Shown here: positions 1 through 64,000 of the stretch, piece after piece
Layout of the letters: the number at the start of each line of letters is the position of its first letter
How positions within the stretch are numbered: position 1 is the first letter of the stretch
Assembly (NCBI GenBank): GCA_964474895.1
Contig: CAYYUK010000001.1
Span: 92,684 to 156,683, forward strand
DNA length: 64,000 nt
Source: Candidatus Woesearchaeota archaeon
GTDB taxonomy: Archaea; Nanobdellota; Nanobdellia; SCGC-AAA011-G17; PNOQ01
Direction: 5' to 3'
Translations under genes and position numbers: made by a program
The notes under the pieces: generated by a model
The model's database searches: none
What the model was told of the DNA's origin: nothing
The model's input: only the letters and a program-made list of their open reading frames with translations

Positions 1-782
1 TTTTCGTGTCTTTGAGTTAGTTCTGCAATTCTTGCATTTTTATCATTTTCTAAAGATAGTTGAAGCTCAGAAATTTTTTCGACAAGACCCTTCGGGTCTT
101 GTATTAATTGTACCCGGCCATTCTCGTCAGCGTACAACAGATTATCGCCCCTAGCAATAAGGACGCCATTCCCGTCACGGTAAAGCCCCCTGAGACCTGA
201 TTGGTTTCCAGGTGTCCAAACTTTAACTCCTTCTTCTGAAGATTCTAATTCTTCAGTTTCTGAATTGTATGAAACTCTTCCATCTTGTTTTAGATATGGA
301 GCTTCTCTAACTAAAATATTTCCAGTTTCTGTAAATGTGAAACCATCTCCTTCTTTTTCAACACCCAAACCAGAAACAACTAAAGGAACTTTTGTTGAGT
401 CTTTTCCAATTATTCCTAAAACTTTTTGTCTTAGTTGTTCATTTGGTCCTTCATTTGAATAAATAACTATAGAATCTGTATCTGCATATGTTGAATTTAT
501 TTCGGGTATTGCGTCCCAATATTGTACTACTTCTTTATCACTTAAAAGATGAGCATTTACTCCTAGTCCTTTTAAAATCTGATTAATTGCTGACGCTCTT
601 GGCGTATTTGAATGTGTAATTGTTTGATTTTTCTTAAATCTTTGAGAATATTGTATTCCTTGAACATCTTTAAACTGTTCATTTACTTTTCTTACAACTG
701 CTTGTCCTAATTCATCGTATATTAGATTTCCAACTACTGGAGATTCTACGACTGGATTTCCTTGTAATTTGTAGTCTTTCAT
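1..782 (-). CDS. Hypothetical protein, N-terminal ~260 aa only (gene runs off the window start). Contains a PolB motif-C-like YADTDS(IVIY) segment.
   Basis: Minus-strand ATG at 780-782 with an in-frame stop just upstream (789-791). Open frame to position 1. Hand translation gives MKDYKLQGNPVV...EINSTYADTDSIVIYSNEG... Confidence 0.4.
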   Translation of the reverse strand, partial: MKDYKLQGNPVVESPVVGNLIYDELGQAVVRKVNEQFKDVQGIQYSQRFKKNQTITHSNTPRASAINQILKGLGVNAHLLSDKEVVQYWDAIPEINSTYADTDSIVIYSNEGPNEQLRQKVLGIIGKDSTKVPLVVSGLGVEKEGDGFTFTETGNILVREAPYLKQDGRVSYNSETEELESSEEGVKVWTPGNQSGLRGLYRDGNGVLIARGDNLLYADENGRVQLIQDPKGLVEKISELQLSLENDKNARIAELTQRHE

Positions 783-852
783 TGTTGTTTACCTCTTGAT
801 TTCTCTTGGAAGTATTGATTTGGTTTAGTTTATAAGTGTTTCTATTGTGTTG

Positions 853-1713
853 TTACTTGAAAGTTGTTAATACTTTCTGTTTTTTGGCACATAATGGAAC
901 TAAGGGTTTTAGTTTATCAATCGGATTTTCATTCCAGTTTATTGAAAACAATTTTAGATTTAGCTTTTTGTACAAAGATATTTTGAGTTCTTTTCTCTTT
1001 AGATAAGGTTCACTATGATAAATTCCCCAGTATTCTATATAAAGATCTAATTCTGGCAAGTAAAAATCACATTTGTACTGCTTATTCTTGAAATCAAATA
1101 TTTTCTCTACTTCATGAGATATTCCATTTTCATATAAAAAATTATCAATTAAAAGTTCAGGACAGCTTCTAACTCTATGGCCATCATTACATGATATTAG
1201 TCCGCTGAATCCGTAAGCTCCTTTTCTGCATTTTATATTCCACATTTTTAGATAATTTAGGATGGTTGTACCTGTAACTCCATACTTTTTAGAAATTAAT
1301 CTAGCAGATTTTCCCTTAAGATATTCATTTATTATCTTTTTCTTATATAAATTCAAGTCAACTTTGCAATTTGGATGGTTTATCCCTTTGCATTTTCCCA
1401 CCCTAGATTTAGACATTTTCCTTTTGGAATTTTTAGAGTGGGTTCTACCGTAGAAATGATTTTTATTTCCTAATGTGGAATTTCTTATTTTTTCTTTTAT
1501 TTCTTCAGAAGTTTTTATTCCCACATTCCATGGAACCCTGCCTGTTAAACTCTTTCTTATGTTATCTTTGTGCTTCTTAGATAATTTTATTCCCTTTCTA
1601 GATTCTTTTGATTTTTCTGCATATTTTTTTACTCTTGGATCTGATTTGGTTAAACCCTTGTTCCAAGCTACTTGTGATCCTTTTCTTCCTTTATTCCACG
1701 GAATTCTTTTCAT
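853..1713 (-). CDS. Free-standing homing-endonuclease-like protein: N-terminal NUMOD3-type repeats, an HTH, and a C-terminal Vsr/DUF559-like PD-(D/E)xK nuclease domain
   Basis: Four to five repeats of WNKG..S.E.K.KIS type (NUMOD3-like). C-terminal CDFYLPELDLYIEYWGIYH matches the Vsr/DUF559 D...E.K/ExW signature. Located 56 bp downstream of polB on the same strand. Confidence 0.55.
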   Translation of the reverse strand: MKRIPWNKGRKGSQVAWNKGLTKSDPRVKKYAEKSKESRKGIKLSKKHKDNIRKSLTGRVPWNVGIKTSEEIKEKIRNSTLGNKNHFYGRTHSKNSKRKMSKSRVGKCKGINHPNCKVDLNLYKKKIINEYLKGKSARLISKKYGVTGTTILNYLKMWNIKCRKGAYGFSGLISCNDGHRVRSCPELLIDNFLYENGISHEVEKIFDFKNKQYKCDFYLPELDLYIEYWGIYHSEPYLKRKELKISLYKKLNLKLFSINWNENPIDKLKPLVPLCAKKQKVLTTFK

Positions 1714-1768
1714 TAATTAAATTATAGAAACTTGATTTAAATAGCTCACTAGCGTCTATGTCAAGATG

Positions 1769-4084
1769 TCAACCATGATTAAACTCAAATAGTTTGGTTT
1801 GTTTTTTCCCTTCTATTAGCTCATCGAAATTTGTGTCAAAAAAGTCTAGAACTGCTTCGGCTATTGGTTTTATTTGTTTCTTAATATAGTGATCATAATT
1901 TATTTTATGTTTTTGGTTTTGTATTGGTTCTGGACCATCTGTTGTTATGTAATATTCTATTGTGCTAGATTCTACTTTCTTCAGTTTTTTTGCGGCTTTT
2001 AAATGAGGGGGATTTACTTTATACCCTTCTATCCCTTTCCTTAAAGATTTTCTATATATTAACTTATCATCATATTTTCCTTTCATTAAATCATCTACAA
2101 ATTTCTTAACGAATTTTGTAACTTCTTTTTTATGGAAGATTCTGTCTAACAATTCTAATTGAAATTCTTTTGCAGCTTCAGTCCAATCTCCCCTTACAGA
2201 TTCTAGCCCAACTATGTCTAGTTTTTCTTTTCCATTTTTTTTCAATAATCCAGCATACCTTTTTTTTGCGCCTTCTTCACTGCCCCTTATTTTTGGCATC
2301 ATAAATCTTGTATACAACTTTTCATATTCTAACTCCAAGTAGCTAGTTCTGTTGTATTTTTCTTTTATGTGTTTTTTATAGAAAGAATTAATTTCTTTTT
2401 CTAGTTTTTTACCTATTTCTTCTGCTTTTTTCTCAGTGTCAACTTTCGTGTCTATAAAAATAGAATCCGTATCAGAATAAATTACCCTATGTCCTTTTTC
2501 TTCAACCATCTTCGCTGTTTGTTTTATTAATTCTTGTCCAAAATGTGTTATGGCATTTGCTATCTTTGTGTTGTAAAATCTACAGTTTGGATTTGCTAAA
2601 ACTCCAAAGAATGAATTCATCAAAATCTTTATTGCGTATCTCCCTATTTCATCTTTCTTTTCTTTGGTTTTATCTCTTGCAGCCCATAGTGTTGGTATTA
2701 TCTCTTGCAGAATTCCGTCTTTTGAATCAAAATATGCTTTGTTTGGTGATTCTATTGCTCCTCTTTTCTTTTTTTCTAGATAAGAAGAAGGATCTATGTT
2801 GAAAGTTCTAATTAGTGAAGGATACAGTGATTTGAAATCAAGAACTATTAAGTTATCATAGATTCCGGGGATTGATTCCATAACATATCCGCCCTTTATT
2901 CTTGTTTCTCTTTCTTTTGGATCTGCTGTTGGAGCAACTAATTTTCTTGCTCTTGCTTTTTGAAGATATAAGAAATCTAATGATGCTATTGACGCGTTAA
3001 CTCTATCTAGTTGCATTCCTGTTAGCAAAGATCTTTGTATTGCCAAATCCAATAAAACTGTTTTTGTAATTATTTTGTAGGCTAATTCTGAGTCCATTAG
3101 ATTGTATTCAACTAATTTTTTTGGGTCCTTCTTGTAAAGTCTGTCTATTTCTTCATATTTTTCTTTTCCAGTTGTTTCTATTAATTTTGATGCACCAAGT
3201 AATTCCTTCGCTACAGTATTTAGCCTATAGTTGTCCAGTTTTACAAATGATGATTTTGTTAAATCTATACCGTCCAAAACTACTCTTCCTGTGATGTCTG
3301 CTTTACTTGTCCTAAAGAAATTCTTCTCCAATCTTAATTTTGAAACTGAATTATCTCTGCCTAAAATAAATGGGATTTCATATTTTTTGAATTTTTCATT
3401 CATAAATTTTAAATCAAAATTGACTACATTCCACCCTGTTATTATGTCTGGATCCAAATCCATTACTTCTTTGTAAAATTTTTCTATTGCTTCTTCTTCA
3501 GTCTTGTAAGATATTGCTCCTTTAACTTTTTTGTCTGAAACAATAATTACTTTTTTATAATCTTTTGAATATAGAGAAACACAGTATAAGGTTTTTGCAT
3601 CTTTATTTGTTTCTATGTCGAATGAAAGTATTTTGAGATTTTTTGGTATGTAATCAGATGATTTTATTTCTGGATTTTTATATATTCTGTCAACCGTTTC
3701 ATGCAGTTCAGATTCTCCATCGATTTCTATTGCCCCTTGGATATTGTTGTCTATCAGAAATCTTACTGGGAATCTTATGTCTGCCTCATATGTTTTGATA
3801 TTCTCTTTTCCTAGTTCAGATCTCAACTCAAATACATCTTTTGGAGAATTTAGTATAATTTTTGTTACTGGTTCTTTTTTGAAATTAGTTAGGTTTGTTT
3901 TTTCAAATTTGAATTCTTCTGCTATTTTTTCTGCTTTTTTTTGATGTTTTGTTTCTATGAAAATGTATGGCTCGAATTCATTTATAGTTAAGAATGATTG
4001 GTTGTTTTCCAGCTTACCATAGAGAAAAACGTATGATTTTCCATTCAATATCCTATAAGTTGAGTAAATTATGAACCCTTTCAT
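1769..4084 (-). CDS. polB: Family B DNA polymerase (PolB)
   Basis: Exo I FDIET, motif A DFKSLYPSLI, motif B KILMNSFFGVLA and motif C IYSDTDSIF are present. The 771-aa length fits an intein-free archaeal PolB. Confidence 0.92.
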   Translation of the reverse strand: MKGFIIYSTYRILNGKSYVFLYGKLENNQSFLTINEFEPYIFIETKHQKKAEKIAEEFKFEKTNLTNFKKEPVTKIILNSPKDVFELRSELGKENIKTYEADIRFPVRFLIDNNIQGAIEIDGESELHETVDRIYKNPEIKSSDYIPKNLKILSFDIETNKDAKTLYCVSLYSKDYKKVIIVSDKKVKGAISYKTEEEAIEKFYKEVMDLDPDIITGWNVVNFDLKFMNEKFKKYEIPFILGRDNSVSKLRLEKNFFRTSKADITGRVVLDGIDLTKSSFVKLDNYRLNTVAKELLGASKLIETTGKEKYEEIDRLYKKDPKKLVEYNLMDSELAYKIITKTVLLDLAIQRSLLTGMQLDRVNASIASLDFLYLQKARARKLVAPTADPKERETRIKGGYVMESIPGIYDNLIVLDFKSLYPSLIRTFNIDPSSYLEKKKRGAIESPNKAYFDSKDGILQEIIPTLWAARDKTKEKKDEIGRYAIKILMNSFFGVLANPNCRFYNTKIANAITHFGQELIKQTAKMVEEKGHRVIYSDTDSIFIDTKVDTEKKAEEIGKKLEKEINSFYKKHIKEKYNRTSYLELEYEKLYTRFMMPKIRGSEEGAKKRYAGLLKKNGKEKLDIVGLESVRGDWTEAAKEFQLELLDRIFHKKEVTKFVKKFVDDLMKGKYDDKLIYRKSLRKGIEGYKVNPPHLKAAKKLKKVESSTIEYYITTDGPEPIQNQKHKINYDHYIKKQIKPIAEAVLDFFDTNFDELIEGKKQTKLFEFNHG

Positions 4085-4135
4085 GAGTTTAGACTATTGA
4101 TTAAGTTTTTAAAGTTTTATTATTGTCTTTTTGTT

Positions 4136-5008
4136 ATGGATAATTGGAAGAAGGCTGGAGAAATTGCTTCTGAAGCTAGGAAATTTGGTGCAAGGTTGAT
4201 TAAGCCAGGAGCAAGTATTTTTGAAGTTACTGAGAAAATTGAAGCTAAAATTGAGGAATTGAATGGTAATTTGGCTTTTCCCACTCAATTATCTAGTAAT
4301 AATGTTGCAGCCCATTATAATGCTTTGATTGGAGATACTTCTAAATTTGGAAAGAACGATTTGATTAAACTTGATTTGGGTGTTCATATTGAAGGTTGTA
4401 TTGCTGATTGTGCTATTACTGTTGATTTAAGCGGAAAGAATTCTAAGTTGGTTGATGCTTCTAGAAATGCTTTGAAGGCCGCAATTGAAGTTATAAAGCC
4501 AGGAATTACACTTTCTGAAGTTGGTTCTGTGATTAGTAATGAGATAACTTCTGCAGGTTTTGTTCCTGTTAAAAATCTTAGTGGACATGGTTTGGGCGAG
4601 TATAATATTCATGATTCCCCAAGTATTCCAAATTATGATAATGGTGATGATACTAAATTGGTGAAAGATCAGAAAATTGCTATTGAGCCTTTTGCAAGTA
4701 CTGGTTCTGGAATTGTTGTTGAAGGAAAGGGTTCTGAGGTATTCGGCTTACAGAATATCAAGAACGTTAGGAATATGCAAGCTAGAAATATAATGAAATT
4801 TGTAACTGAGAATTTTAAGACTCTTCCTTTTGCTAAAAGACATTTGCTTGAGAAGTTTAATAAGTTTCAAATTGCAGTTGGTGTGAATAATTTAGTTAGA
4901 GAAGGTGTTTTGATGGAGTATCATGTTTTACAAGAAAAAGATCCTTCTGTTTTAGTTTCTCAAGCTGAGAATACTGTTATTGTTGGTGAAGGTCAAACTA
5001 CTTTTTGA
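4136..5008 (+). CDS. map: Methionine aminopeptidase, type 2 (archaeal)
   Basis: Pita-bread fold motifs (DLGVHIEGCIADCAITV, HGLGEYNIH). The track ORF starts at 4097, but ATG 4136 (MDNWKK) is the more likely start. Confidence 0.85.
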   Translation: MDNWKKAGEIASEARKFGARLIKPGASIFEVTEKIEAKIEELNGNLAFPTQLSSNNVAAHYNALIGDTSKFGKNDLIKLDLGVHIEGCIADCAITVDLSGKNSKLVDASRNALKAAIEVIKPGITLSEVGSVISNEITSAGFVPVKNLSGHGLGEYNIHDSPSIPNYDNGDDTKLVKDQKIAIEPFASTGSGIVVEGKGSEVFGLQNIKNVRNMQARNIMKFVTENFKTLPFAKRHLLEKFNKFQIAVGVNNLVREGVLMEYHVLQEKDPSVLVSQAENTVIVGEGQTTF

Positions 5009-5438
5009 GAAAATATCTACTAGCAATTAAAATATTTGGTGATGAAACTTCTCCCTTTTCTGTCATTTCTTCTATTTGTTCTAATGTAAACCATTCATAT
5101 TCTTTATTTTCGGGTTCTTCTATTATTTCTGCCAGATAATGAAGCAAAACAATTTGCTCTGGTTTTCCATCCCTTGTAATTTGTCCAACTATTGGTAGTG
5201 GAGTGTCATTAATTATTCTAACTTCCAGATTCAGATCTTGCTTAGCTTTATTTATTGCATTTTGTTTTGGACTTACACCATCATCTAATCTTCCACCAAT
5301 AAATTGATATTTCTCTGTGCTTGGTGCCTTATGCAACATAATTTTATTGTCTCTAATTATTACTGGACCTGTTGCATGTGTGAACTTAGTTGGTTCTCCA
5401 TTCAAGTTAAATCCATCCAAATTAAATAATTTTGTCAT
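4998..5438 (-). CDS. NUDIX-fold protein with a degenerate Nudix box
   Basis: GGRLDDGVSPKQNAINKAKQDLNLEV resembles Gx5Ex7REUxEExGU but lacks the REx2EE residues. Confidence 0.3.
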   Translation of the reverse strand: MTKLFNLDGFNLNGEPTKFTHATGPVIIRDNKIMLHKAPSTEKYQFIGGRLDDGVSPKQNAINKAKQDLNLEVRIINDTPLPIVGQITRDGKPEQIVLLHYLAEIIEEPENKEYEWFTLEQIEEMTEKGEVSSPNILIASRYFLKK

Positions 5439-5468
5439 GGTTTCAGAAAGAATAAGAGATATAAAAGT

Positions 5469-7763
5469 TTAACCCATATACTGGTGGGTTTCTCTCATTG
5501 CTGCTCCTCTTGCAACTTTTAAGTATTGTTCTTCAATTTCTTTGTATTTCTTCACATCATTCTCTGTAATTGAAGGTCTTACTTTCTTTACAGCATCTTC
5601 GAAATTACCCATTGTAATTTCTTTTGCCTTTATATCTTTTCTAAGTGCGATCATTCCAGATTCCCTACAAATTGCATCAATATCTGCTCCAGTATACATC
5701 TCAGTTAATTCTGCTAATCTTGTTGTGTTCACGTCAGTTGATAGCTTCATTCCTTGTGTGTGTACATCAAATATTTGTTTTCTGCTTTTTTTATCTGGAA
5801 CTGGAGCCAACAAAATTCTGTCAAATCTTCCTGGTCTCAATAATGCTGAATCTACTTTATCTGGTCTGTTTGTAGTTCCGATTACAACAACATCATTCAA
5901 TTCTTCCAAACCATCTAGTTCTGTTAAGAACTGGCTTACAACTCTTGATGTAACTTCATGAGTATCTCCTGCTGTAGATGTTACTGAATCTATTTCATCA
6001 AATAAAATAATTGTTGGTGAAACTTCTCTTGCTTTGGAGAATATTTTTCTTATTCCTTTTTCAGATTCTCCAACCCATTTAGACATTAACTCAGGTCCCT
6101 TTACAACTATGAAGTTCGCTTCTGATTCTCCTGCGACTGCTTTTGCTAAAAGAGTTTTACCTGTGCCCGGCGGACCGTAGAGTAAGATTCCCTTTGGGGG
6201 TCTAATCCCAATCCTTTTGAATGAATCTGGATTTTTTAGGGGCCATTCTACTGCTTCTTTTAATTCTGATTTAACATTTTCAAGTCCACCAACATCTGCC
6301 CACTTAACATTTGGTTTTTCTACCAGAACTTCTCTCATTGCAGATGGTCTTACTAATTTTAGTGCATCGTGAAAGTCTTTCTCTGTTATTTTTAATTTGT
6401 CTAAATATCCTTGTGGTATTTTTTCTTTTTCTTTTAATTTTAGTTCAGGCAATATTTTTCTCAATGCAGCCATTGCAGCTTCTTTTGCTAATGCTTGTAA
6501 ATCTGCACCTACAAAACCGTGTGTTAATTTTGCCAACTCATTTAGATTAATTCCTTTTGTAAGTGGCATGTTTCTTGTATGGATTTGCAAAATAGTCAAT
6601 CTGCCTTTTTCATTTGGTACTCCGAATACTATTTCTCTATCAAATCTTCCTGGCCTTCTTAGTGCTGGATCAATTGAATTTGCTCTGTTCGTTGCAGCCA
6701 TTATTACAACGTTTCCTCTTTGATTTAGTCCGTCCATCAAAGTTAGTAACTGTGCTACAACCCTCCTTTCAACTTCCCCTTGTGTTTCTTCTCTCTTTGA
6801 AGCAATTGCATCTAGTTCATCTATAAAAATTATAGAAGGTGCTTTTTCAGAAGCATCATCAAATATCTTTCTAAGTTTTTTCTCTGATTCTCCATAAAAT
6901 TTATTCATAATCTCTGGTCCGTTAACTAACATGAAATTTGCTTCTGTTTCATTTGCTACTGCTTTTGCTAAAAGTGTTTTACCTGTGCCCGGCGGACCGT
7001 AGAGTAAGATTCCCTTTGGGGGTTCTATACCTAATTTTTCAAAAAGTTCTGGATGTTTCATTGGCAACTCTACCATTTCCCTAACTTTCTTTACTTCTTC
7101 ATCCAAGCCACCAATATCTTCGTATGTTACATCAGGAGCTATTGCATCTTCTTTGATTTCTACTTTTTTTGAACTTAAATGTATTTCAGTGTTTTCTGTA
7201 ATTATTGATGGTACTCCTGCTGGTTTTGAATCTGCTACGATAAATCTTAAACTTCCTACAGAACCCATGAATCCAGATCCCATGACATCAGAAAATAGTC
7301 CTTCAAATATATCTTCAAATGGACTTCCTGAAAATGTTGATCTTCTTCTGCTTGAACCACCTAAAGATAATATGTCTCCTACAACTACCGCTCTTCCCAA
7401 AAGGCTCCTTTTTAGTGCATTTGGATCTGCTCTAACCATTACTCCTTGTTGTGCTGGTGCTATCGTTATTTTTTTTGCTTCCTTAACTTCTGTTTTTCTA
7501 ACAGTTACTGATTCTCCAATACCTGTTTTGGCATTTCTTCTTAGAATTCCATCCATCCTTATTACAGATTCACCTACATCTGTTGGATAGGCCCTATCTA
7601 CAATCCCTACAGTTTTTCTTCCGCCTTCTATTTCTACTATGTCTCCAGGCCTTACGCCCATGTCTTTCATATCTTGACCATCAATTCTAACTATTCCTTT
7701 GTATGCTTCTTCTTGCATAGCTTCCATTACTTTCAAACCAATTTCTGCATTTTCTTTTGCCAT
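5469..7763 (-). CDS. cdc48: Cdc48/VCP-like AAA+ ATPase (two AAA domains plus Cdc48 N-domain)
   Basis: Two GPPGTGKT Walker A motifs and two DExD Walker B motifs. N-terminal double-psi barrel-like region. C-terminus ends ...HQYMG. Confidence 0.92.
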
Positions 7764-7764
7764 T

Positions 7765-8121
7765 TTATCTCCTTATCTTTCTGAATTCTAAACTTAATCT
7801 TCCCGGTTTGTCTAAACATAATCTCATCATCTTATCCATTTCTTTTTCCATTTGCAGGAATTCTTCTTCGAAAGTTATGATCTCTTTTGGTATTGTAACT
7901 GAAAAACTGTTTCCAACCATTCTTAATTTTACTAGGAAATCTCTTTCTCTCAGTTTTTTAAAGTTTTCGAATTGTTTAATATCTGTAGGGTGAAAATATT
8001 TTTCTTTGCATTTTGGACATTCAGAATATCTTAGTTTAAAACCATCTTTCTCGACGGTGTTTTTATTAGTTTTTGTGTCGCATTTACTGCAAACAATTTG
8101 AGCATCAAATATATCTTTCAT
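7765..8121 (-). CDS. Small zinc-ribbon plus AbrB/MazE-like (swapped-hairpin) DNA-binding protein
   Basis: CSKC...CPKC zinc ribbon at the N-terminus. [16 protein letters not shown] resembles an AbrB/SpoVT domain. Confidence 0.4.
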
Positions 8122-8217
8122 TTTGTGTTAGTTATTTTTGTGTATACGGGGAGTGTATACTTATTTATAAAAGTTATGGTTGGATACTTTTATAAATTAA
8201 AAATCTAAATTTCAATC

Positions 8218-9165
8218 ATGATTGAATATCTCTATTTAGTTATTGGTCTTGTTCTATTAGTTGCTGGTGCTAATTATCTTATTAAGGGTTCTACAAACTT
8301 GGCAAAGAGATTCGGTGTTTCTGAGCTCATTGTTGGTCTTATAGTTCTTGCTTTTGGAACTTCTCTTCCTGAACTGATGGTTAGTGTTCTTTCTGCCCTT
8401 GGCGGAAATACGGATATTGCTTTGGGGAATGTTATTGGAAGCAATATCTCTAATACATTGCTCATTCTTGGATTATGTGCTGTTATCTTTCCTTTGGTTG
8501 TAAAGAAGAGTATAGCTTGGAAAGAAATCCCCCTGGGCATCCTAGCTGTTTCTTCGCTTGTTATCCTTTCTGGAGAAATAGTTTTTGGTTTCACTCCTGT
8601 GTTTGGGAGGTTTGATGGAATTATTTTCCTCTCTCTTTTTTTGGTATTCCTATACTACTCTTACAAATCTCTAAAAGTTCATAAGGTCGTAACTGTTGAT
8701 ATAAAGAAAAATAAAGATTTCTTAACTGCCCTAATGATTCTTGGCGGTTTGGCTGCTGTTTTATTTGGAGGGCATTTAATTGTTGATAATGCAGTACTTA
8801 TTGCCAATAAGGTTGGAATTAGCCAATTTTTGGTTTCTGCTACAATTATAGCAATTGGTAGTTCTCTCCCTGAGTTGGTTGTCTCTCTCGTTGCAATCTT
8901 TAAGAAAAAAGCTAACTTGGCAATTGGTAATATTGTTGGTTCTAATATTTTTAATATCTTTTACATCTTAGGTATTACTGCTTTGATTAAGCCCATCACA
9001 ATTCCTTTGTTTGCTTTCTTCGACATTACTTTCTTATTAATTACAAGTTTGCTTCTATTTGCATCTATATTTATTGGTAGAAAGTATGCTATCGGAAAGT
9101 CAAGCGGAATTATCTTCCTAATTTTGTATTTGATTTATTTAATGATAATAATTGCAAGAGGGTAA
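8218..9165 (+). CDS. Na+/Ca2+ exchanger (CaCA/YrbG) family membrane protein
   Basis: Two alpha-repeat motifs, GTSLPELMVSV and GSSLPELVVSL, each followed by GNVIGSNI and GNIVGSNIFN. Ten predicted TM segments. TATA-like ttttataaatt lies about 27 nt upstream. Confidence 0.75.
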   Translation: MIEYLYLVIGLVLLVAGANYLIKGSTNLAKRFGVSELIVGLIVLAFGTSLPELMVSVLSALGGNTDIALGNVIGSNISNTLLILGLCAVIFPLVVKKSIAWKEIPLGILAVSSLVILSGEIVFGFTPVFGRFDGIIFLSLFLVFLYYSYKSLKVHKVVTVDIKKNKDFLTALMILGGLAAVLFGGHLIVDNAVLIANKVGISQFLVSATIIAIGSSLPELVVSLVAIFKKKANLAIGNIVGSNIFNIFYILGITALIKPITIPLFAFFDITFLLITSLLLFASIFIGRKYAIGKSSGIIFLILYLIYLMIIIARG

Positions 9166-9200
9166 TTCTTAAATTTGGTACCTGATTATTATTAATTAAT

Positions 9201-9788
9201 ATGGATTTTTTTGATGGAGCAAAGAAGGGCATAACTCTTGTATATGGCGAAAGTGCTACTGGTAAGACCACTTTTGGTTTGCAATCTTCATTGGCTATTG
9301 CCAAGAAAGGAAAAGTTTTGTTTCTGGATTGTGATGGAAGTTTCTCTCTTGATAGATTAAAAAAAATGGATCCTGATTGTCGGACATACTTAGATCATTT
9401 CCTTGTTGTTAATTTGAAAGACCTTTTGGAACTTGATTCTAAACTTGAACAATTTGAAAAGATGGTAGATAAATTTGATTTGGTTGTTTTGGACAATATT
9501 GGTTTATATTACAGACTTGGATTAAAAGAAAACTATGTTGTGACAAATAGTCTTATTGTTCGTATATTAAGGAAGCTTAGACATATGTCTGAAGAGATTC
9601 CAATTATAATAATTAGCCAAGTTTATGAAATTGATAAAGGGAAAAAGGTCCTCGGTGGTAAAATGGTTCAAAATTTCTCTGACATTGTATTAGAATTAAA
9701 TAAAGACCCAAGAAAAATTAAAATGTTAAAACCAGAAGAAAAAGAGATTTTATTTAAAATTGAAGATAGTGGTTTAGTTAAGATTTAG
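9201..9788 (+). CDS. radB: RadB-like recombinase paralogue (RecA-superfamily ATPase)
   Basis: Walker A GESATGKTT. VLDNI Walker B. IPIIIISQV. The overall order of motifs matches the short archaeal RadB proteins. Confidence 0.7.
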   Translation: MDFFDGAKKGITLVYGESATGKTTFGLQSSLAIAKKGKVLFLDCDGSFSLDRLKKMDPDCRTYLDHFLVVNLKDLLELDSKLEQFEKMVDKFDLVVLDNIGLYYRLGLKENYVVTNSLIVRILRKLRHMSEEIPIIIISQVYEIDKGKKVLGGKMVQNFSDIVLELNKDPRKIKMLKPEEKEILFKIEDSGLVKI

Positions 9789-11991
9789 TTTTCTTTTTTG
9801 TTGGTCTGTCATTTTCTATATATCTGCATCTGGGATAACCATCACAACTAATGAATAAACCATAAATTGATTTTCTAACTTTTAAATGTCCTTCCTTGCA
9901 GTTTGGGCACTTCTTTTTTAATTTTCCAGAGTCTATTGCTTTCATTTCTTTTAATTTTTCTTTTGATAGATGTCCTATTTTGGTTTTGCATGATGGATCT
10001 ATACACAAAATTTGTGGTTTTTTTCCTTTTTTAATTATTTTCAACTGTGGTTTTCCACATTCTTTGCAAAGTTCATCATGGGCTTTAACTAATGCACTTG
10101 GTAATGAATATATTGTTTTACATTTGGGATAACCGTTGCAAGCAATAAATCTTCCAAACTTACCAAATCTAATCATTAACTTTCCCTTTTCACAATTTGG
10201 ACATTTCCCAATAAGATTTTCATCTTTGGTTGCTTTTGCTAATGCTTTTCCAATTTCCAATTCATTTTTTTTAAATTTATTAATAATCGTTGTTAGAACT
10301 TTTCTTGCTTTTGCAAGTATTTTTTCTTCTGAGTGTTTATTGTCCATAATCTTTTCCATGTCTTCTTCGAATTCTCTGGTTAATTTTTCATCCAAAATTT
10401 CTGGAGCGTATTTTTCCAAATTTTTTATTAGTGCCATCCCTATTGGCGTTGCTTCTAACCTTATTCCATCAATATATCTTCTTTGGGATAGTGCATCTAC
10501 AATTATTGCTCTTGTTGATTTTGTTCCAAGTCTTAAACTTTCCATTTCTTTGATTATTGACGCCTGAGTATATCTTTTTGGTGGTTGTGTTTCTTTTTCT
10601 TCATCATTTATTTTTGGTTTTTTTACTTCGTCACCTTCATTAATATTTTTAATTATTATTTCTTTTGTGTCTACAAATCGCCCATATAGTTCATACCAAC
10701 CTTTTTCTACTATGATTGATCCTGAGAATGAAAATTCTTCTTTGTTAACATCAATTTTAACGTTTGTACTTTCTTTTCTTGCTGGGTCTCCGAATACTGC
10801 AAAAAATCTTCTTACAATTAGTTCATATAATAATTTTGACCTTCCACTAACTTTTCCCCTTTCCCCTGTGGGATAAACTGCGGGATGTGCTGGATCATCT
10901 TTTTTACCTTCATTTGGTTTTAATTTTGATTTTGATAACAACAATTCGCAAGATTTTGAGAAATCTTTATTTTTTGATAATTGTTTTAGAATCTTTTTAT
11001 AATTTATTGCTATTGGTAATTTTTGAGAACTAGTTCTTGGATATGAAATTAAACCTGCAGTGTAAAGATCTTGTGCTAGTTTTGAAGTTTCCTTAGGAGT
11101 TATTCTCAAGGCTCTAAATGCTTCTATTTGTAATGTTGTTAGATCAAACGGTGTTGGTGGATTTACAGTTGTTATTCTTTTAGTAATTTTTGAAACAATT
11201 GCTTTTTTGCCTTTTGTATTTTTTAGTATCTTAGTAACTTCTTCTTTTTTCTGAAACTTATCTTTCTTGTGTTTTGCTAATATTTTCTTTTTGTTTAGTT
11301 CGCCTTCTAAAAAGATTTCCCAGTATTTTTTAGGCTTAAATTTTTTTATGCTTTCTTCTCTTTTAACAATTAATTTTAATGTTGGACCTTGAACTCTTCC
11401 CGTTGACATTAACCTAAATCTTTTTGCTCCTTTTTTTATTGCTTGCGTTAATGCATTACTTAGGTTAATTCCGTAGTACCAGTCAAGTTTGTGTCTTGTT
11501 TTTCCAGCTTCAATCCTTGGAAAGTCCAAATGCTTGTTCGCTTTTTCATATGAGTCTATTAGTTCGTCTTTTGTTAATGTAGAGAACTTCATTCTTTTTG
11601 CATCTTTTTGTCCGCAAATGAATTTGATTACATTGAACCCTATAACAGATCCTTCTACATCGTAATCTGTTGCTACTGTGAATTTATCTGCTCTTTTTGA
11701 TAATTGTTTTAGAATATTTGCATAATTCCTGGTGTATTCTGCATGTTTATCAATCTCATATTTTGGTTTCCACTCTATGTCAAAATTTGGAAGTTTATTA
11801 GTTCCTTTTTTGGACTTTGCTAATCCAAATAAATGTCCAACTGCACAACCAACAAGAATTGATTTTCCTTTATGTTTTAACTCATAATACTTTACTTTGC
11901 CTACTGTTTTTTTTATTGGTTTTGTGTCTGCTAAGGCGGTTGCTATTTTCTCTGCTTGTGCTGGTTTCTCTGTAACAATTAGCTCTACCAT
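9778..11991 (-). CDS. topA: DNA topoisomerase I (type IA) with C-terminal C4 zinc ribbons
   Basis: Toprim N-terminus (LIVTEKP..., DYDVEG). Catalytic-Tyr region SYPRTSS. Three CxxC...CxxC zinc-ribbon modules at the C-terminus. Confidence 0.88.
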   Translation of the reverse strand: MVELIVTEKPAQAEKIATALADTKPIKKTVGKVKYYELKHKGKSILVGCAVGHLFGLAKSKKGTNKLPNFDIEWKPKYEIDKHAEYTRNYANILKQLSKRADKFTVATDYDVEGSVIGFNVIKFICGQKDAKRMKFSTLTKDELIDSYEKANKHLDFPRIEAGKTRHKLDWYYGINLSNALTQAIKKGAKRFRLMSTGRVQGPTLKLIVKREESIKKFKPKKYWEIFLEGELNKKKILAKHKKDKFQKKEEVTKILKNTKGKKAIVSKITKRITTVNPPTPFDLTTLQIEAFRALRITPKETSKLAQDLYTAGLISYPRTSSQKLPIAINYKKILKQLSKNKDFSKSCELLLSKSKLKPNEGKKDDPAHPAVYPTGERGKVSGRSKLLYELIVRRFFAVFGDPARKESTNVKIDVNKEEFSFSGSIIVEKGWYELYGRFVDTKEIIIKNINEGDEVKKPKINDEEKETQPPKRYTQASIIKEMESLRLGTKSTRAIIVDALSQRRYIDGIRLEATPIGMALIKNLEKYAPEILDEKLTREFEEDMEKIMDNKHSEEKILAKARKVLTTIINKFKKNELEIGKALAKATKDENLIGKCPNCEKGKLMIRFGKFGRFIACNGYPKCKTIYSLPSALVKAHDELCKECGKPQLKIIKKGKKPQILCIDPSCKTKIGHLSKEKLKEMKAIDSGKLKKKCPNCKEGHLKVRKSIYGLFISCDGYPRCRYIENDRPTKKKTKS

Positions 11992-12047
11992 GAAGATTTA
12001 GGGCTAAACTAACTTTTTTAAGTGTTTTGTATAAAAGAAAAAGAATA

Positions 12048-12290
12048 TTATTGTCTTATTTCGAAAGCATCTGCACACTTTCTTGAACAGAATCTGTATT
12101 TTTTTCCCTTTATTTCTTCCTCTATGAATTCTGTTCCTTCTAAAACTTTGTGACAGTTTGCGCATTTGCTTTCATCAATATCATCATTATATCCTTGCAT
12201 GAAACCTTCTTCTTCTGTTTCTATTTCATCATTATCTTCAAGTTCTTCTGCTTTATTATACACATTAACTTCTTTGTTTTCTTGGCTCAT
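12048..12290 (-). CDS. TRASH-domain zinc-ribbon protein
   Basis: CANC-x22-CSRKC matches the TRASH pattern C-x2-C-x19-22-C-x3-C. Acidic N-terminus. The start overlaps the serS 3' end by 26 nt. Confidence 0.5.
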   Translation of the reverse strand: MSQENKEVNVYNKAEELEDNDEIETEEEGFMQGYNDDIDESKCANCHKVLEGTEFIEEEIKGKKYRFCSRKCADAFEIRQ

Positions 12291-13569
12291 TTCTTTTTCT
12301 CCCCATTTTTTTTATTCTGAACATATATTTCCTTAAAGCTCTTGGAACTGTTATTGTATTATCTTTGTTTTGAAAGTTCTCTATGATTGCAACCATCGTT
12401 CTTGAAGTTGCAACCATTGTATTGTTTAACATGTGAACATATTTTTTCTCTTCCCCATCAATGTATCTTATGTTTAAAGGAACTGATTGATATGTTGTTG
12501 TATTGCTTGCCGATGTTACCTCACCATATTTATTCTGTCTTGGGAACCATGCTTCAATATCATATTGCTTTGCTTGTTTATATCCAAGATCCCCTGAGCA
12601 CATCTCTATAACTCTGAAAGGTATTTTTAATTTTTTATAAAAATCTTCTGTAATCTTTTGCATTTCTTCCATGTATTTCCATGAACTTTCTTGGTCTGAA
12701 ATTATTACCTGCTCTACCTTGTAGAATTGGTGCATCCTAAATAGTCCTTTTGTATCTACTCCGTGACTTCCAATTTCCTTTCTAAAACAAGGTGTAATTG
12801 TTGCCAACTTTATTGGTAGTTCTTCTTTTCTAAAAGTCTTGTTCTTAAATAATGAAACTAAGGGGTGTTCTCCTGTCGCAATTAAGTATAAATCTTCATC
12901 ACCTATTTTGTAAATAACTTCTTTGAAGTCTTCAAGGTCTACTGTTCCCCCCATTGTTTTTTTGTTAAGCATTAAAGGTGGGCAGATTATTCTAAATCCC
13001 TTACTAACTAGAGTTTCTATGCCAAATCTTTGTAACGCAAGATCTAACAATGCTAAATCATTTGTCAAATAATTAAAACCCTGACCAGCATTTGTTCTCC
13101 CTGCATTAAAGTTTGCAAGTTTTGCATCTTCTAAGAATTCTCCATGTGATTTTATCTCAAATTGGTGTTGTGTTTTCTCTCCAAAAAATTTGAAAGGAAC
13201 ATTATCTTTTTCAGTTTCTCCTTTTGGAACTGATTCATGTAATGTATTTGGTATTTTTAGTAAATTTGAATTTATTTCTTCTTTAAGAGAGTTCATTTCA
13301 TTTTCTATTTTTTCTAAGCTTCTTGGTATCTCCTTGGCTAAGTTTAATATTCCTTTTATGTCTCTTCCCTCTTTTTTCTCTAATCTTATTTTATCTGTTA
13401 ACTCATTTCTTTTGTTTCTCAACTTATCTGATTTTTGTTTTAGGAATCTCCATTTTTTATCTTGTTCTATAATTATATTTAGCACTTCTTTTTTGTCTAA
13501 AAGGCCTCTTTTTTCTAGAGAATTATTAACGATAGTTTTATTTTCTCTAAGATATTTTATACTTAACAT
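12265..13569 (-). CDS. serS: Seryl-tRNA synthetase
   Basis: N-terminal coiled-coil tRNA-binding arm, class II core motifs, 434 aa. Confidence 0.92.
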   Translation of the reverse strand: MLSIKYLRENKTIVNNSLEKRGLLDKKEVLNIIIEQDKKWRFLKQKSDKLRNKRNELTDKIRLEKKEGRDIKGILNLAKEIPRSLEKIENEMNSLKEEINSNLLKIPNTLHESVPKGETEKDNVPFKFFGEKTQHQFEIKSHGEFLEDAKLANFNAGRTNAGQGFNYLTNDLALLDLALQRFGIETLVSKGFRIICPPLMLNKKTMGGTVDLEDFKEVIYKIGDEDLYLIATGEHPLVSLFKNKTFRKEELPIKLATITPCFRKEIGSHGVDTKGLFRMHQFYKVEQVIISDQESSWKYMEEMQKITEDFYKKLKIPFRVIEMCSGDLGYKQAKQYDIEAWFPRQNKYGEVTSASNTTTYQSVPLNIRYIDGEEKKYVHMLNNTMVATSRTMVAIIENFQNKDNTITVPRALRKYMFRIKKMGRKRNEPRKQRS

Positions 13570-13704
13570 AGAGTTATCAGGACTTCAGTATTTATTTAAA
13601 TGTTTTGCTGAGTCTTCTTTAAAAGGACTTATAAACTATTAAAAGTTCAGCTATATCCTGTAAAATATAAACCTTTAAATATAGTTAGAAGTTGATAGGT
13701 TTGG

Positions 13705-13983
13705 GTGTTAATGATGAGTGATACAGATATATTTGAAGTATTTTTTAGACGTAAGCCGTCGATGATTTTGGTAGCTTTGAGAAATAATCCAAGAGCAAGA
13801 TATGGTTCTCTTTTGGCTAAGGAAGTGGATTGTACTTATTCTCATGCAGTTAAAATCTTGCAAGAGATGGAAAAAAACAAGTTAGTTACCTTTGAAAAGA
13901 AGGGAAGAATTAAGACAATTAACTTAACTGAGAACGGTGAAAGGGTTGCAGATCATATTGAAAAGATCAAAGACATTCTTTAG
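13705..13983 (+). CDS. Small winged-helix DNA-binding protein
   Basis: SLLAKEVDCTYSHAVKILQEMEKNKLVTFEKKGR is a wHTH. TATA-like tttaaatata lies about 27 nt upstream. Confidence 0.45.
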   Translation: MLMMSDTDIFEVFFRRKPSMILVALRNNPRARYGSLLAKEVDCTYSHAVKILQEMEKNKLVTFEKKGRIKTINLTENGERVADHIEKIKDIL

Positions 13984-13985
13984 TT

Positions 13986-14303
13986 ATGGCTTTTAGCAAA
14001 AGTTTTCCAAGAACTGTAGGAACTAGTTCTTATCCAATTTGGGAAGAGATTTTCTTAACTGAAGATGAAGAAAGAGAGATTGAAGAAATTTCTAAGAAAG
14101 AAAATGTGGAATTAATGCAATCTTGTTTTGATGATGCAAAAAAGATAATTATTGAGAAGAGTAATAATGAATCTTCTGGTGATATTGTAAGTGTTGCTAT
14201 TTCTTTGTTTAATAAATTGGCTTCTCATTCAGTTTACCATAAAGAAAATAAGACCAAAGAAAAATTTGATGAAAAGTTTGGAAATGGGCCCGAGGGGATT
14301 TGA
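13986..14303 (+). CDS. Hypothetical acidic protein. The 3' end overlaps tRNA-Lys by 19 nt.
   Basis: ORF only, starting 3 nt after the stop of the wHTH gene. No recognisable domain. Confidence 0.3.
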   Translation: MAFSKSFPRTVGTSSYPIWEEIFLTEDEEREIEEISKKENVELMQSCFDDAKKIIIEKSNNESSGDIVSVAISLFNKLASHSVYHKENKTKEKFDEKFGNGPEGI

Positions 14304-14359
14304 ACCCCCGACCTTCTGGTTAAGAGCCAGACGCTCTAACCAAGCTGAGCTACGAACCC
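14285..14359 (-). tRNA. tRNA-Lys (anticodon CUU)
   Basis: Hand-folded cloverleaf: acceptor GGGTTCG/CGGGCCC, D-arm GCTC-AGCTTGGTTA-GAGC, anticodon arm TCTGG-CTCTTAA-CCAGA (U33, CUU, A37), T-arm GGGGG-TTCAAAT-CCCCT, discriminator A. No encoded CCA. Confidence 0.8.
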
Positions 14360-14399
14360 GTAATTAGTTGCGAAGAAATTCTGTATAAAAAGGTTTTGT

Positions 14400-15164
14400 T
14401 TAGGCACTTTGGAATCTAATCCAGAAGAATAGTATTAATCCCAAAAACAAGAAATACAGTATGTTGTATATCCAGAGCAATTGCGTCTTAATTGGTAACA
14501 AAAAGTGTAGTATGATAAATATCAATGCTATAATTGCACTTGTTAATATTGTTAGCAGCACGTTATCTCTTACGTTTTCTAGTGCATATTCTTTGAGATC
14601 TGAACAATCTTCGTTTAAACATGTCTTTTTTAATACATTTCCAGAGGAATCTGTTATTGAATAATTATTCATCCCTTGTATATAAAAGAATACAACAAAG
14701 GTTCCAGAGAGGATAAGAGTTATAAAAATAAATGATATCAGATATGTAATTATCTTCATTGGTGTTATTTTTTTTCGTTCTGGTTTTTCTTCTTTACTAA
14801 TTTCTTCTTTTTTCTTTTCTATTATTGGTTTTTCTAACTTTTTTGGTTTTGGTCTTTCTATTCCCCTGAACGATTCTTCAATCTTTTGTGGTTTCCACCC
14901 CTTACTTAGAAGTACGTTTCGTATTTCTGTTTCAGATATTCCTTCCTCAATTGATTTTCTTATAAATTGTTTAAGAATTGTTTCTTCTGGTTTTTTCTTT
15001 GGTTTTTTTATTATCTTTTTGTTTTCTTTGCTTACAATCTTAAGGGCAGGCAGTACTTCTTGTTTTTTCCAACCGTTTTTTTCTAGTAAATCCAGTAGTT
15101 CATCTTCAGAATATCCTTTTTTTATACCCTCTTTTATGTAACTTATTAATTTGATATCAACCAT
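14400..15164 (-). CDS. Membrane protein with two N-terminal ~35-aa repeats and a lysine-rich linker
   Basis: Repeats IKEGIKKGYSEDELLDLLEKNGWKKQEV and IRKSIEEGISETEIRNVLLSKGWKPQKIEESF. KPKKK linker. Three C-terminal TM helices. Confidence 0.45.
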   Translation of the reverse strand: MVDIKLISYIKEGIKKGYSEDELLDLLEKNGWKKQEVLPALKIVSKENKKIIKKPKKKPEETILKQFIRKSIEEGISETEIRNVLLSKGWKPQKIEESFRGIERPKPKKLEKPIIEKKKEEISKEEKPERKKITPMKIITYLISFIFITLILSGTFVVFFYIQGMNNYSITDSSGNVLKKTCLNEDCSDLKEYALENVRDNVLLTILTSAIIALIFIILHFLLPIKTQLLWIYNILYFLFLGLILFFWIRFQSA

Positions 15165-15244
15165 TAAAACAGTTTTTGGATTTTAAGTTTAAATAGTTTA
15201 CTAAAAGAAAGATATATAAAGAATTAATTATAAATTAATTAATT

Positions 15245-16006
15245 ATGGAGATAAATCTGAAAAAAACCCCTCAAAATGTTACTATTATCGAGGGCTTTCC
15301 CGGCTTTGGTTTGGTTGGTACTATATCTACAGAATATTTGCTAGATCACTTGGATGCTGAGAAAATTGGCTCTATTTGGTTTGATGGTATGAATCCCATC
15401 GTTGCAGTTCATGAAAAGAAAGTTGTTGAACCAATTGGAATATTTTATCATAAAAAGAAAAATTTGGTTATAATCCATGCACTTACAAACGTTTCTGGTG
15501 TTGAGTGGAAGTTAGCTAAAATTATGGATGACCTTGCTAAAAAATTGAAAGCTAAAGAATTTATAAGTTTAGAAGGTGTTGGTGCTCTTGGTAAGGGCGG
15601 TGCTTTAAATATGAATAAAAAATTTAGTCCAAAAGAGAGGGGTAATTTGGAAGCTGGCGGTCCCAAAACTTATTATTACAGTTCTAAAAAGAATTTAGCT
15701 TGGGAGAAAGCAGGGATACCTCCTTTAAATGAGGGTATGGTCATTGGTGTTACGGCCAGCATGCTGCTAAAATTAAAATCCTCTCCGATTTCTTGCATAT
15801 TTGTTGAAGCCCAGTCTGGATTGCCCGATAGTAGGGCGGCTGCAGAAATTATAAAAGTTTTAGATCTTTATCTTGGATTAAAAGTTGATTTTAAACCATT
15901 ACTTAAGAAAGCAGAGAATTTCGAAGGCAAAATTAAAGGTTTAATGAAAAATACTCAGAAAGTTATTAAAACCAAGGATAACAAAGAATTAAGTTATATG
16001 GGATAA
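15245..16006 (+). CDS. PAC2-family protein (PbaA/PbaB-like proteasome assembly chaperone)
   Basis: N-terminal IIEGFPGFGLVGTISTEYLLDHL signature of the archaeal PAC2 family. Ends ...SYMG. TATA-like gatatataaag at about -27. Confidence 0.6.
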   Translation: MEINLKKTPQNVTIIEGFPGFGLVGTISTEYLLDHLDAEKIGSIWFDGMNPIVAVHEKKVVEPIGIFYHKKKNLVIIHALTNVSGVEWKLAKIMDDLAKKLKAKEFISLEGVGALGKGGALNMNKKFSPKERGNLEAGGPKTYYYSSKKNLAWEKAGIPPLNEGMVIGVTASMLLKLKSSPISCIFVEAQSGLPDSRAAAEIIKVLDLYLGLKVDFKPLLKKAENFEGKIKGLMKNTQKVIKTKDNKELSYMG

Positions 16007-16031
16007 AAAATAAAAAAATAAAATTAAGAAT

Positions 16032-16229
16032 TTATCTTCTTCTTTTTTTCACTACTTTTTTTCGTGTGGTCTTTTTCTTTACTGCTGTCTTCTTTTTTAC
16101 TACTTTCTTCTTTTTTCCGCCCCTGGCCATTCTTGCTTCACAAACATTTCCTTGCCCATCGACGTAGTAAAGATAACCTGATTTTCTTGTGACAACACCT
16201 TTTGCTATTACTTTTCCCAAATAGTTCAC
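16032..16229 (-). CDS. Small basic protein: SH3/KOW-like N-terminus plus a poly-Lys/Arg tail, possibly nucleic-acid binding
   Basis: MNYLGKVIAKGVVTRKSGYLYYVDGQGNVCEA followed by about 30 residues of K/R. Confidence 0.35.
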   Translation of the reverse strand: MNYLGKVIAKGVVTRKSGYLYYVDGQGNVCEARMARGGKKKKVVKKKTAVKKKTTRKKVVKKRRR

Positions 16230-16425
16230 CTCCCCTATGTAGGATACTTACTCTTTGAAAGAAGTCATATATATACCTTTTGTTATATCCGTCGGTGATT
16301 ACAACTCTTAGTTTAAACTTTTAATTATTGATTAAATTATTTAGTTTATTATTATTTTACAAGTTTTAGTTATTGATTAGATAATTTAGGTTTCTTATCT
16401 TTTAGGTTTTGATTAAAAGTTTTGA

Positions 16426-17250
16426 TTATATGTCATCCAATACATTTTTTACTTTCTTCAATTGTTCTTTTGAAACATGTGTATAGATCTGTGTCGTCGA
16501 CAAATCAGAGTGCCCTAGTAGTTCTTGTATAATCCTTATATCTACGCCTTTATCTAAGTTATGTGTTGCAAAGCTGTGTCTTAGCTTGTGTGCAGTCACT
16601 TTCTTAGGGATTCCTGCTTTTTTTGAAATATTGCTTATGATTTTTTGTATGTTTCTTGTAGACAGATGCCCTTCATCCTTTCCTGGAAATAGATATTTTT
16701 CTTTTTCATCTAATGTTTGTATATGTTTTCTTAACTCTTCGCTTAGCTTCTCTGGAAAGAATATTGGTCTATCTTTTCCCCCTTTTCCTTCTCTAACCCA
16801 TGCTATGTTGTTTTTTATCTCAAGATCTGATATTTTTAGATTTACACATTCACTTACTCTGAGACCTGTTGCATATAATAATCTCATAATTAGCAGTGAT
16901 TTTTTTGAAGATGCTGCCTTGAATAGTTTTCTTATTTCTTCTTTTGTTAGAAAGACCGGAATCGATTTTGGGATTTTTGGTGTTTTGAAGGTTACTATGT
17001 TTTTTCCAATTACATTATCATAAAAGAACTTAATTGATGATTTTTTTATGGCTATTGATCTTGGACTTAGTTTTCTGTCTGAAATGAGTTCTGCAAAATA
17101 TAGTTTGAGGTCGTCCTCTTTATTTTCTATCGGGTCTCTTTTTGTTTTTTCTAGAAATAATCTTACATTTGCAAGATACGTGTCAACTGTCCTTTTGGAA
17201 AATCCTCTTAATTTCAACTCAACTTCTAGTTTTTTTAGGTAATTTTCCAC
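16426..17250 (-). CDS. xerA: Tyrosine recombinase, XerA/XerCD-like
   Basis: R..H.R.Y catalytic set with C-terminal HKLRHSFAT...LGHSDLSTTQIYTHV. The 274-aa size is typical of archaeal XerA. Confidence 0.88.
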   Translation of the reverse strand: MENYLKKLEVELKLRGFSKRTVDTYLANVRLFLEKTKRDPIENKEDDLKLYFAELISDRKLSPRSIAIKKSSIKFFYDNVIGKNIVTFKTPKIPKSIPVFLTKEEIRKLFKAASSKKSLLIMRLLYATGLRVSECVNLKISDLEIKNNIAWVREGKGGKDRPIFFPEKLSEELRKHIQTLDEKEKYLFPGKDEGHLSTRNIQKIISNISKKAGIPKKVTAHKLRHSFATHNLDKGVDIRIIQELLGHSDLSTTQIYTHVSKEQLKKVKNVLDDI

Positions 17251-17298
17251 AATATGCCCTCTTTTTAGTGTATTTTTGGTATAAATGGTATATAAAGG

Positions 17299-17322
17299 TT
17301 CGCCTAATGTATATTAGGCGAA
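17299..17322. promoter_or_regulatory. Perfect 10-4-10 palindrome TTCGCCTAAT-GTAT-ATTAGGCGAA about 50 bp upstream of xerA. Candidate dif-like site or xerA operator.
   Basis: Read directly from the sequence: arms 17299-17308 and 17313-17322 are exact reverse complements. Confidence 0.35.
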
Positions 17323-17694
17323 TTATGGAGAAATTTCTTGTTTTCTGGTCTTCTTGGAGCAATGCTCAAATATAAAGATTTCCAATGTTACTATTAAATT
17401 AGAGCGTGTTTGATAATGCAAGAGGTGGTTTTGGTTGATCTTTATTGATACTTGGTGTCTTTTTCTTGTTGTTTGATCTTGGATACTGGACTTTCTGGAG
17501 AATTCGATGGTGGACTGCTTTATTTGTTTTTTGTGTTAATCTCATTAACATGTAATGCATCTAAGAAAAAATAATCTCTTTTTCTTTTTTATTATGTTTC
17601 TGAATGGGATAATCTCTTGATAAAATAGTTAAATTTTGGGTCAAAAAAATAAAAAAGAAGATATTTAAAAAAGTTTTGTTAAAGCTTAAAAGTT

Positions 17695-17847
17695 TTAGGC
17701 CACCGGTAATTCAATACCGAATGCCCAAACAATTATACTTAGTAAAATGTAGACTATTAACTGCCATATTATAAATATAGCCACTACGTTCCAAAAATTC
17801 TCTTTTATCCATTTCCAATTGAATATTCTTCCTTTCTTTTTTTTCAT
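17695..17847 (-). CDS. Small hydrophobic protein (50 aa), below the ORF-track cutoff
   Basis: Hand translation gives MKKKKGRIFNWKWIKENFWNVVAIFIIWQLIVYILLSIIVWAFGIELPVA. Its ATG overlaps the TGA of the upstream ORF (ATGA). Confidence 0.3.
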   Translation of the reverse strand: MKKKKGRIFNWKWIKENFWNVVAIFIIWQLIVYILLSIIVWAFGIELPVA

Positions 17848-18107
17848 TTTCTATTTACATACCTCCACCAGTATCCCACCAACATGGGTATAAATCCCAA
17901 TATAATCCAATTTATATTGTTAAACCAGGCCCCATAAATTAGTATTATCAATCCTATCACTTTTAGCATTATGTGTATGGAATCATTCTGTGAGAAAAAC
18001 CATCCAAAAAATCCTGTTTTCTTCATTGGCACCTTTTTTCTTGGTGCTTTTCTTTTTTTCTTGACCAAAATATCACCTTTCCTTGGGTTTCTAATTTTAG
18101 ATTTCAA
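17844..18107 (-). CDS. Small membrane protein with a basic N-terminus
   Basis: ORF only. Two predicted TM helices (IMLKVIGLIILIYGAWF, WIILGFIPMLVGYWW). Confidence 0.4.
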   Translation of the reverse strand: MKSKIRNPRKGDILVKKKRKAPRKKVPMKKTGFFGWFFSQNDSIHIMLKVIGLIILIYGAWFNNINWIILGFIPMLVGYWWRYVNRK

Positions 18108-18182
18108 GTATTTAAATTTTGTTGTTTTATTTTTCTTAGAAAAAACAAAAGGTTTAATAATACTTAATAAAATTGTGTTGTT

Positions 18183-18776
18183 ATGGGTTTTTTATTTTTT
18201 GGAAAAAAGAGGAATGATATTAACAAGAAGTTCTCCGATTTGCACACTAGCCTTACTGGTTCTTTTTCTAAAGTTAAAGAAGATATTACTTCTGCATATG
18301 AATTACTTGGAGATCTTAATAAACATAAAGAAATCCAAAAACAAACTCTTGACGGCATTGATTCTAGATTAAGTTATATTGAGGGTTTTATCGAGGAGTT
18401 TATTTCTGGACAGACAGCTGTCCAAACACGCTCTGTGTCTGAACAAACTCAAACAAACAGCCGTTCTAAACGGACGTCTGTCCATGTCCAAACAGAGATT
18501 TTAGCTGAATTGAGACGTTTGACACCCATGGAAAGGTCATTGGTTTGGGCATTATTAAACACCGATTTGAAACTCAGCTATACAGATTTGGCCAGGGTAT
18601 TGGGCAAAGATGAATCAACTGTGAGAGGACAAGTTAGTAATATAAGAAAAAAGACAGATGACCTGATAAGTGAGAGAAACGAAATTCATGGTCAAAAGAG
18701 ATTTTACATAGATGAGAGAGTAAAAAACAAGGTTTTGAGAGAATATAAGGTAAAAAATAAGAGAAATAGTAATTAG
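18183..18776 (+). CDS. Coiled-coil plus C-terminal LuxR/GerE- or HTH_10-type helix-turn-helix regulator
   Basis: LTPMERSLVWALLNTDLKLSYTDLARVLGKDESTVRGQVSNIRKK fits the sigma-70-region-4/LuxR HTH pattern. N-terminal coiled coil. Low-complexity linker. Confidence 0.5.
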   Translation: MGFLFFGKKRNDINKKFSDLHTSLTGSFSKVKEDITSAYELLGDLNKHKEIQKQTLDGIDSRLSYIEGFIEEFISGQTAVQTRSVSEQTQTNSRSKRTSVHVQTEILAELRRLTPMERSLVWALLNTDLKLSYTDLARVLGKDESTVRGQVSNIRKKTDDLISERNEIHGQKRFYIDERVKNKVLREYKVKNKRNSN

Positions 18777-18829
18777 TGAGTGTATTTTGTTTCTTTTTTA
18801 GTGTTTTTTACATGAAAAGTGAGTTTAAA

Positions 18830-19444
18830 TCATGAAAAAAGTTTTGTTTGAGAAGGATCTTTATGGTAATATAAGTTTGTGAGTCTTTCTTTTAAATTTA
18901 ACTCCCTGAAGTTTTGGGGTATTGTGAGAATAACCATCCTATTATTGACCTTTTGCTTTTCTAGAGGGAGTTCCTTTCGTATAATTGAGCTTGTATAGCT
19001 TCTTATGCATCCAGTAGAAAGCTTAAGTTTCGACGACAATTCTTCATATGTTACTCCCCTTCCAAGATCTTCTTCTAATTGGTATATCGTCAGAAATACC
19101 ATGAATTCTTGGTTGGTTATATCCCTAAATCTGTCTTCCATATTGCCCTTTATCTGTTTAATATCTATTGAATGGCTGTTGAATGAATGAATGTCTGTTG
19201 AATGAATGAATGAATGAACCCCTTCATTTCCGGTGGAACTTTTTGGGTTTTTGTGAGAGATTATTGTGTTTGGAAGCCCAGAACCCCTAAATTTGGGGGT
19301 TTCAGCCTTTTTTTGCTCTAATAATTCATCTAATTTTCCCAATATCTCTTTAAATTTGGTTTCTATTTCGGATATTCGGCTATTTATGTGTTCTATGTCC
19401 CTTTTTACTTCTGAGAAAGCAGATTTTATCCTTTGATTTACCAT
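18830..19444 (-). CDS. Coiled-coil plus C-terminal HTH regulator (paralogue-like of 18183..18776). The linker contains a coding (GAAT)n microsatellite.
   Basis: N-terminal coiled coil (DIEHINSRISEIETKFKEILGKLDEL). C-terminal HTH (VTYEELSSKLKLSTGCIRSYTSSIIRKEL). The linker encodes IHSFIHSTDIHSFNSHSIDIK from the GAATGAATG repeats. Confidence 0.5.
   Translation of the reverse strand: MVNQRIKSAFSEVKRDIEHINSRISEIETKFKEILGKLDELLEQKKAETPKFRGSGLPNTIISHKNPKSSTGNEGVHSFIHSTDIHSFNSHSIDIKQIKGNMEDRFRDITNQEFMVFLTIYQLEEDLGRGVTYEELSSKLKLSTGCIRSYTSSIIRKELPLEKQKVNNRMVILTIPQNFRELNLKERLTNLYYHKDPSQTKLFS
19166..19219. repeat. (TGAA/GAAT)n microsatellite with duplicated CTGTTGAATGAATGAATG unit. Further GTGAATGAATG copies lie at 19487-19539.
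   Basis: Direct read: ctattgaatggctgttgaatgaatgaatgtctgttgaatgaatgaatgaatgaacc. Confidence 0.6.
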
Positions 19445-19551
19445 TTTGGCACTTTAGGAACTGTTGGTAGATATATAACAATTATTGTGTGTGAATGAAT
19501 GTTTAGTATGTGTTTAGTGAATGAATGGTGAGTGAATAGTTGGGATATATT

Positions 19552-19827
19552 CTATGACTCTGAAAGATCTTTATATTGGTTGTATATCTTGTCATTTAGA
19601 ACCCATTTCTTTCTGGCCAAATAGGTTTTACCTTCGGTGTTTTTGTTTATTTCCTTGGCAAAGCCTTCTTGCTTTAATTCATTTAGAAGTCTTAATGTGA
19701 ACTCTTCATCCCTTATTGCCTCTTCTGCAATTTGTGAGGTATAATATGGAACTAGGTGGTTTTCATATAGAATTGATAGTATATGTTCTTTAATCTTTTG
19801 CAGTTTTTTATCGCTTATTTGGGGCAT
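19552..19827 (-). CDS. Small winged-helix-like protein
   Basis: ORF with ILSILYENHLVPYYTSQIAEEA...LNELKQEGFAKEI, consistent with a wH fold. Confidence 0.35.
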   Translation of the reverse strand: MPQISDKKLQKIKEHILSILYENHLVPYYTSQIAEEAIRDEEFTLRLLNELKQEGFAKEINKNTEGKTYLARKKWVLNDKIYNQYKDLSES

Positions 19828-19877
19828 ATTTCTTTCTTAATTGGGGATTATTTAAATTATTCGGTTAAAAGGATATG

Positions 19878-20513
19878 TTATTTATGTCCATATATTGTAA
19901 ATCTTGTTGGCTCGCACATTATCATAATTAACGCATCTTCATTTCTCTCCTTTAGACCTTTTAGCATCTTTAGATCTTGTCTCGAAGCAATACATCTTTT
20001 GTAAGGGTGTGTGTGTAAAACTATTATTGTGCCTTCTGAGCAAGGCCTAAACGAAACATGACTATATGATTGTTCAATTATGTCTGGTTCGTAGATTTCA
20101 GATATGAAATAATCTTGGCTTTTTGTCCCTTTTAGACATACGCTTGTTTCCGCTTCTAAATTTTCTGAATATAGTTCTTTTAGTTGTGTGTAGGTGTCAT
20201 CTTCAAATATGATTAAAAATTTGTCAAGAGTTATTACATTTTCGATTATTTCTACAGATTCATATTTGCTCTCTAAAATTGAGTAAATTGGAAAACTCAC
20301 TAAAAAATAAGAGATTATTAATGCTAGTAGTAATGTGCCCGTAATTGCTATTAGAATCTTTTTCCATAGTGGATTTTCAAGCAATTCGTTTATCTCTTGC
20401 CCTTCTTGCATATTAGACATATTTCTTTCTCCGAATCGTAGCAATTTTCGCAAACGCTCTCTCCACAAAACTTGCAGATCTTCTTTGAGATCTGTTGTTT
20501 GCATATCCCACAA
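19878..20513 (-). CDS. Membrane-anchored JAB1/MPN/Mov34 (JAMM) metalloprotease
   Basis: E...HTHPYKRCIASRQD is exactly E-x(n)-H-x-H-x7-S-x2-D. One N-terminal TM helix (ILIAITGTLLLALIISYFLV). An alternative start is at ATG 20420. Confidence 0.6.
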   Translation of the reverse strand: MWDMQTTDLKEDLQVLWRERLRKLLRFGERNMSNMQEGQEINELLENPLWKKILIAITGTLLLALIISYFLVSFPIYSILESKYESVEIIENVITLDKFLIIFEDDTYTQLKELYSENLEAETSVCLKGTKSQDYFISEIYEPDIIEQSYSHVSFRPCSEGTIIVLHTHPYKRCIASRQDLKMLKGLKERNEDALIMIMCEPTRFTIYGHK

Positions 20514-20796
20514 GGCCTCATATGTTCCATAGTTTTTGCACTCTTTTCGTTTTCTTAACAGTTGTGTAATAACTTAAAAGTTTAATTTTTTAGTTAATTT
20601 TTTAGTGGTGCCCTTTTTTAAAATATAGTTGTAAAAAAAGGTGATTAAGTCTGCGAATGTATATAAATGATTTTTTAGATTAGTAAATTATAATGTACAC
20701 CGAACTTAAGATTAAGAAAATAATGGAAGAAGAAGGTTGTACATGGGAAGAAGCTTCTGAAAAGAATAGTGAAGCTGTAGAGGTTACTGATTTCTT

Positions 20797-21213
20797 TTAA
20801 TTTTTTGATTCTTCTGGTTTCATATATGGAAGTCTTATCTGCGGTGGTAAATTTACTTCTTGAGATAAATTTAGTCCTTTTATATTACACTTACCTAAAA
20901 TCGTATTGAATATTAGTGGTGCTATCTCTTTTGGGAGATTTTTTTCTTTTTTCCACGATTCTTGTATTTCTTTGATTTTCTTTGGATCTTCCATATAGAG
21001 CACGTGACCATTTAAAACAATCTTTCCAATTTGAGGTTCATAATCCACTAAATACTCAAAATCAAATTTTAGAACCTCTTCTGACTTTCCAAGTGACAAT
21101 TTATCTTGTTCTACATTTTTTATTGATAAATTATTCTTTATTTTCAAGTTTGCATTTACTTGATTAGTTTTTTCTGCATTTATTTTTTCAAGATTGAATC
21201 CAACAATAGGCAT
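20797..21213 (-). CDS. Hypothetical protein
   Basis: ORF only, 138 aa, no recognisable motif. Confidence 0.35.
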   Translation of the reverse strand: MPIVGFNLEKINAEKTNQVNANLKIKNNLSIKNVEQDKLSLGKSEEVLKFDFEYLVDYEPQIGKIVLNGHVLYMEDPKKIKEIQESWKKEKNLPKEIAPLIFNTILGKCNIKGLNLSQEVNLPPQIRLPYMKPEESKN

Positions 21214-21258
21214 TTGTAACCACCAAGATTTAAACCTGCGTGCCTTTTATAAATTTTT

Positions 21259-22923
21259 CTACATATTCTCTGGAGATTGTATTCCCAGGAGAAATAGTCC
21301 GTTTTCAATAACTTGTTTAACTGATCTAACAAGGAGCAATTTTGTTTCTATTTCTTTCTCATTTCCGGTTAAAATTTTGTGTTTATTGTAATATTCATTG
21401 AATTTCTTTGATAATTCGATCAGATAATTCGCTAAGTGGTGTGGTTTGTATGTTTCTGCAACTTTTTGCACTATTTTTGGAAAATTATGTAACTTTTTTA
21501 TTATTTCTGCTTCTTCCTTTTTGTTTAGTAGCCCTATTTTTGTATTTTTTTTGCTTTTTTTTGCTTTTTTTAAAATACTATTTGCCCTTACGCAAGTATA
21601 TTGTATGTATGGTGCTGTTTCGCCTTCAAAGGACAACATGCGATCCCAATCAAAATTTATATTCTTTGTTCTATTATTGCAAAGGTCTCCAAATATTATT
21701 GCTCCAATTCCAACTTTTTTTGCTATATCTTCTTTATCTTTTAGATTTGGATTTTTCTTTTCTATAATATTTTTTGCAAGAGTTATAGATTTATTCAAAA
21801 CGTCTTCCAAAAAGATTACATTTCCTTTCCTTGTTGACATTTTTCCTTCTGGAAATCTAATTAATCCAAAATCTATGTGTTTTAGTTTTGATTTTGTTAA
21901 TCTCGCCAATTCAGATGTTTTAAATAACTGTTCGAAATATAATTTATGTTCAGAACCAACTATGTATAATATTTCTTTTGGATTAAACTTTTTTGACCTG
22001 TATATGATAGTACTTAAATCTCTTGTGTGATAAGTTGTTGATTTGTTTGATTTTCTTAAAATTATTGGGGGCATGTTGTATTTCTCTAAATTAACTATCA
22101 GTGCTTTTTCACTTATTTCTGTTTGTAATTTATTTTTTATTGTTTTAATAGTGTTTTCTGTGTTTCGCACATAAAAAGATTCTCCCGTATAGTAATCAAA
22201 TTTTACGTTTAATAGGTCATATATTCTTTTGAATTCATTTAGACTTAACTCTTTAAAGAATTTCCATAATTCTATCGTTTTTTTGTCTCCTTCTTCTAGT
22301 TTCTTGAATTCTTCTCTTCCTTCATCCAATAATTTTTCATTAAATTCTTCTTCTTTATGAAATCTTACATAGAGATCCAGTAGGTGGTTTATTGGATCTT
22401 TCTTAAGTTCTGCTTGAATTCCCCATTTTTTATATGCTACAATTAATTTTCCAAATTGGGTTCCCCAATCCCCCAAATGATTTACTGATATTGGATTATA
22501 CCCTACAAATTTCAAAACGTTATATATTGAATTTCCTATTACTGTTGAACGTAAATGCCCAATTCCAAATGGTTTCGCTATATTTGGATGGGAGTAATCC
22601 ATTACAATGTTCTTCCCCTTTCCGATGTTTTGGCTCCCATATTTATTTTTCTCTTTTGAGATTTTCGTTAAAGTTTCCTTCGTTAATTTTTTTGGATCCA
22701 AAAAGAAATTTAGATATTTGCCTTTTAATTCTATTTTTGATATAAATTTTAAATTAATTAGTTTTTTTTGTAACTTTTCTACTAGGTCATCAGAATTTTT
22801 TCCTAATTTGAAAAAGGGGAAGGCATAATCTCCAAAAGCATTGTTTGGGGGTATTTCTAGTTTTATTCCTTTCTTTTTAGTTTCTTTTATTATTTCTTCA
22901 GTCAATCTTTTTTGAAAATCCAT
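21259..22923 (-). CDS. argS: Arginyl-tRNA synthetase
   Basis: Class I motif region PNIAKPFGIGHLRS. C-terminal DALR-type anticodon-binding domain. 554 aa. Confidence 0.9.
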   Translation of the reverse strand: MDFQKRLTEEIIKETKKKGIKLEIPPNNAFGDYAFPFFKLGKNSDDLVEKLQKKLINLKFISKIELKGKYLNFFLDPKKLTKETLTKISKEKNKYGSQNIGKGKNIVMDYSHPNIAKPFGIGHLRSTVIGNSIYNVLKFVGYNPISVNHLGDWGTQFGKLIVAYKKWGIQAELKKDPINHLLDLYVRFHKEEEFNEKLLDEGREEFKKLEEGDKKTIELWKFFKELSLNEFKRIYDLLNVKFDYYTGESFYVRNTENTIKTIKNKLQTEISEKALIVNLEKYNMPPIILRKSNKSTTYHTRDLSTIIYRSKKFNPKEILYIVGSEHKLYFEQLFKTSELARLTKSKLKHIDFGLIRFPEGKMSTRKGNVIFLEDVLNKSITLAKNIIEKKNPNLKDKEDIAKKVGIGAIIFGDLCNNRTKNINFDWDRMLSFEGETAPYIQYTCVRANSILKKAKKSKKNTKIGLLNKKEEAEIIKKLHNFPKIVQKVAETYKPHHLANYLIELSKKFNEYYNKHKILTGNEKEIETKLLLVRSVKQVIENGLFLLGIQSPENM

Positions 22924-22965
22924 GTAGAACTAATTGCAGATATCTCTTTTAAGGTTTGCTAAATC

Positions 22966-23238
22966 TCAAAGGATATCTTCTTCAGAGACAACAATATAAT
23001 CACCAATAGCTATTACTGCACTGTGAGGGATTAAAAGGTTTCCTTGCTCATCTTTCTCGAGATCAACATTATCTGCAAGCGTTGTTGGATTTCTTAAAGT
23101 TAAATGTAATATTTCTCCAGTTCTAACTTCAAAGAGTATATTTCCAACTTCTCCAAATTTTTTACCAGCTTTACTTACTACTGTTTTTCCCAGAATTTGT
23201 TTTGAATATTTTCTATCTTCGTTTGCCATTGTATCCAA
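22966..23238 (-). CDS. PRC-barrel domain protein
   Basis: VVSKAGKKFGEVGNILFEVRTGEILHL fits the PRC-barrel pattern. A paralogous PRC-barrel gene lies at 38214..38510. Confidence 0.5.
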   Translation of the reverse strand: MDTMANEDRKYSKQILGKTVVSKAGKKFGEVGNILFEVRTGEILHLTLRNPTTLADNVDLEKDEQGNLLIPHSAVIAIGDYIVVSEEDIL

Positions 23239-23282
23239 AGGGTAGGTTTATGGGATTTATAAACTTTCTTAAATTTAATTAA

Positions 23283-23567
23283 TTACTTTATTAAGTTCTT
23301 AAAAAAATCACCTATTTTTTCTACTGTTTCGTCCACAAAAGGATTTTCCGCTATGCTTTCAGATATTACTGCACCTGTTCTTATTACTGGATTGTCGGTT
23401 CTTAGTGTGTTATCTGCAGTTAGAGATCCTATAATAAATAAAAATACTGCTAATAATAGTACTATAACTATTATTGATTTTGCGATTCCTTTCATTAAGA
23501 AATGTTTGGAAAGTTCCATTACAGTTATTACAATTATTAATATTATTAGTAATGTGAATATCTCCAT
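23283..23567 (-). CDS. Small membrane protein
   Basis: ORF with two hydrophobic helices. Confidence 0.35.
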   Translation of the reverse strand: MEIFTLLIILIIVITVMELSKHFLMKGIAKSIIVIVLLLAVFLFIIGSLTADNTLRTDNPVIRTGAVISESIAENPFVDETVEKIGDFFKNLIK

Positions 23568-23949
23568 ATCCTTGTATAGAGGTTTACACTATTTAAAATT
23601 ATATGTTGGGTCCCCTACCTTCTTTTCATGTGGAGTTGTATTAAATAACTTTTTTCTTGTGGAGATTTTTCTTTAGGTGTGTTTATTTTGATATTATTCG
23701 CTGTTTTTGTAATGGTTTTTTGCATTATTTATTGTTTTTATTTGTCGTTGCTGTTTTCTTGTTTTTAATATTTTGTTTATATGTTTTATTATTATATTAT
23801 ATGTTATATTATTATATTATATATTGAAATTTATAATTACTACAAAGTTCCACTTGAAAAAGAGGTTAAAGTTTCAAATAAATGTTTTCCATTGGAAATA
23901 TAGGTCTCTGTCTGATAATTCTTATATATGGTTGAGATAGTTTTGGTTT
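23568..23949. promoter_or_regulatory. Predicted replication origin (oriC): an AT-rich unwinding region plus ORB-like elements directly upstream of orc1/cdc6
   Basis: Mini-ORB-like dyad TTCCATTGGAAA at 23887-23898. Two direct repeats TTTTC(A/T)TGTGGAG at 23623-23637 and 23652-23666. Extreme AT tract with tandem ttattatattatat units at about 23700-23830. The adjacent gene order orc1-polD small-polD large is the classical archaeal origin context. Confidence 0.55.
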
Positions 23950-25296
23950 ATGGTAATTAAAAAGAGTGAGAAGAAAAAGAATAAAATTAAATTGATCGAA
24001 GACAAATCATTGAAAGATTATGTTAAAAATACATCTGAAGAAGGAATACACAAAATAGAAGAAGATTCAGGGGAAGACGATAAGAGTATTGCAACTGACG
24101 AAATAGATGGTTTCTTCGAGGATTTTTTAACCAAAGAATCAATATTTAAAGATAAACAAGTTTTGCAAGTTAGCTATACTCCAGATACAATACCACATAG
24201 GGAAAAGCAGATAAAAGAGATAGCATCAATTCTTGCACCCTCGCTGAGAAATGAAAAGCCTTCAAATATATTTTTATATGGTAAAACTGGTACTGGAAAG
24301 ACTCTATCTGTATTGCACGTTGTTAAGAAATTAAAGAATGTTGCGAAATTAAAGAAAGTTGAACTCAGTGTGTTTTATTTAAATTGTAAATTAAAGAGGG
24401 TTGCAGACACAGAGTATAGGCTTGTTGCAGCATTAGCAAGAGAATTTGGTGAAGATGTTCCATTTACAGGGCTACCTACTGATGAAATTTATCGTGTTTT
24501 TGTTAAATCGATAGATTCCAAAAGGAGGAATTTGATAATTGTTTTGGATGAGATAGATCAGCTGGTTAAGAAAATTGGAGATGAAATTTTGTATACTTTA
24601 ACAAGATTGAATTCAGAATTAAAACAGACAAAGATAACAATAGTGGGAATTTCTAATGATCTGCAGTTTGCAAATTATTTGGACCCAAGAGTAAAATCTT
24701 CTCTAACTGAAGAAGACATAAATTTTCCCTCATATAATGCATTACAACTACAAGATATACTTTCCCAAAGGGCAAATGAAGCATTCAACGAAAATGTTGT
24801 TTGTGAAGGAGTTATTAGTAAATGTGCTGCTTATGCAGCAAGAGAACACGGTGATGCAAGAAGGGCACTGGATTTGCTAAGGGTTGCCGGAGAGCTTACA
24901 GAAAGAGAAAATAATGAAAAATTAAGTATAAAATTTATTGATTCTGCAGAGGAAAAAATAGAAAGGGATTTGATTTATGATGCAATTAAAACGTTGCCAA
25001 AACAATCTCAAGTGGCATTACTTTCTATATTTGAATTGCATGTTAAGAGCACAGAGAAAGTTTTGACAGGGGAGGTTTATGAAAAATATAGGTCTCTTTG
25101 TTCTTCTTGTGGATTAAAAATGTTGACACAAAGAAGACTTTCAGATCTTATTTCAGAACTTGATTTGTTGGGGATAATTAATGCGAGAGTAATTAGTAAG
25201 GGCAGATATGGTCGTACAAGAGAAATAAAGTTGGCAGTTCCTGTAACAAATGTCAATATACTATCAAAGGAGCTAAAAACGTGGTTGGGAATTTAA
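23950..25296 (+). CDS. orc1: Orc1/Cdc6 replication initiator
   Basis: Walker A LYGKTGTGKT. Walker B VLDEID. C-terminal winged helix. TATA-like ttcttatatatgg at about -27. Confidence 0.92.
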   Translation: MVIKKSEKKKNKIKLIEDKSLKDYVKNTSEEGIHKIEEDSGEDDKSIATDEIDGFFEDFLTKESIFKDKQVLQVSYTPDTIPHREKQIKEIASILAPSLRNEKPSNIFLYGKTGTGKTLSVLHVVKKLKNVAKLKKVELSVFYLNCKLKRVADTEYRLVAALAREFGEDVPFTGLPTDEIYRVFVKSIDSKRRNLIIVLDEIDQLVKKIGDEILYTLTRLNSELKQTKITIVGISNDLQFANYLDPRVKSSLTEEDINFPSYNALQLQDILSQRANEAFNENVVCEGVISKCAAYAAREHGDARRALDLLRVAGELTERENNEKLSIKFIDSAEEKIERDLIYDAIKTLPKQSQVALLSIFELHVKSTEKVLTGEVYEKYRSLCSSCGLKMLTQRRLSDLISELDLLGIINARVISKGRYGRTREIKLAVPVTNVNILSKELKTWLGI

Positions 25297-26912
25297 CCAA
25301 TAAAATATCTTTTTTCTTGAAAAGGGGATATTTGCTTAATCCAGATATATTAAAAGTTATAGACGAAAGTCTTTTTGAAAGACTTGGAGGACAATTTGAA
25401 TCAGGAGATAAACCTGTTGTGTTGACCAAGGATATAAAAAAGATTTTAGAGAAGAAGGGATTTAAATTTAATGCAAATTGGAACGATTTCGAAAAGGCAA
25501 GGGTTGATTATGAAAAAGGGGAAGATAGTGAAGTTTATCTTACTTTTTTAGAAGTTTCAGATCATAACTTACCAAACGTGGTTGGGGAAGACAATATCCA
25601 AGAAAGAGAAGAAAATGTAGTTACAGAAGAAACTTCTGAAAATGGAGCATCAATGCCTATTGTTTTGAAAAATTATTGCGACAAGGGGGCAAAAGTAGAT
25701 GTTTCCTCTTTTGTTGCTTATTATAAAATTCGTTACAATTATCTGAGAAAAGTATTACAAACGAGAAATGGATTATCAGGGGTGCTCTCTATAAACAGGT
25801 TAGGAAACAAAAGGAAAGGCGAGAAAATATCTACAATGGGTATTGTGTATTCTAAAGAAACTACAAAAAATGGTCATGTTGTTTTGGAATTAGAAGATGT
25901 AACTGGAATGGTGAAGGTTTTAATTATGAAAACAAAAGATGATTTGTATAATGATGGAATTGACGTTGTTTGTGATGAAGTAATTGGTATAACTGGTGTT
26001 GTTGGAGATAAAATTATTTTTGCAGATAAAATATTTTTCCCAGAATTCCCAAAGAGTAATAATATTAAGAAGGGGGGGGTTGAAGAATATGCCGCATTTA
26101 TATCTGATGTTCATGTCGGGTCTGATGTTTTTTTGGAAGACAATTTTTTGAAATTCATAAATTGGATGAATGGCAATTATGGAAATAAAGAACAGAGGGA
26201 AAAAGGATCTAAAGTGAAATATCTATTTGTTGTTGGCGATCTTGTAGATGGTGTTGGGGTGTATCCTGGGCAAGAATCAAATTTGAAAATAAATGACATA
26301 ACAGCACAGTATAACCGATTAGCAGAATTATTTTCAATGATAAGAAAAGACATACAGATTATTGCTTGCCCAGGAGACCACGATGCATTAAGATTAGCAG
26401 AACCACAGCCTTATTTGGATAAATCAATTGCGGAATCTGTGTGGAATTTGGGCAATGTTACCCTTGTTACAAATCCTTCCTTGGTTAATGTTGGAGCCAC
26501 AAAAAACTTTGGGGGGTTTAATGTTTTGTTGTATCATGGACGTAGTTTTAGTTATTTTATAGATGTTTTGGATTCCGTTAGAGAGGCTGGGGGGTATGAT
26601 GGAATAGATTATCTTTTGAAATTATTACTAAAAAAGAGACACTTGGCACCAAGCCATGAATCAACGTTGACAGTTATCGATAAGGAAGAAGATGCAATGT
26701 TAATAGAAGAGGTTCCTGATTTTTTTGCAGTTGGGCATATCCATAGGTGTAAAGTCGAACAACATGGCGTGACAACTTTAATCTCTGGTAGTTGTTGGCA
26801 ACCCCTTACAGACTATCAAGAAAAGTTAGGGCATAATCCCGAACCTGCAAGAGTTCCAATAGTGAATTTGGAATCAAGGGAAGTTAGTGTTATGAAATTT
26901 ATAGATGATTAA
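25281..26912 (+). CDS. polD1: DNA polymerase II (PolD) small subunit DP1
   Basis: Calcineurin-like phosphoesterase motifs (DVHVG, GDLVDGVG, GDHD, VGHIH). Overlaps orc1 by 16 nt. Confidence 0.9.
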   Translation: MVGNLTNKISFFLKRGYLLNPDILKVIDESLFERLGGQFESGDKPVVLTKDIKKILEKKGFKFNANWNDFEKARVDYEKGEDSEVYLTFLEVSDHNLPNVVGEDNIQEREENVVTEETSENGASMPIVLKNYCDKGAKVDVSSFVAYYKIRYNYLRKVLQTRNGLSGVLSINRLGNKRKGEKISTMGIVYSKETTKNGHVVLELEDVTGMVKVLIMKTKDDLYNDGIDVVCDEVIGITGVVGDKIIFADKIFFPEFPKSNNIKKGGVEEYAAFISDVHVGSDVFLEDNFLKFINWMNGNYGNKEQREKGSKVKYLFVVGDLVDGVGVYPGQESNLKINDITAQYNRLAELFSMIRKDIQIIACPGDHDALRLAEPQPYLDKSIAESVWNLGNVTLVTNPSLVNVGATKNFGGFNVLLYHGRSFSYFIDVLDSVREAGGYDGIDYLLKLLLKKRHLAPSHESTLTVIDKEEDAMLIEEVPDFFAVGHIHRCKVEQHGVTTLISGSCWQPLTDYQEKLGHNPEPARVPIVNLESREVSVMKFIDD

Positions 26913-29900
26913 AATGGTTTTTAGTTTAGAGAAATATAATGAAGGATTAAATGAGAATGTAGATAAAGCATATTCTCTTGCAAAACTTGCCAAAGCAAAG
27001 GCATATGATCCCTTGGATATTGTTGAGATTCCTCTTGCCAAGAATATGGCAGAGAGAGTAGAGAGGTTGACCGGTGTGGCTGCTCCTCAAATAGTTGGAA
27101 AGGGAATACCGGATAGGATAGGGGAATTAGAAAAAAAATATGGAAAATTGGATTGGAGGGTTGCATTATCAATCGCCCATGAAGTAACACAAGAGAAATT
27201 CTGTAAATTTGAAAATAAAAAAGAGGCAATTGAAATTGGAATTAGGGTTGGGTTTGCATATGTTACTGTCGGTGTCGTTGCAAGTCCTCTTGAAGGATTT
27301 ACAGGAATAGATATTAGAAAAAGAAGGGACGGAAAGGAATATATTGCATTGTTATATTCAGGTCCTGTAAGAAGCGCAGGGGGAACTGCAGCATCTGTTT
27401 CTGTTTTAATTGCAGATTATATTCGGAAAAAGATGGGATATAGTGTATACGATGCTGATGAAAACGAAGCGAAGCGAGCAATAACTGAGCTAACAGATTA
27501 TCATGAGAGAATTACAAATTTGCAGTACTTTCCTTATCCTGAAGAGATAGAGTATCTGATTTTAAATCTTCCAGTACAAATAGACGGAGATCCAACCGAA
27601 AAGTTAGAAGTTTCAAATTATAAAGGGTTGGACAGGATTGCTACAAATAAGCTAAGGGGTGGGTTTTGTTTAGTTATAGGGGAATGTTTGGCTCAAAAAG
27701 CGAAAAAAGTTTTAAAGCAATTAGACTCATGGGGTGGCGATTTTGATTTGGGAGACTGGAATTTTATGGGTAAATTTTGCAAACTACAAACTAGGCTGAA
27801 GGCAAAACAGAAAGAGGATATAGTTGCAGAAAAAAAAGAAAAGGTTTCTCCAGATTATACTTTTATAAAAGATATAGTTGCAGGTAGACCCGTTTTAACA
27901 CACCCCTTATGCAAGGGAGGGTTTAGATTAAGATACGGTAGAACAAGAACAACAGGATTAAGTGCAACAGCAATACACCCTTTGACTATGAAAATTTTAA
28001 TGGATTATATTGCTATTGGAACACAATTGAAAGTTGAACGACCTGGCAAGAGTACTGTTCTTAGTTCGTGTGATTATTTGGAAGGACCCATAGTTAAACT
28101 GGTAAATGGAGATGTCGTTTTTTTAACTGAAGAAAATTATGATTTGGTGATTTCTAAAATATCTGAAATACTTTTTTTAGGGGACATTTTGATTCCATAT
28201 GGGGATTTTTTGAATAGGGCACATACACTAGTCCCCCCTGGATATTGTGAGGAATGGTGGTTAAAACATTTGCAAGCAAAAGGAAAATTTCCAGAGGATA
28301 TTTCAGAGATTACGGGTTTAGACATATTTCAAATTAAGAAACTTTTTGCAGATCCAATAAAAACAGTAATTTCTGCAGGGGATGCATACATTCTTTCTAA
28401 GATGGCAAAAGTACCTTTACACCCAAGATATACATACCATTGGAAAGATATTGATGTCAAAGAACTTCTTGTTTTATTAGGGTGGCTTGTTAAATCTACC
28501 ATAAAAAAGGGGGATCAATTTAAAATTATTTTTCCAATTGATTACGGGTCTGATGTTGTCGAACCAAAAATTATATTGGAAAAACTTGGAATCCCTCATA
28601 GAGTTGTTTCAAAAGAGTACATTGTTGTAGAAAATGAGTGGGCGATAGGACTTATGGCAAATCTTGGAATATATAGCAAAGATATCGACATTAAAGAATT
28701 AATAAAGAAAATAAATTCCAGTAAAGATGCTTTAGCTAACATAAACCTTTTTTCAGAAGTGGAAATAAAAGATAAATCTGGTTTGTCAATTGGTGCAAGA
28801 ATGGGCAGGCCAGAAAAAGCAAAGATGAGAAAACTAAAAGGCAGTCCACACGTTCTCTTTCCAGTTGGTTCCGAAGGTGGCAGACTTAGAAGTTTTAATG
28901 CTGCAATGGATAATGGAAAGATAAGATCGGAGTTCCCGATTTTTTTGTGTGAATCTTGCAATAGCGAAACAGTATATCCTTTTTGTGAGAAATGTGGTGC
29001 TAAAACAAGTAGACAATATTATTGTCCCAAATGCAAAAGAACAATGGGTACCAAAGACTGCCCACAACACGAGAAAAATAATCATTATTCCTATAGGGAC
29101 ATAGACGTAAACCATTATTGTAAAATTGCCAAAGAAAAGTTAGGCTTAACTGGGTTTCCTGATTTGGTTAAGGGAGTGAGGGGGGTTTCCAACGAAGAGA
29201 GAGCTATGGAGAATCTAACTAAAGGAATCCTTAGATCAATACATGGAGTAACAGTTAACAAAGATGGAACTGTTCGTTATGACATGACTGAAATGCCACT
29301 AACACATTTCAAACCTGTAGAAATTGGCACATCGGTAGACAAATTAATAAAATTAGGATATACTGAAGATATACATGGAGAAACTCTTGTAGATATTAAT
29401 CAAATTATACAGTTAATGCCCCAAGATGTTATTTTGCCTTCCTGTGAAGAGTCTTCAGAAGAAGGAGGGGATGCAATATTATTCAGGGTTGCTGGTTTTG
29501 TTGATGATCTTCTTCAATATTTTTATGGTTTGGAAAGATTTTATAATTTTAAATCTAAGGAAGACTTGGTTGGTCATCTAATAATAAGTCTTGCTCCACA
29601 TACGTCAGCAGGCGTAGTTGGAAGAGTGATTGGTTTTTCTAAAACACAGGGTTGTTATGCTAGCCCAATATGGCATTCTGCTCAAAGAAGAGATTGTGAT
29701 GGGGATGAAAATGGCATAATGCTGCTAATGGATGGGCTGTTGAATTTTTCTAGAAAATATTTATCAAGTCATAGGGGTGCGACACAAGATGCCCCCCTTG
29801 TATTAACCACGAATCTTATTTTAACAGAAGTTGATGATATGGTATTTGATGTTGATTGTTCATCCGAATATCCTCTCGAATTTTATAATGCATGTGAAGA

Positions 29901-30438
29901 GTATAAGATGCCTTGGGGAGTAAAGATTGAATCCATTGGGGATCATTTGGAAGAAGATGATTTTAAAATAGGATATACTCATGAAGTTAGTAATCTGAAT
30001 TCCGGTGTTAGATATAGTGCATACAAGAAGATACCGACAATGGCAGAGAAAGTAATTGGTCAAATGAAATTGGCAGAGATGATAAGGGCTGTTGACGAAA
30101 ATGATGTTGCGCGTTTAGTTATTGAAAGACATTTCATTAGAGACATTAAAGGAAATCTTAGGAAATTTAGCATGCAGCAGTTTAGGTGTGTAAATTGTAA
30201 TGAAAAATATAGAAGGCCCCCCTTGATTGGAAAGTGTCGCAAGTGTGGTGGAAAATTATTGTTTACTATATCTGAAGGTTCGGTAACAAAATATTTAACA
30301 CCTTCTTTGAATTTGGCTGAGAAGTATAAAGTTCCCACTTATACTTATCAGACTCTTGATTTAACCAGGAGAAGGATAGAAAGTGTTTTTGGAAAAGAAG
30401 CGGATAGACAAGAAGGATTGGGTCGTTGGTTTGGTTAA
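26905..30438 (+). CDS. polD2: DNA polymerase II (PolD) large subunit DP2
   Basis: 1177 aa. Cys clusters (CESCNSE...CEKCG, CVNCN...CRKCGG). Catalytic region CDGDENGIMLLMDG. Overlaps DP1 by 8 nt. Confidence 0.9.
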   Translation: MIKMVFSLEKYNEGLNENVDKAYSLAKLAKAKAYDPLDIVEIPLAKNMAERVERLTGVAAPQIVGKGIPDRIGELEKKYGKLDWRVALSIAHEVTQEKFCKFENKKEAIEIGIRVGFAYVTVGVVASPLEGFTGIDIRKRRDGKEYIALLYSGPVRSAGGTAASVSVLIADYIRKKMGYSVYDADENEAKRAITELTDYHERITNLQYFPYPEEIEYLILNLPVQIDGDPTEKLEVSNYKGLDRIATNKLRGGFCLVIGECLAQKAKKVLKQLDSWGGDFDLGDWNFMGKFCKLQTRLKAKQKEDIVAEKKEKVSPDYTFIKDIVAGRPVLTHPLCKGGFRLRYGRTRTTGLSATAIHPLTMKILMDYIAIGTQLKVERPGKSTVLSSCDYLEGPIVKLVNGDVVFLTEENYDLVISKISEILFLGDILIPYGDFLNRAHTLVPPGYCEEWWLKHLQAKGKFPEDISEITGLDIFQIKKLFADPIKTVISAGDAYILSKMAKVPLHPRYTYHWKDIDVKELLVLLGWLVKSTIKKGDQFKIIFPIDYGSDVVEPKIILEKLGIPHRVVSKEYIVVENEWAIGLMANLGIYSKDIDIKELIKKINSSKDALANINLFSEVEIKDKSGLSIGARMGRPEKAKMRKLKGSPHVLFPVGSEGGRLRSFNAAMDNGKIRSEFPIFLCESCNSETVYPFCEKCGAKTSRQYYCPKCKRTMGTKDCPQHEKNNHYSYRDIDVNHYCKIAKEKLGLTGFPDLVKGVRGVSNEERAMENLTKGILRSIHGVTVNKDGTVRYDMTEMPLTHFKPVEIGTSVDKLIKLGYTEDIHGETLVDINQIIQLMPQDVILPSCEESSEEGGDAILFRVAGFVDDLLQYFYGLERFYNFKSKEDLVGHLIISLAPHTSAGVVGRVIGFSKTQGCYASPIWHSAQRRDCDGDENGIMLLMDGLLNFSRKYLSSHRGATQDAPLVLTTNLILTEVDDMVFDVDCSSEYPLEFYNACEEYKMPWGVKIESIGDHLEEDDFKIGYTHEVSNLNSGVRYSAYKKIPTMAEKVIGQMKLAEMIRAVDENDVARLVIERHFIRDIKGNLRKFSMQQFRCVNCNEKYRRPPLIGKCRKCGGKLLFTISEGSVTKYLTPSLNLAEKYKVPTYTYQTLDLTRRRIESVFGKEADRQEGLGRWFG

Positions 30439-31637
30439 ATAAAATATAAAATTGTTGGTAAAAGTAAGCAACCCATTAAATGATTTCTACCTATTCCAAG
30501 TTTTGCAGGTATTATTCCTGTTACTGTTGAGACTAGTAATATTAGTAAGCCTATAAAATTACTTGATAGAAAAAATACCATTGTTATTATTAAAATTATT
30601 ATTGAAAGTATTAGTTTTTGGTAATTGACTTTAGAAAACAAATTTGAAAATACTTTTGTTATTTTTATTGTTAGGAACGTTGCTATCCCTCCTGCTATTA
30701 ATGTTACTCCCAAGAATATAATCAGATTTTCTAAAGTCAGAATTCCTATTATCTTTGAAATTGTTACAACTGCTCCATTTCTTGCTTTGTCTAGTAAAAA
30801 TAATGCTAAGAAGCTCAAAACCATATTGATAGTGTTTAAACCACCAACCAAGATGAGAAAACCTTCGTTTGTTATTTTTTTGTATAGTTCAGATCCTAAT
30901 ATTGCAGCTTGTGCAGGACCAAGTCCGGGGAGGAAAGAACATAATCCTCCTGCTGCTAAAGAAGAACCCATTGTTTTAGATAGTTCGGATTTTTTTATTT
31001 TTGGAAATGTTATTTTTTGGGGTGGTATTGTTGCTTTTTCTGATAAACTTATGAATAACATACTTGTTCCGAATAATCCCGAAAGTAAAGGGAACAAAGG
31101 ATTTTGTAGATTTGGTAAATTAAGAACTCCAATACCCAAAACACCAGACATTAGAAAGATAATTAGTGCCCATATTCTTGATTTCTTTTCCCGCAGTATT
31201 AAGAAGCCGGATGCAGCAATTAATACATACCCAATAACAGTTTGTAGATAAGGATAAACTGTTTCAATTATTATTTTAAATAATGGAGACAATGCTACTG
31301 CAAGAATCAGCGAGAATAAACTACCTATTAAAGTTAGCATTACTGCTTCATAACCTCTCCCTTCAAGTAGCATTTTGTGTCCTGGCAAGACGGAGAGTGC
31401 TGTTTCTGCTTCAGGTGCTCCAAGGAAAATAGATGGAATTGAATCAAGAAAGGTATGTGTTATTGCCATGGAGATTATGAAAACACAGATTATGACTGGA
31501 GAAACAATGTCAAGCAAAATTGCAGAGAAACTCAAGATAAGAATTGAAACAAGATTTATGTGCACCCCAGGAATTAGACCAGTTATTATCCCAAATGCAC
31601 ACCCCAAAATTATAGTGATTATTATTTGTTCAATCAT
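30435..31637 (-). CDS. Polytopic membrane permease, TctA/DUF112-like
   Basis: Repeated G-x-(I/L)-PG-(V/L)-G motifs (GLIPGVH, FLPGLGPAQAA). About ten TM helices. Confidence 0.4.
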   Translation of the reverse strand: MIEQIIITIILGCAFGIITGLIPGVHINLVSILILSFSAILLDIVSPVIICVFIISMAITHTFLDSIPSIFLGAPEAETALSVLPGHKMLLEGRGYEAVMLTLIGSLFSLILAVALSPLFKIIIETVYPYLQTVIGYVLIAASGFLILREKKSRIWALIIFLMSGVLGIGVLNLPNLQNPLFPLLSGLFGTSMLFISLSEKATIPPQKITFPKIKKSELSKTMGSSLAAGGLCSFLPGLGPAQAAILGSELYKKITNEGFLILVGGLNTINMVLSFLALFLLDKARNGAVVTISKIIGILTLENLIIFLGVTLIAGGIATFLTIKITKVFSNLFSKVNYQKLILSIIILIITMVFFLSSNFIGLLILLVSTVTGIIPAKLGIGRNHLMGCLLLPTILYFI

Positions 31638-31983
31638 TTGTTTTGATTATCTGTTCTGCCTGTAGCTCAAATTCTCCATTGTATTCGACAATTTTTCCTT
31701 TTATTTTCACTCTTTCGTTGTTGTTAAGAATAATCTGTTCATTTTTGAATGCTATTACAACAATGGTTGATTCTCCATCAAATAATTTTAATAGATAAAG
31801 CCCTTCTGTTTCCTTTAGTATTGATAGTTCACCAGATATTGTTACTAGCTTGTCTATATCTTTATTTGTTATGTCTTTTATTTTGTAAGCTGGCGGTTCT
31901 ATACTTTCTGAAATGAAAAGAATTAGTAAGATTCCAATTAGCGAAGACAGTAGTGAAATCTTTAACAAGGTATTTTCATTCAT
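31630..31983 (-). CDS. Signal-anchored OB-fold protein
   Basis: N-terminal TM helix, then a beta-rich segment (ISGELSILKETEGLYLLKLFDGESTIVVIAFKNEQ...VKIKGKIVEYNGEFELQAEQI) typical of BOF/tRNA_anti-like OB folds. Confidence 0.4.
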   Translation of the reverse strand: MNENTLLKISLLSSLIGILLILFISESIEPPAYKIKDITNKDIDKLVTISGELSILKETEGLYLLKLFDGESTIVVIAFKNEQIILNNNERVKIKGKIVEYNGEFELQAEQIIKTND

Positions 31984-32036
31984 TAGTTCAGTTTTTAGAG
32001 AGCAATGTTTATAAATACACGCAGTTTAATCTTTTT

Positions 32037-33155
32037 ATGGGTATACTTACCAAGAAAAGAGGTGGTGATAGTTCCTACACTCTTGGTGAAGAGAATAGGA
32101 AACTTAGGGAAACTGTTTCTAATCTTAGAGGAGAACTTGGGGTGTATAAAGAACCCCCTCTAATAGTCTGTGATGTTGTAAAAGTTTTTAATGAAAAAGC
32201 AATTGTTAAGTTGCAAAATGGAAATAAATTTCTTGTCGGTGTTTCACCTTCATTACGTGGAAAAATTGCTGCAGACCAAAGAGTTTTAGCCGAACAAAAA
32301 TCACTGGTTGTTGTTGACATACTTGGAAAAATGAAACAGTATGATGTTGAAAACTATGTTATCATAGAAAAACCAGGAATTTCTTGGAAGGAAATAGGTG
32401 GACTAAAAGATCCAATAAGAGAATTACATGAGGTAGTTGAGTTGCCTTTGAAAAATCCTGCGTTATTTAAGAAAGTGGGAATACAACCACCAAAGGGTAT
32501 TTTATTGTATGGTCCAAGCGGAACGGGTAAAACTATTTTAGCAAAAGCTGTTGCAAAAAGTACAAACTCCACGTTTATAGAAATAGTTGGTAGCGAGTTA
32601 GTGCAGAAATTTATTGGTGAAGGGGCTAAACTGGTAAAAGATATTTTTAGTTTGGCTCGTGAAAAAGCACCATCGATTATCTTTATAGATGAATTAGATG
32701 CAATTGCGTCCGAAAGAGCAGACTATGGTACTAGTGGTGAGAGGGAAGTACAAAGGACGTTTATGCAACTTTTGAGTGAGATCGATGGATTTGATCCTTT
32801 GGATAATGTTAAGATAATTTGTGCAACAAATAGAATTGATGTTCTGGATCCTGCAGTTTTGAGACCAGGTAGATTAGATAGACTAATAGAGATTCCAATG
32901 CCAGATGTTGGAAGTAGAAGAGAAATTTTTAATATACATTCTAAAGATATGACTTTGGATGGTGTTGCAATTGATGGGATAATTCCACTTACAGAAGGAT
33001 TTTCTGGAGCAGAAATAAAATCAGTTTGTACTGAAGCAGGATATTTTGCAATAAGACAGGATAGAACAAAAGTAAATATGGATGATTTTTTATGTGCAAT
33101 AGATAAAGTTAGACAGAATGAGTTTGGAGAAAGTACTGGGGGGATGTTTGGGTAA
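32037..33155 (+). CDS. pan: Proteasome-activating nucleotidase (PAN)-like AAA ATPase
   Basis: N-terminal coiled coil. OB domain. GPSGTGKT Walker A. DELD Walker B. The track ORF starts at 31953 and overlaps the upstream gene, so ATG 32037 is preferred. C-terminus ...GGMFG with no canonical HbYX. Confidence 0.85.
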   Translation: MGILTKKRGGDSSYTLGEENRKLRETVSNLRGELGVYKEPPLIVCDVVKVFNEKAIVKLQNGNKFLVGVSPSLRGKIAADQRVLAEQKSLVVVDILGKMKQYDVENYVIIEKPGISWKEIGGLKDPIRELHEVVELPLKNPALFKKVGIQPPKGILLYGPSGTGKTILAKAVAKSTNSTFIEIVGSELVQKFIGEGAKLVKDIFSLAREKAPSIIFIDELDAIASERADYGTSGEREVQRTFMQLLSEIDGFDPLDNVKIICATNRIDVLDPAVLRPGRLDRLIEIPMPDVGSRREIFNIHSKDMTLDGVAIDGIIPLTEGFSGAEIKSVCTEAGYFAIRQDRTKVNMDDFLCAIDKVRQNEFGESTGGMFG

Positions 33156-33255
33156 AAATGAATGATATGTTGATACTAATACTATCGATGATTAGTTTGC
33201 TTGTTTTATACTGGATATTTTTTGGAGAAAGAAAATTTAAAGAGAAACTTGAAAA

Positions 33256-33792
33256 ATGAGATTATTTGTAGGGGTAGTTTTACCAACAGAAATTAAAGAT
33301 GAACTTTTCAAAATTCAAAAGAATTTTCCAAAGAATGTGGCAAAAATTAATTGGATAGCCAAGAAAAGATTGCATTTAACTTTAAAGTTTTTGGGAGAAG
33401 TTGATGAAGATAAACTTTCTGGAATAGTTTCTGCATTGAATAAGGTGTCTTTTGATTCATTCGAAGTTAGTGTTGGGGGTGTTGGAACATCCTTGCATAA
33501 TGGGGTGTCTTCTGTTATTTGGGCAGACATATTGTCTAAAGAGAATGTTATTAATTTACAACAGAGGGTTGATGCCGAACTTTTATCTATTTTTAAGTTT
33601 AGTCAAAAATTTAATCCACATTTAACATTGGGAAGGGTAAAGATTTTAAAAAACAAGGATAAGTTCTCTAAAATAATTAAGGAGATAAAAGTTCAGAAGA
33701 AGAGTTTTTCGATTGACGAATTTTGTTTGATGAAGAGTAAACTTACTAAAGATGGTTCTAAATACGAAATCATATCTAAGTTTAATACGTAA
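33256..33792 (+). CDS. thpR: RNA 2',3'-cyclic phosphodiesterase (ThpR/LigT, 2H family)
   Basis: Two H-x-T-x motifs (HLTLKF and HLTLGR). 178 aa. Confidence 0.75.
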   Translation: MRLFVGVVLPTEIKDELFKIQKNFPKNVAKINWIAKKRLHLTLKFLGEVDEDKLSGIVSALNKVSFDSFEVSVGGVGTSLHNGVSSVIWADILSKENVINLQQRVDAELLSIFKFSQKFNPHLTLGRVKILKNKDKFSKIIKEIKVQKKSFSIDEFCLMKSKLTKDGSKYEIISKFNT

Positions 33793-33828
33793 AGTTTTAT
33801 ATATTTCTAGATTTGATGTTAGGTAAGT

Positions 33829-35091
33829 ATGGATTTGGAATATAAGAAATGGCTTCCTTTGATTGTTTTGTTAATCTTGATTCTTTCTCTTGTTGCATAT
33901 TTATTGTTTTTTAGATCTGGCATGGGTGAAGAAAGATTTGCTTCCAATCCTGTTCAAGGGTGTGTTGTTATGGCTGATAGGGGGCATTATGATGATAGCG
34001 TAGACATTGTTTTTTTATCTGAAAATTATAACGATATGTCAAAGTTTATTTCAGACACAATAAGTTTTAGGGAAAGTTTCTTGAATGTTGTACCGTACGG
34101 CGGGTATTCTGAAAGATTTAATTTTTTTAGATTGGAATCTTTTGAGAACTTGGGTTGTGAATATGATGGAGAATATGAAGGCGCAGTTGTATGTAATCCT
34201 TCAGATGTTAAGAAAGCCGCGTTAGGATGTCCTGCAGATTATTATATTGTTTTAGTAGATATTAATGGTGTTAAGAATTTTTTCGATCATTTAAGATCCA
34301 GTGCATGGAGGGGTATTGCTTCTTTAAATTCTGCTGATGACCCTCTTGTTTTTGCTCATGAATTTGCACATCTTTTTGCAGGATTACATGACGAGTATAC
34401 TTGGAATGGTGGAAAGATAATCGGCGCCTCTCCAAATTGTGATAGTGAATATAACTCTTGTCCAATGTTTGAAGGATTTGATGATGCAGGGTGTTATGTT
34501 GGGTGTGTGAATAACGAACATGCTAGGTCTGTGGATGTTGGAATAATGAGTGACTATTGGAAATCAAATAGTTATGGTTTGTTTAATGAATACATAATTG
34601 AAGAAGTTCTTCTTAAGAATAGTCTAAGCAATTTTGAAATAGGCACTGTTTCAATGTCCCCTAGTTTGGTCCCTCTCGGGGAACCAGAAGAAATTCTTTT
34701 GGTTGAATATTCCTGTAAAGGCGATAATTGCATAATCTCTTCTGTTTTTGAATCTGAAGGATATTCTTCAGATTACATCGATACTCTTTCTTTAAACCCT
34801 GCAATGTCTGTGGAATTAAGCAATGGAGATTCTTATTCTGTTGATTATCCAAATATTCTTTATATAGAAGGGCATAATTCTGATGGCACAATGATTGCAG
34901 ATCATAGGAAACTTAATGGGCTAACAGATTCTTTGATTGTGAAAAATCCTATGGAAAATGTTGAAATAAAGATAAAGAATGCAGCAGGAATGATATTGGA
35001 TACTTATGATTATATTTATGGGGCAGATAGTTCTCCATCTTATGTCGGAGGGTTTGGCAGCAAATTTGTGAAAGTGCGAGAAGTAATTTAA
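33829..35091 (+). CDS. Secreted or membrane-anchored HExxH zinc metalloprotease (M64-like)
   Basis: N-terminal TM/signal anchor. AHEFAHLFAGLHDEY zinc-binding motif. Many Cys residues. Confidence 0.5.
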   Translation: MDLEYKKWLPLIVLLILILSLVAYLLFFRSGMGEERFASNPVQGCVVMADRGHYDDSVDIVFLSENYNDMSKFISDTISFRESFLNVVPYGGYSERFNFFRLESFENLGCEYDGEYEGAVVCNPSDVKKAALGCPADYYIVLVDINGVKNFFDHLRSSAWRGIASLNSADDPLVFAHEFAHLFAGLHDEYTWNGGKIIGASPNCDSEYNSCPMFEGFDDAGCYVGCVNNEHARSVDVGIMSDYWKSNSYGLFNEYIIEEVLLKNSLSNFEIGTVSMSPSLVPLGEPEEILLVEYSCKGDNCIISSVFESEGYSSDYIDTLSLNPAMSVELSNGDSYSVDYPNILYIEGHNSDGTMIADHRKLNGLTDSLIVKNPMENVEIKIKNAAGMILDTYDYIYGADSSPSYVGGFGSKFVKVREVI

Positions 35092-37277
35092 TCTTCATAT
35101 ATCTCATTTATTATTCTTTCTATCTCTTCAGCTCTTTTTCCCCCAATTCCTTCTATTTTTTCTAGTTCTTCTTTTTTTGAGTTTGCTATCTTTTTTATTG
35201 ATTTTATTTTGATTAGAAGTGTTTTTGCAGTTTTTGGTCCTATTCCTGGCAGAGATTCTATTATGAATTCTTGTTGTTCTTTTGTTGTGATTGGTTTCCT
35301 CTCTAATCTTAAACCAATTTCTTTACTATTTGGTTTTTGTTCTCTTAGTGAAATTACTTTTATTAATTCTGCAGTGTCTTGTTGATTTTTTGTATAGATT
35401 ATTGGAATTCCAAAAGAGATTGCTATTGTAGATAGCATCCCTCTTATTGCATTTGGATGGATTTTTCTCATTGAATAAATATCTTCAGTTCCCTCCACAA
35501 TTACGATTGGTTTTTCGAAATTTTCTCTTAAACTTTTTATCTGTGAAAATATTCTTTTATCTATTAGTGAATCAACAAAATCCTTCACAGTTTTTCTTTC
35601 AATCCCGACCCTTTCTGAAACCATAAAGTCTGAAGTTGCTAATGCCTTTATTTTGATATTTATTCCTAAATCGTGAAGTTTTTTTGTTATCCCTGAGTTC
35701 GCTTCTCTTGAATCAACGTAGACAATAGATCCAGTTTCTTCTATAAAAGTTTTTAATGTTGGTTGTTTTTCAAGAGTTAATTTTTTATTAATCTCTTGCA
35801 AAGCAGAATACATTCTTTTTTCTTTGTGGTGTGAAACCCAAAAATTTATTTCATCTCTAGTGTTTTTTGTTATTAGTAAAATTATTTTTCCCTTATCATG
35901 TCTTGCAGTTCTGCCCCTCCTTTGGATAGATCTAATTGCAGAAGGTACTGGTTCATAAAAAATTACCAAATCTACTTTTGGTAGGTCCAAACCTTCTTCC
36001 CCAATTGAGGTTGAGATTAGACAATTATATATGCTATTTTCGAAATCTTTTATAATTGAAATTTGTTCTTTTTGATTTAGTTTTATTCCATCTTTTTTTG
36101 CTTGACCTACGAAGAGTTTTGCATTAATGTTTTCAATTTTATTTAGTTCGCCTTCCAATTCTTTTACCGAATCTCTGTAACTGTTGAATATGATTATTTT
36201 TACTGCAGGATCTTTTTTTATACTTTCCTTGACTATTTCTAGAAGTCTTTTTTGTTTTGGGTGTTTTACTTTTTTAAGAGCTAATTCTTTTGTTAAAATA
36301 TATGCTGATTTGAAATTTAAATCATTTGTCAGATTTATTACTGCTTTTGTTTTTGTCTTTGGATCTTCGAAGATAGTTTTTAGATATTTATGTAAAGAAT
36401 TTATTCCCTGAGTTTCTAGCATATCAATTGCATGATTTATTTTTATTGTTTCGGCAACAAGAGAAATCGATCTAAATGTATTATAATCTTTGCTTCCTCT
36501 CGCAATTTCTCCTTGGAGAGAAGCTTGCGCGCCAAGAAGTTCTTTTTTTATTGGTTGTCTTGATAGTTTTATTATTCCCTGTTTTCTTATTTCTGCTATC
36601 TTTTCGGTTAGTGAAGCAACCATCAGTTTTTTTATTTTTTTGAATTCTTCTGGAAGGTCAACCATCTCCTTTTCTATTATTAGTTCTTGGATGTATTCTT
36701 TTACATCAGGATCTTCTTCGGTCCTTGCTTCTATTTTTTTTGAATGTATATTTTTACATACTTCAAGTATTTTTTCTTTGTCTGATCCAGGAGAAGCTGT
36801 TAAACCAATCAATCTTTCAAATTTTGATTTTTTATGATATTCTTTTGCTATCCAGGTGTAAGAATAATCTTGCACTGCTCGATGTGCTTCATCTATTATT
36901 AATGTAGACACTTCTTTGAAGTCTATTGATTTATTTAGTAAATCATTTTCTATACACTGTGGTGTACTTACTATGATGCTTGAATTCTTCCACAATTCTT
37001 TTCTTTTGCTTGGCGGCACAGCCCCTGTAAAAAGAGTTACGTATTTTTCATCTGTGCTTTCTTTTATTTCATTATATATTTGGTTTGCAAGTGGTTTTGT
37101 TGGGGTTAAAAATAATGCTTTAGAATTTTTGTAATTTTCGAATCTTTTTATAATGGCCAATATTGCTATTTTGGTTTTTCCCATCCCTGTTGGTAATACT
37201 ACAAGTGTGTTATCTTTTAAACAAGAATAGAGTATTGTCTCTTGATATAATCGTGGCTTGAATTTAATTGTTGGCAT
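35088..37277 (-). CDS. hef: Hef (helicase-associated endonuclease for fork-structured DNA): SF2 helicase plus ERCC4 nuclease plus HhH2
   Basis: DEAH helicase motifs (VLPTGMGKT, IIDEAH). ERCC4 motif ERVGIERKTVKDF. C-terminal (HhH)2. Confidence 0.88.
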   Translation of the reverse strand: MPTIKFKPRLYQETILYSCLKDNTLVVLPTGMGKTKIAILAIIKRFENYKNSKALFLTPTKPLANQIYNEIKESTDEKYVTLFTGAVPPSKRKELWKNSSIIVSTPQCIENDLLNKSIDFKEVSTLIIDEAHRAVQDYSYTWIAKEYHKKSKFERLIGLTASPGSDKEKILEVCKNIHSKKIEARTEEDPDVKEYIQELIIEKEMVDLPEEFKKIKKLMVASLTEKIAEIRKQGIIKLSRQPIKKELLGAQASLQGEIARGSKDYNTFRSISLVAETIKINHAIDMLETQGINSLHKYLKTIFEDPKTKTKAVINLTNDLNFKSAYILTKELALKKVKHPKQKRLLEIVKESIKKDPAVKIIIFNSYRDSVKELEGELNKIENINAKLFVGQAKKDGIKLNQKEQISIIKDFENSIYNCLISTSIGEEGLDLPKVDLVIFYEPVPSAIRSIQRRGRTARHDKGKIILLITKNTRDEINFWVSHHKEKRMYSALQEINKKLTLEKQPTLKTFIEETGSIVYVDSREANSGITKKLHDLGINIKIKALATSDFMVSERVGIERKTVKDFVDSLIDKRIFSQIKSLRENFEKPIVIVEGTEDIYSMRKIHPNAIRGMLSTIAISFGIPIIYTKNQQDTAELIKVISLREQKPNSKEIGLRLERKPITTKEQQEFIIESLPGIGPKTAKTLLIKIKSIKKIANSKKEELEKIEGIGGKRAEEIERIINEIYED

Positions 37278-37330
37278 ACTTTTGTTGTTTTGTCTTGATT
37301 TATAAAGAATTTTATGGTGTATGTCAACAA

Positions 37331-38092
37331 CTATCTATATTTGAATAAGAAGATTAGTAATAAAACTACTGCGGCAACCAATCCAAATAAAAGAGCAGTC
37401 AATGAATTTGCAAGGATTAGTAGGGCAGTTGAAAATATTATAAAAGTTATTCCAAATAGATATAATGGTGCAGACCCAAAAAAGATTTTCGTTCCATCTA
37501 ATCCAGCCAAAGGCAACATCGCAAATATTGCTATATAATAAGATATTTTTACTAAATCTGAGAATCCGGGGAAACTGTTAAGGAGCAATGCTACCAAAAT
37601 TACAGCAAGAGGACCTGAAAAATGAATTATTGCAATTTCGAAATCGGTTACTTGCTTGAAGGGTCTTTTCATTCGGGAGAGTTTTATTTCCGAAATTTCA
37701 GAACTTCCGATTGCACAGAATTTTAATAATCCGTTTGAAAATAATGAAATGAGTAATGGAAGAATTATTCCGATTTTTATTGATTTTAATTTCATTCCAA
37801 AAATTCTTAGATTTTCTATTTTTGCTCTTTTAGTAAACCAAAATCTTTTGATACCCCAAATTGTAAATGTAGATTTACAACCATAGTTTTTTGCCACCGA
37901 TTTGTGAACTACTTGATAGATTATTAAAATAATTGCAGAGAGAATAGCTAATCTTAGCCAGTTTGTTAAGCCTGTTGATAGTTCAAATATTTGCCCATAT
38001 CCCCATTGCCTAAAAGAAAACACAAATCCAAGAATTATTGCAGAAACAGCTATTCTTCCAATTTCTCTTTTATCTATTGTTTTTTTGCTCAT
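37331..38092 (-). CDS. Polytopic membrane protein, unknown function
   Basis: ORF with six to seven predicted TM helices. No catalytic motif recognised. Confidence 0.4.
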   Translation of the reverse strand: MSKKTIDKREIGRIAVSAIILGFVFSFRQWGYGQIFELSTGLTNWLRLAILSAIILIIYQVVHKSVAKNYGCKSTFTIWGIKRFWFTKRAKIENLRIFGMKLKSIKIGIILPLLISLFSNGLLKFCAIGSSEISEIKLSRMKRPFKQVTDFEIAIIHFSGPLAVILVALLLNSFPGFSDLVKISYYIAIFAMLPLAGLDGTKIFFGSAPLYLFGITFIIFSTALLILANSLTALLFGLVAAVVLLLIFLFKYR

Positions 38093-38213
38093 CTATAGAA
38101 AAATATCTTGTTCAGATTATATAAGTTTTTTGCCCTGATTTTGTTGTTCCTGCGGGTGTGCTGTAGGCTCGAAAGTTATATAAAGTTGGAGAGACTTCTC
38201 TCCGATATCTTAA

Positions 38214-38510
38214 TTGGAGGAATTTACTATGTTGAAAACGAAGAAGATATCTGAAGTTGTTGGTATGCCTGTTTATAATGATTCTGGAGAGTATTTTGGT
38301 GATGTTGAGGAAGCTTTGATAGCTTCAAATAAAGTGTATGGCTGGAAAATTAGGTCTACTAAAAGATCATATATAAGCAAGGTCATGAGCGGTGCCAAGG
38401 GAGTTATAATCCCTCATAAGTTGGTTAAGTCCGTTGGCGATATAATGATAGTTACAAAAGCAGAAGTTCCTAGTTATGAGGAAAAAGGAACAGACGTGGC
38501 TGTCGAATAA
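38214..38510 (+). CDS. PRC-barrel domain protein (first gene of a 4-gene membrane operon)
   Basis: GGAGG RBS 8 nt upstream. MPVYNDSGEYFGDVEEALIASNKVYGWKI matches PRC-barrel. Confidence 0.5.
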   Translation: MEEFTMLKTKKISEVVGMPVYNDSGEYFGDVEEALIASNKVYGWKIRSTKRSYISKVMSGAKGVIIPHKLVKSVGDIMIVTKAEVPSYEEKGTDVAVE

Positions 38511-38553
38511 AAGCACAAATTTTAAATACTCTTATTTCAACTTAGGGATAATA

Positions 38554-39093
38554 ATGGCTTCTAAATTGCAAGGCACCATCGAATTTTTGAAGGATTTCGG
38601 ATTGTTTGATGTTATTCTTCCTTTCTTACTTGTTTTTGCAGTAGTTTTTGCTGTTTTGGAAAAAACGTCAATTCTTGGTAAGGATAAGAAGAATTTGAAT
38701 TCCATTGTTGCATTGGTTTTGGGGTTGCTTACAATTGCAGCCAACAAAGTTATTATGGCGTTGACTAATGCATTGCCAAATATTGTTTTAATGATTATAA
38801 TCTCATTATCTTTCTTACTGATGATTGGCATCTTTTTGAAAGAGGGAGATCTTGACTTGGAAGAAAAACACAGTGGCTGGTATAAAGCGTTTTCTTTTGT
38901 TATGTTAATTGGAGTTATTTTTATCTTTTTGGGTGCGTGGGTTACAGATAGTGGGATAAGTGTTTTATCTTATATTTTTGCATATATGAACTCTAACTTT
39001 GGTGGAGATTTAATTGGAGGCATTGTTTTAATTGCAGTTGTTGTTGGTGTCATTGCAATTGCTGTTAAGGGTAGCAAGTCAGGTGATGATTAA
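38554..39093 (+). CDS. Paralogous multipass membrane protein 1 of 3 (conserved N-terminal LPFL..FAVLEKT.ILG motif)
   Basis: ATG 38554 is preferred over track start 38476. Five TM helices. The stop overlaps the next start. Confidence 0.5.
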   Translation: MASKLQGTIEFLKDFGLFDVILPFLLVFAVVFAVLEKTSILGKDKKNLNSIVALVLGLLTIAANKVIMALTNALPNIVLMIIISLSFLLMIGIFLKEGDLDLEEKHSGWYKAFSFVMLIGVIFIFLGAWVTDSGISVLSYIFAYMNSNFGGDLIGGIVLIAVVVGVIAIAVKGSKSGDD

Positions 39094-39668
39094 TGGCTTT
39101 AGATTTTAGGTCTCTTTTTCTTGAAATGCAGATGTCTGGCTTTTATGAATATGTTTTACCTTTTTTGATTGTGTTTATTGTAATCTTTGCAGTTTTAGAG
39201 AAAACTTATATTCTGGGTTCAGAAAAAGATAAAAATGGAGAAAGAGTTCCACGAACAAATCTTAATGCCCTTCTTGGTGTTATTTTGGGGTTAGTTTTGT
39301 TGTTGCAACCAGATATAAGATTAGTTGAATATATGAACCTTTATTTATCTAAAATGTCGTTCTTTATTGTATTGGCTGTTATGGCGATGCTTGTAATTGC
39401 CCTGTTTGCTGGGAAAGATGAAGATGGTAAAATGTTTTCTGGCTTTGGTATGCTTTTTGCAGTCATAGTTGCTATTGGTGCTGTTTTGTGGTCCTTGAAT
39501 TCCTCATATGGGGGATATGGGTGGACTTCTTTACCCTATTGGGTTACAGATGAGATTCTTAGTCTTATACTCTTTGTTGTGATAGTTGGCGTAATTATAG
39601 CTACAGTTACTAAGAAAGCATCCAAAGAGGGAAGGGGGGAGAAATTTACTCTTAGGAGTGCACACTAA
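39093..39668 (+). CDS. Paralogous multipass membrane protein 2 of 3
   Basis: YEYVLPFLIVFIVIFAVLEKTYILG. taATGg overlap with the upstream gene. Confidence 0.5.
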   Translation: MALDFRSLFLEMQMSGFYEYVLPFLIVFIVIFAVLEKTYILGSEKDKNGERVPRTNLNALLGVILGLVLLLQPDIRLVEYMNLYLSKMSFFIVLAVMAMLVIALFAGKDEDGKMFSGFGMLFAVIVAIGAVLWSLNSSYGGYGWTSLPYWVTDEILSLILFVVIVGVIIATVTKKASKEGRGEKFTLRSAH

Positions 39669-40168
39669 TGGCAACTTTTTTGGATATTGGGTTGCTTGAA
39701 TATTTTTTACCTCTCTTTAGTTTTGTTTTGATTCTTGTTTTGGTTTATGCTATTTTGCAAAAGACCAAGCTATTAGGTGGTAAAGGTTGGATTGATGTTA
39801 CTGTAGCAGTCATAGTTTCTTTAGTTGCCATGTTTTCGGGATCAGTTTTTGATTTTACAAATATAGTGGTTCCTTGGTTTGTCATTCTGATGGTTGCTGT
39901 TGTGATGTTTGGTTTGGTTGCTTCTTTTTCTTTTGGAAGCGATATAGCAGATATACCAATTTTTAAGTCCCTTGCACTTTGGTTACCTTTGATAATTATA
40001 GTTTGGTCTATTACTGTCGTTTTTGGTCCGGTGTTTACTCCTTATTCTCCTGGGGCTAATTCTGAATGGGAAGCAATGAGAACTCTTTTCCATCCACGTG
40101 TTTTAGGGGCAATAGTTATGATTTTGGTTGTACTTTTTACTACAAAAGTTGTTGTCGAGAATACGTAA
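39668..40168 (+). CDS. Paralogous multipass membrane protein 3 of 3
   Basis: LEYFLPLFSFVLILVLVYAILQKTKLLG. The start overlaps the upstream stop. Confidence 0.5.
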   Translation: MATFLDIGLLEYFLPLFSFVLILVLVYAILQKTKLLGGKGWIDVTVAVIVSLVAMFSGSVFDFTNIVVPWFVILMVAVVMFGLVASFSFGSDIADIPIFKSLALWLPLIIIVWSITVVFGPVFTPYSPGANSEWEAMRTLFHPRVLGAIVMILVVLFTTKVVVENT

Positions 40169-40741
40169 TTATTTTATTTTTTGTGTGACTCTTTCCAAAT
40201 CTTTAATATTTTTTGTTAATGGGGCAATTATATTTCCTAATACTTTTTCTAGTGCTTTTATTTCTGCTCCCAGATCCTGTATTCCTTCACCATATTCAGA
40301 AACTTTTCCAAGAACTGCTTTTTGCAAATTTTCAAATCTGTTTTGTACCCTTAAGATTTCTTGCTTTGTTCCTGCAAGATCTGTGTCCATTTTTTCTTTC
40401 CAAAGTTTTAAATCTCCAAATCCTCTTATTAGTTCATCCCATTTTTCTCCAACTATTGATTCAGCAATTTCTTCTATCATATCATAACTTGCTCTTTCTG
40501 GAGAAGGCTCTTGAAAATTTGTATGTTGAATTGGTTGTGACTGTGATTTGAATGTTGGTTTCATGTGTGAAATATCTCTTACAGGAACTTCTCTTTCTTC
40601 TTTTTGTGCAGGAGCTTCTGTTGGAGAAGGGGCATCTTCTAATCCCGGAGGAATTCCTTCGGGTGTTGATCTTTGATGCACTGCGTTTTTAACATCTAGA
40701 ATTTCTCTATTGTTTTCAAAACCCTCTTTTTGTTTTTCCAT
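40169..40741 (-). CDS. Coiled-coil protein with a disordered Pro/Glu-rich N-terminus
   Basis: The C-terminal ~100 aa form heptad-rich coiled coil (EILRVQNRFENLQKAVLGKV...IKALEKVLGN). Confidence 0.45.
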   Translation of the reverse strand: MEKQKEGFENNREILDVKNAVHQRSTPEGIPPGLEDAPSPTEAPAQKEEREVPVRDISHMKPTFKSQSQPIQHTNFQEPSPERASYDMIEEIAESIVGEKWDELIRGFGDLKLWKEKMDTDLAGTKQEILRVQNRFENLQKAVLGKVSEYGEGIQDLGAEIKALEKVLGNIIAPLTKNIKDLERVTQKIK

Positions 40742-40742
40742 C

Positions 40743-41102
40743 TTATTTTGTTTGATTTTTCTTTATTAGTTCAATTACGTCATCTTCAGTTACAACGTTT
40801 AATGGATTCCACATATTAATATACTTTTCTAAAATTTTTACCTGTTCTTTTTTTGCAAATAGTTTTAATTCATTTATTATGTCTTTCATAGTATTTTTTA
40901 AAAGTTCAATGCTCTCTTTTACTTCTTTTAAATCTTCGTTTACTGATTTTACTTCGATATTAAGAGACTTGTAATGGTCAACCATATTTTGGTTAATCAT
41001 AAGAATTCTTTCTCTGGTTAAGTTGTATTTTCCTTCAAGAATCCTTATTCTGGTGTTTAGGTCATTTAAATCCGCACCCATATTTTGTTGGACAGTATCC
41101 AT
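40743..41102 (-). CDS. Small coiled-coil protein
   Basis: 119 aa, all-helical heptad pattern. Stop is 1 nt from the downstream gene start. Divergent from the pilus ATPase gene. Confidence 0.45.
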   Translation of the reverse strand: MDTVQQNMGADLNDLNTRIRILEGKYNLTRERILMINQNMVDHYKSLNIEVKSVNEDLKEVKESIELLKNTMKDIINELKLFAKKEQVKILEKYINMWNPLNVVTEDDVIELIKKNQTK

Positions 41103-41183
41103 TTTAAACGAAAGTTATTTTAAGATAGGTAATATATAAGACTATGAATATTAAAGGTTATGTTATTTTTTTAAAGTGGTGAT

Positions 41184-43493
41184 ATGATGGGAACTGGAGA
41201 TAGTTTGAAACCTGGTGAGTACGAGCTTATTAGGGAAGGAAAGCAAGAAGTTATGAAAATTAATTTTATTGGTGTTCCTTATTCTCCATCCATTGAAGAT
41301 GATAAGATTACTATGGCGATGGTTGTTGATCGGCTAATTGAAGTTCCAAGCGTTAGCAGAATAATTCTTTCAGCAGATAGAAACTACCAATATGGTATTG
41401 ATCAGATTCAGATGCTAAGGGAGATTGCTAACATTTATATTTATTTAACAAGACAGAAAGGAGTTCTATCTCTTTCATCTTTGGGTACTAGTATGGAATA
41501 TGCCCAAATGTATCCTTCTAGATTTTCAGATATACAATATATTGTCAACAATCTTTTGAAAGGAGATCCAATAGGTGCTTATGTTGAACTTAAGAGAATA
41601 ATGAGGGAACAAAAAATAAGATTAAAAAATGCTAAAGGTCCCTTTGCGGTCCGAGATGAAACCGCATATTTTAAATCACTGACTGAAATTTTTGAGGTTG
41701 TCAATAAGTCTACTTTGATTTCTCAATTGAAGTCTGAATTGGATGGGCATGTTTTGGGTGATAGATCTATTTATTCTAGATCTTTTAGACCAATGATATC
41801 TCCTAATTTTATGTTTACCAGATTAATGGCAAGAGTTCCTGTAGATTCTGATGAAATAGATAATTATTCATTGAATGATGGATCTCAAATAATGATTTTT
41901 GAGCCTTCAGATGGTGTGAATATATTGTACCATTTAGCTCCTCCGGAATTTAATTTACCCGAAGATCATGTTTGGCTTTTGGATCTTGCAAGGGTTGTTA
42001 TGTCCGAACACAAGCCAACTACTGCAGAATTTACAGATCCTATTAGAATAAGACAAACTTTTCTTAATATTGGTAAAGATCTTCTTAATGAGTTGGCAGC
42101 AAGTAAAGGAATCGCATTAAGCTATGAAGAGTCTGGGAAACTCGCTGAAATTTTAATTAGATATACTATTGGTTTTGGATTGATTGAGGTTTTACTTTCT
42201 GATCCAAAGGTACAAGATATTTCAGTAAATGCTCCGATCGGCGAAGCACCAATTTTTATTGTTCATCAAGATTATGGTGAATGTCTAACAAACATAACAC
42301 CTAGTTCAGACGATGGTGAAAGTTGGGCTACCAAATTTAGGATAATGTCTGGTAGGCCTCTTGACGAAGCTAATCCTGTTTTAGATACTGAACTAGTTCT
42401 TTCTAAATTTAGGGCAAGAGTGTCTATTATTACAAGCCCCCTAAATCCTGTTGGTATTGCTTATGCGTTTAGAAGACATAGAGAGAAACCATGGACATTG
42501 CCTTTATTTATAGATAACAATATGATAAGTTCCCTTGGGGCGGGTTTGTTGAGTTTTTTGATTGATGGTTCTAGAACTCTTTTGATTGCAGGTACAAGAA
42601 GTAGTGGTAAAACTTCTTTATTGGGATCCTGTTTGGTTGAGATAATGAGAAAATATAGAATTATTACTGTTGAAGATACATTAGAACTTCCAGTTAGTTC
42701 TATGAGGGGGCTTGGATATAATATTCAACCAATGAAAGTTAGATCTGCTTTGGCTGCAGGAGGTACAGAGTTACCTGCTGAAGAAGGAATAAGAACAAGT
42801 TTAAGATTGGGGGATAGCAGTTTAATTGTTGGTGAGGTAAGAAGTAAAGAAGCTCTTGCATTATATGAGGCAATGAGGGTTGGTGCTTTGGCTAATGTTG
42901 TTGCAGGCACAATTCACGGTGGTAGCCCTTATTCTGTTTTCGATAGGGTTGTGAATGATTTGGGTGTGCCCAAAACTAGTTTCAAGGCCACAGATATAAT
43001 TGTTGTTGCGAATCCAGTTAAGTCTCCTGATGGACTGCATAAGATTAGAAGAGTTACGAGTATAACTGAAGTTAGGAAGGAATGGGAGAACGATCCTTTG
43101 GCAGAAGGAGCGTTTGTTGATCTCATGGTTTATAATCATAAAACAGATCAGCTTGAACCTACAGATAGTTTAATTAATGGAGATTCTGAAATTATAAAAT
43201 CTATTGCAGGTAGTGTAAAAGAGTGGGCAGGAAATTGGGATGCTGCATGGGAGAATATTTTGTTAAGGGCGAAAATAAAAGAAACCCTAGTCGATGTTGC
43301 TAATAAAATAGAGCGGAAGGATTTGCTAGAGGCAGAATTTTCAACAAAAGCGAATGATGTATTTCATAAGCTTTCGGATGAAGTTTTAACTAACTTTGGC
43401 GTTTTAGACAGCGAGAAAATCTTTTTTAGGTGGAATGAATGGTTTAAGAAAGAGATAAAAAAAGAGGTGCCTAATGTCGATATCGAAAGATGA
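41184..43493 (+). CDS. Type IV pilus/archaellum-family assembly ATPase (FlaI/TadA/VirB11-like) with a long N-terminal extension
   Basis: Walker A AGTRSSGKTS. Walker B and Asp box (TVEDTLEL). His box (GTIHGGS). 769 aa. Confidence 0.8.
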   Translation: MMGTGDSLKPGEYELIREGKQEVMKINFIGVPYSPSIEDDKITMAMVVDRLIEVPSVSRIILSADRNYQYGIDQIQMLREIANIYIYLTRQKGVLSLSSLGTSMEYAQMYPSRFSDIQYIVNNLLKGDPIGAYVELKRIMREQKIRLKNAKGPFAVRDETAYFKSLTEIFEVVNKSTLISQLKSELDGHVLGDRSIYSRSFRPMISPNFMFTRLMARVPVDSDEIDNYSLNDGSQIMIFEPSDGVNILYHLAPPEFNLPEDHVWLLDLARVVMSEHKPTTAEFTDPIRIRQTFLNIGKDLLNELAASKGIALSYEESGKLAEILIRYTIGFGLIEVLLSDPKVQDISVNAPIGEAPIFIVHQDYGECLTNITPSSDDGESWATKFRIMSGRPLDEANPVLDTELVLSKFRARVSIITSPLNPVGIAYAFRRHREKPWTLPLFIDNNMISSLGAGLLSFLIDGSRTLLIAGTRSSGKTSLLGSCLVEIMRKYRIITVEDTLELPVSSMRGLGYNIQPMKVRSALAAGGTELPAEEGIRTSLRLGDSSLIVGEVRSKEALALYEAMRVGALANVVAGTIHGGSPYSVFDRVVNDLGVPKTSFKATDIIVVANPVKSPDGLHKIRRVTSITEVRKEWENDPLAEGAFVDLMVYNHKTDQLEPTDSLINGDSEIIKSIAGSVKEWAGNWDAAWENILLRAKIKETLVDVANKIERKDLLEAEFSTKANDVFHKLSDEVLTNFGVLDSEKIFFRWNEWFKKEIKKEVPNVDIER

Positions 43494-45612
43494 GATAGAT
43501 AAAATATTGAAGAAATATCAATCCAGATTGAATAAACAGATGGGTTCTACTGATGTTAAAAACTATCAGCCTAGCTCTGAATTTTCTAGAGAATATACAA
43601 AATTTAAGGAAGAAGCTATGCCTAAACGTTTGAGTGTATATGAAAAACTGTGTAATTTTTCTGAGACAGTAATAAAGGTTAAACCTTCTGACAAGGATGT
43701 AGGACCTTTGCAGGAAAGCATAAGAATTGCTCATTTGAATTTGACTCCAACTGGTGCAGCCAGTTTTTCTTTGTTGTTTGTTTCGTTAGTTGTTTTATTT
43801 TCTTTGTTTGCTGGAGGAGCGTCTTATTTTGTTTCTGGATTCAAAAGTTTTGGAGGACTTCTTTCTGCAATTATTGTTTCGCTAGTTGCAATTTTGTTAA
43901 TTAAACCAATTACAAGATATCCAATTAATATTGCAACCAAATGGAGATTAAAGGCAAGTGATCAAATGGTTCTATGTGTTTTGTATATGGTAATTTATAT
44001 GAGGCACACTTCTAATTTTGAAAATGCAATTAAATTTGCTTCCGAACATGTTGGAGAACCCCTTTCTTTAGATCTTAGGAAAATATTTTGGGATGTTGAA
44101 ACTGGAAAGTATCCTACCTTGAAAGAGTCTTTGGAAACTTATCTCAAATATTGGAGAAAATACAATCTTGAATTCGTTAATGCCATGCATCTTTTGGAAA
44201 GTAGTTTGTATGAACCAAGCGAAGAAAGGAGATTAAGTTTGCTTGACAAATCCTTGGAAGTTATTCTCGAGGGTACATATGATCGGATGTTGAAATATGC
44301 TCATGATTTGCAGAGTCCAATTACGATGTTGCATATGTTGGGTGTTATTTTGCCTATTTTGGGTTTAGTTATCTTTCCACTTATAGGAACTTTTCTTGGT
44401 GGTGTTAAATGGTATTATCTTGCAATTGTGTATAACATTGCTTTACCGTTGATTGTTTATAATGTTGGAGTTAATCTTTTGAATAAAAGGCCTGCAGGTT
44501 ATGGGGAAACTAAATTAGACATCGCTCCTAAAAAAGGAGTTTTAGCAGTTGCTTGGTTTATTTTCCTTGCATTTTTGATTATTGGATTGTTACCTTTCAT
44601 AATTCATTTTATTTCTCCAGGTTTTGATGTTTCTTTATATGGTGATCCAGCAACTGGGGAGAAACTGTTGGATTTTGAGTTGGCAGGAGATAAATATTAT
44701 GGTCCTTTTGGTATGGGTGCTTTAATATTAAGTTTCTTTATTCCTCTTGGATTAGCTTTGTCTCTTTCGATGTATTACAAATCCAAATCTAAAATTGGAA
44801 AGAAGATTAGAGATGAAACTAAAAGGTTAGAAAGCGAATTTTCAACAGGAATCTTTCAATTAGGAACTAGAATTGGTGATGGTGTGCCATCTGAAGTTGC
44901 TTTTGATGATGTTTCGAAAACATTGGAAGGCACGCCTGTTGGCAAATTTTTTAGAATGGTCCATACTAATTTGAGTACTGCTGGAATGAGTTTAAAGAAT
45001 GCAATTTTCAGTAGGGAAAGGGGAGCAATAAAGGATTATCCAAGCCCATTGGTTAAAAGTTCAATGGAAGTTTTAGTTGAAAGCTCTAGGAAAGGTCCAA
45101 AAGTTGTTTCACAATCTTTGTTGAGTATTTCTACTTATGTAAATAATGTTAAGAGAATAAATGAAAGACTGAAAGATCTTCTTGCCGAGATTATTTCTAG
45201 CATGAAGAGTCAAATTAATTTCATGGCCCCTGTTATTGCGGGTATTGTTGTTGGAATAGCGAGTATGATTGTTGGTATAATTTCTAAATTGGGATATATG
45301 TTACAGCAAGTTAATTCCGGTGGCACTGATTTTTCTGTTGATATTGTTAATCTAAGTAGTTTGTTTCAGAAAACTCAAACAATTCCAAGTTATTTTTTCC
45401 AGTTAATTGTTGGGATTTATATCGTTCAGATAATTTATATTTTGACAATTATTTCGAATGGTATAGAACATGGAGCAGATAAATTAAATGAACAGTATAG
45501 TTTGAGTAAGAATTTAAAGAGGGGCTTTTTGTTGTACTTTGTTATTGCAGTTGTTGTTGTTATTCTCTTTAATATGATTGCAGGATCTGTTTTGAGTTCA
45601 ACTCAAATTTAG
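43474..45612 (+). CDS. FlaJ/TadC-like polytopic membrane platform protein
   Basis: 712 aa. Nine to ten TM helices in two blocks with a cytoplasmic domain, as in FlaJ/PilC. Overlaps the ATPase gene by 20 nt. Confidence 0.75.
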   Translation: MSISKDEIDKILKKYQSRLNKQMGSTDVKNYQPSSEFSREYTKFKEEAMPKRLSVYEKLCNFSETVIKVKPSDKDVGPLQESIRIAHLNLTPTGAASFSLLFVSLVVLFSLFAGGASYFVSGFKSFGGLLSAIIVSLVAILLIKPITRYPINIATKWRLKASDQMVLCVLYMVIYMRHTSNFENAIKFASEHVGEPLSLDLRKIFWDVETGKYPTLKESLETYLKYWRKYNLEFVNAMHLLESSLYEPSEERRLSLLDKSLEVILEGTYDRMLKYAHDLQSPITMLHMLGVILPILGLVIFPLIGTFLGGVKWYYLAIVYNIALPLIVYNVGVNLLNKRPAGYGETKLDIAPKKGVLAVAWFIFLAFLIIGLLPFIIHFISPGFDVSLYGDPATGEKLLDFELAGDKYYGPFGMGALILSFFIPLGLALSLSMYYKSKSKIGKKIRDETKRLESEFSTGIFQLGTRIGDGVPSEVAFDDVSKTLEGTPVGKFFRMVHTNLSTAGMSLKNAIFSRERGAIKDYPSPLVKSSMEVLVESSRKGPKVVSQSLLSISTYVNNVKRINERLKDLLAEIISSMKSQINFMAPVIAGIVVGIASMIVGIISKLGYMLQQVNSGGTDFSVDIVNLSSLFQKTQTIPSYFFQLIVGIYIVQIIYILTIISNGIEHGADKLNEQYSLSKNLKRGFLLYFVIAVVVVILFNMIAGSVLSSTQI

Positions 45613-45648
45613 AAATTATTATAAGTTGTAGAATTGAGGGAATTGAAT

Positions 45649-45768
45649 ATGGGAAAGAAAGGTGAGCTAGGTACTTATTTGAAGTATATCTTTATTATAC
45701 TTATAGTGCTTCTGATGATTTATTTGTTTTATAAATCTGTTATGGGGAGGATTGGTAGTTTTGGATAA
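45649..45768 (+). CDS. 39-aa pilin-like peptide (class III signal-like KKGE then hydrophobic helix), below the track cutoff
   Basis: Hand translation gives MGKKGELGTYLKYIFIILIVLLMIYLFYKSVMGRIGSFG. Confidence 0.3.
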   Translation: MGKKGELGTYLKYIFIILIVLLMIYLFYKSVMGRIGSFG

Positions 45769-46573
45769 AAAAGGTTCTACGCTTAAAGTAATTGTATTTG
45801 CGATTATTGCATTAGTTCTGGGGGGGATATTGTATGCTATTGTTGTAAGCTATTTTTCAATAGGTGGAGATAGTGTCGATAGAGAACTGTGCAAAGATAG
45901 TGTTTTGTTACAAGCGAGATCAAAGGTGATCGGTACACCACTTATTGAAGATTTGAGGTGTGGAACAAATGGAATTGAAATAGATGACTTGGATGAGAAT
46001 GAAATTTATTCTGAAATTGCGGGAGAGATGTATGATTGCTGGAAGCAGTTTGGAAAGGGAGATATTGATTTTTTAGATGATCGTGATTGGGGAACTGGAA
46101 ATAATTGGTGCTTTATTTGTTCTAGAATTGATTTTGATGAAAGTGTTCAAGAAAAATATCCTGAAATTGATGGGTTATTTACGTATCTTAAAGATGAGCC
46201 ATTGCCTTTGAAACCCGATGAAACCTTTTTTACTTATATTTATGGAGATGTTTCTGAAGATATAGATCCACAAGAGTTCGATTATCCTTACCCCACTACA
46301 GGGCCCTTTTATGTTGTATTTTTTGGAGATAAGAGGTTTGAAATTTTGGCTTCTGAGTCAAGGGATTTGGTTTCAATAGTTTCTGAGATAGGCGGTTCGA
46401 TTTGGGTAGGGGCGAAAATTGGTTTGAAGTTTGGAAAGGCAGCTGGAGTAAAGGGTGCAATTATTGGGAGTATTGCAGGAGTAGTTCTTCATTATTCTAG
46501 TACGAAAACAGGATATGTTAGTGGATTGTATGTTGGACCTTCTGCTGAAATGATAGAAAGGTGTAGGCAATGA
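45752..46573 (+). CDS. Pilin-like protein (DKKGSTLK then hydrophobic helix). TTG start per the ORF track.
   Basis: N-terminal class III signal-like segment. The remainder is acidic and beta-rich. Confidence 0.45.
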   Translation: MVVLDKKGSTLKVIVFAIIALVLGGILYAIVVSYFSIGGDSVDRELCKDSVLLQARSKVIGTPLIEDLRCGTNGIEIDDLDENEIYSEIAGEMYDCWKQFGKGDIDFLDDRDWGTGNNWCFICSRIDFDESVQEKYPEIDGLFTYLKDEPLPLKPDETFFTYIYGDVSEDIDPQEFDYPYPTTGPFYVVFFGDKRFEILASESRDLVSIVSEIGGSIWVGAKIGLKFGKAAGVKGAIIGSIAGVVLHYSSTKTGYVSGLYVGPSAEMIERCRQ

Positions 46574-46711
46574 AAAGGGGAGAGATTGTTTGGGATAAGT
46601 TAGGGAAGTGGATTTTATTATTAGTACTTTTGATCATTTTATTGATGTTGGCTTATACACAAAAAGAGAATTTCATAAATGCACTTGAGAGTTTGAAAAC
46701 TGCTTTGAGGT

Positions 46712-47335
46712 TTGGAGGCTAAGATGCGAATAGCCATGCCACATATAATTGCAGCAGTTTTAGTAATACTTATTGTGGTAGTTGTTTTATTTTTTACTAC
46801 TCCTGTTTTTAATAAACTTAAAGAGCAGATTGGATTTGGTACTGATTTGAGTGCTGAAGAGACACAGGCACAAATAAAAGCCAGGGAAATCTTTGTTGAT
46901 GGAGTTTATCCTATTTTGGATGATTGTTCAAAAAGTAGGAATGTTAGTTGTTTTTGTACTGATGAAAAGTTTGAATTTCCGACTAGTTACACATTAGATA
47001 TTTATGATGATGGTGGAATGAGGGTCGAACTGATCAATCATTTGGGTGGAAGTGTTGAGGATCGTTTATTATCGGATATTAAGCCTTGTATTGGTTGGAA
47101 AGTTGGTTTTGATTTGTCTGGATTCGGTTATGTTCAGGACGGTAAAGTTACTCTGAGATATAACTATGCTCCTTCTCCTTTGATTGAGTTTTTTGATTTG
47201 GGTGAAGATAAGTTCATAAGTAAACCTTTTGATTTGAGTTACGTTTTCTATAAGCCACGGGAAGGGCATATTTGTGTTTTGACGGAAGAATATGCTTCAG
47301 CTAAGAGGGTTGTTGGTGGGGGTATCTGTGAGTAG
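46712..47335 (+). CDS. Pilin-like or pilus-associated protein
   Basis: N-terminal hydrophobic helix (IIAAVLVILIVVVVLFF). Cys-containing extracellular domain. Confidence 0.4.
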   Translation: MEAKMRIAMPHIIAAVLVILIVVVVLFFTTPVFNKLKEQIGFGTDLSAEETQAQIKAREIFVDGVYPILDDCSKSRNVSCFCTDEKFEFPTSYTLDIYDDGGMRVELINHLGGSVEDRLLSDIKPCIGWKVGFDLSGFGYVQDGKVTLRYNYAPSPLIEFFDLGEDKFISKPFDLSYVFYKPREGHICVLTEEYASAKRVVGGGICE

Positions 47336-47390
47336 TAATCAAAAGATTTAAATAATAAGAATTAAGATTATCAAATAGAGGTGAAGATAT

Positions 47391-47774
47391 TTGAAAAATA
47401 AGAAAGGTCAAACGCTTTCAATTAATACTGTCATTATTACTATTCTTGCTATTTTTGTTTTAGTTCTGATTGTTGTTGCACTTACAGGGGGATTTGGTAA
47501 TTTTGTCGATTGGTGGAACAATGTTTTTACTGGTAGCGGAATAGATAGTCAGAAAGCAGCCTTGCAATGTAATGGGTTCTGTGAGTCTTATCAAACAACA
47601 GGGAGTGTCCAATTTGCTGAGAATTATTGTACCAAAGAGTTCAATATTGATAGTGACGGCGATAATAAAGGAGATATTACTTTGATTTGCCCCGATATAG
47701 TCACTGTTTCGTGTTCAGTCATTGATGACTATGAATCTGATGTAGGCGAGATTGGCTGTGAAGCTTTCTCTTAG
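47391..47774 (+). CDS. Type IV pilin (class III signal peptide)
   Basis: MKNKKGQ then TLSINTVIITILAIFVLVLIVVALTGG. Confidence 0.6.
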   Translation: MKNKKGQTLSINTVIITILAIFVLVLIVVALTGGFGNFVDWWNNVFTGSGIDSQKAALQCNGFCESYQTTGSVQFAENYCTKEFNIDSDGDNKGDITLICPDIVTVSCSVIDDYESDVGEIGCEAFS

Positions 47775-47777
47775 AAA

Positions 47778-47963
47778 ATGCTTGGTAAGAAAGGACAGGG
47801 ATTATCAATAGAAACAATTATCATTTTAGTGATTGCTGTCCTTGTTTTGGTTGCTGTTATTTTAATCTTTAGTGGGCAGGCTGGTGAAATCTTCCAATCT
47901 GTTCAGGATTTTATTTCTGGAATAACTACACCAACTGTTGATGTTTCGGAGGCAGTGCAATGA
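47778..47963 (+). CDS. Short type IV pilin (61 aa)
   Basis: MLGKKGQ then GLSIETIIILVIAVLVLVAVILIFSG. Confidence 0.55.
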   Translation: MLGKKGQGLSIETIIILVIAVLVLVAVILIFSGQAGEIFQSVQDFISGITTPTVDVSEAVQ

Positions 47964-48472
47964 ACAAAAAAGGTGAGTTAGCTTTTATGATTAAGATTGC
48001 TATTGGTTTAACTATAGGTATAGTTTTGATTCTTTTTAGTATGACTTTTTGGAAGGTTATTGTTGGACTTCTTTTCCCAGAGATGTCTGTTTTAACGGAG
48101 AACACAATGGAGGAGCTATCTGAAGCAATAATTAGATTAGAGGGTGGAGATAATACCACCGTTCTTTTTTATATGTCTGGTGATTTTGTTTTAGTTGCAT
48201 TTGATAAGAGTAAATCTTTTGGTTCGGGGAGTTTGGGTTATTATGAGAGACCAGTATCTTGTTTTGACTCTTCCTGTTTGGTTGTTTGCAGAGATTCTGA
48301 TTCTGGAAGCGCATGTAAGAATTCTGATCTTTTATATTTGTTTGAATTTGATAACTTTGATTTAGAAAATCCTGATACTGGAATTATTTCAGTTGTTAAG
48401 GGAAAATATGTTGAATTTTATGTTGAGAAAAAAAGTAATTCTGTTACAATTAGGGAAACTAATGAAAACTAA
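47960..48472 (+). CDS. Type IV pilin-like protein
   Basis: MNKKGE then LAFMIKIAIGLTIGIVLILF. Start overlaps the upstream stop. Confidence 0.55.
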   Translation: MNKKGELAFMIKIAIGLTIGIVLILFSMTFWKVIVGLLFPEMSVLTENTMEELSEAIIRLEGGDNTTVLFYMSGDFVLVAFDKSKSFGSGSLGYYERPVSCFDSSCLVVCRDSDSGSACKNSDLLYLFEFDNFDLENPDTGIISVVKGKYVEFYVEKKSNSVTIRETNEN

Positions 48473-48499
48473 TTTAAATAAGGAAATTAATTTTTTAGT

Positions 48500-48889
48500 A
48501 TGGTTTCTAAAGTAGGAATTTGGATAGGATATACTGTCGTAGCTGTTGCGGCTTTTTTAACTGTCTTTGTTATTATGGATAAAATGACGGATGATACCTC
48601 TTTTGAGCAAAGATTTATTTCTAAAGACTTGATTATACTAGAGGACAGTGCCCTCTCCGCCCCATATAATTTAAATGTCGCATATTCTTTTGATGATTCT
48701 TATGAAGTTTTTTTCGGGGAGAAATGTTCTTTGACGATTAACAAAAGAGAAACTCCTCTGTATTCAGGTAGCATTAACTATTGTGCTGCAGATATTAATT
48801 TTGAAGTCATATATTCAGATATATTAGATTCCGGGTTAGTAATTTTTGATAAAAAAGAGAATGTTTTTGAGGTGAAAGTTAGTGAATAA
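48500..48889 (+). CDS. Pilin-like protein
   Basis: MVSKVG then IWIGYTVVAVAAFLTVFVIM. Confidence 0.4.
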   Translation: MVSKVGIWIGYTVVAVAAFLTVFVIMDKMTDDTSFEQRFISKDLIILEDSALSAPYNLNVAYSFDDSYEVFFGEKCSLTINKRETPLYSGSINYCAADINFEVIYSDILDSGLVIFDKKENVFEVKVSE

Positions 48890-49382
48890 AAAGGGTGACT
48901 ATACTATTGGCAAAGAATCTCTAAAGATGATAGTCTATCTTATGCTGATTACAGTTGTTAGTTTTATTATAATCTCCATTTTTGGGGTTTCGATTGTAAA
49001 AGACATTAGAACTAGTGAACTAGAACAGCATGTCGCAGTTACAAGAATGTTATCTTCTAGCAATTGTTTAGCATATTCTGGAGAAGAAAGAGTGTTTTCT
49101 GGAATTATAGATTTGAATAAATTTAGCGAAGAACGTGTACAGAACTGTTTTAGTTACAAAGAGAGAGAGGGACAAGGACTACTGCTTAGTCTGTATGATT
49201 TTAATGATAATCTGTTAGGAGAAGTTGAAACCAATAAGATACTCGTTGCGCAAGTTCCAACTTGTGGTTTGGATAAATCTGATTATGATTGTTATTTTAC
49301 TAGGAAGTATATTCTTTATGACGATGGTGGAGAAATGAAAAAGGGTTTTTTGGATTTTACGGTGGTGACCAAACTTGAATAA
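48882..49382 (+). CDS. Type IV pilin-like protein
   Basis: MNKKGDYTIGKESLK then MIVYLMLITVVSFIIISIFG. Confidence 0.5.
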   Translation: MNKKGDYTIGKESLKMIVYLMLITVVSFIIISIFGVSIVKDIRTSELEQHVAVTRMLSSSNCLAYSGEERVFSGIIDLNKFSEERVQNCFSYKEREGQGLLLSLYDFNDNLLGEVETNKILVAQVPTCGLDKSDYDCYFTRKYILYDDGGEMKKGFLDFTVVTKLE

Positions 49383-49860
49383 GAATGGAATAATAGTTCT
49401 AGCTGATATCAACTTTATTATTCTTACCGTTTTACTTTTAGTTGCTTATATAATCTTGCTGGTTCAGTTTGATATTGCAAATTTTGGTGATAAGAATCAA
49501 ATAATTGAGTTAGATGATGGTTTGAAATCTTCCGAAAATGAGTATCTTGTTTTAAATTACCTAAATACAGAAGTTAATGAGTTTACGTTTGCAGATATGA
49601 TTTATTCTTGGAAAAATGGTGGTTCTGTTGTGTGGTCAGAGATTGAGTCTGAAACCGAAATCTTATTTTCAAAAGTTTATGGGAACTGTTATGAGTTTGA
49701 AATAGACGGGAATAATATAAATGCTGTAATTTTTAATAGTGACTCTGCTAGTTGTATTGATTTTTCTGTTGATTTGAATGAAGTTGTTGAAATTTGTATT
49801 GATATTAGCGAATATGATAATAAATTTGAAAATTACAAAGAGGAGGAATGCTTTGTATGA
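49375..49860 (+). CDS. Type IV pilin-like protein
   Basis: MNKNG then IIVLADINFIILTVLLLVAYIILLV. Confidence 0.5.
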   Translation: MNKNGIIVLADINFIILTVLLLVAYIILLVQFDIANFGDKNQIIELDDGLKSSENEYLVLNYLNTEVNEFTFADMIYSWKNGGSVVWSEIESETEILFSKVYGNCYEFEIDGNNINAVIFNSDSASCIDFSVDLNEVVEICIDISEYDNKFENYKEEECFV

Positions 49861-50576
49861 ATAGAAAAGGTGTTTTAAGTGCATATGTATTTGTTTTTAC
49901 ATTTATGGCCATAGGTCTTGCTCTGTTTTTGATAACACAGATAGGGGATGATGTTGTTAATGCTTTAGGCAGATCACAGTCTGAATTATTGGATACTTAT
50001 GTTGGTGCTGAAGTTGATTTGTTTAACGATGGGAGATTGATAGAATATGTTTGGAAGGATTCTCTGATTGGGTTGGGAAAAACTGGTGGGGTTGATACTA
50101 GTTCTATTGGGGAATATAGCTATTGGAAAAGAGGGGGTGAAAGTTGTTTTCCCGATTTAGAAGAATTAGAGAGTAAGTTGGCTGAAATTATTGTTTTGAA
50201 AACTGAAGGAGATTATGTTTTGGATGTGGATAGTTCTAATGTTGTAATTACATATGATAAAGAGTATGTGGGTGGTGCCGATAATACCAGTTTTACTTAT
50301 TATTTTAATCCAGTTGTTGAAATTGGGTTTGATTATGATTTGAATGAGTTTTTGGATGCTATACAAACTGTTGAAATCATTGTTTCTGAATGCGGAGATG
50401 ATATTGCCTGTTGGGATACTAAGGATGTATCATATTCAGTGGATGATAATAATGTTTTTAAGGTAGATGTTGTTTCTGGAATCGTTAAAGATATTCTTGG
50501 GGAAGAAGTGGTGATTGTTAAGGGGGCTATAGATTTTGACTATAATCCTCTTCAAGATGGTGAATTCGAATGTTGA
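49848..50576 (+). CDS. Pilin-like protein
   Basis: MNRKG then VLSAYVFVFTFMAIGLALFLI. Acidic extracellular domain. Confidence 0.45.
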   Translation: MLCMNRKGVLSAYVFVFTFMAIGLALFLITQIGDDVVNALGRSQSELLDTYVGAEVDLFNDGRLIEYVWKDSLIGLGKTGGVDTSSIGEYSYWKRGGESCFPDLEELESKLAEIIVLKTEGDYVLDVDSSNVVITYDKEYVGGADNTSFTYYFNPVVEIGFDYDLNEFLDAIQTVEIIVSECGDDIACWDTKDVSYSVDDNNVFKVDVVSGIVKDILGEEVVIVKGAIDFDYNPLQDGEFEC

Positions 50577-51553
50577 AATTTAGTTATGATGAAATCCTTA
50601 GGAAGATAATGGAGAACACTGAGCTTTCTAAAGAGAAGATTGAAGAAAAAATAAATGATAAGATAAAACAACTTTCTGATTTGGTTAGTAAGGAAGGTGC
50701 TGCACATATAATTGCTAATCAACTTGGTGTTAAATTATTTGAAAATCTTGGTGAAAGAGTTATTAAAATTAAGGAAATTCCGAAAGGTTCAACTTCTGTA
50801 AATGTTTTGGCCAAAGTTGTAAATATTTATGGCATTAATAAATTTACTAGAAATGATAAGGAGAGCAGAGTTGCAAATCTAATGATTGCTGACGAAACTG
50901 GTCCTGTTCGTTTGGTTATGTGGGAAGATCATCTGATTGATATGCTTGATAGGGATGAAATTGCAGAAGGAGATATACTCAGAGTTAAAAATAGTTATTC
51001 TAGGGAAAATAGAGGATATACAGAATTGCATCTTGGTGCCAGATCTGAAATTGAAGTTAATCCAGAGGGCGAGAAAATTGGTGAAGTTAATATGAGTATT
51101 AAATCTGAACCAATGACTGTTAGTAGGAAAGATGTTGCAGATTTGCAAGATGGTGAAAGTGCAGAAGTTTTTGGTACTGTTGTTCAAGTTTTTGATCCTA
51201 GATTTTATAATGCTTGTCCTGAATGTAATAGAAAACCAGAGATGGATGATAATGAGTTTAAATGTTCTGAACACGGTGTTGTAAGTGTTAGGAGGGTTCC
51301 TATTTTGAATTTCTTTTTTGATGATGGTACTGGAAATGTTCGTACTGTTTGTTTTTCTGAACAAGCTAATCAGTTAGCTGGGAAAGAATTAACTGAGGAA
51401 GTGGATTTTGAAGCAGTTAAGGATGACTTGTTGGGTAAGCAGTTAATTTTAATAGGGAGGGCTGTCAAGAATAAAATGTTTGGTCGTACTGAATTTATAG
51501 TTCGATCTGTTAAGGAGGCAAACCCTGTTGAATTAGTGCAAAATGATGTTTAA
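50570..51553 (+). CDS. rpa: Replication protein A (ssDNA-binding OB folds plus zinc ribbon)
   Basis: N-terminal RPA-type segment (EGAAHIIANQLGVKL). Two OB folds. CPECNRK...CSEHG zinc ribbon. Confidence 0.8.
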   Translation: MLKFSYDEILRKIMENTELSKEKIEEKINDKIKQLSDLVSKEGAAHIIANQLGVKLFENLGERVIKIKEIPKGSTSVNVLAKVVNIYGINKFTRNDKESRVANLMIADETGPVRLVMWEDHLIDMLDRDEIAEGDILRVKNSYSRENRGYTELHLGARSEIEVNPEGEKIGEVNMSIKSEPMTVSRKDVADLQDGESAEVFGTVVQVFDPRFYNACPECNRKPEMDDNEFKCSEHGVVSVRRVPILNFFFDDGTGNVRTVCFSEQANQLAGKELTEEVDFEAVKDDLLGKQLILIGRAVKNKMFGRTEFIVRSVKEANPVELVQNDV

Positions 51554-52001
51554 AACCCATTTATCTTTAGGTGTATTGGCTGGCTTGTTTTTTATGAAAC
51601 AGGTTTCTTTGGATTCGCCTTGGGTGTTCTTAGCTATTGTTGCTTTTAGTTCTATTTTGCCAGATATTGATACTAAGAATAGTTGGATTGGTAGGAAGGT
51701 TAAACCTCTTTCTTGGATTTTAGGTTTGATATTTGGACATAGGAAGATTTTCCATAGTATTTTGTTTGCTTTACTTATTTTTGTTATTCTTTATTTTTTA
51801 ACTGTTAGTTATGTTGCCGCTGCTTTTTTGATTGGATATGTGGTTCATATTTTGGTTGATGGGTTGACTTTGAAAGGTGTTAAACCATTCTTTCCTTTGT
51901 CAAGATTTAAGATTAAAGGTTTTTTGAGAAGCGGGGATTTGACAGATAATTTATTGTTCTTTTTAATAATTGCTGGGATAATTTGGTTGAGTATTGGTTG
52001 A
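51543..52001 (+). CDS. Membrane-bound metal-dependent hydrolase, YdjM/DUF457 family
   Basis: LPDIDTKNS, HRKIFHS, HILVDGLT: His/Asp-rich TM protein typical of YdjM. Confidence 0.5.
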   Translation: MMFKTHLSLGVLAGLFFMKQVSLDSPWVFLAIVAFSSILPDIDTKNSWIGRKVKPLSWILGLIFGHRKIFHSILFALLIFVILYFLTVSYVAAAFLIGYVVHILVDGLTLKGVKPFFPLSRFKIKGFLRSGDLTDNLLFFLIIAGIIWLSIG

Positions 52002-52102
52002 CATCTTGACATAGACCACGATATTCTTTATAAATAAAGTATAATTATCCCTTTTATCTCCTTATTGAAATAAGATCCGATAAGGAATAGGAGGTAATGT
52101 AA

Positions 52103-52345
52103 ATGACACAACCATTAAAGAAATTTAAATCTGGTTCTATAGAAGCCGCAGTTTGGTCCAATGAAAGGGATGTAAAAGATAGTAACACAAAAGTTGAATT
52201 TAAGACTGTTAGCTTGAGGAAATCATGGAAAGATGACAAAGATGTTTGGAGAGATGCAACTATTAATTTGAGACGATCTGATTTGATAAAGGCTATCTTG
52301 GTTTTGGAAAAAGCCCAAGAAGAGTTATTTTTAGGAGATGGATAA
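52103..52345 (+). CDS. Small PC4/Sub1(YdbC)-like putative ssDNA-binding protein
   Basis: Strong [54 protein letters not shown] resembles the PC4 C-terminal ssDNA-binding fold (KGISL...W.QL pattern). Flanked by rpa and radA. Confidence 0.35.
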
Positions 52346-53297
52346 TATGGCTGAAAAATTTAAATTAACTGATTTACCAGGTGTTGGAGAAGCTACTGCT
52401 ATGAAGTTAGAAGAGGGTGGTTATGGAACTCTTTTAGCATTGGCTGTTGCTAGTCCTAGTGAAATTGCAGATAGTGCAGGACTTACAGAGTCTGTTGCAA
52501 GGAAGATAATCCAATTTTCTAGAAGCGAATTAGATATGGGTTTTGAATCTGGTATGGATCTATTGAAGAAAAGAGAGAGGGTGATAAAGATTACAACAGG
52601 TTCTACTGCGTTTGATGATTTAATTGGTGGTGGTGTGGAAAGTAATGCTATAACTGAAACTTATGGACAGTACGGTTCTGGAAAAACTGCATTGGCACAT
52701 CAGTTAGCTATAACTGCACAGTTACCAAGGGAACAGAAAGGTGCAGATGGCATTGTTGTTTGGATAGATACTGAAGGAACATTTAGACCTGAAAGAATTA
52801 AACAACTTGCAGAGATTGGCGGATTGAATGTTGAAGAAGTTTTGGGCAATTTGAGAGTTGTTAGGGCTTTTAATTCAGACCATCAAATGTTATTGGCTGA
52901 AAAAGTTGAGGATTTGATAACTAAGGAAGATTTGAATGTTAAATTGGTTATTGTTGATTCTTTGATGAGCCATTTTAGGAGTGAATTTATAGGCAGAGGA
53001 ACTTTGGCAGGACGTCAACAGAAATTGAATAAACACATGCATACTTTGTTGAAGTTGGCGCATACTTACAACTTAGCTATTTATGTAACTAATCAAGTTA
53101 TGTCTAAACCAGATACTTTCTTTGGAGATCCTACTGAAGCTATTGGGGGGCATATTGTAGCCCATGCATCTACTACTAGATTGTATTTGAGAAGGGGTAA
53201 GAAGGGTTCCAGGGTTGCTAAATTAGTTGATAGCCCATGTTTGCCGGATGGTGAATGTATGTTCTTTATTACCGATAAAGGTATCAGAGACGAATAG
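52338..53297 (+). CDS. radA: RadA recombinase
   Basis: N-terminal HhH ([20 protein letters not shown]). Walker A GQYGSGKT. Walker B VIVDS. Full RecA/Rad51 core. Confidence 0.92.
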
Positions 53298-53467
53298 TTT
53301 TTAAACTTCTTTTTTCTTTTTTATTTATGGGTTTTCAAAAATGGATTAAACAGAAGAAGAAAAGGAAGAAAAGAAAGTCTACTATAGCCAGAAAGAAAGG
53401 CGAGAAAGATATTAGTTATAAATCTAAGAGAGATAAAGAAGGTAATAGAATTAATATTAAGAATTGA

Positions 53468-53941
53468 TTATTTTTTATAATTTCCAAGCCCTGGAATTAT
53501 AGTCCTTATTCCTCCTGTTGGATCTTTTATATCTCCTTCATATCTTGGTATAATCTGGATGTGTAGGTGGTGAATTGTTCTACCTGCTGTTGACCCTTCG
53601 TTGTTTCCTATGTTATATCCTTTTGGTTTTTTCTTTATTCCCATGTGCAGTAACATTTTTTCGCAAAATGGGGGCGATTTTTTTGTAGGTTTTTCTATGA
53701 TCATTTTTCTATATAGTTTTTGAAAGTTCGTGTTTTCTATAACTTCTATTGTTTTTGAAATTGCTGGCTTTAAGGACGCCCATTGTTCTTGATTTAAATC
53801 TAATAAAGATATTATATGTTTTTTTGGAATAATCAGAGAATGACCTGGGGACACGGGATGTACATCAAAAATAGCGTAGAAGTTTTCATTTTCGAAGATC
53901 CAATTTTTCTTTATTTTACAAAATAAGCAATCTTTTTTCAT
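53468..53941 (-). CDS. HIT-superfamily nucleotide hydrolase/transferase (GalT/Ap4A-phosphorylase-like branch)
   Basis: CLFCKI zinc motif at the N-terminus. Histidine triad variant HHLHIQIIP. Confidence 0.6.
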   Translation of the reverse strand: MKKDCLFCKIKKNWIFENENFYAIFDVHPVSPGHSLIIPKKHIISLLDLNQEQWASLKPAISKTIEVIENTNFQKLYRKMIIEKPTKKSPPFCEKMLLHMGIKKKPKGYNIGNNEGSTAGRTIHHLHIQIIPRYEGDIKDPTGGIRTIIPGLGNYKK

Positions 53942-53970
53942 TTTTCGTCCCTTGGCCTATATTTATTATT

Positions 53971-54044
53971 ATGCTCCCGCCGGGATTCGAACCCGGGTCT
54001 TAGCCTCCGCAAGGCTATATTCTATCCAAACTAAACTATGGGAG
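53971..54044 (-). tRNA. tRNA-Arg (anticodon GCG)
   Basis: Hand fold: acceptor GCTCCCA/CGGGAGC (one A-C mismatch at 7:66), anticodon arm TAGCC-TTGCGGA-GGCTA, T-arm CCGGG-TTCGAAT-CCCGG, discriminator A. Confidence 0.7.
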
Positions 54045-54081
54045 CAAAGTTTTATAAATGGGCTAATTTTCCAAATGTAAT

Positions 54082-54258
54082 ATGGTTAAAAAAGATTCCG
54101 TTTGCACATCCTGTAAAAGTAGGTTAATAGGGGCTTCAGGTTCTGTTAGTTTTTTATGTCCTTCTTGTGGAACTGAAGAAATAATAAGATGCACTTCGTG
54201 TAGAAAGAAGAGTGTTAAATATGTTTGTCCAAAGTGTTCTTTTGAGGGACCTAATTAA
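54082..54258 (+). CDS. Zn-ribbon protein (COG2888-like, typically co-transcribed with aEF-1beta), 58 aa, below the track cutoff
   Basis: Hand translation gives MVKKDSVCTSCKSRLIGASGSVSFLCPSCGTEEIIRCTSCRKKSVKYVCPKCSFEGPN. Four CxxC pairs. Stop is 2 nt before the EF1B ATG. Confidence 0.6.
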   Translation: MVKKDSVCTSCKSRLIGASGSVSFLCPSCGTEEIIRCTSCRKKSVKYVCPKCSFEGPN

Positions 54259-54260
54259 AA

Positions 54261-54539
54261 ATGGGAAATGCAGTTGTAACTATGAAGATAATGCCTGATA
54301 ATCCTGAAGTGGATTTAATCAAAGTGGAAGAAGAAGCTAAGAAGATTATATCTGGTTTTGTTGGTGAAGGCGAAATGAAAGTTTCTCAAGAACCAGTTGC
54401 TTTTGGTCTGAAAGCTTTAGATATTATTTTTGTTATGGATGAAAATTCTGGTAGCCCAGATCCTATTGCTGAAAAAGTTTCTGAATTGGATGGTGTTAAT
54501 TCTGCAGAGATTTCAGATGTTAGAAGAGCAATTGGTTAG
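54261..54539 (+). CDS. ef1b: Translation elongation factor aEF-1 beta
   Basis: 92 aa. VTMKIMPDNPEVDL...EPVAFGLKAL pattern of archaeal EF1B. Confidence 0.85.
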   Translation: MGNAVVTMKIMPDNPEVDLIKVEEEAKKIISGFVGEGEMKVSQEPVAFGLKALDIIFVMDENSGSPDPIAEKVSELDGVNSAEISDVRRAIG

Positions 54540-55408
54540 ATAAATAATAAGAAAATATTTCCATAAATTAAACTTATAATTGTTGCTATTAAAAATACAG
54601 GTATGAAAACTATACCTTCTTTTACTACTACTTCTTTTTTATGTTTCTTTATTATTTCAATTTGTTTATTAGTTACTCCTGTGCTTTTTGGTGAGTAAAT
54701 TGTTTTTCCATCTATTATTATCTTTTTTGTAATCCAATCTCCTTCCCTAAGGTTACTTGTTTGCATTTTTTTATACATAGATGTTTTTTCTATTGCCTTT
54801 GTTATTGTTAGTAAATAGTTTGTAATTAATGGAATTGCAAATATTGTTGAAAAGATTATGCGTAGCTCTAGTTCTTTCACTGCAATAAAACTTATTAGTA
54901 TTCCAACTAATAGGAGAATTAGTAAAACTTTGTTTAATTGTTTCTTTTTTTGCTTTATTTTTTTGAATTCCTTTGAGAAAGAATTTCTGTGTTTTATTAT
55001 GAGAAAAACTGTCCAAAACAATCCATAGACTGAACCAACTATTATCAAATTTATTAGAATTGTAACTGGAAGATTTATTGTTAATTCTGAATTGAAAAAG
55101 TTTCTTAGTAATGATGGATAAACTGGTAGGATTGCCCCAATTCCAATTAATAGTTTTGCATCCCCCCCGCCCCATTGTTTTGTGTAATACATTATGTTTC
55201 CAATAATCAGGAAAATTCCAACATAAAGTAGGCTGTGAAGTATTGGCCAATAACTTTGTTCTAAAATTGATTTTGTTGCGAATATTGCCAAACCAATCGC
55301 AATTAAGCTGAAGTTTAACCAGTCTGGAACTTCTTTTGTTTTTATGTCTGAGATTGTTGCTGCTGTTAACCAAATTAGCACAACCCCAATAAGAATCCAG
55401 TCTATCAT
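54536..55408 (-). CDS. Type IV prepilin peptidase (PibD/FlaK-like A24 aspartyl protease) with an extra C-terminal membrane domain
   Basis: Two catalytic Asp motifs: ISDIKTKEVPDW and WGGGDAKLLIGIG. Polytopic membrane protein. The 54771..55373 track ORF is an overlapping spurious frame. Confidence 0.7.
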   Translation of the reverse strand: MIDWILIGVVLIWLTAATISDIKTKEVPDWLNFSLIAIGLAIFATKSILEQSYWPILHSLLYVGIFLIIGNIMYYTKQWGGGDAKLLIGIGAILPVYPSLLRNFFNSELTINLPVTILINLIIVGSVYGLFWTVFLIIKHRNSFSKEFKKIKQKKKQLNKVLLILLLVGILISFIAVKELELRIIFSTIFAIPLITNYLLTITKAIEKTSMYKKMQTSNLREGDWITKKIIIDGKTIYSPKSTGVTNKQIEIIKKHKKEVVVKEGIVFIPVFLIATIISLIYGNIFLLFI

Positions 55409-55447
55409 GATAAGATTTAAATACCTGATTTTATAAACTTTGTTAGG

Positions 55448-55855
55448 ATGTTAAACAAGAAAGAAATTTTGGTTATTGCAAGGGCAGCTTATGATTCTTT
55501 TTCTAGACTACATAAAATTGATGTTAGAATTAGATTAATTAGTTCTAAGGCTTTTTGGAAGCTTGCCAAGAAAAGTAGTTTGGTTAGGGATAAGATAAAG
55601 AAAAATATTCCTATTGCCATTGGTGCTCTTGTTGTGCATTCTTCTATTGATACAGTTTATGTTAGCAAGGATGTCATAAATTCGATAACTGATGATCCAA
55701 AATTTATTAAAGCAATCTTTTTGCATGAATTTTATCATATTTATTTTAAATCTCAAATGAAAGATAATAAATTTAAAAGTTCATTAGAATCTGAAGATAG
55801 GGCAAAGAGCGCTATGAAAAAGGATTTTCCAATATTATCTAAATATCTTGTTTGA
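55448..55855 (+). CDS. Small HExxH protein, possible SprT/WLM-like zinc metallopeptidase
   Basis: KAIFLHEFYHIYF is an HExxH motif in a 135-aa protein. The N-terminal region loosely resembles SprT-like domains. Confidence 0.35.
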   Translation: MLNKKEILVIARAAYDSFSRLHKIDVRIRLISSKAFWKLAKKSSLVRDKIKKNIPIAIGALVVHSSIDTVYVSKDVINSITDDPKFIKAIFLHEFYHIYFKSQMKDNKFKSSLESEDRAKSAMKKDFPILSKYLV

Positions 55856-55893
55856 CAGAAAACCTTTTAAATTTAGTTCCGGTTATTTTTCCC

Positions 55894-57033
55894 ATGATGA
55901 ATAAGAAAGCAAGTAATCCGGTTTCTACGTTAATAATCATAATTGGTGTTTTAATTGTGTTGTATGTCTTAATCATGCCTCCTTGTGATAAGTGTGAATT
56001 GTTGAAAACAGATTGTCCTTCATATTGCGAGGATGAAGGAGCTTCAGAAGATATTTTATTGTCTGTTGAGCCTGGAGAGGTTTCTTTGGCAGATAGGAGA
56101 ACATATGATTTAGGATCTATGAATCTCTATTCCCATTCTGAACCAAATATAGATGAACTTGCAGAGTCATTGAGTGTTAGCAAAGGTTGGTTTGGAACTA
56201 TTAATCAAGATTTGGTTTTTAATATAGATAGTTTTAGTGATTTAGATTCTGTTGAACTTTCTTTTGTTGTTGTTGATTCTAGGGGAGATTTAAAGGTTTA
56301 TTTGAATGATAGGCAAATTTTTTCAGATAGTGCTTCTTCTGGTAGAACTGTTGAAATAGAATTGCCTGTTTCTTATTTAGAAGAAGTTAATGATTTAAGG
56401 TTGGAATCTGAAATGCCAGGATTGGCTTTTTGGGCAAGAAATTATTATGACCTAAGAGACATAGAAATTTTACAATATTATGAGATAGTTCATTCTAGTG
56501 AAGAAAAATCTTTTTTTATGGGCGATTCTGAGTTTGATTCTCTTGAAGCTGCAGAGTTGGAGTTTACAATATATTGTTCTTCTTTAGATGGGGATACTGG
56601 ATTCAAAATTTATTTGAATAATGAATTAGTTAGATCTGATAATATTGGTTGTATTAGGGATGATATTTCTTTTAGTATTGACACTAGTTATTTTGAACAA
56701 GGAACTAATGAGGTAAAATTTTTAGTTGATAACGGTAACTTTTTGTTGAGTGGTGTTGAAATGAAAGTTTGGTTTGATGAAACTGTTTATCCTTCTTATG
56801 AATTTGATGTTGATGAAAAGTTTGGAAATGAGTTTGAATTGTACATGAAATTTGGTTCTTCTGGAGATAAGAATGGAGATATTTATCTTAATGGAGATAC
56901 GATAGTTTTAGATACTGGTTCGAATACGTTTAGGGAAGATATTACAGATCATGTTGTCGTTGGTACAAATTATTTAGAAATCAGACCAGATAATGAGTTT
57001 GAAATAGATAAATTAAAAGTTTCAATTGTATAA
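55894..57033 (+). CDS. Secreted or surface protein with three internal YLN-motif repeats
   Basis: N-terminal MMNKKAS then PVSTLIIIIGVLIVLYVLI (signal or pilin-like). Repeats DLKVYLNDRQIFSD, GFKIYLNNELVRSD, GDIYLNGDTIVLDTG. ATG 55894 is preferred over the TTG at 55852. Confidence 0.5.
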   Translation: MMNKKASNPVSTLIIIIGVLIVLYVLIMPPCDKCELLKTDCPSYCEDEGASEDILLSVEPGEVSLADRRTYDLGSMNLYSHSEPNIDELAESLSVSKGWFGTINQDLVFNIDSFSDLDSVELSFVVVDSRGDLKVYLNDRQIFSDSASSGRTVEIELPVSYLEEVNDLRLESEMPGLAFWARNYYDLRDIEILQYYEIVHSSEEKSFFMGDSEFDSLEAAELEFTIYCSSLDGDTGFKIYLNNELVRSDNIGCIRDDISFSIDTSYFEQGTNEVKFLVDNGNFLLSGVEMKVWFDETVYPSYEFDVDEKFGNEFELYMKFGSSGDKNGDIYLNGDTIVLDTGSNTFREDITDHVVVGTNYLEIRPDNEFEIDKLKVSIV

Positions 57034-57046
57034 AGGGGTGTAAATT

Positions 57047-58231
57047 TTGGCAGAATATGAAGAAAGAGAATTGGCAGAATATGAAGAAAGAGAATTTTCT
57101 TTAAGAACTGGGCTTGGTTGGGTCGTGAAGGTTTTTATAGTTCTTGTGTTAGTTGGGGGTATTTTTATTGGGGCGGTTTTTGCATGGAATTTTGTCAGTT
57201 CTGGTTTAGCCGGTTCTGCTTATGAAAAATTGTCTGTTGGAATTCAGGAACAAACTCCTACTAATCCTTTTTTGAAAGCTTGGCATTATATAACTAATCC
57301 CGCGGATCTCAATACCTATGATTCTGTTGTTGAAGTTAATGAGGAAAATGAAGATTTGGGCGTTAAAATTACTGACCTTGAAAGTACAAAACCCTTTTTC
57401 TTTGAAGATGAAGGCATTGTTGTTAGGGGGATGGTTGAAGCTGCAGCTATCACTGGAGGGGGTTCTATTGTTTCTTTGGATTGTATGATCAGAGGGTATG
57501 AGAACGAAGCAACTGTTGATCCTACCGAAATTGAAGTTATTGGTAATGGGATTGTTCAACATGAAAATGTTCTTTGTTCTTTTGAGCCTGGAAATAATAT
57601 AGATAGTGATGTTGGAATAAGGAGGATTGAATTAGGTGCCACATCCGAACTTTATACAATAGCTACTTATGATGTCTTTGTGATTAAAGATGAAGAATAT
57701 AATCGTATTAAGTATGAATTAGGATTGGATCCTTTTATTGAAATTTTGGGTGGAAAGCCAGATTTGCTTGGTCCAGGAAATATAATGAGATCGAGAACAA
57801 TTCCAAGTCCTATGAAATTAAGTATTTCTACTCAGACAGAGCAGCCATTTAAATCTGAAGATAGCATTTTTTTATTAGTTAGTTTGGATGAAATCTGGGA
57901 AAATGGAGAGTGGCTAAGAATTGATAGTTTAAAGATCACTGTTCCAAGCACCATAATTGAACCAAGAGATGATCCTAACAGTTGTGATTTTGTGTTTACT
58001 GGTGAATACGATGGGGAGTATAAAATTTATGAGGTTTCTGAAGAAGTTTTGAGTAGAATAAACAGTGTTGGTGAGTCTGGCGAATATAGTGTTGTTTTTC
58101 AATGTGCCATGGATGTAGGATCTCTTTTGTCTGATGAAGATATCTTTCAGAGCTCCATTATTGCGGAAGCGAGCTATGTTTACAAAGTAGAAAAGGCTAC
58201 TACTGTAGATATCAGGAAGAGTAGTGTTTAG
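57047..58231 (+). CDS. Signal-anchored acidic surface protein. TTG start. The N-terminus carries a 24-bp tandem duplication (AEYEEREL x2).
   Basis: No in-frame ATG upstream of the TM helix. GGGGTG SD-like sequence 8 nt upstream of TTG 57047. TM is VVKVFIVLVLVGGIFIGAVFAW. Confidence 0.45.
   Translation: MAEYEERELAEYEEREFSLRTGLGWVVKVFIVLVLVGGIFIGAVFAWNFVSSGLAGSAYEKLSVGIQEQTPTNPFLKAWHYITNPADLNTYDSVVEVNEENEDLGVKITDLESTKPFFFEDEGIVVRGMVEAAAITGGGSIVSLDCMIRGYENEATVDPTEIEVIGNGIVQHENVLCSFEPGNNIDSDVGIRRIELGATSELYTIATYDVFVIKDEEYNRIKYELGLDPFIEILGGKPDLLGPGNIMRSRTIPSPMKLSISTQTEQPFKSEDSIFLLVSLDEIWENGEWLRIDSLKITVPSTIIEPRDDPNSCDFVFTGEYDGEYKIYEVSEEVLSRINSVGESGEYSVVFQCAMDVGSLLSDEDIFQSSIIAEASYVYKVEKATTVDIRKSSV
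57049..57096. repeat. Perfect 24-bp tandem duplication (ggcagaatatgaagaaagagaatt x2) at the 5' end of a surface-protein gene
   Basis: Direct read of positions 57049-57072 and 57073-57096. Confidence 0.85.
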
Positions 58232-58260
58232 AAAGATTTTTATATAATCCTCTTTAGGAT

Positions 58261-59184
58261 TTGTTTATTATGAGAGGTGTTTTAGTATTATTACTTTTGG
58301 TAGTGGTTTTGTTAGTTTCTTCTTGTCAACAAGGAACTCAATCTACAAATGTTGGGGGGATTGATATAGAATTTATTGAAAATCAACCTCCTGTTACTTT
58401 GAGAGAAGATGCTTCATTCACTGTTGGACTTTATTTAAAGAATAATTTACCAAAAGCCGTTCAAAATATAGAAGTTTGTGTTCAAGATTCTTTTAGGGAT
58501 GGTAATGGGGGCATATTTGGTGAAGAGTGCAAATCTGTTGATATTTCTGCTGCAGATGTTAGTGGAGATACAATTTCTCCAGAGATAGAACAAGTTTATT
58601 TTCCAATTGGTGAGGGTGGTTATGTCTATGATAATTTAGGTATCGGTATTGATAGTGTTGTTGTGCTTGTTGACATCTCCTACTTTTTGAATACTATTTC
58701 TACTGTTAGTGATTTTTGTTTGAAAGAGGATCCAGGTTATGAGGTTGAAGAAATGGATTGTGATCCCAATAAAATTTTTACTGGTAGTGATATAAGAAAT
58801 CAGATAGCTCCAATTATTGTGGATAGGGTAAAAACTAGTGTGGTTAATGAAGGTTATCAAAATAGGGTTTATTCTGAAATCTATTTTAAGAAGGCCGTTG
58901 GTGGAGAAGTTTTACAATCTGATTTTTATTCTGGTGAGGATTCTACAATGCCGTTAGTTGGGTACTCAATTACTCTTGCTTCTGGAGAGGTTTTTGAATG
59001 TGACTCTGACGAAGAAGGATTCCTTGTTTTTGATGATCTTGTTGAAGTACTTGAATGTAATGCTCCTGTGGTTCTTAGTAGTGAGTGGGAAAATAGTGCA
59101 ATTAATATAGAGTTGTCTTATAATTACGGTATTGGTGCAAATCGTGAAATATCTTTTAAAAAAAGTGGGGAGGAATTAATTTAA
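58261..59184 (+). CDS. Lipoprotein-like surface protein (CARDB/DUF11-like beta-sandwich segments)
   Basis: Signal peptide LLLLVVVLLVSSC (lipobox-like). FTVGLYLKNNLPKAV motif. Multiple Cys. Confidence 0.5.
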   Translation: MFIMRGVLVLLLLVVVLLVSSCQQGTQSTNVGGIDIEFIENQPPVTLREDASFTVGLYLKNNLPKAVQNIEVCVQDSFRDGNGGIFGEECKSVDISAADVSGDTISPEIEQVYFPIGEGGYVYDNLGIGIDSVVVLVDISYFLNTISTVSDFCLKEDPGYEVEEMDCDPNKIFTGSDIRNQIAPIIVDRVKTSVVNEGYQNRVYSEIYFKKAVGGEVLQSDFYSGEDSTMPLVGYSITLASGEVFECDSDEEGFLVFDDLVEVLECNAPVVLSSEWENSAINIELSYNYGIGANREISFKKSGEELI

Positions 59185-59185
59185 A

Positions 59186-60100
59186 ATGAAAAAAATAATA
59201 TTTGTTCTTTTGCTGGCAACGATGTTCATATCTGCTTGTAGTAGCGATGGAGATGTTGTTGTAAGTGAAGGACCGTTTGTTGGAGGTTCAGAAGGTGTTG
59301 CAGTTTCTTTTGTTGAGGGCGCGCCGTTTGGAGAGTTTGTTGCTGGGCAAGATATTCCTATTAAATTGTTGTTGAAGAATAGTGGGGAGTATGATCTTGC
59401 TGGAGGAAGTATTGAAGCAAAATTGTTCGGAGTTCATATGCCTTCTTTTAGTTTGGATGCAGGTTGGAGTATAGTGAATTCTCCACTTATAGGTGTCAAG
59501 AAAGGATTCTTAGAAGAGGGTTCTGAAAAGATAGTTGATATGGGTGTTTTAAATTATGTTGCTGAAATAAATAATCCAATAGAAACTACATTGTACTCTA
59601 AAATATGTTATCCCTATAGAACTAGTGCAAGTGTTAATATTTGTGTTAGCTCTAAAGAAATTGAGGATTCTGGAGGAGAAGTTGTTTGTGATATAGCTGA
59701 AGATAAACTTGTTGAGGGCGGAGTTTCTAGTGGTCCTGTTCAGTTGACTAGTTTTTCTGAAGAATTTGAGGGTGTAAATAGACTGGCTTTTAAGTTGACT
59801 TTTGAAAATCAGGGTGTTGGCCAGGTTTTCGGCAAGAATATTTCTTGTGAGAACATAGATACTGTCGAAGGAAATCTTGAGGAAGATAAGGTTTATTTAA
59901 CTATGCCAGAAGACATAACTTGTTTCTTTGTAGAGGGAGAGGAATCCAATGAAGGGTATATTAGAGTTGGTGGAAATACGGTTACTTGTCATATGGATGT
60001 AGAGAATACTGGGTCAACCTATGAAAGAAACATAAACATTTTTGCAGATTATAGATACATTGAAAGCACATCTGTCGATTTGACAATTTTAGAGGTTTAG
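59186..60100 (+). CDS. Lipoprotein-like surface protein, paralogue-like of 58261..59184
   Basis: Signal LLLATMFISAC. IPIKLLLKNSGEYDL, LTFENQGVG and MDVENTGSTYERN motifs, as in CARDB-type domains. Confidence 0.5.
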   Translation: MKKIIFVLLLATMFISACSSDGDVVVSEGPFVGGSEGVAVSFVEGAPFGEFVAGQDIPIKLLLKNSGEYDLAGGSIEAKLFGVHMPSFSLDAGWSIVNSPLIGVKKGFLEEGSEKIVDMGVLNYVAEINNPIETTLYSKICYPYRTSASVNICVSSKEIEDSGGEVVCDIAEDKLVEGGVSSGPVQLTSFSEEFEGVNRLAFKLTFENQGVGQVFGKNISCENIDTVEGNLEEDKVYLTMPEDITCFFVEGEESNEGYIRVGGNTVTCHMDVENTGSTYERNINIFADYRYIESTSVDLTILEV

Positions 60101-60121
60101 TCCTCTTAATTTTTTCTTTTT

Positions 60122-60697
60122 TTACATTAATGTTTTTTGAGAAAGTTCTTGTTTAACTATTTCCATATCTTTTTCCCATTCAGTTATAAGATTTCTATTG
60201 TAAATTATTGCCGCAGGATGGAACAAAGGAATTAGTTTTATTTTTTGATCTTCTATTTGAATTAATTGTGGTTTTCCATGTACTTGTGTTATTCCTGGCT
60301 GTAGCTTCATGTTTTCTATGTTTCCAAGAGCTAAGAAAAATTTGGTTGAATAGTTTCCTAATGAACAAACAACTTTTGGTTTCATTTCTCTTATTTGTTT
60401 TAGTAAGTATGGTGTGTGTTGTTTGATTTCTTCTGGTTGTGGATCTCTGTTTTCTGGAGGTCTACATTTTAGTATGTTTGTTATGTAAATATCATCTAAT
60501 GATAGTCCTACTTGTTTTAGAAGATTGTCTAGATTTTTACCTGCTGCACCTACAAATGGAACGCCTTGTTCATCTTCTTTTCTTCCTGGTGCTTCACCAA
60601 CGAAGAGAATCTTTGCTTGTTCGTTTCCTTTTCCGAAGACTATGTTTGTGCAGTTTTTGAAGATTTCTGTAGATTTGATTAATTCTAGTTCATCCAT
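60122..60697 (-). CDS. udg: Uracil-DNA glycosylase, family 4
   Basis: ILFVGEAPGRKEDEQGVPFVGAAG (GEAPG motif) and the HPAAIIY/His motif. ATG 60697 is preferred over the track start 60727. Confidence 0.8.
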   Translation of the reverse strand: MDELELIKSTEIFKNCTNIVFGKGNEQAKILFVGEAPGRKEDEQGVPFVGAAGKNLDNLLKQVGLSLDDIYITNILKCRPPENRDPQPEEIKQHTPYLLKQIREMKPKVVCSLGNYSTKFFLALGNIENMKLQPGITQVHGKPQLIQIEDQKIKLIPLFHPAAIIYNRNLITEWEKDMEIVKQELSQKTLM

Positions 60698-60848
60698 TTT
60701 TCTTTGCAATTCTTCTGTATTTTCCAAATTTATCGTCTACTGAATACTTTGCTGGTTTCGGATTTTCTGTTTTCTTTTTACACTTAGGACATTCTTTTTC
60801 TAGGGTGTAAAGATTACATGATTCACAAAAAAAGATTTGATGTTTCAT
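60690..60848 (-). CDS. nop10: H/ACA RNP protein Nop10, 52 aa, below the track cutoff
   Basis: Hand translation gives MKHQIFFCESCNLYTLEKECPKCKKKTENPKPAKYSVDDKFGKYRRIAKKNG (Zn-ribbon CxxC...CxxC then the PxKYSxDDK Nop10 signature). Its ATG overlaps the aIF2alpha TGA. Confidence 0.7.
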   Translation of the reverse strand: MKHQIFFCESCNLYTLEKECPKCKKKTENPKPAKYSVDDKFGKYRRIAKKNG

Positions 60849-61618
60849 TTTAATTTAGAGAATGAAATTGTTCCGCCCGCTGCTTCAATTTCTTTTGTTG
60901 CATCTTCTTCTAACTGTTTTAACAATCCTTCTGCAGTTTTATAGTCTGATGCTGTAATACTGACTTTATATTTTGGTGCACTGATGTAAGCTATTTTTAT
61001 TTCTCCTTTTTGCAATTTTACTAATGTTTTCTTTATTATTTCTATTCCGTTTGGAGATTCTACTTGTATCTCTAACATTCCTTTAACTTCAACTTTTTTT
61101 GGTTTGATTTTTTCAAGTATAGTGTCTGTTATTTCTTGTTCTAATTTTTTTGGAAGTTTTAGTTCTTCTAATTCTTCATGATCTAGAGAGAATCTTTGAA
61201 ATGCCTTATTCAGTGAACCATATTCGTCAATTAACTTATTACCTAGTTCTTTGTACATGGTTTCTAAGTTTTTTCCCAGTTTTTTCCCAAGAGAATCTAA
61301 AGCTTTTTCTGCCTTTAACTCTTGTTTCCATTCGGCAGTTTTGTTTATCTTTTGTGTTGTGCTTACTCTTCTTATCGATAAATCAATATGTCCTTTTTGC
61401 CTGTCTATTTTTAGAATCTTGCAAACTATTTGTTTGCCTTCCCTTACATAATCTCTAATGTTTCTTATTCTACCTGGCGAAATTTCAGAAATATGAATCA
61501 TTCCTTCTTTTGTAGCGTATTCATCTAATGTTGCAAAAACAGAATGATAAAGAATTTTTTTGACTGTAGCTATTGCAATCTCTCCTTCTTCTGGGAAACC
61601 TTGTTTTTTGAAGAACAT
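60845..61618 (-). CDS. eif2a: Translation initiation factor aIF-2 alpha subunit
   Basis: N-terminal S1 domain (PEEGEIAIATVKKILYHSVFATL...ISEISPGRIRNIRDYV). 257 aa. Confidence 0.9.
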   Translation of the reverse strand: MFFKKQGFPEEGEIAIATVKKILYHSVFATLDEYATKEGMIHISEISPGRIRNIRDYVREGKQIVCKILKIDRQKGHIDLSIRRVSTTQKINKTAEWKQELKAEKALDSLGKKLGKNLETMYKELGNKLIDEYGSLNKAFQRFSLDHEELEELKLPKKLEQEITDTILEKIKPKKVEVKGMLEIQVESPNGIEIIKKTLVKLQKGEIKIAYISAPKYKVSITASDYKTAEGLLKQLEEDATKEIEAAGGTISFSKLK

Positions 61619-61621
61619 ATT

Positions 61622-61789
61622 TTACTCAATTACCTCTAGAATGTTTGCATTGATTTTTCCTTTTCCACCGGTAGGTGTACTAAGGATTTCTGAACATACA
61701 AGGCATTTTATTTCTGATGCTCCCTTTTCAAAGATTATTTGTTCGTTTTTGCATTTCTTACAACGTATTTTTATAAATTTTGATTTCAT
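61622..61789 (-). CDS. rps27e: Ribosomal protein S27e (eS27), 55 aa, below the track cutoff
   Basis: Hand translation gives MKSKFIKIRCKKCKNEQIIFEKGASEIKCLVCSEILSTPTGGKGKINANILEVIE (C4 zinc finger of S27e). Its ATG overlaps the L44e TGA. Confidence 0.75.
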   Translation of the reverse strand: MKSKFIKIRCKKCKNEQIIFEKGASEIKCLVCSEILSTPTGGKGKINANILEVIE

Positions 61790-62097
61790 TTTAATTCTAC
61801 CTTCTTTGCTCTTTTTAGAGTTAATATGCTTGCTTTGTTACATTCGGCACATGTTAATTTTAGATTTATTTTTTTGCTTGTTTTTGCACCATATCTTTTC
61901 CAAGAAGTCAATGCACCTTTAGAACCGTAATTACCTAAGTTACCAAAACCTCTTCCAAGGCCTCTCTTTTTAGCTCTGTTGATAGATCCCCTCTTAAGAG
62001 AACCTCTTTTACCTGTGGTTTTTGCTTGGGTTGTTTTGTGCTCTGTGTGCTTCTTACAGGTTTTGCAATATGCTTTTTTTGTTTTAGGTACTTTCAT
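61786..62097 (-). CDS. rpl44e: Ribosomal protein L44e (eL42)
   Basis: KTKKAYCKTCKKHTEHK...CAECNK zinc ribbon. Highly basic. 103 aa. Confidence 0.85.
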   Translation of the reverse strand: MKVPKTKKAYCKTCKKHTEHKTTQAKTTGKRGSLKRGSINRAKKRGLGRGFGNLGNYGSKGALTSWKRYGAKTSKKINLKLTCAECNKASILTLKRAKKVELK

Positions 62098-62713
62098 TTT
62101 CGATTGCTTTTTTTGTTTTTATCAGTAAATTTGCTACATCTAGTGGTATTTCAGCTAAATTTTCTTTTTCAAATGGGCCATACACGTTTAAATCTGTTCC
62201 AACAAAAGTGGGAACGCTGGCCAGGAATTTTAGCTGCTTTGTTGTTGTAGGGGGCATATTTTCCTCTTTTAAACCTTTTGGTTCCTCTTTAGTGATTATT
62301 TCTTTTCCAGATAATATGCTTAATAGGGTATTATCTCTATAATTTGATAGAAGATAGAGTGCGTCTTCATAGAAAGTTCTTTCTTCCTTGAGCATACTTT
62401 CTTTGTCTGCAGTGTTTGTATGGTTAGATTTTGTTGCTATTAACGCCAATTCTATAATCTTTGCTTCTCTTCTTTCATATAACTCTTTTAGAATTTTTTG
62501 AATATTTTCTATTTGTTTTCTTGTTTTTTGCACTTCAGTGTTTGTAAAAACACTATCTTTGTTTTCTTGAGATTGTAAGATATCCTTTTTTTCTTCTATG
62601 TATCTTGTTATGTTTATGTAGAATTCTGGATCTAATTTTTGTAGTTCTACCCTTTGTTTTTCCATTCGCAAAGCATCATATAACAATTCATATGTAATAA
62701 CTGTCTTTTCCAT
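62084..62713 (-). CDS. GINS subunit-like protein (Gins51/Psf1-Sld5-like A-domain)
   Basis: N-terminal ITYELLYDALRMEKQRVELQKLDPEFYINITRYIEE fits the GINS A-domain pattern (yeeL..l..E....eLq.L..dFy). Overlaps the L44e gene start. Confidence 0.4.
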   Translation of the reverse strand: MEKTVITYELLYDALRMEKQRVELQKLDPEFYINITRYIEEKKDILQSQENKDSVFTNTEVQKTRKQIENIQKILKELYERREAKIIELALIATKSNHTNTADKESMLKEERTFYEDALYLLSNYRDNTLLSILSGKEIITKEEPKGLKEENMPPTTTKQLKFLASVPTFVGTDLNVYGPFEKENLAEIPLDVANLLIKTKKAIENEST

Positions 62714-62799
62714 TTTTCGTGTAAATTTTAGTTTGTTTATTAAGTTATTGGACTCTGAAGAGAAAGGTTTTTATTCTTGATTTTTTAAGGTTAATTATC

Positions 62800-63375
62800 A
62801 TGAGGCGATACATTTACCTTTTTAGGCATGGTACTACTACTGATAATGCCGCTGGCAAGTTTTCTGGTTTTAGAAATGTTTCTTTGAATAAACGGGGAAT
62901 GGATGATGCTAGGATAGTCGCTCTTAGATTGAAGGATAAGAAATTTGATGTTGCTTTCCAGAGTAGATTAAAGAGATCCAAACAGACCTTGAAAGAGGTT
63001 TTGAAGTTTCATCCTGAATGCAAAGTTGTTATGACTGATAATCGAATTATTGAAAGAGATTATGGTGCCGTTTCTGGTAAGACCCATTATAATTATATTA
63101 AGAAGAATTCTCCTGAAAAATATGATAAGTTTCACAGAGGATATTCTACTAGGCCTCCTAAAGGCGAATCTGTCAAAGATGTTGAAAAGAGAATTAAACC
63201 ATTTATTAAAGATATGATAAAAATTATGAAGGAGAAAAAAATCAATGTTGCAATTTCAGCACATGGCAATTCTATGCGGCCTTTAAGAAGATATTTTGAA
63301 AAGTTAAGTGTAATAGAAATGATGTTGATAGAAAATCCTTATGATGATGTTTTTGTTTATGAAGTAAAAGTTTAG
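62800..63375 (+). CDS. Histidine phosphatase / phosphoglycerate mutase family protein
   Basis: LFRHGTTTDN (RHG catalytic motif). 191 aa. C-terminal His at ISAHGNS. Confidence 0.7.
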   Translation: MRRYIYLFRHGTTTDNAAGKFSGFRNVSLNKRGMDDARIVALRLKDKKFDVAFQSRLKRSKQTLKEVLKFHPECKVVMTDNRIIERDYGAVSGKTHYNYIKKNSPEKYDKFHRGYSTRPPKGESVKDVEKRIKPFIKDMIKIMKEKKINVAISAHGNSMRPLRRYFEKLSVIEMMLIENPYDDVFVYEVKV

Positions 63376-64000
63376 ACATTTATGCTTAAGAAATCTTCTG
63401 CAAGTTTTGAGTTCTTGAATATTTTTTTAGCTTCTGCTATTATTTGTTTTCTTTCCCTATATCTTTCACTTATGTGGGTTAAGATTAGTTGTTTTGAATT
63501 TGACTCTTTTGCTATTGTTGCTGCTTGTTTTGCAGTTAGGTGTTGGTATTGTTTTGCCTTATCTTTATCTCTATCTAAGAATGTTGACTCAAGAACCAAT
63601 ACTTTTGAATTTTCTGCAAACTTGGAAATCTTTTTTGTATAACCTGTGTCTAAAATTATTGTTACTTTGTGACCTTCGATGAGAGTAGTTCCTTTTTCTG
63701 GAGTTATTTTTTTCCCTTTGTAAGTAATTGTTTTTCCCTTTTGAAGTTTTCCGAGTATCGGATCTTTTTTTAACCCAAATTTTTTGATATATTCCAAATT
63801 TATTTTTCTCTTTGGTGTTTCTCTGAATGAGTATCCAAGGCAGTGTGATGTATGGGGGAGTGTTTCAGCCAGAATTTGGAAATCTTTTTCTTTTATGAAG
63901 ATGCCTTTCTTCTTTATTTCGGTTACTTCATAGTTTATCTTATGGGTGTTTGCCATGAAAAGAGACATTATTCTTGAAATGAATTTCTTTGTTCCTTCTG
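63372..64000 (-). CDS. rnz: Ribonuclease Z (tRNA 3' endonuclease), C-terminal ~210 aa. The N-terminal part lies beyond the window end.
   Basis: HTSHCLGY, ILDTGY and LILTHISERY motifs of the metallo-beta-lactamase tRNase Z. The frame stays open through 64000. Confidence 0.75.
   Translation of the reverse strand, partial: EGTKKFISRIMSLFMANTHKINYEVTEIKKKGIFIKEKDFQILAETLPHTSHCLGYSFRETPKRKINLEYIKKFGLKKDPILGKLQKGKTITYKGKKITPEKGTTLIEGHKVTIILDTGYTKKISKFAENSKVLVLESTFLDRDKDKAKQYQHLTAKQAATIAKESNSKQLILTHISERYRERKQIIAEAKKIFKNSKLAEDFLSINV

Follow-up and report, generated by a model that had tools for sequence, protein, structure and literature searches.

The C-terminal HbYX tail (hydrophobic-Tyr-X) is treated as a near-universal key for docking to the 20S proteasome and is carried by PAN, Rpt2/3/5, PA200/Blm10, archaeal Cdc48, AMA, PbaA/PbaB and Pba1/PAC1. 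The pattern used for its assignment, [LVIMGAPFYW][FY]x at the C-terminus, was given by Forouzan et al. 2012 (PMC3493965), and both this pattern and the ProEnd database predict partners from HbYX. PbaB, PbaA, Cdc48 and PAN all have C-terminal HbYX tails and make use of Lys66 of the alpha subunit (PMC3605417, PMC3493965). In T. acidophilum the hydroxyl of the Tyr at P2 (counting back from the last residue, P1) bonds G19, bridges to K66 and matters for gate opening (PMC10349882), while PAN-A of M. mazei has a natural Phe at the position of this Tyr (PMC3493965). The motif of PbaB is Gly-Tyr-Leu, in the canonical register, and is borne by a C-terminal 'tentacle'; PbaA of P. furiosus has an HbYX tail and yet no detectable binding to the mature 20S (PMC3605417), so a tail alone is no proof of docking.

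A preference for Tyr at P3 has recently been described for the human 20S. Its activators share the Y-Φ motif (Opoku-Nsiah et al. 2022), with NLS-Y-Y/F-T as the optimum and Rpt5 and PA200 as natural cases (PMC8907193). In this motif Tyr is exclusively required at P3, where it bonds the conserved Glu25, P4 favours Ser above all, and the identity of the P5 side chain is of little weight; pi-stacking calls for an aromatic P2, and cyclohexylalanine at P2 costs ~80% of the activity (PMC8907193).

The window, the whole stretch of 64,000 nucleotides that was analysed, holds three genes from families known to carry HbYX tails (Table 1).

Table 1. Genes for putative 20S partners in the window and the position of their C-terminal tails
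Feature	Position	Strand	Description
Cdc48/VAT-type double-ring AAA+ ATPase	5469..7763	-	764 aa; Pfam CDC48_N, CDC48_2, two AAA + lid domains
Cdc48 C-terminal tail Y-M-G (P3-P2-P1)	5472..5480	-	TAA stop at 5469..5471
PAC2-family, PbaA-like proteasome chaperone/activator homologue	15245..16006	+	253 aa; PF09754
PAC2 C-terminal tail Y-M-G	15995..16003	+	TAA stop at 16004..16006; protein end KELSYMG*
PAN-type proteasome-activating nucleotidase	32037..33155	+	372 aa; Pfam Prot_ATP_ID_OB_C + AAA + lid
PAN C-terminal tail M-F-G	33144..33152	+	TAA stop at 33153..33155; protein end STGGMFG*

The Cdc48 protein scored 89.9 bits with CDC48_N and 30.1 bits with CDC48_2, followed by two AAA domains, and its 1031 bits against NCBIfam TIGR01243 (cutoff 803) place it in the CDC48/VAT family, with VAT of T. 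acidophilum as nearest solved relative. A small conserved Zn-ribbon/AbrB-like gene lies directly upstream of Cdc48 and abuts it. The PAC2 protein matched PF09754 with 103.8 bits (cutoff 25.8, E 1.5e-29) and P. furiosus PbaA (3wz2) with 2.3e-18 in phmmer, and when its AlphaFold model (pLDDT 85) was run through Foldseek the top match was PbaA 5y9n_A (E 6e-19, TM 0.76/0.81). The Pfam gathering score together with the PbaA-like alpha/beta/alpha fold assigns it to the PAC2/PbaA-PbaB family, of which it is a divergent member, as it reached 88.8 bits with the NCBIfam hypothetical-equivalog models, under the cutoff of 199. For PAN the OB_C domain was found with 29.2 bits together with an AAA domain, the N-terminal coiled coil is short, and the NCBIfam PAN subfamily models gave 493 and 483 bits, slightly under their 500-bit cutoffs. 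The mechanical ORF of this gene starts from a GTG at 31953 and the orthologue alignments begin at the ATG at 32037; 80 orthologous loci were found, in named Woesearchaeota/Nanoarchaeia genomes.

Direct reading confirmed the ends that the first-pass annotation had pointed out, HQYMG in Cdc48, LSYMG in the PAC2 protein and GGMFG in PAN. The final codons of Cdc48 are GAA ACC CAC CAG TAT ATG GGT TAA (ETHQYMG*), and in all three genes TAA follows straight after the motif, which puts the motif at the very end of the protein, its carboxylate free. In the PAC2 model a long C-terminal helix (residues 217–251) leads into the tail, where residues 251–253 have pLDDT <50 and YMG is unstructured, an arrangement reminiscent of the PbaB tentacle. 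P4 is Ser in the PAC2 protein and Gln in Cdc48. Compared with HbYX, all three tails have a small or hydrophobic residue at P3 (Met in PAN; Tyr, which the pattern allows, in Cdc48 and PAC2), and the Tyr or Phe expected at P2 is present in PAN (Phe) and replaced by Met in the two others.

The conservation of these ends was followed in the 120 closest Cdc48 and 120 PAC2 homologues, with identities down to ~65% and ~50%, respectively. Tyr occupies P3 in 239 of the 240 proteins and Gly P1 in 237. Among the Cdc48 homologues P3 is Tyr in all 120 and P1 is Gly in 118, while P2 is Met in 70, Leu in 29, Phe in 19 and Tyr and Val in one each, and P4 is Ser in 56 and Asn in 34 (90/120). In the PAC2 set P3 is Tyr and P1 is Gly in 119 cases each, with Met (53), Leu (41), Val (22) or Phe (3) at P2, Ser (73) or Asn (30) at P4 (103/120) and L/V/I/M at P5 in 117; 119/120 end in Y-Φ-G. 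The canonical order was found in 0/240. Phe or Tyr at P2 occurs in 20/120 Cdc48 and 3/120 PAC2 tails, being absent in ~84% and ~97%, and the pattern of Forouzan et al. fails on 217/240; the YFG and YYG tails are bridging states which satisfy both the Y-Φ and the HbYX definitions. The amino-acid composition predicts Y-[MLVIF]-G by chance at a rate of 0.00064 per protein. A survey of 81 Woesearchaeal DNA stretches, with 1,365 ORF-level genes, gave such ends in 3, two of the three being the Cdc48 and PAC2 genes of the window, and these tails exceed chance. At the level of sequence this conservation demonstrates strong purifying selection on the Cdc48 and PAC2 tails, and the alignments establish one four-position motif, [S/N]-Y-Φ-G, that two unrelated folds have in common and the lineage's other proteins lack.

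The PAN tail follows another order. All 80 orthologues end in [MI][FY]G, with F or Y at P2, the canonical HbYX register, and none has Tyr at P3 (0/80). Of the 79 alignments that reach the C-terminus 72 end in MFG, three in IFG, two in MYG and two in IYG, and the eightieth (L079) ends in MYG. It had been suggested from the window alone that the three proteins share one variant motif and that MFG in PAN departs from HbYX; only the terminal Gly is common to all three, MFG fits the published pattern, and there is therefore no single new motif for Cdc48, PAC2 and PAN. The same proposal of a lineage-specific variant docking motif stands as the best reading where Cdc48 and PAC2 are concerned, because their tails are conserved in the orthologues and specific to a clade, distant PAC2 homologues ending in Φ-Y-x.

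The origin of the swapped order was traced in a broader survey of full-length PAC2 homologues, with representatives clustered at 50% identity. At identities of at least 35% Y-Φ-G was found in 152/155 homologues, while below 35% there were 40 canonical Hb-[YF]-x tails versus 20 Y-Φ-G. A tree was computed without the tail residues and the tail labels scored by Fitch parsimony, which required 6 steps compared with a mean of 34.9 (minimum 29) for shuffled labels. The tree thus shows that the P3-Tyr tail delimits one large PAC2 clade and arose essentially once from Φ-Y-G relatives. The closest canonical neighbours end in LMYG, IIYG, SIYG and KIYG, which indicates that the terminal Gly is ancestral and that P3 and P2 of an HbYX tail have traded places.

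When searching for the 20S itself by tblastn with T. acidophilum subunits (an alpha query identical to PDB 1pma_A and an approximate beta sequence), no alpha or beta gene was found in the window, as had been remarked before, or in 10 kb beyond either edge (84 kb in total), and ~1.4 Mb of DNA from related Woesearchaeota likewise gave no 20S gene. The idea that the relationship to the 20S core is altered, or that the core is absent, is unsupported. According to a preprint that covers 208 complete genomes of Nanobdellota, 123 of them Woesearchaeales, the universal single-copy core includes a proteasome subunit. The residues K66, E25, G19, P17, Y26 and G80 are invariant across 188 alpha subunits of archaea, 120 of which are DPANN-type database sequences; the loci-derived subset was picked with a pattern fixing residues 15–27 and therefore informs independently only on K66, G80 and the gate residues.

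We consider it rather probable that the swapped tails of Cdc48 and PAC2 are 20S-docking motifs, permuted from HbYX within Woesearchaeota/Nanoarchaeota, with the order in PAN as the ancestral one, and we infer that the 20S alpha pocket is still their receptor. An ancestral hydrophobic-Tyr-Gly would have become [Ser/Asn]-Tyr-hydrophobic-Gly in both proteins, the Tyr shifting from P2 to P3, while PAN would retain the ancestral Met/Ile-Phe/Tyr-Gly. The flexible C-terminus would enter the pocket between adjacent alpha subunits of the 20S ring, where the carboxylate of the terminal Gly would pair with the conserved alpha Lys66. The Tyr at P3 would fill a hydrophobic sub-pocket, its hydroxyl possibly bonding alpha Glu25 as in human Y-Φ, and the aliphatic P2 would take the site normally occupied by the Tyr ring. 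Two counterpoints to docking concern P2: Met, Leu or Val at this position cannot form a G19 bond of the T. acidophilum type, and human Y-Φ wants an aromatic P2 while that of the Woesearchaeal tails is mostly aliphatic, so that the human-type pi-stack cannot form. Two more are the 20S genes missing from the DNA searched and the PbaA of P. furiosus, whose HbYX tail gave no detectable binding to the mature 20S.

The separation of the two registers could also reflect a division of labour, an explanation that we regard as unlikely though worth keeping in mind, in which the swapped tails dock without a gate-opening Tyr, the gate is left shut or opened otherwise, e.g. by the pore-2 loops of Cdc48, and the M-F-G of PAN is the sole true gate opener. 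Within one lineage the registers are strictly separate (no P3 Tyr in PAN and no canonical order in Cdc48 or PAC2), which suggests that the order matters functionally, and opening of the T20S is driven by the P2 Tyr's hydroxyl through the G19 bond and K66 bridge, of which an aliphatic P2 is incapable. However, P3-Tyr peptides open the human 20S via Glu25, so gating may survive without the P2 Tyr, and the 16% of Cdc48 tails that are YFG match the gating pattern.

Tolerated drift is more doubtful still. It would hold that multivalent ring activators need no strict motif and that the tails mirror phylogenetic inertia within "two hydrophobics + carboxylate", and according to Opoku-Nsiah et al. valency overrides motif, PAN tails look arbitrary except for P2 and archaeal Cdc48 was noted as departing from the canonical model (PMC8907193). 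P2 of the swapped tails does vary between M, L, V, F and I, but drift does not yield the near-invariant P3 Tyr (239/240) and P1 Gly (237/240) and the common Ser/Asn at P4 in unrelated folds at 35–65% body identity, and it leaves the convergence of Cdc48 and PAC2 unexplained, with PAN in the same genomes fixed on another motif.

Slightly less probable again is that [S/N]-Y-Φ-G is read by another receptor, either a lineage-specific adaptor (e.g. the Zn-ribbon/AbrB-like protein) or another peptidase. In eukaryotes the C-terminal LYG of p97 is read by PUB/PUL-domain cofactors, and in favour of a comparable arrangement it may be said that the PAN tail differs in the same cells, that no 20S gene lies near the Cdc48, PAC2 or PAN genes and that conservation of the small gene next to Cdc48 extends to distant genomes. 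Against it, the closest PAC2 relatives have an ordinary Φ-Y-G at the same position, docking to the alpha ring via the C-terminus is the only known property common to Cdc48 and PAC2/Pba proteins, and no candidate receptor domain was identified. An annotation artefact (wrong stops, frameshifts or assembly errors) is rejected as practically negligible, given the clean TAA in all three genes and the fact that many contigs, independent of one another, carry the same ends, as do the 120 + 120 + 80 homologues, which come from various samples and assemblers.

It is possible, although decidedly tentative, that one alpha ring reads two tail codes: PAN would present Φ-F-G, and Cdc48 and the PbaA-like factor would present [S/N]-Y-Φ-G, with the P3 Tyr read via alpha Glu25, perhaps in concert with an aromatic side chain at position 81 of alpha. 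Such a residue, which would correspond in nature to the engineered gate-opening L81Y mutant, may supply in cis the ring of the activator's P2 Tyr. Should this be true, recognition of a P3 Tyr would not be specific to eukaryotes and the archaeal 20S would sort classes of partners by tail register. A lineage with the Tyr shifted by one position in two of three partners would escape HbYX motif searches, and with PAN in the same cells keeping the ordinary order it offers a natural experiment on the separate roles of the Tyr and the hydrophobic residue.

Compared with the systems described at the outset, the tails of Cdc48 and PAC2 resemble HbYX in belonging to the same families and in having, at the extreme C-terminus, an aromatic plus an aliphatic hydrophobic residue ahead of the final position and a free carboxylate. 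They differ in that the Tyr stands at P3, with the aliphatic residue following at P2, and in the near-constant Gly at P1 and the Ser/Asn at P4, both positions that the archaeal HbYX model leaves free. With human Y-Φ, whose P3-Tyr preference the variant recalls, they share the P3 Tyr and a small polar P4, often Ser, and the PAC2 consensus L-S-Y-x-G shares even the P5 Leu of the optimised peptide; unlike human Y-Φ they have mainly Met, Leu or Val at P2 (Phe/Tyr in 23/240), Gly instead of Thr or Ala at P1, and archaeal hosts, presumably with a homo-heptameric alpha ring, and common descent of the motif is unsupported. The GQYL tails of actinobacterial Mpa/ARC and Bpa/PafE are a fixed, extended HbYX variant on unrelated activators of one 20S, and the likeness is that of a lineage-wide fixed variant on unrelated proteins, here Cdc48 and PAC2, although in GQYL the Tyr remains at P2 and both the lineage and the flanking residues are others. 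The PAC2 protein has the same fold as PbaA/PbaB of P. furiosus (3wz2/5y9n, 3vr0; TM 0.72–0.81), with a C-terminal helix followed by a flexible tail, but is set apart by 26% identity, a disordered insertion of ~19 aa and the Y-M-G tail. The swapped tail is a variant of the known HbYX mechanism, a refinement and not a new system.

The family assignments of Cdc48, the PAC2-family protein and PAN hold. Cdc48 contains CDC48_N, CDC48_2 and two AAA plus lid modules and scores 1031 bits against TIGR01243 (cutoff 803), the PAC2-family protein matches PF09754 with an E-value of 1.5e-29, and the PAN-type ATPase combines an OB domain of the proteasomal type with a single AAA module, scoring 493 and 483 bits with PAN subfamily models, slightly under the 500-bit cutoffs. 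The mechanical ORF of PAN starts at GTG 31953, and the shorter form used here begins at ATG 32037, from which its orthologues align. The tails reported in the first-pass annotation, YMG in Cdc48 and PAC2 and MFG in PAN, are all present in the window (GC 32%), each directly followed by TAA. Wrong stop codons, which that annotation had named as a possible source of the YMG tails, and frameshifts were rejected, since TAA ends all three genes and identical protein ends recur across many contigs and homologues.

Coordinates of the genes and loci discussed (window positions unless a locus is named; L-numbers are DNA loci compared with the window)
Feature	Location	Strand	Length	C-terminus
ORFs between PolB and FEN1	853..1713; L212:12372-15591 (10 kb left)	- (853..1713)
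Conserved neighbourhood	5469..33155; also L210, L211
Cdc48	5469..7763	-	764 aa	...ETHQYMG
118-aa gene	7765..8121	-	118 aa
118-aa gene, L210	L210:9622-9978
118-aa gene, L211	L211:9640-9999
PAC2-family protein	15245..16006	+	253 aa	...KELSYMG
138-aa ORF	20797..21213	-	138 aa	...RLPYMKPEESKN
PolD large subunit DP2 (DNA polymerase II)	26905..30438	+		QEGLGRWFG
PAN-type ATPase	32037..33155	+	372 aa	...STGGMFG
Two large ORFs and small ORFs	~41184..50576	+
Third Y-Φ-G ORF	L019:14433-14867	+	144 aa	FKNYIG

Cdc48 is located in a neighbourhood (SerRS - TopA - RadA-like ATPase - small ORF - Cdc48 - MetAP (M24) - PolB - FEN1) that is conserved across Woesearchaeal genomes with Cdc48 proteins ~66-68% identical, and in the window PAC2 and PAN lie 7.5 kb and 24 kb from Cdc48 with no 20S gene nearby. 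A gap of 1 nt separates the 118-aa gene from the start codon of Cdc48, and L210 and L211, two distant Woesearchaeal genomes of which one is the complete chromosome CP066683.1, have the same gene immediately upstream of their Cdc48 (46% and 59% identity). Its product, in which a Zn ribbon (CxxC...CPxC) precedes an AbrB/SpoVT-like segment, gave no Pfam match and only a weak match to NCBIfam 'doc_partner', and is a possible adaptor of Cdc48. In the same two genomes little or nothing separates PolB from FEN1; in the window genome the interval between them contains a NUMOD3-like ORF, a short fragment of a reverse transcriptase (RVT_1) and two ORFs lacking annotation, which looks like a mobile-element insertion. 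Elsewhere in the window two large ORFs of 769 and 712 aa precede a run of small ORFs with N-terminal hydrophobic helices, an arrangement that, by its appearance in sequence alone, suggests a locus resembling those for type IV pili or archaella.

The tails of Cdc48 and PAC2 are conserved and not accidental. Among the 120 closest homologues of PAC2 (to ~48% identity) the protein ends in YMG in 53 cases, YLG in 41, YVG in 22, YFG in 3 and otherwise in one, and among the 120 closest of Cdc48 (to ~63% identity) in YMG in 68, YLG in 29, YFG in 19, YMS in 2 and YYG and YVG once each, the single YYG sequence being labelled Nanopusillus; the source lineage, Woesearchaeota/Nanoarchaeota (DPANN), was taken from the names on the homologues. 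When counting back from the last residue, P1, Tyr is found at P3 in 239 of the 240 proteins, including every Cdc48 sampled, and Gly at P1 in 237, while P4 is Ser or Asn in 103/120 PAC2 and 90/120 Cdc48 proteins and P5 Leu, Val, Ile or Met is also kept in PAC2. The preferences at P3, P1 and P4 being common to both families, two unrelated folds share a four-position motif, [S/N]-Y-[M/L/V/F]-G. The canonical order of the HbYX tail (hydrophobic-Tyr-X, with the aromatic residue at P2), which canonical archaeal Cdc48 proteins bear (PMC3493965), was seen in none of these 240; PDB alignments of Cdc48/VAT end short of the flexible tails. A lineage-wide habit of aromatic/Met-Gly protein ends was ruled out, as only three of 1,365 ORF-level genes, drawn from 81 stretches of Woesearchaeal DNA, end in Y-Φ-G (Φ, hydrophobic; 0.87 expected by composition), two of them being Cdc48 and PAC2 of the window, and only three of the same ORFs outside PAN end in Φ-[FY]-G. 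The third Y-Φ-G protein, encoded in L019, resembles at its N-terminus the 138-aa ORF of the window, which instead has a different ending.

A search with PAC2 against representatives clustered at 50% identity, in which the best 150 of 725 matches (E ≤ 0.001) were examined, pointed to the origin of this tail. Among full-length homologues at 35% identity or more to the window protein (n=155), 152 end in Y-Φ-G, 2 in Y-Φ-x and one otherwise; below 35% (n=65), 40 have a canonical Hb-[YF]-x tail (MYG, IYG, MYQ, MYR, VYL and others), 20 Y-Φ-G, 3 Y-Φ-x and 2 another ending. In a neighbour-joining tree of the alignment minus its last eight residues nearly all P3-Tyr proteins form one contiguous clade, and the tail state takes 6 Fitch steps compared with a mean of 34.9 and a minimum of 29 in 300 label shuffles. 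The clade was delimited by sequence because the representatives carry no taxonomy, its named members being Woesearchaeota, Nanoarchaeota/Nanoarchaeia and Nanopusillus. The canonical tails nearest to it are LMYG (twice), TMYG, IIYG, SIYG and KIYG, and since these neighbours end in Φ-Y-G the simplest history would be a change from Φ-Y-G to Y-Φ-G in which P3 and P2 trade places and the terminal Gly stays, a step for which YFG and YYG, fitting both definitions, are plausible intermediates.

The tail of PAN is in the canonical register, with its aromatic residue at P2. It reads [MI][FY]G in 80/80 cases (the window and 79 named genomes), with MFG in 72, IFG in 3, MYG in 2 and IYG in 2 of the 79 aligned to the C-terminus and MYG in the eightieth, so the idea of one non-canonical tail for all three proteins does not extend to PAN, and the only feature common to the Cdc48, PAC2 and PAN tails is the invariant terminal Gly. 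The pattern of Forouzan et al. for assigning HbYX is [LVIMGAPFYW][FY]x, and PAN-A of M. mazei has a natural Phe in its [FY] position, the F439Y mutant activating more strongly (PMC3493965). The WFG ending of DP2, encoded in the same window, formally satisfies this pattern ([W][F]x), and tail-only motif searches thus yield false positives; the DP2 tail is a PIP-box-like QxxLxxWF plus Gly and not a proteasome motif, which is a caution against reading function from the tail alone.

The AlphaFold model of PAC2 (48 homologues; pLDDT 85.3, pTM 0.81) has an alpha/beta/alpha core and a long C-terminal helix, residues 217-251, with pLDDT <50 for the last three residues, Y-M-G. An insertion of ~19 aa (residues ~113-140), present in the window protein and its closest relative and predicted to be disordered (pLDDT <50 at 118-134), accounts for its length compared with ~234 aa in most homologues. 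The top Foldseek match was PbaA of P. furiosus (5y9n_A, E 6e-19, TM 0.76/0.81), followed by PbaB, Ta1441 and the PAC1/PAC2-type chaperones seen in human and yeast assembly intermediates, and the sequence search agreed (PbaA 2.3e-18, PbaB 5e-6). PbaB has flexible C-terminal 'tentacles' with a Gly-Tyr-Leu motif that binds and activates 20S in a Lys-dependent manner; PbaA has an HbYX tail, yet showed no detectable binding to mature 20S in the same study (PMC3605417).

As the first-pass annotation had stated, no 20S subunit genes were found in the window by tblastn with T. acidophilum alpha (identical to PDB 1pma_A) and beta (an unconfirmed sequence), nor did the same queries find any within 10 kb on either side or in 83 related loci (1.34 Mb) and six further Woesearchaeal loci. 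A degenerate alpha-motif scan of viral contigs gave no match, while an AT-biased scan of metagenome contigs gave at least 120 loci. Among the matches listed, the placeable loci are mostly Nitrosopumilales-type by sequence resemblance and others belong to groups labelled Thermoplasmata/Thermoplasmatota, Methanobacterium and Aenigmarchaeota, some being eukaryote-like and several of unplaced types; a search with a profile of those unplaced alphas that are DPANN-like brought up no names other than Aenigmarchaeota. None of the alpha-bearing contigs among the matches listed carried PAC2, Cdc48 or PAN genes, and alpha genes on contigs of 727-741 kb had nothing but the exosome superoperon around them. 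The best candidate relative, L094, has a FEN1 ~50% identical to Woesearchaeal FEN1s (their own range being 45-52%) and the FEN1-aaRS adjacency of the window genome, and is not claimed as such, its alpha being 62% identical to an Aenigmarchaeota-labelled cluster. The synteny between loci L089 and L067 is merely the ribosomal-protein operon. A 2026 preprint covering 208 complete genomes of Nanobdellota, 123 of them from Woesearchaeales, places a proteasome subunit in the universal single-copy core, so that the lineage very probably has 20S; an altered relationship to the 20S core, or its absence, is unsupported.

K66, E25, G19, P17, Y26, Y8, D9 and G80 (T. acidophilum alpha numbering) are invariant in 188 archaeal alphas including 120 DPANN-type database proteins, the selection of the loci-derived members having used a pattern in which residues 15-27 are fixed. 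Among the alphas of loci L084-L209 and database proteins P0524-P0640, position 81, which belongs to the tail-binding pocket, is Leu in those of Thermoplasmata, Methanobacterium and Methanococcales type, Tyr in the Nitrosopumilales type, in L094 and L108 and in those labelled Aenigmarchaeota, and Phe in 98/120 of the DPANN type. Because an engineered L81Y partly opens the T. acidophilum gate, mimicking the HbYX Tyr (PMC10349882), the natural aromatic-81 alphas are counterparts of that mutant; a co-variation of alpha-81 with the tail register is only an idea. In one lineage the alphas, found on metagenome loci L086, L123 and L170 (group B) and L099, L112 and L156 (group C), have an N-terminal YD[FE][DA]STIFSP, compared with the near-universal YDRAITVFSP, and have lost Arg10, the gate residue in YDR. 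The neighbour genes of group C are labelled Thermoplasmata/Thermoplasmatota, and group B is assigned there solely because its sequences resemble those of group C.

When a tail docks on the T. acidophilum 20S, its terminal carboxylate pairs with K66, L81 and K33 flank the P2 Tyr, which bonds the backbone of G19, and the Hb group lies against V24, L21 and A154 (PMC10349882). The best explanation for the P3-Tyr tails is that they would still dock into the alpha pockets, with the Gly carboxylate at P1 predicted to pair with Lys66, the P3 Tyr to occupy the hydrophobic sub-pocket and perhaps bond Glu25, and the aliphatic P2 to take up the site of the usual Tyr. The main rival holds that the swapped tail docks without gating and that gate opening is left to the M-F-G of PAN; in its favour the two registers are strictly separate within one lineage, a separation which suggests that residue order matters. 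Drift tolerated by multivalency and a different receptor for the tail are less likely, as is an artefact given the clean stop codons. From the first-pass interpretation a lineage-specific variant docking tail is retained as probable for Cdc48 and PAC2, judged from its strong conservation in orthologues and from the ordinary Φ-Y-x tails of more distant PAC2 homologues. PAN has an ordinary tail, and there is no sign that the 20S has been lost.

The P3-Tyr tail is a variant of the known HbYX motif of which no earlier report was found; the literature searched gave none combining HbYX with Nanoarchaeum either, and ProEnd is without mention of DPANN, Nanoarchaeota or PAC2. The proposed docking of a P3-Tyr tail into the alpha pockets can be compared with the human 20S, where Opoku-Nsiah et al. 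found Tyr at P3 to be an exclusive requirement and to bond the conserved alpha Glu25, with Phe or Tyr preferred at P2 and Ser optimal at P4, the best peptides being NLSYYT and NLSYFT (PMC8907193). Compared with this human YΦ pattern, the Woesearchaeal PAC2 tail L-S-Y-M-G agrees at P3, P4 and P5 but departs at P1, which is Gly, and at P2, where an aliphatic residue leaves no pi-stack.

Follow-up and report, generated by a model that had tools for sequence, protein, structure and literature searches.

The iterons of ori-lambda sit in the linker-coding region of the lambda O gene. The lambda O iterons have been described (PMC3017604), and in Pyrococcus the coding sequence of dp1 holds a cluster of origin recognition boxes (ORBs) that is bound by Cdc6 in vivo (PMC1904270). 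In Haloarcula hispanica, an off-origin ORB cluster has been proposed to regulate the haloarchaeal origin oriC2 negatively through Cdc6 titration, a model analogous to datA of E. coli (PMC4010727). In searching the literature we found no report of an ORB within a winged-helix gene in DPANN archaea, and here we describe a locus that carries a predicted site of this kind.

Within the window (the whole 64-kb stretch of DNA that was analysed), the gene that we call FAM (18830..19444, minus strand) encodes a 204-aa protein, and its linker-coding region contains the predicted ORB GTTCCACCGGAAATGAAGGGGT (19218..19239, minus strand), translated as S-S-T-G-N-E-G-V. The box was recognized by its motif and its conservation, and is the sole full match in the window. 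Like archaeal ORBs and mini-ORBs, including those of Pyrococcus dp1, it has a TTCCA-nn-GGAAAT-GAA core, with the TTCC..GGAA dyad at its centre, followed by a G-run, and it has the GTTCCAnnGGAAATGAA core in common with P. furiosus ORB1 (PMC1904270). One homologous locus (L022) carries GTTCCAGTGGAAATGAA, of which a 17-nt core is identical to the reverse complement of P. furiosus ORB1, GGTTCCAGTGGAAATGAAACTCTGGGGGG, which we obtained manually from the ORB1 sequence given in PMC1904270. Also as for archaeal ORBs (PMC1904270), the motif lies within coding sequence, a few kb from oriC, and is found upstream of cdc6 in the same genomes: a matrix built from the intragenic ORBs only placed its next-best matches in the intergenic DNA upstream of cdc6 in 4/4 genomes (the window, L080, L081 and L082).

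The box was found in 55 of 61 distinct homologous open reading frames, in frame 0 in 51 and in frame 2 in 4. Unlike the dp1 cluster, FAM has one near-perfect box, at a fixed position in the linker, in a single gene family throughout an archaeal lineage. Unlike known ORBs, this putative site is translated in two frames and is always followed by lineage-specific repeat words. The locus resembles the H. hispanica cluster in placing a predicted initiator site near but outside the origin, in a proposed regulatory role (PMC4010727), and differs from it in having one gene-embedded box paired with candidate sites for a second, locally encoded protein.

On the coding strand the box adjoins the 5' side of a word array, (CATT)4-CAACAG-A-(CATT)3-CAACAG-C-CATTCAATAG (19166..19217, minus strand), which encodes HSFIHSTDIHSFNSHSID; read on the plus strand, these (CATT)n words make up the (GAAT)n tract. 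The repeat region is translated on the coding strand as V-H-S-F-I-H-S-T-D-I-H-S-F-N-S-H-S. The plus strand carries CTGTTGAATGAATGAATG twice (19176-19193 and 19195-19212), the second copy extending into (GAAT)4, and Tandem Repeats Finder reports period 4 at 19180-19218 and period 19 at 19169-19212. There are 8 matches to GAATGAATG in the window, against an expectation of 1.02, and none of 100 shuffles gave as many; 7 of these matches fall within 19181-19527. ATTCAYTCA has 9 matches in the window, 8 of them at the FAM locus.

The words recur in the FAM promoter (19487..19539, minus strand) as three copies of ATTCAYTCAC interleaved with two of CTAAACA. Two copies read GTGAATGAATG (19491-19501 and 19517-19527) and one is the degenerate GTGAGTGAATAG (19528-19539), all just upstream of a TATA-like box, TTATATAT (19471..19478, minus strand), that was read from the sequence and is conserved across the compared loci. 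This box ends 26 nt upstream of the FAM ATG (19444), and the FAM mRNA is likely leaderless. Three lineages have almost the same promoter words, whereas flanking coding DNA diverges. Thus, the earlier note was correct that a repeat in the FAM coding sequence recurs just upstream of the TATA box, and the degenerate promoter copy is a third that can be added. An Rfam scan of the whole window yielded only two tRNAs, so no known RNA accounts for the conservation; a sigma-70 promoter and terminator scan, irrelevant for an archaeon, gave chance-level results.

The FAM protein has an N-terminal coiled coil, a disordered linker and a C-terminal MarR-like winged helix. In the AlphaFold2 model a helix (residues 2-47), a disordered stretch (49-92) and a further helix (95-107) precede the winged helix (111-174), in which helices at 133-140 and 144-156 are followed by strands at 162-165 and 171-174. 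The best Foldseek matches of the model are MarR, MepR and HsmR (probability 1.0, E ~2e-3). The Pfam MarR model did not match FAM, for which there were only sub-threshold matches to HTH_11, DnaD_N and HTH_36 (a weak similarity to DnaD_N occurs in 12/26 family members and one to HTH_36 in 3/26), and searching PDB sequences with the family profile gave a best E of 0.04, with matches that were coiled-coil noise. Additionally, AlphaFold2 confirms for the 204-aa protein and for the 197-aa product of the convergent gene the common architecture proposed for the pair in the earlier note. The LuxR/HTH_10-like helix-turn-helix that it had assigned to them was not borne out: the fold is a MarR-like winged helix, the Pfam models GerE and HTH_10 were not matched at E<=1, and the only sub-threshold matches across both proteins were Sigma70_r4, HTH_11, WHD and DnaD_N.

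FAM resembles autoregulated MarR-type repressors in its winged-helix fold and in having candidate operator words at or just upstream of its own core promoter. Unlike MarR repressors, it has, in place of dimerization helices, a long coiled coil at the N terminus and then a disordered linker, and its candidate sites are direct repeats, not palindromes, with an additional intragenic array. We found 69 homologues of FAM, and the family comprises at least 841 representative clusters at 50% identity. All of the organisms concerned are uncultured.

Across this family the words that follow the ORB vary by lineage (CATT, CAAT, CACT, AAAC, the 11-nt CATCGTTATRA and others), and our data show that linker words and promoter words change together (46 homologues). 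The promoter and linker of one gene have a median of 10.5 8-mers in common; for non-own pairs the figure is 1-2, and for other regions within the gene it is ~1-3. In a permutation test with 11 lineage representatives 0 of 10,000 permutations reached the observed sum of promoter-linker sharing. Exact promoter-linker matches reach 21-29 nt, with entirely different words in each lineage; no sharing was seen in four homologues (L065, L066, L071 and L052). FAM word type also tracks the sequence of the recognition helix, a correspondence that is clear but confounded by phylogeny. As in iteron or operator arrays, repeated words lie within the gene and in the promoter of their presumed binder. The concerted change of promoter and linker words supports the suggestion in the earlier note that the shared word is the operator of these regulators, to the extent that we regard it as a candidate operator. 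The lineage-specific pairs of words and recognition helices offer a natural series for studying the co-evolution of specificity and site where the site is inside the binder's own gene.

The convergent partner gene, p197 (18183..18776, plus strand), encodes a protein of FAM-like architecture, with a helix (residues 6-77), disorder (78-105) and a winged helix (115-175) in its AlphaFold2 model. The two families are homologous over the helix-turn-helix (hhalign probability 95.9%, E 5.8e-9), and on this profile comparison p197 is a distant FAM paralogue; the relationship is visible only with profiles, direct BLASTP of the two proteins being not significant. The pairing of p197 with FAM is conserved in most loci. 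The 197-aa protein also has a sub-threshold match to Sigma70_r4_2 (E 0.0032) and bears the JGI automatic name 'CsgD family'.

The p197 linker has a word array of its own (18420..18494, plus strand), with GTCCAAACA at 18420-18428 and 18486-18494 and degenerate CAAACA words between; with one mismatch allowed, GTCCAAACA occurs at chance level over the window. In the p197 family GTYCAAAC words pair with an RGQ-type recognition helix (9/9) and CGTTCAA words, which occur in all three frames, with an RRH-type helix (19/20). There is little or no sharing of p197 words with the p197 promoter or with the FAM promoter and linker, except in L067, L071 and L082.

We consider it probable, from comparative sequence evidence, that the linker-coding DNA of FAM contains a composite DNA element, in which candidate autoregulatory operator or iteron words stand beside a putative Orc1/Cdc6 site. 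From the sequences, their DNA-level conservation in two frames, the covariation of promoter and linker, the correlation with the recognition helix and the conserved position beside cdc6 and oriC, we infer which protein binds which site and with what regulatory outcome. The 5' half of the element would be an archaeal ORB for Orc1/Cdc6 and the 3' half a short direct-repeat word array, both maintained by selection at the DNA level within DNA that encodes a disordered inter-domain linker. The FAM protein, oligomerized by its N-terminal coiled coil, would bind the words through its winged helix at the promoter and at the intragenic site, leading to autoregulation and possibly to looping of the ~300 bp between them. 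An Orc1/Cdc6 molecule would occupy the box adjoining the FAM words, and the two proteins may together assemble into a nucleoprotein complex near the origin, at a distance of 4.4 kb from oriC. Such a complex could couple FAM expression to initiator occupancy, or modulate initiator availability, by analogy with the role proposed for haloarchaeal off-origin ORB clusters. The p197 word array may be an analogous element, matched to p197's own recognition helix.

Several points count against this composite element. The binder of the FAM words could instead be p197 or the product of a conserved 91-aa gene directly upstream of the FAM promoter (19552..19827, minus strand), and the near-exact 26-29-nt promoter-linker matches could reflect gene conversion, not selection. 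Additionally, FAM has a single ORB, the words are spaced at 11, 19 and 26 nt, which is not neatly in step with the helix, and p197 words are rare in p197's own promoter.

To our knowledge, control of replication in DPANN archaea is essentially unstudied, as the organisms are uncultured. The FAM locus yields concrete predictions that can be addressed in vitro with two proteins and ~450 bp of DNA, namely an initiator-plus-accessory-factor complex beside oriC. More tentatively, Woesearchaeales and other Nanobdellota might possess a dedicated origin-proximal module in which Orc1/Cdc6 and two lineage-specific coiled-coil winged-helix proteins assemble on DNA encoding the latter's own linkers, and which controls initiation (by titration, hand-off or a cryptic second start) or origin segregation; we regard this as possible, though doubtful. 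If true, it would represent a self-encoding binding-site system in reduced genomes, with words and recognition helices co-evolving.

Among alternative explanations, a second replicator embedded in the gene, in the style of ori-lambda, would have the words as iterons of an initiator-like protein and the ORB as the recruiter of Orc1/Cdc6 and MCM. As in lambda O, candidate sites for FAM take the form of repeats within the DNA that encodes its own linker, here adjoining the predicted ORB, and the correspondence of repeats with the DNA-binding domain, though confounded by phylogeny, recalls their covariation among lambdoid phages; the weak DnaD_N and HTH_36 similarities point the same way. Unlike lambda O, FAM has its DNA-binding domain at the C terminus, its repeats are duplicated in the promoter and have no adjoining AT-rich unwinding element, and the element includes the putative box of the host initiator, as a single ORB without an inverted partner. 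Its context is chromosomal, with synteny kept family-wide and without plasmid or virus marks.

Furthermore, a canonical chromosomal origin is predicted elsewhere in the window, and we consider a replicator within FAM unlikely. Inverted ORB-like boxes surround an AT-rich repeat block at 23610..23904, where a degenerate pattern, designed after the sites had been seen, places minus-strand boxes at ~23610-23635 and 23650-23666 and plus-strand boxes at 23848-23865 and 23887-23904. The ORB matrix also has a match there, at 23885, and gene strand and GC skew switch at ~24 kb. Inverted ORBs, an AT-rich element and a skew and strand switch thus coincide at 23.6-23.9 kb and not at the intragenic element. 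The predicted origin is 4.4 kb from the FAM ORB and tract and is followed on the plus strand by genes identified with Pfam as orc1/cdc6 (23950-25296) and the small (25281-26912) and large (26905-30438) subunits of PolD. FAM lies 2-4.5 kb from this divergent cdc6-polD operon both in the window and in homologues at 32-40% identity. A comparison of FAM words with the oriC of four genomes found only trivial AT-rich 8-mers in common. The earlier note mentioned neither the predicted ORB beside the tract nor this nearby origin.

Another alternative is a centromere-like partition site, in which both proteins would be centromere binders that mark the origin region for segregation, as in ParR/parC or as a ParB with parS in its own gene. 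Origin-proximal direct-repeat arrays in and upstream of genes for small oligomerizing DNA-binding proteins would suit such a system, as would the 11-13-nt periods of some arrays (L070, L074, L075 and L062). However, no ParA, SegA or ParM-type NTPase was present among the neighbours examined, and the ORB would be left unexplained; we judge a partition role to be quite improbable.

Selection on the peptides alone is a much poorer account. It would hold that S-T-G-N-E-G-V and the His/Ser-rich linker are conserved as protein, with the likeness to ORB and promoter incidental, and the peptide motif is indeed conserved in 116/145 representatives and in family alignment A1. Against this, the ORB DNA also persists where it is read in a second frame, yielding the unrelated peptide VPQE[EM]KGS (L039, L051, L053 and L058). 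Third codon positions in the box are invariant while amino-acid-changing positions at its centre vary: TTCCA..GGAAAT is identical in 43/43 sites, and the two centre bases vary freely to give T, I, S or K. The Ser codon of the box is TCC in 42/42 sites against a background of 0.09 (binomial P = 3.9e-10 with 9 lineage representatives), and the Gly codon is GGG in 38/42. The linker is predicted to be disordered, p197 words occur in every frame, and untranslated promoter DNA bears the same words as the FAM linker. We therefore give a purely protein-level cause very little credence, and the S-T-G-N-E-G-V "peptide motif" is probably best read as the translation of a DNA element, which is relevant to annotating and modelling these proteins.

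The repeats could also lack any function and have arisen neutrally, as a by-product of slippage, template switching or gene conversion acting between the promoter and the linker, as the near-exact 21-29-nt matches between the two and a junction, recombinant or chimeric, that coincides exactly with the conserved block might suggest. Yet at least 11 deep lineages show this arrangement, with words that differ, and between species both the promoter and the linker copies have diverged less than flanking DNA, so that neutrality, too, is very improbable.

The weakest explanation is the slipped-strand phase variation put forward in the earlier note, in which gain or loss of one GAAT unit would shift the frame and toggle the regulator: although a tetranucleotide run does sit within the coding sequence, as in the contingency loci of Haemophilus and Neisseria, and word number varies between distant lineages (L038/L040 against the window clade; L054-L057), the FAM tract is short, interrupted, invariant among strains and under purifying selection at synonymous sites, and we consider such switching extremely unlikely. 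Phase-variable tetranucleotide tracts proven by experiment in Haemophilus and Neisseria are much longer than that of FAM, which has only 4 and 3 units on the coding strand (3 then 4 on the plus strand) split by the spacer CAACAGA. In the 22 loci that were fetched, representing four lineages with proteins 58-100% identical, the tract does not differ. The exact 204-aa protein occurs on 18-35 contigs or blocks; for P0001 the number of contigs is 12-19, and for P0002 it is 5-10. The 90% clusters of these three proteins contain no length variants, and none of the 61 distinct homologous open reading frames is a frameshifted allele.

The tract is also the most conserved DNA of the FAM gene, synonymous sites included. 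In the window clade, a single codon is used in 12 of 14 amino-acid-invariant columns of the ORB and words, whereas in the rest of the gene this holds for 20 of 82 (Fisher p = 2e-5). Synonymous sites frozen in this way are the reverse of what a hypermutable tract should produce, which counts against phase variation. Thus, a tetranucleotide run in a coding sequence does not by itself make a contingency locus, and that of FAM is an unusually constrained stretch. Two other mechanisms were considered and set aside: a switch by inversion or deletion through a nearby XerC-like recombinase (16426-17250), since the repeats have direct orientation and rearranged alleles were not observed, and a DGR-type pair of template and variable repeats, since the repeats span only 10-29 nt. 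The sole truncated allele (P0102) has an unchanged tract and carries a C-to-A nonsense substitution just after it.

All homologues of FAM, a 204-aa protein encoded on the minus strand at window 18830-19444, have in common what looks like a conserved peptide, S-[ST]-x-G-N-x-G-V, which is spelled in DNA as (A)AAGTTCCA-NN-GGAAAT-RAR-GGGGTC. TTCCA and GGAAAT are identical in 43/43 sites. The two bases between them vary freely, switching the amino acid between T, I, S and K, and third codon positions are frozen (TCC encodes Ser in 42/42 sites and GGG encodes Gly in 38/42, at background frequencies of 0.09 and 0.23, respectively). Four homologues of two lineages carry nearly the same box in another frame, giving V-P-Q-E-[EM]-K-G-S (exact in locus L039, variant in L051, L053 and L058). 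Thus, frozen third positions, a free centre and an alternative frame indicate that DNA rather than peptide is conserved. The box was found in 55 of 61 distinct ORFs; the six without it include four apparent N-terminally cut fragments, judged by ORF length and position (L035, L041, L061 and L078), and a one-mismatch variant (L049). Among 145 family representatives, the frame-0 box peptide occurs in 116 and the frame-2 peptide in 5.

Judged by its sequence, this is an archaeal origin recognition box (ORB) of the canonical kind, at which we infer binding of the initiator Orc1/Cdc6. The box of L022 reads GTTCCAGTGGAAATGAAGGGGTC, compared with GGTTCCAGTGGAAATGAAACTCTGGGGGG, the reverse complement of the Pyrococcus furiosus ORB1 oligonucleotide, which we derived by hand from the printed sequence (PMC1904270). 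The window ORB, GTTCCACCGGAAATGAAGGGGT (19218-19239, minus strand), is the sole full match in 64 kb. About 45 nt upstream, within the FAM coding sequence, lies an imperfect palindrome, AAACCCCCAAATTTAGGGGTTC (19281-19302, minus strand), which encodes E-T-P-K-F-R-G-S and is only partially conserved in sister lineages.

Short direct-repeat words follow directly 3' of the box in every homologue and differ by lineage: CATT in the window clade, CAAT(CAAT)CATTCAACA in L021-L023 and L030-L032, CACT in L027 and relatives, AAAC in L054-L057, ACAACAAACAA in L062 and L063, ATAC or CACATCCTA in L051 and L047, the 11-nt CATCGTTATRA in L070, L073 and L074, and the 13-nt AACATCCTAATAA in L075. In almost all cases these linker words recur within 150 nt upstream of their own gene start, where exact matches reach 29 nt. 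Promoters share a median of 10.5 8-mers with their own linker, versus 1-2 for non-own pairs, a mean of 1.0 and 3.1 with their own N-terminal and C-terminal coding DNA, and 1.3 in a reverse-complement control; across 11 lineage representatives, 0 of 10,000 permutations reached the observed promoter-linker sum. Word type also follows the FAM recognition helix across lineages, with GCIRSY paired with TCA[TC]TCA, GCIRGY with TCAATCA, SCIRGYIKRL with AAACAAAC and FSLRN with TCGTTAT. Linkers with period-4 peptide repeats occur in further family members (P0187, P0190, P0205 and P0184; L054-L057 and L051). The readings of (AAAC)n as KQTN and (ATAC)n as IHTY were confirmed in DNA, HARTHART and QASKQASK, known from peptides alone, are compatible with (CACG)n and (CAAG)n, and a CA step is present in every confirmed or inferred period-4 unit.

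In the window, the repeats that the earlier note had described inside the gene, and their recurrence in its promoter, are both present. CTGTTGAATGAATGAATG occurs twice on the plus strand (19176-19193 and 19195-19212), the second copy running on to four GAAT units, and GTGAATGAATG lies at 19491-19501 and 19517-19527, with a third, degenerate copy next at 19528-19539. All three promoter copies are directly upstream of a TATA-like TTATATAT (minus strand), which ends 26 nt before the FAM ATG. Against 1.02 expected, the window contains 8 copies of GAATGAATG, 7 of them within 19181-19527, and 8/9 window occurrences of ATTCAYTCA are at the FAM locus.

The suggestion that this tract (19166-19217) acts as a slipped-strand phase-variation switch is not supported, as the tract, with 4+3 units, is interrupted and short, constant in copy number and frozen in its codons. 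Its copy number is identical between the window and the loci of 86%- and 82%-identical orthologues, and in the alignment of these loci the tract and its promoter copies are the region's most conserved DNA. Strain-level variation in repeat number was likewise not borne out: the same tract is found in all 22 fetched loci of four lineages, and no length variants appeared in the 90% clusters of exact FAM proteins, which recur on many independent contigs. Across amino-acid-invariant columns in five lineages, a single codon is used at 12/14 within residues 68-94 versus 20/82 elsewhere (Fisher p = 2e-5). A truncated allele of window 18830-19444, P0102, found in two assemblies (L083 1501-2115; L084 393-977), has an unchanged tract directly followed by a TAA stop made by a C-to-A change; it is split into a 91-aa N-terminal product and a separate ORF (103 aa in L083; 94 aa in L084, where the contig stops within it). 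Since P0102 changes over to the sister lineage (P0001) 3' of the tract, it reflects either genuine recombination or chimeric assembly at the conserved ORB/repeat block.

AlphaFold2 models agree with the earlier note that FAM and its convergent 197-aa partner, p197 (18183-18776, plus strand), share an architecture. FAM has a helix at 2-47, a disordered stretch at 49-92, a helix at 95-107 and a winged helix at 111-174; in p197, a helix spans 6-77, disorder 78-105 and the winged helix 115-175. By profile-profile comparison, FAM and p197 belong to families with a homologous HTH (probability 95.9%, E 5.8e-9). The LuxR/HTH_10-like label has to be dropped, as neither the LuxR/GerE nor the HTH_10 model matched; the FAM fold is MarR-like. 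RGQ-type p197 helices are paired with GTYCAAAC words (9/9) and RRH-type helices with CGTTCAA words (19/20), the latter read in all three frames, so p197 probably follows the same word-helix principle as FAM. YTAAACAC is a second word in FAM promoters of many lineages, whatever lineage-specific word is present (the window, L018, L019, L027, L051, L054 and L059). Its AAACA core is shared with the p197 word GTCCAAACA (18420-18428 and 18486-18494), which hints at cross-regulation by p197.

The predicted chromosomal oriC is the intergenic region at 23.56-23.95 kb, where inverted ORB-like boxes flank an AT-rich block of tandem repeats (23776-23839); a distance of 4.4 kb separates it from the FAM box. 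Both the gene strand and the GC skew change over at about 24 kb. Next come orc1/cdc6 (23950-25296) and the PolD small and large subunits, up to 30438, and by its content 23560-30438 appears to be a classical archaeal origin locus. A weight matrix made from the intragenic boxes alone found its next-best matches in cdc6-upstream intergenic DNA in 4/4 genomes scanned (window 23885, +; L080 6487, -; L081 6411, +; L082 8533, +, and 8125, -). In L080, L081 and L082 (32-40% identity), the distance from FAM to a divergent cdc6-DP1-DP2 operon is 2-4 kb. The FAM family comprises 841 representative clusters at E<=1e-3, its named sources being Woesearchaeota and Nanoarchaeota MAGs.

We suggest that the tract forms one half of a composite cis-element, in which an Orc1/Cdc6 box would be joined to operator- or iteron-like repeats serving a winged-helix protein encoded at the same locus. 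The element sits where FAM seems to tolerate almost any peptide, and it has a duplicate in the promoter. Autoregulatory FAM binding at both arrays, beside box-bound Orc1/Cdc6, is most likely, each binding step being one that we infer. FAM would bind the promoter and intragenic arrays and regulate itself, while Orc1/Cdc6 would occupy the adjoining box; this could couple the regulator to initiator occupancy near oriC, or modulate initiator availability. A cryptic gene-embedded replicator is a less probable rival, given a single box, no unwinding element at the FAM element and a canonical oriC nearby. A centromere-like site is slightly less probable still, no partner NTPase being found among the neighbours examined. 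The two- and three-frame evidence and the cross-species conservation of both copies weigh against neutral gene conversion between promoter and linker, and against a motif selected purely as peptide.

Lambda iterons are located in the linker-coding part of the O gene. Precedents for separate pieces of the FAM element are the lambda O protein, which binds iterons (PMC3017604), an ORB cluster in the Pyrococcus dp1 coding sequence that is Cdc6-bound in vivo (PMC1904270), and a haloarchaeal ORB cluster outside the origin, which by one proposal keeps that origin in check through Cdc6 titration (PMC4010727). We found no description in the literature of an ORB and words within a gene with the words also in its promoter. 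The components are of known kinds; what is new is that they are combined in a fixed way within a single gene family throughout an archaeal lineage, together with the promoter-linker covariation.

Gene order is family-wide: ArgRS, a 138-aa gene, (a 211-aa gene), a 91-aa gene, FAM and convergent p197. The 91-aa (19552-19827, minus strand) and 138-aa (20797-21213, minus strand) genes adjoin FAM throughout the family at 40-88% identity, and their proteins gave no match in Pfam. The FAM promoter words could instead be bound by the 91-aa protein, whose gene lies directly upstream of them. The 211-aa ORF (19878-20513, minus strand), called as 180 aa in sister lineages, has weak JAB/RadC-like C-terminal matches (E about 0.1), and a zinc-ribbon-like, Cys-rich 46-aa ORF (20390-20530) begins inside its N-terminal end in a different frame. 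Elsewhere, a 45-nt AT-rich tandem repeat in two copies (16308-16398) lies in the intergenic DNA between a PAC2-family gene (15245-16006) and an XerC/D-like tyrosine recombinase gene (16426-17250), and a 24-nt sequence, TTGGCAGAATATGAAGAAAGAGAA, is perfectly duplicated in tandem (2.1 copies, 57047-57096) at the start of ORF 57047-58231.

Follow-up and report, generated by a model that had tools for sequence, protein, structure and literature searches.

The 382-bp intergenic spacer that precedes orc1/cdc6 in a 64-kb stretch of DNA (the window) from a genome of probably about 1 Mb and 32% GC appears to be the chromosomal replication origin, oriC, of a DPANN archaeon of the Woesearchaeota/Nanoarchaeota type, and to be an origin of the classical Orc1/Cdc6-dependent ORB kind. 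We put the probability of this reading at about 80%. An original prediction, made from the letters of the DNA, had proposed an origin in a spacer of 380 bp at this place, and the proposal is supported at the sequence level by the boxes, the AT tract, the Orc1-1 type of the adjoining gene, and a layout that recurs in 56 of 63 loci. On one side of the spacer lies a divergent gene for a 94-residue protein, and on the other the operon orc1-polD(DP1)-polD(DP2). Read from left to right, the spacer contains two ORBs, an AT/T-rich putative unwinding element, and two further ORBs, with two divergent putative promoters outside them. Because the ORB scan and a repeat search place both left boxes on the minus strand and both right boxes on the plus strand, all four dyad ends point at the central AT tract. 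The elements of the spacer are as follows.

23568..23949, no strand: intergenic spacer, predicted oriC, from the ORF map, the sequence and the ORB scan
23590..23604, minus strand: putative TATA box of the divergent 94-aa gene, TATTTAAAATTATAT, almost invariant in five relatives
23611..23636, minus strand: ORB-a, a full ORB, ACTCCACATGAAAAGAAGGTAGGGGA, 20.4 bits, dyad end toward the AT tract
23640..23665, minus strand: ORB-b, a weak mini-ORB-like box, core only, TCTCCACAAGAAAAAAG, 7.3 bits
23666..23846, no strand: putative DNA-unwinding element of 181 bp, with 83% AT and 61% T (plus strand)
23782..23823, plus strand: two tandem copies of an AT-only unit of 20-22 nt, TGTTTTATTATTATATTATATG, from the repeat search, core of the least stable DNA
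23847..23872, plus strand: ORB-c, GTTCCACTTGAAAAAGAGGTTAAAGT, 18.5 bits
23886..23911, plus strand: ORB-d, TTTCCATTGGAAATATAGGTCTCTGT, 25.6 bits, top match of the window
23922..23929, plus strand: putative TATA box of orc1, TTATATAT, from sequence and conservation, 21-28 nt before the ATG

Scores in bits refer to a 26-nt ORB matrix trained only on orc1-upstream sites of other genomes. Scanned against the window (128 kb of searched strand), it returned five matches of at least 18 bits, the next best scoring 9 bits. ORB-d holds the palindromic ORB core dyad, TTCCATTGGAAA, which is present at 23887-23898 just as the original prediction had it; the box is the best-conserved block of the spacer, scoring 23.9 to 26.2 bits in five relatives and nearly invariant in two alignments. 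ORB-c had been overlooked, leaving the earlier list of boxes one short (GTTCCACTTGAAAAAGAGGT at 23847-23872). Its equivalents in relatives score 9.6 to 22.3 bits, and the repeat search pairs it with ORB-a as an 18-nt inverted repeat of 83% complementarity. ORB-a scores 15.7 to 29.7 bits in four relatives (L005, L007, L008 and L009) and has a G-string that extends to 23608; a clean G-string is absent from ORB-c and ORB-d. The core of ORB-b differs from TCCAYWTGRAAA by one mismatch, and two relatives, L007 and L009, likewise carry a second left box there, scoring about 12 bits. Two direct repeats had also been reported in the left arm. They exist: TTTTCATGTGGAG occupies 23623-23635 and TTTTCTTGTGGAG occupies 23652-23664, with 29 bp between their starts and with the end previously given as 23666 lying 2 nt too far. 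They are not a separate element: read on the opposite strand, they give the same ORB motif (CTCCACATGAAAA and CTCCACAAGAAAA).

In Pyrococcus furiosus, ORB1 and ORB2 bind Cdc6/Orc1 in EMSA and an ORB1 mutant does not (PMC1904270). With oligonucleotide sequences taken from that paper, the two EMSA-validated boxes score 21.1 and 20.1 bits on our matrix, the non-binding mutant scores -8.6, and a control scores -11. The comparison with ORB profiles that had been proposed as a check therefore puts the P. furiosus ORBs at 20-21 bits on the matrix that gives the four spacer boxes 25.6, 20.4, 18.5 and 7.3 bits.

In the 64 kb, no 150-bp stretch is richer in AT than 23690-23839 (84.7% AT), which lies within the AT tract, and the tract also ranks first for AT at lengths of 100 bp (89%) and 200 bp (83%); its fraction of T is the highest in the window as well. 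Nearest-neighbor duplex stability is lowest in this tract at 60, 100 and 150 bp, with the segment 23779-23838 at -52.7 kcal/mol against a window mean of -72.8 (sd 4.2). The tract noted in the original prediction is thus real, and calling it extreme was a slight overstatement, as the runner-up windows reach 83-86% AT. The ttattatattatat units said to build it from about 23700 to 23830 are present, but only at about 23782-23823 and in two copies. This tandem unit is near-identical in close relatives. A GC-containing block within the tract, TCGTTGCTG at about 23748-23757, is kept only in the closest relatives and not in L008, a relative of 80% identity. T-rich single-stranded DNA is preferred by the Orc1 of Aeropyrum (PMC8287685).

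An Rfam scan found no RNA family in the spacer and only two tRNAs in the 64-kb window; a non-coding RNA gene in the spacer was dropped from consideration on this result. Models of sigma-70 promoters and terminators do not apply to archaea, and the two putative TATA boxes were assigned by eye from the general layout of archaeal promoters. From the position of its putative TATA box, the orc1 mRNA would be leaderless or nearly so.

The arrangement is widely shared. Across 80 related loci, the core TCCANNNGRAA occurs 6.3 times per kb in the 200 bp before orc1 and about 0.15 times per kb elsewhere, an enrichment of about 40-fold. Of 63 related Woesearchaeota/Nanoarchaeota loci, 56 have a minus-strand ORB facing a plus-strand ORB before orc1. 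The median gap between the two is 226 bp, and in all but one of the 56 it is more AT-rich than its own locus (medians 84% and 66%). The ORBs stand out as conserved blocks in alignments of close relatives, and the consensus across the lineage is TTTCCATAGGAAATCAAGGGGTGGGG.

The operon that the spacer precedes consists of three genes.

23950..25296, plus strand: orc1/cdc6 initiator gene of the Orc1-1 type, 448 aa, from Pfam, NF001625 and PDB matches
25281..26912, plus strand: PolD small subunit (DP1), Pfam DNA_pol_E_B and Metallophos, overlapping the end of orc1
26905..30438, plus strand: PolD large subunit (DP2), N-terminal, central and catalytic domains of Pfam PolC_DP2, E 1e-84 to 1e-112

The first gene product matches Pfam domains Cdc6_C (100 bits), Cdc6_lid (79.7 bits) and AAA, and scores 540 bits against the NCBIfam equivalog model NF001625, whose cut-off is 501. 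Its matches of known structure include the DNA-bound Orc1-1 of Sulfolobus solfataricus (PDB 2QBY_A; E 4.5e-109, 368 bits, about 370 residues aligned) and the ORC1 of Aeropyrum pernix, Ape ORC1 (2V1U; E 2.2e-102, 346 bits). The winged-helix motifs TQRRLSD and GRYGRTRE align with their counterparts in the structures (TQRR.SD and GRYG.T.E). By these matches the protein is an initiator of the Orc1-1 type, not a regulator of the Orc1-2 type. The order orc1-DP1-DP2, which the original prediction had read correctly together with its overlapping gene ends and its likeness to the Pyrococcus oriC locus, is found in 76 of 78 related loci; DP1 directly follows orc1 in 76 of the 78, and DP2 lies downstream in 73 loci.

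By analogy with Sulfolobus, Aeropyrum and Pyrococcus, we infer that the Orc1 encoded just downstream would bind the four ORBs as monomers, its winged-helix domain contacting the TCCA...GAAA dyad and the initiator-specific motif of its AAA+ domain contacting the AAGGT/G-rich tail. Binding would bend and underwind the DNA and recruit MCM to the least stable segment, where the duplex would melt and MCM would load. Once the origin fired, replication would run bidirectionally, co-oriented with most flanking genes. Occupancy by Orc1 would probably also feed back on transcription of orc1-DP1-DP2, the outermost boxes abutting putative TATA boxes.

Gene orientation in the window has its change-point at 23758, inside the spacer; left of the spacer the minus strand carries 76% of coding bases, and right of it the plus strand carries 75%. 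The raw cumulative GC skew turns upward at about 23-24 kb, which is mostly a coding-strand effect. Once gene strand is corrected for, the skew is higher on the right than on the left by about 0.1 (log-likelihood gain, dLL, 12.5), with a break point that is not localized within the 64 kb: the likelihood stays level between 9 and 30 kb and peaks just as high at 45.7 kb. Left/right skew pooled from 80 related loci gave opposite signs for plus-strand and minus-strand genes. Because the corrected break is not localized and the pooled signs are contradictory, skew is not used here as support for the origin.

The two remaining matches of at least 18 bits lie outside the spacer, one of them inside a gene.

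19214..19239, minus strand: outlying full ORB, GTTCCACCGGAAATGAAGGGGTTCAT, 25.6 bits, 4.4 kb left of the origin and within coding sequence
18830..19444, minus strand: gene for a 204-aa protein with a coiled coil and a winged helix, host to the outlying ORB and to an in-frame (TCAT)n tetranucleotide array
787..812, minus strand: isolated strong ORB, CTTCCAAGAGAAATCAAGAGGTAAAC, 19.2 bits, directly before the ATG of a minus-strand gene truncated by the start of the window (six-frame translation)

With two equally strong ORBs outside the spacer, one ORB by itself does not mark an origin. The outlying ORB has the orientation of the left-arm boxes. It recurs at 26.5 to 30.7 bits in the orthologous gene of L005, L007, L008 and L009, and it is found also in homologous genes of distant genomes. 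Together with the (TCAT)n array it lies in the part of the gene for the disordered linker of the 204-aa protein, for which an AF2 model gives a helix at residues 2-47, disorder at 49-83 and a winged helix-turn-helix at 94-173. The stretch S-x-G-N-x-G-x plus a segment of four-residue periodicity is present in 68 of 69 homologs, and the in-frame tetranucleotide array that always follows the ORB differs by clade, being (TCAT)n, (TCAA)n, (ACAA)n, (ACAG)n or (GCAA)n. Synonymous sites within the ORB (Ser, Gly, Asn and Gly codons) are invariant in eight independent lineages, and elsewhere in the gene synonymous positions vary; judged by this codon pattern, the element is evidently held by selection at the nucleotide level. 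Three of three family members, picked blind to genome position, have the winged-helix gene proximal to the origin.

A search of curated families with the 204-aa protein gave nothing above cut-off, the sub-threshold matches being to Pfam only (DnaD_N, E 0.015), and a fold search gave only generic MarR/MepR-like matches at E of about 5e-3. On these results, assignments as WhiP/Cdt1 or as a DnaD-like protein were set aside and no specific assignment is made. Phase variation through the tetranucleotide array was likewise rejected, its length being identical in five close relatives and four population samples. As a tentative suggestion, which we would not yet back against its negation, the outlying ORB may be a functional Orc1 site, which would either assist the origin as an accessory element or tie expression of the winged-helix factor to Orc1 occupancy. 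If so, the origin system of this lineage extends beyond the spacer.

Sites of this kind bear on the principal rival to an origin, in which the spacer would be a divergent promoter/operator only, its ORBs serving Orc1 as operators for control of its own orc1-polD operon and of the 94-aa gene; replication would then begin elsewhere or independently of any origin. Several observations are consistent with such a role: the end of ORB-d lies 10 nt before the putative TATA box of orc1, ORB-a starts 6 nt from that of the divergent gene, many distant relatives have an extra minus-strand ORB between the TTTATAAA box and the orc1 start codon, and strong ORBs occur at 19214-19239 and 787-812, which are not origin places. 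In Sulfolobus, Orc1 paralogs are reported to regulate transcription (PMC6061795, PMC9738581), and in Thermococcus kodakarensis an intact oriC and cdc6 are dispensable (PMC5663688). An operator alone nevertheless leaves unexplained a conserved gap of about 200 bp and 84% AT between facing boxes in 56 of 63 genomes, nor does it account for the duplex stability of the gap here, the lowest in the window. The protein, moreover, is of the initiator type, and according to a preprint (10.64898/2026.05.13.725050) the core genes of Nanobdellota include a single-copy ORC1/Cdc6, so that some origin must use Orc1. Autoregulation and origin function are mutually compatible, and we consider it unlikely that the spacer is an operator and nothing else. 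Since the window covers 64 kb of a genome of probably about 1 Mb, a second origin could lie elsewhere.

An origin at this locus might instead serve not the chromosome but an integrated or extrachromosomal element, a virus or plasmid that encodes Orc1 itself. Archaeal mobile elements often carry orc1 with an adjacent origin, and a tyrosine recombinase gene lies 7 kb away at 16426-17250. XerA is the enzyme of chromosomal dimer resolution. The recombinase is an XerA equivalog (NF040815, 264 bits, cut-off 220), its neighbors are core housekeeping genes (ArgRS, SerRS, PolD, PolB, topoisomerase, CDC48 and Hef), the neighborhood is syntenic across deeply divergent genomes, and contigs of 190-320 kb contain identical sequence. 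Metagenomes with this exact sequence include JGI 3300028173, ENA ERZ27237645 and ERZ27245991. Given the XerA equivalog status, the housekeeping context and the deep synteny, we reject an origin of an integrated element as very improbable.

The chromosomal origin reading finally has to be set against the base composition of the genome. Short words are not enriched across the window above dinucleotide shuffles: TTCCATTGGAAA with up to two mismatches has 16 matches in the 64 kb where 18 are expected, the repeat word has 6 (8.8 expected), and a third short word has 11 (8.5 expected). The words of 12-13 nt on which the original prediction drew are therefore no evidence by themselves, and the full-length matrix was used instead. 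Significance arises only from the full 26-nt ORB model and from clustering. Markov simulations of the window lead to an expectation of 0.09 matches of at least 18 bits, against the five observed, and three of the five fall in the 382-bp spacer (binomial probability about 2e-6, calculated by hand); the even density of ORB-like words, which had been named as grounds for giving up the origin, is thus not seen with the full motif in the 64-kb window. That the boxes and the tract arose by chance in a 68% AT genome, making the spacer an ordinary intergenic region beside orc1, fits the short-word counts and the 83-86% AT reached by other intergenic stretches, but it is refuted, as far as sequence statistics can refute it, by these counts for a motif learned from other genomes, by the core enrichment before orc1 in 80 loci, and by the inverted layout in 56 of 63, which leaves it a negligible probability.

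Woesearchaeota and Nanoarchaeota (DPANN) are uncultivated, small-genome, little-studied archaea. In the searchable literature their origins are assumed, by rotating genomes to ORC1, and we found no description of one. The analysis supplies the anatomy of such an origin with coordinates, an ORB consensus for the lineage, and a conserved layout in which two facing boxes, about 226 bp of AT-rich DNA apart, are followed by orc1-DP1-DP2. With these, MAG assemblies can be oriented and checked and closed genomes given a zero point; they can also help to interpret growth-rate (peak-to-trough) estimates obtained from metagenomes and serve in planning Orc1-binding experiments. The element itself is of an ordinary kind, what a specialist expects beside orc1, and overturns nothing.

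Archaeal origins are generally defined by ORBs, each a dyad with a G-rich tail, that flank an AT-rich unwinding element (PMC5333045). The closest relatives of the initiator with solved structures come from Sulfolobus and Aeropyrum (2QBY and 2V1U), whose oriC1 origins are bound by Orc1-1 and also adjoin the cognate orc1. Those organisms have several origins and Orc1 paralogs, whereas here there is apparently one initiator; the Sulfolobus ORB is 36 bp long, compared with a conserved part of about 24-26 nt here; and binding and firing have been shown there, while for the present spacer we infer them from sequence. The resemblance to Methanothermobacter thermautotrophicus lies in the mini-ORB-like ORB-b, the similar 12-13-nt cores of the other boxes, and an orc1-adjacent origin in an AT-rich genome with PolD. 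Its origin has many tandem 13-bp mini-ORBs that are bound cooperatively (as summarized in PMC1904270), in contrast to the few, longer, inverted boxes described here.

The outlying ORB has its closest parallels in sites within whiP of Sulfolobus and dp1 of Pyrococcus. At Sulfolobus oriC3, the origin-linked winged-helix gene whiP contains in its own ORF conserved repeats bound by an initiation factor (PMC3607249). It is a precedent for an intragenic ORB only, since the site here is an Orc1-type ORB with a tetranucleotide array, not a set of AT-rich WhiP sites, and no Cdt1/WhiP relationship of the 204-aa protein was detected beyond the generic MarR-like fold. Pyrococcus, like the present genome, has an outlying ORB site within a neighboring coding sequence, in that case a cluster in dp1 (PMC1904270). 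We found no such cluster in the dp1 gene here, with nothing above 9 bits in 25281-26912 and nearby weak matches (7.2 bits) only in orc1; the outlying ORB lies on the opposite side of the origin, in a lineage-specific winged-helix gene.

In other respects, the oriC of Pyrococcus and the Thermococcales shares with this locus the order of origin, orc1/cdc6, PolD small subunit and PolD large subunit, and it shares inverted full ORBs with a TTCC...GAA core, accompanied by shorter mini-ORB-like boxes, around AT-rich DNA. The two also differ: there are four boxes here compared with two ORBs and many mini-ORBs, a tail resembling AAGGTGT instead of AAACTCTGGGGG, and a much more AT-rich origin in a mesophile-type genome of 32% GC. 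Taken together, the results show the canonical ORB code reaching into the DPANN archaea almost unchanged.

The window derives from a DPANN archaeon of Woesearchaeota/Nanoarchaeota (Nanobdellota) type. Copies of its Orc1 with 100% identity occur on metagenomic contigs as long as 317 kb, and the named relatives of the protein are exclusively "Candidatus Woesearchaeota", Nanoarchaeota or Pacearchaeota. The spacer 23568-23949, in which a chromosomal origin had been predicted, parts two gene blocks. The left-hand block is encoded on the minus strand and comprises a 94-aa ORF, a PRC-barrel protein and ArgRS; the right-hand block is an operon that begins with orc1.

Features of the spacer and the right-hand operon (window positions)
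23590-23604: TATA-like box of the 94-aa gene
23611-23636, minus strand: ORB-a, tail AAGGTAGGGG, 20.4 bits
23640-23665, minus strand: ORB-b, weak
23666-23846: AT tract, 181 bp, 83% AT, 110 T vs 41 A
23847-23872, plus strand: ORB-c, GTTCCACTTGAAAAAGAGGT, 18.5 bits
23886-23911, plus strand: ORB-d, 25.6 bits
23922-23929: TATA-like box before orc1
23950: orc1 ATG
23950-25296, plus strand: Orc1/Cdc6, first gene of the operon
25281-26912, plus strand: PolD small subunit (DP1), same operon, gene ends overlapping
26905-30438, plus strand: PolD large subunit (DP2), same operon, gene ends overlapping

Every element listed by the original prediction is present at its position, according to sequence, repeat and word checks. 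The TTTTC(A/T)TGTGGAG repeats are among them, but they are not direct repeats of an independent kind; they are the reverse complement of a TTCCATTGGAAA-type motif (CTCCACATGAAAA, CTCCACAAGAAAA) and, judged by sequence, origin recognition boxes (ORBs) on the opposite strand. A fourth box, at 23847-23872, is additional to the elements listed. The dyad ends of ORB-a, -b, -c and -d are all directed toward the central AT tract, and ORB-c forms with the leftmost box, ORB-a, an inverted repeat of 18 nt that is 83% complementary.

The short words of the prediction show by themselves no enrichment in the window (16 found vs 18 expected, 6 vs 8.8, 11 vs 8.5). To avoid circularity, the motif was learned from other genomes, at 80 training loci from different Woesearchaeota/Nanoarchaeota genomes located via their Orc1. 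There the density of the loose core TCCANNNGRAA reaches 6.3 per kb within 200 bp upstream of orc1, drops to about 2 per kb over the 400 bp beyond and is about 0.15 per kb in the rest of the loci. Aligned orc1-upstream sites yield the 26-nt consensus TTTCCATAGGAAATCAAGGGGTGGGG, whose dyad and G-rich tail are those of a textbook ORB in sequence terms. A matrix built from the aligned sites of other loci, with the close relative L010 left out, finds five matches of at least 18 bits in the window and none other above 9 bits, while first-order Markov simulations of the window lead one to expect 0.09 such matches and a best score averaging 13.3 bits. Three of the five (ORB-d, ORB-a and ORB-c) lie in the spacer; if five positions were drawn at random from 64 kb, three would land in a given 382-bp segment with a probability of about 2e-6, by hand calculation. 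With the full matrix, then, ORB-like words do not occur at similar density everywhere. The comparison with known ORB and mini-ORB sequences that had been proposed was run with the same matrix on Pyrococcus furiosus oligonucleotide sequences taken from PMC1904270: ORB1 and ORB2, both bound by Cdc6/Orc1 in gel shifts (PMC1904270), score 21.1 and 20.1 bits, ORB3 13.1, the mini-ORB 12.8, a non-binding ORB1 mutant -8.6 and a control -11. These scores identify the spacer boxes as predicted canonical ORBs.

The AT tract, called extreme in the prediction, is the extreme of the window, although the wording is generous because it leads the other AT-rich intergenic regions by a modest margin. Positions 23690-23839 have the highest AT content of any 150-bp stretch (84.7%), with the maximum in the same region at 100 and 200 bp too. 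The lowest nearest-neighbour duplex stability falls at 23779-23838 (-52.7 kcal/mol vs a mean of -72.8, sd 4.2), and the minimum is in the same region at 100 and 150 bp. The T fraction of the tract is the maximum over all 180-bp stretches on both strands of the window, which agrees with the preference for T-rich single strands reported for Aeropyrum Orc1 (PMC8287685). Within the tract, at 23748-23757, sits a small GC-containing block, TCGTTGCTG (in relatives TCGACGCTG), kept at Orc1 identities of at least 83% and absent from the 80% relative L008.

Five close relatives (L005, L007, L008, L009, L010), with 80-88% Orc1 identity, are syntenic; every box is kept in place while the sequence in between drifts, and the best-conserved block is ORB-d with the adjoining TATA region. 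Of 63 more distant loci whose upstream sequence extends for 1 kb or more, 56 have a minus-strand box and, as the next box after it, one on the plus strand. The gap between these facing boxes has a median of 226 bp (interquartile range 153-315), and its AT content exceeds that of its own locus in 55 of the 56 (medians 84% vs 66%). DP1 directly follows orc1 in 76 of 78 loci, with DP2 then in 73. Seventeen of the 80 MAG contigs, tens of kb long, stop just 80-555 bp upstream of orc1 (L014, L018, L022, L023, L027, L028, L032, L038, L039, L040, L047, L049, L056, L065, L072, L073, L080). Such contig ends are far above expectation. It seems that assembly tends to fail at the very AT-rich origin; MAGs of this group therefore probably often lack the origin or contain it truncated.

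The initiator itself scores 540 bits against the NCBIfam equivalog model for ORC1-type replication proteins (cut-off 501) and aligns end to end with Sulfolobus solfataricus Orc1-1 (2QBY_A, E 4.5e-109) and Aeropyrum pernix ORC1 (2V1U, E 2.2e-102), both crystallised on ORB DNA. It retains the winged-helix motifs TQRRLSD and GRYGRTRE, invariant or nearly so among 34 Woesearchaeota-type Orc1 sequences. In the window's clade Orc1 is 448-455 aa long, whereas most Woesearchaeota have one of about 402 aa; the surplus of roughly 46 residues (23950-24090) is a Lys/Glu/Asp-rich low-complexity stretch following the start codon. In L008, a relative with the 402-aa form, ORB-d stands about as far from the ATG, which suggests that the two forms have homologous start codons. 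ORC1/Cdc6 is among the single-copy core genes of 208 closed Nanobdellota genomes in a 2026 preprint (10.64898/2026.05.13.725050), which rotated genomes to ORC1 and contains no ORB or skew analysis.

The orientation split that maximises genes directed outward is at 23758, exactly in the spacer, where the coding bases are 76% minus-strand on the left side and 75% plus-strand on the right side. Without correction, cumulative GC skew begins to climb at about 23-24 kb, mostly because of coding strand (skew +0.24 to +0.32 for plus-strand genes, -0.13 to -0.03 for minus-strand genes). With gene strand as a covariate, skew still rises by about 0.1 from left to right (gain in log-likelihood 12.5), with a likelihood flat over 9-30 kb and an equally good break at 45.7 kb; skew signs in pooled 4-kb flanks of related loci are inconsistent.

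The spacer is, with a probability of roughly 80%, the chromosomal origin or one of them. The prediction is supported by a canonical initiator gene, by four facing boxes of cognate type that enclose the least stable DNA of the window, by conservation across the lineage and by the switch in gene orientation. In many distant relatives (L024, L035, L045, L052, L055, L057, L059 and others) an additional minus-strand ORB, consensus TTCCAnAaGAAATgaAGGTTTatAAAt, has a TTTATAAA box on one side and the start codon of orc1 on the other, whereas in the window's clade ORB-d is upstream of the TATA box. The placement in those relatives suggests direct autorepression by Orc1 and points to autoregulation as a second role of the boxes. 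Because the outer boxes of the spacer abut two divergent promoters, their occupancy probably also tunes orc1-polD transcription. That the boxes are regulatory operators and nothing else is improbable beside the facing layout around unstable DNA; this reading shares the small remainder with a dormant or dispensable origin, as in Thermococcus kodakarensis (PMC5663688), and with minor alternatives. The counterparts in Sulfolobus, Aeropyrum and Pyrococcus (PMC5333045, PMC3089459, PMC1904270) suggest how an active origin would work: one Orc1 monomer would sit on each box, its winged helix at the dyad and its AAA+ initiator-specific motif toward the tail; binding would distort the DNA, and MCM would be brought to the T-rich tract for bidirectional replication.

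Many genome-maintenance genes surround the spacer within 1-37300, and two strong ORBs lie outside it.

Features outside the spacer (window positions)
787-812, minus strand: isolated strong ORB, CTTCCAAGAGAAATCAAGAGGTAAAC, 19.2 bits
1769-4084: family-B DNA polymerase
5469-7763: CDC48
9778-11991: type IA topoisomerase
16426-17250, minus strand: XerA-type tyrosine recombinase (NF040815, 264 bits vs 220 cut-off), 7 kb left of the origin
18183-18776, plus strand: 197-aa protein
18830-19444, minus strand: 204-aa lineage-specific coiled-coil and winged-helix protein, host of the intragenic ORB
19214-19239, minus strand: intragenic ORB, 25.6 bits, oriented as the left-arm boxes
35088-37277: Hef-like helicase/ERCC4 nuclease

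A comparable integrase-family gene, adjoining a PAC2-family gene, is found in the same neighbourhood at the related loci L090-L092. The ORB at 787-812 immediately precedes the ATG of a minus-strand gene extending past the window start, its tail overlapping a Shine-Dalgarno-like AGAGGT, and may mark an Orc1-regulated promoter. The 197-aa protein resembles its 204-aa neighbour in layout, beginning with a helix and ending in a winged-helix-like region (a sub-threshold Pfam WHD match, E 0.0018); it may be a paralogue, and its gene lacks an ORB.

The intragenic ORB encodes the peptide S-T-G-N-E-G-V. The orthologous gene of all close relatives carries it at 26.5-30.7 bits, seven distant loci have a box in homologous genes 1.9-3.8 kb from orc1, and 68 of 69 database homologues show S-x-G-N-x-G-x at its position. 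Three further family members, chosen blind to their genome position, are found on the other side of the origin from orc1, at a distance of 3.6-6.6 kb and with transcription leading away from the origin, each with a box of 26.8-29.6 bits; the gene is origin-proximal in all genomes checked. Codon use in eight independent lineages is fixed within the box (TCC, GGA, AAT and GGG each 8/8; Val GTT or GTC), whereas conserved residues of the winged-helix domain are encoded by 2-4 synonymous codons. When the comparison is confined to conserved residues whose codons are at least four-fold degenerate, the codon is invariant in 3 of 4 box columns and in 1 of 20 columns in the remainder of the protein (p about 0.008, Fisher's exact test by hand calculation). 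In an AlphaFold model (mean pLDDT 78.5) the box falls within a predicted disordered linker, residues 49-83, between a long N-terminal helix and a C-terminal winged helix; the latter has only generic MarR/MepR resemblance. Directly 3' of the box there is always an in-frame tetranucleotide array (about 19150-19213, minus strand, in the window; also in L058, L074, L081, L082, L085, L087 and L090-L092), usually two blocks of 3-4 units each. The unit varies by clade: the window has (TCAT)n, other clades (TCAA)n, (ACAA)n, (ACAG)n or (GCAA)n, and the arrays give the 4-residue peptide repeats HSFI, QSIN, NKQT, TDRQ or SKQA; array length shows no variation among close relatives. The intragenic ORB looks like a DNA element housed in a tolerant part of a protein.

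The element in the spacer is exactly what a specialist would predict beside orc1. The searchable literature holds no description of ORBs or origin anatomy in Woesearchaeota or Nanobdellota, and the present analysis adds a lineage-wide ORB consensus and the intragenic ORB, for which the nearest precedents are the internal ORB cluster of Pyrococcus dp1 (PMC1904270) and the internal repeats of Sulfolobus whiP (PMC3607249).
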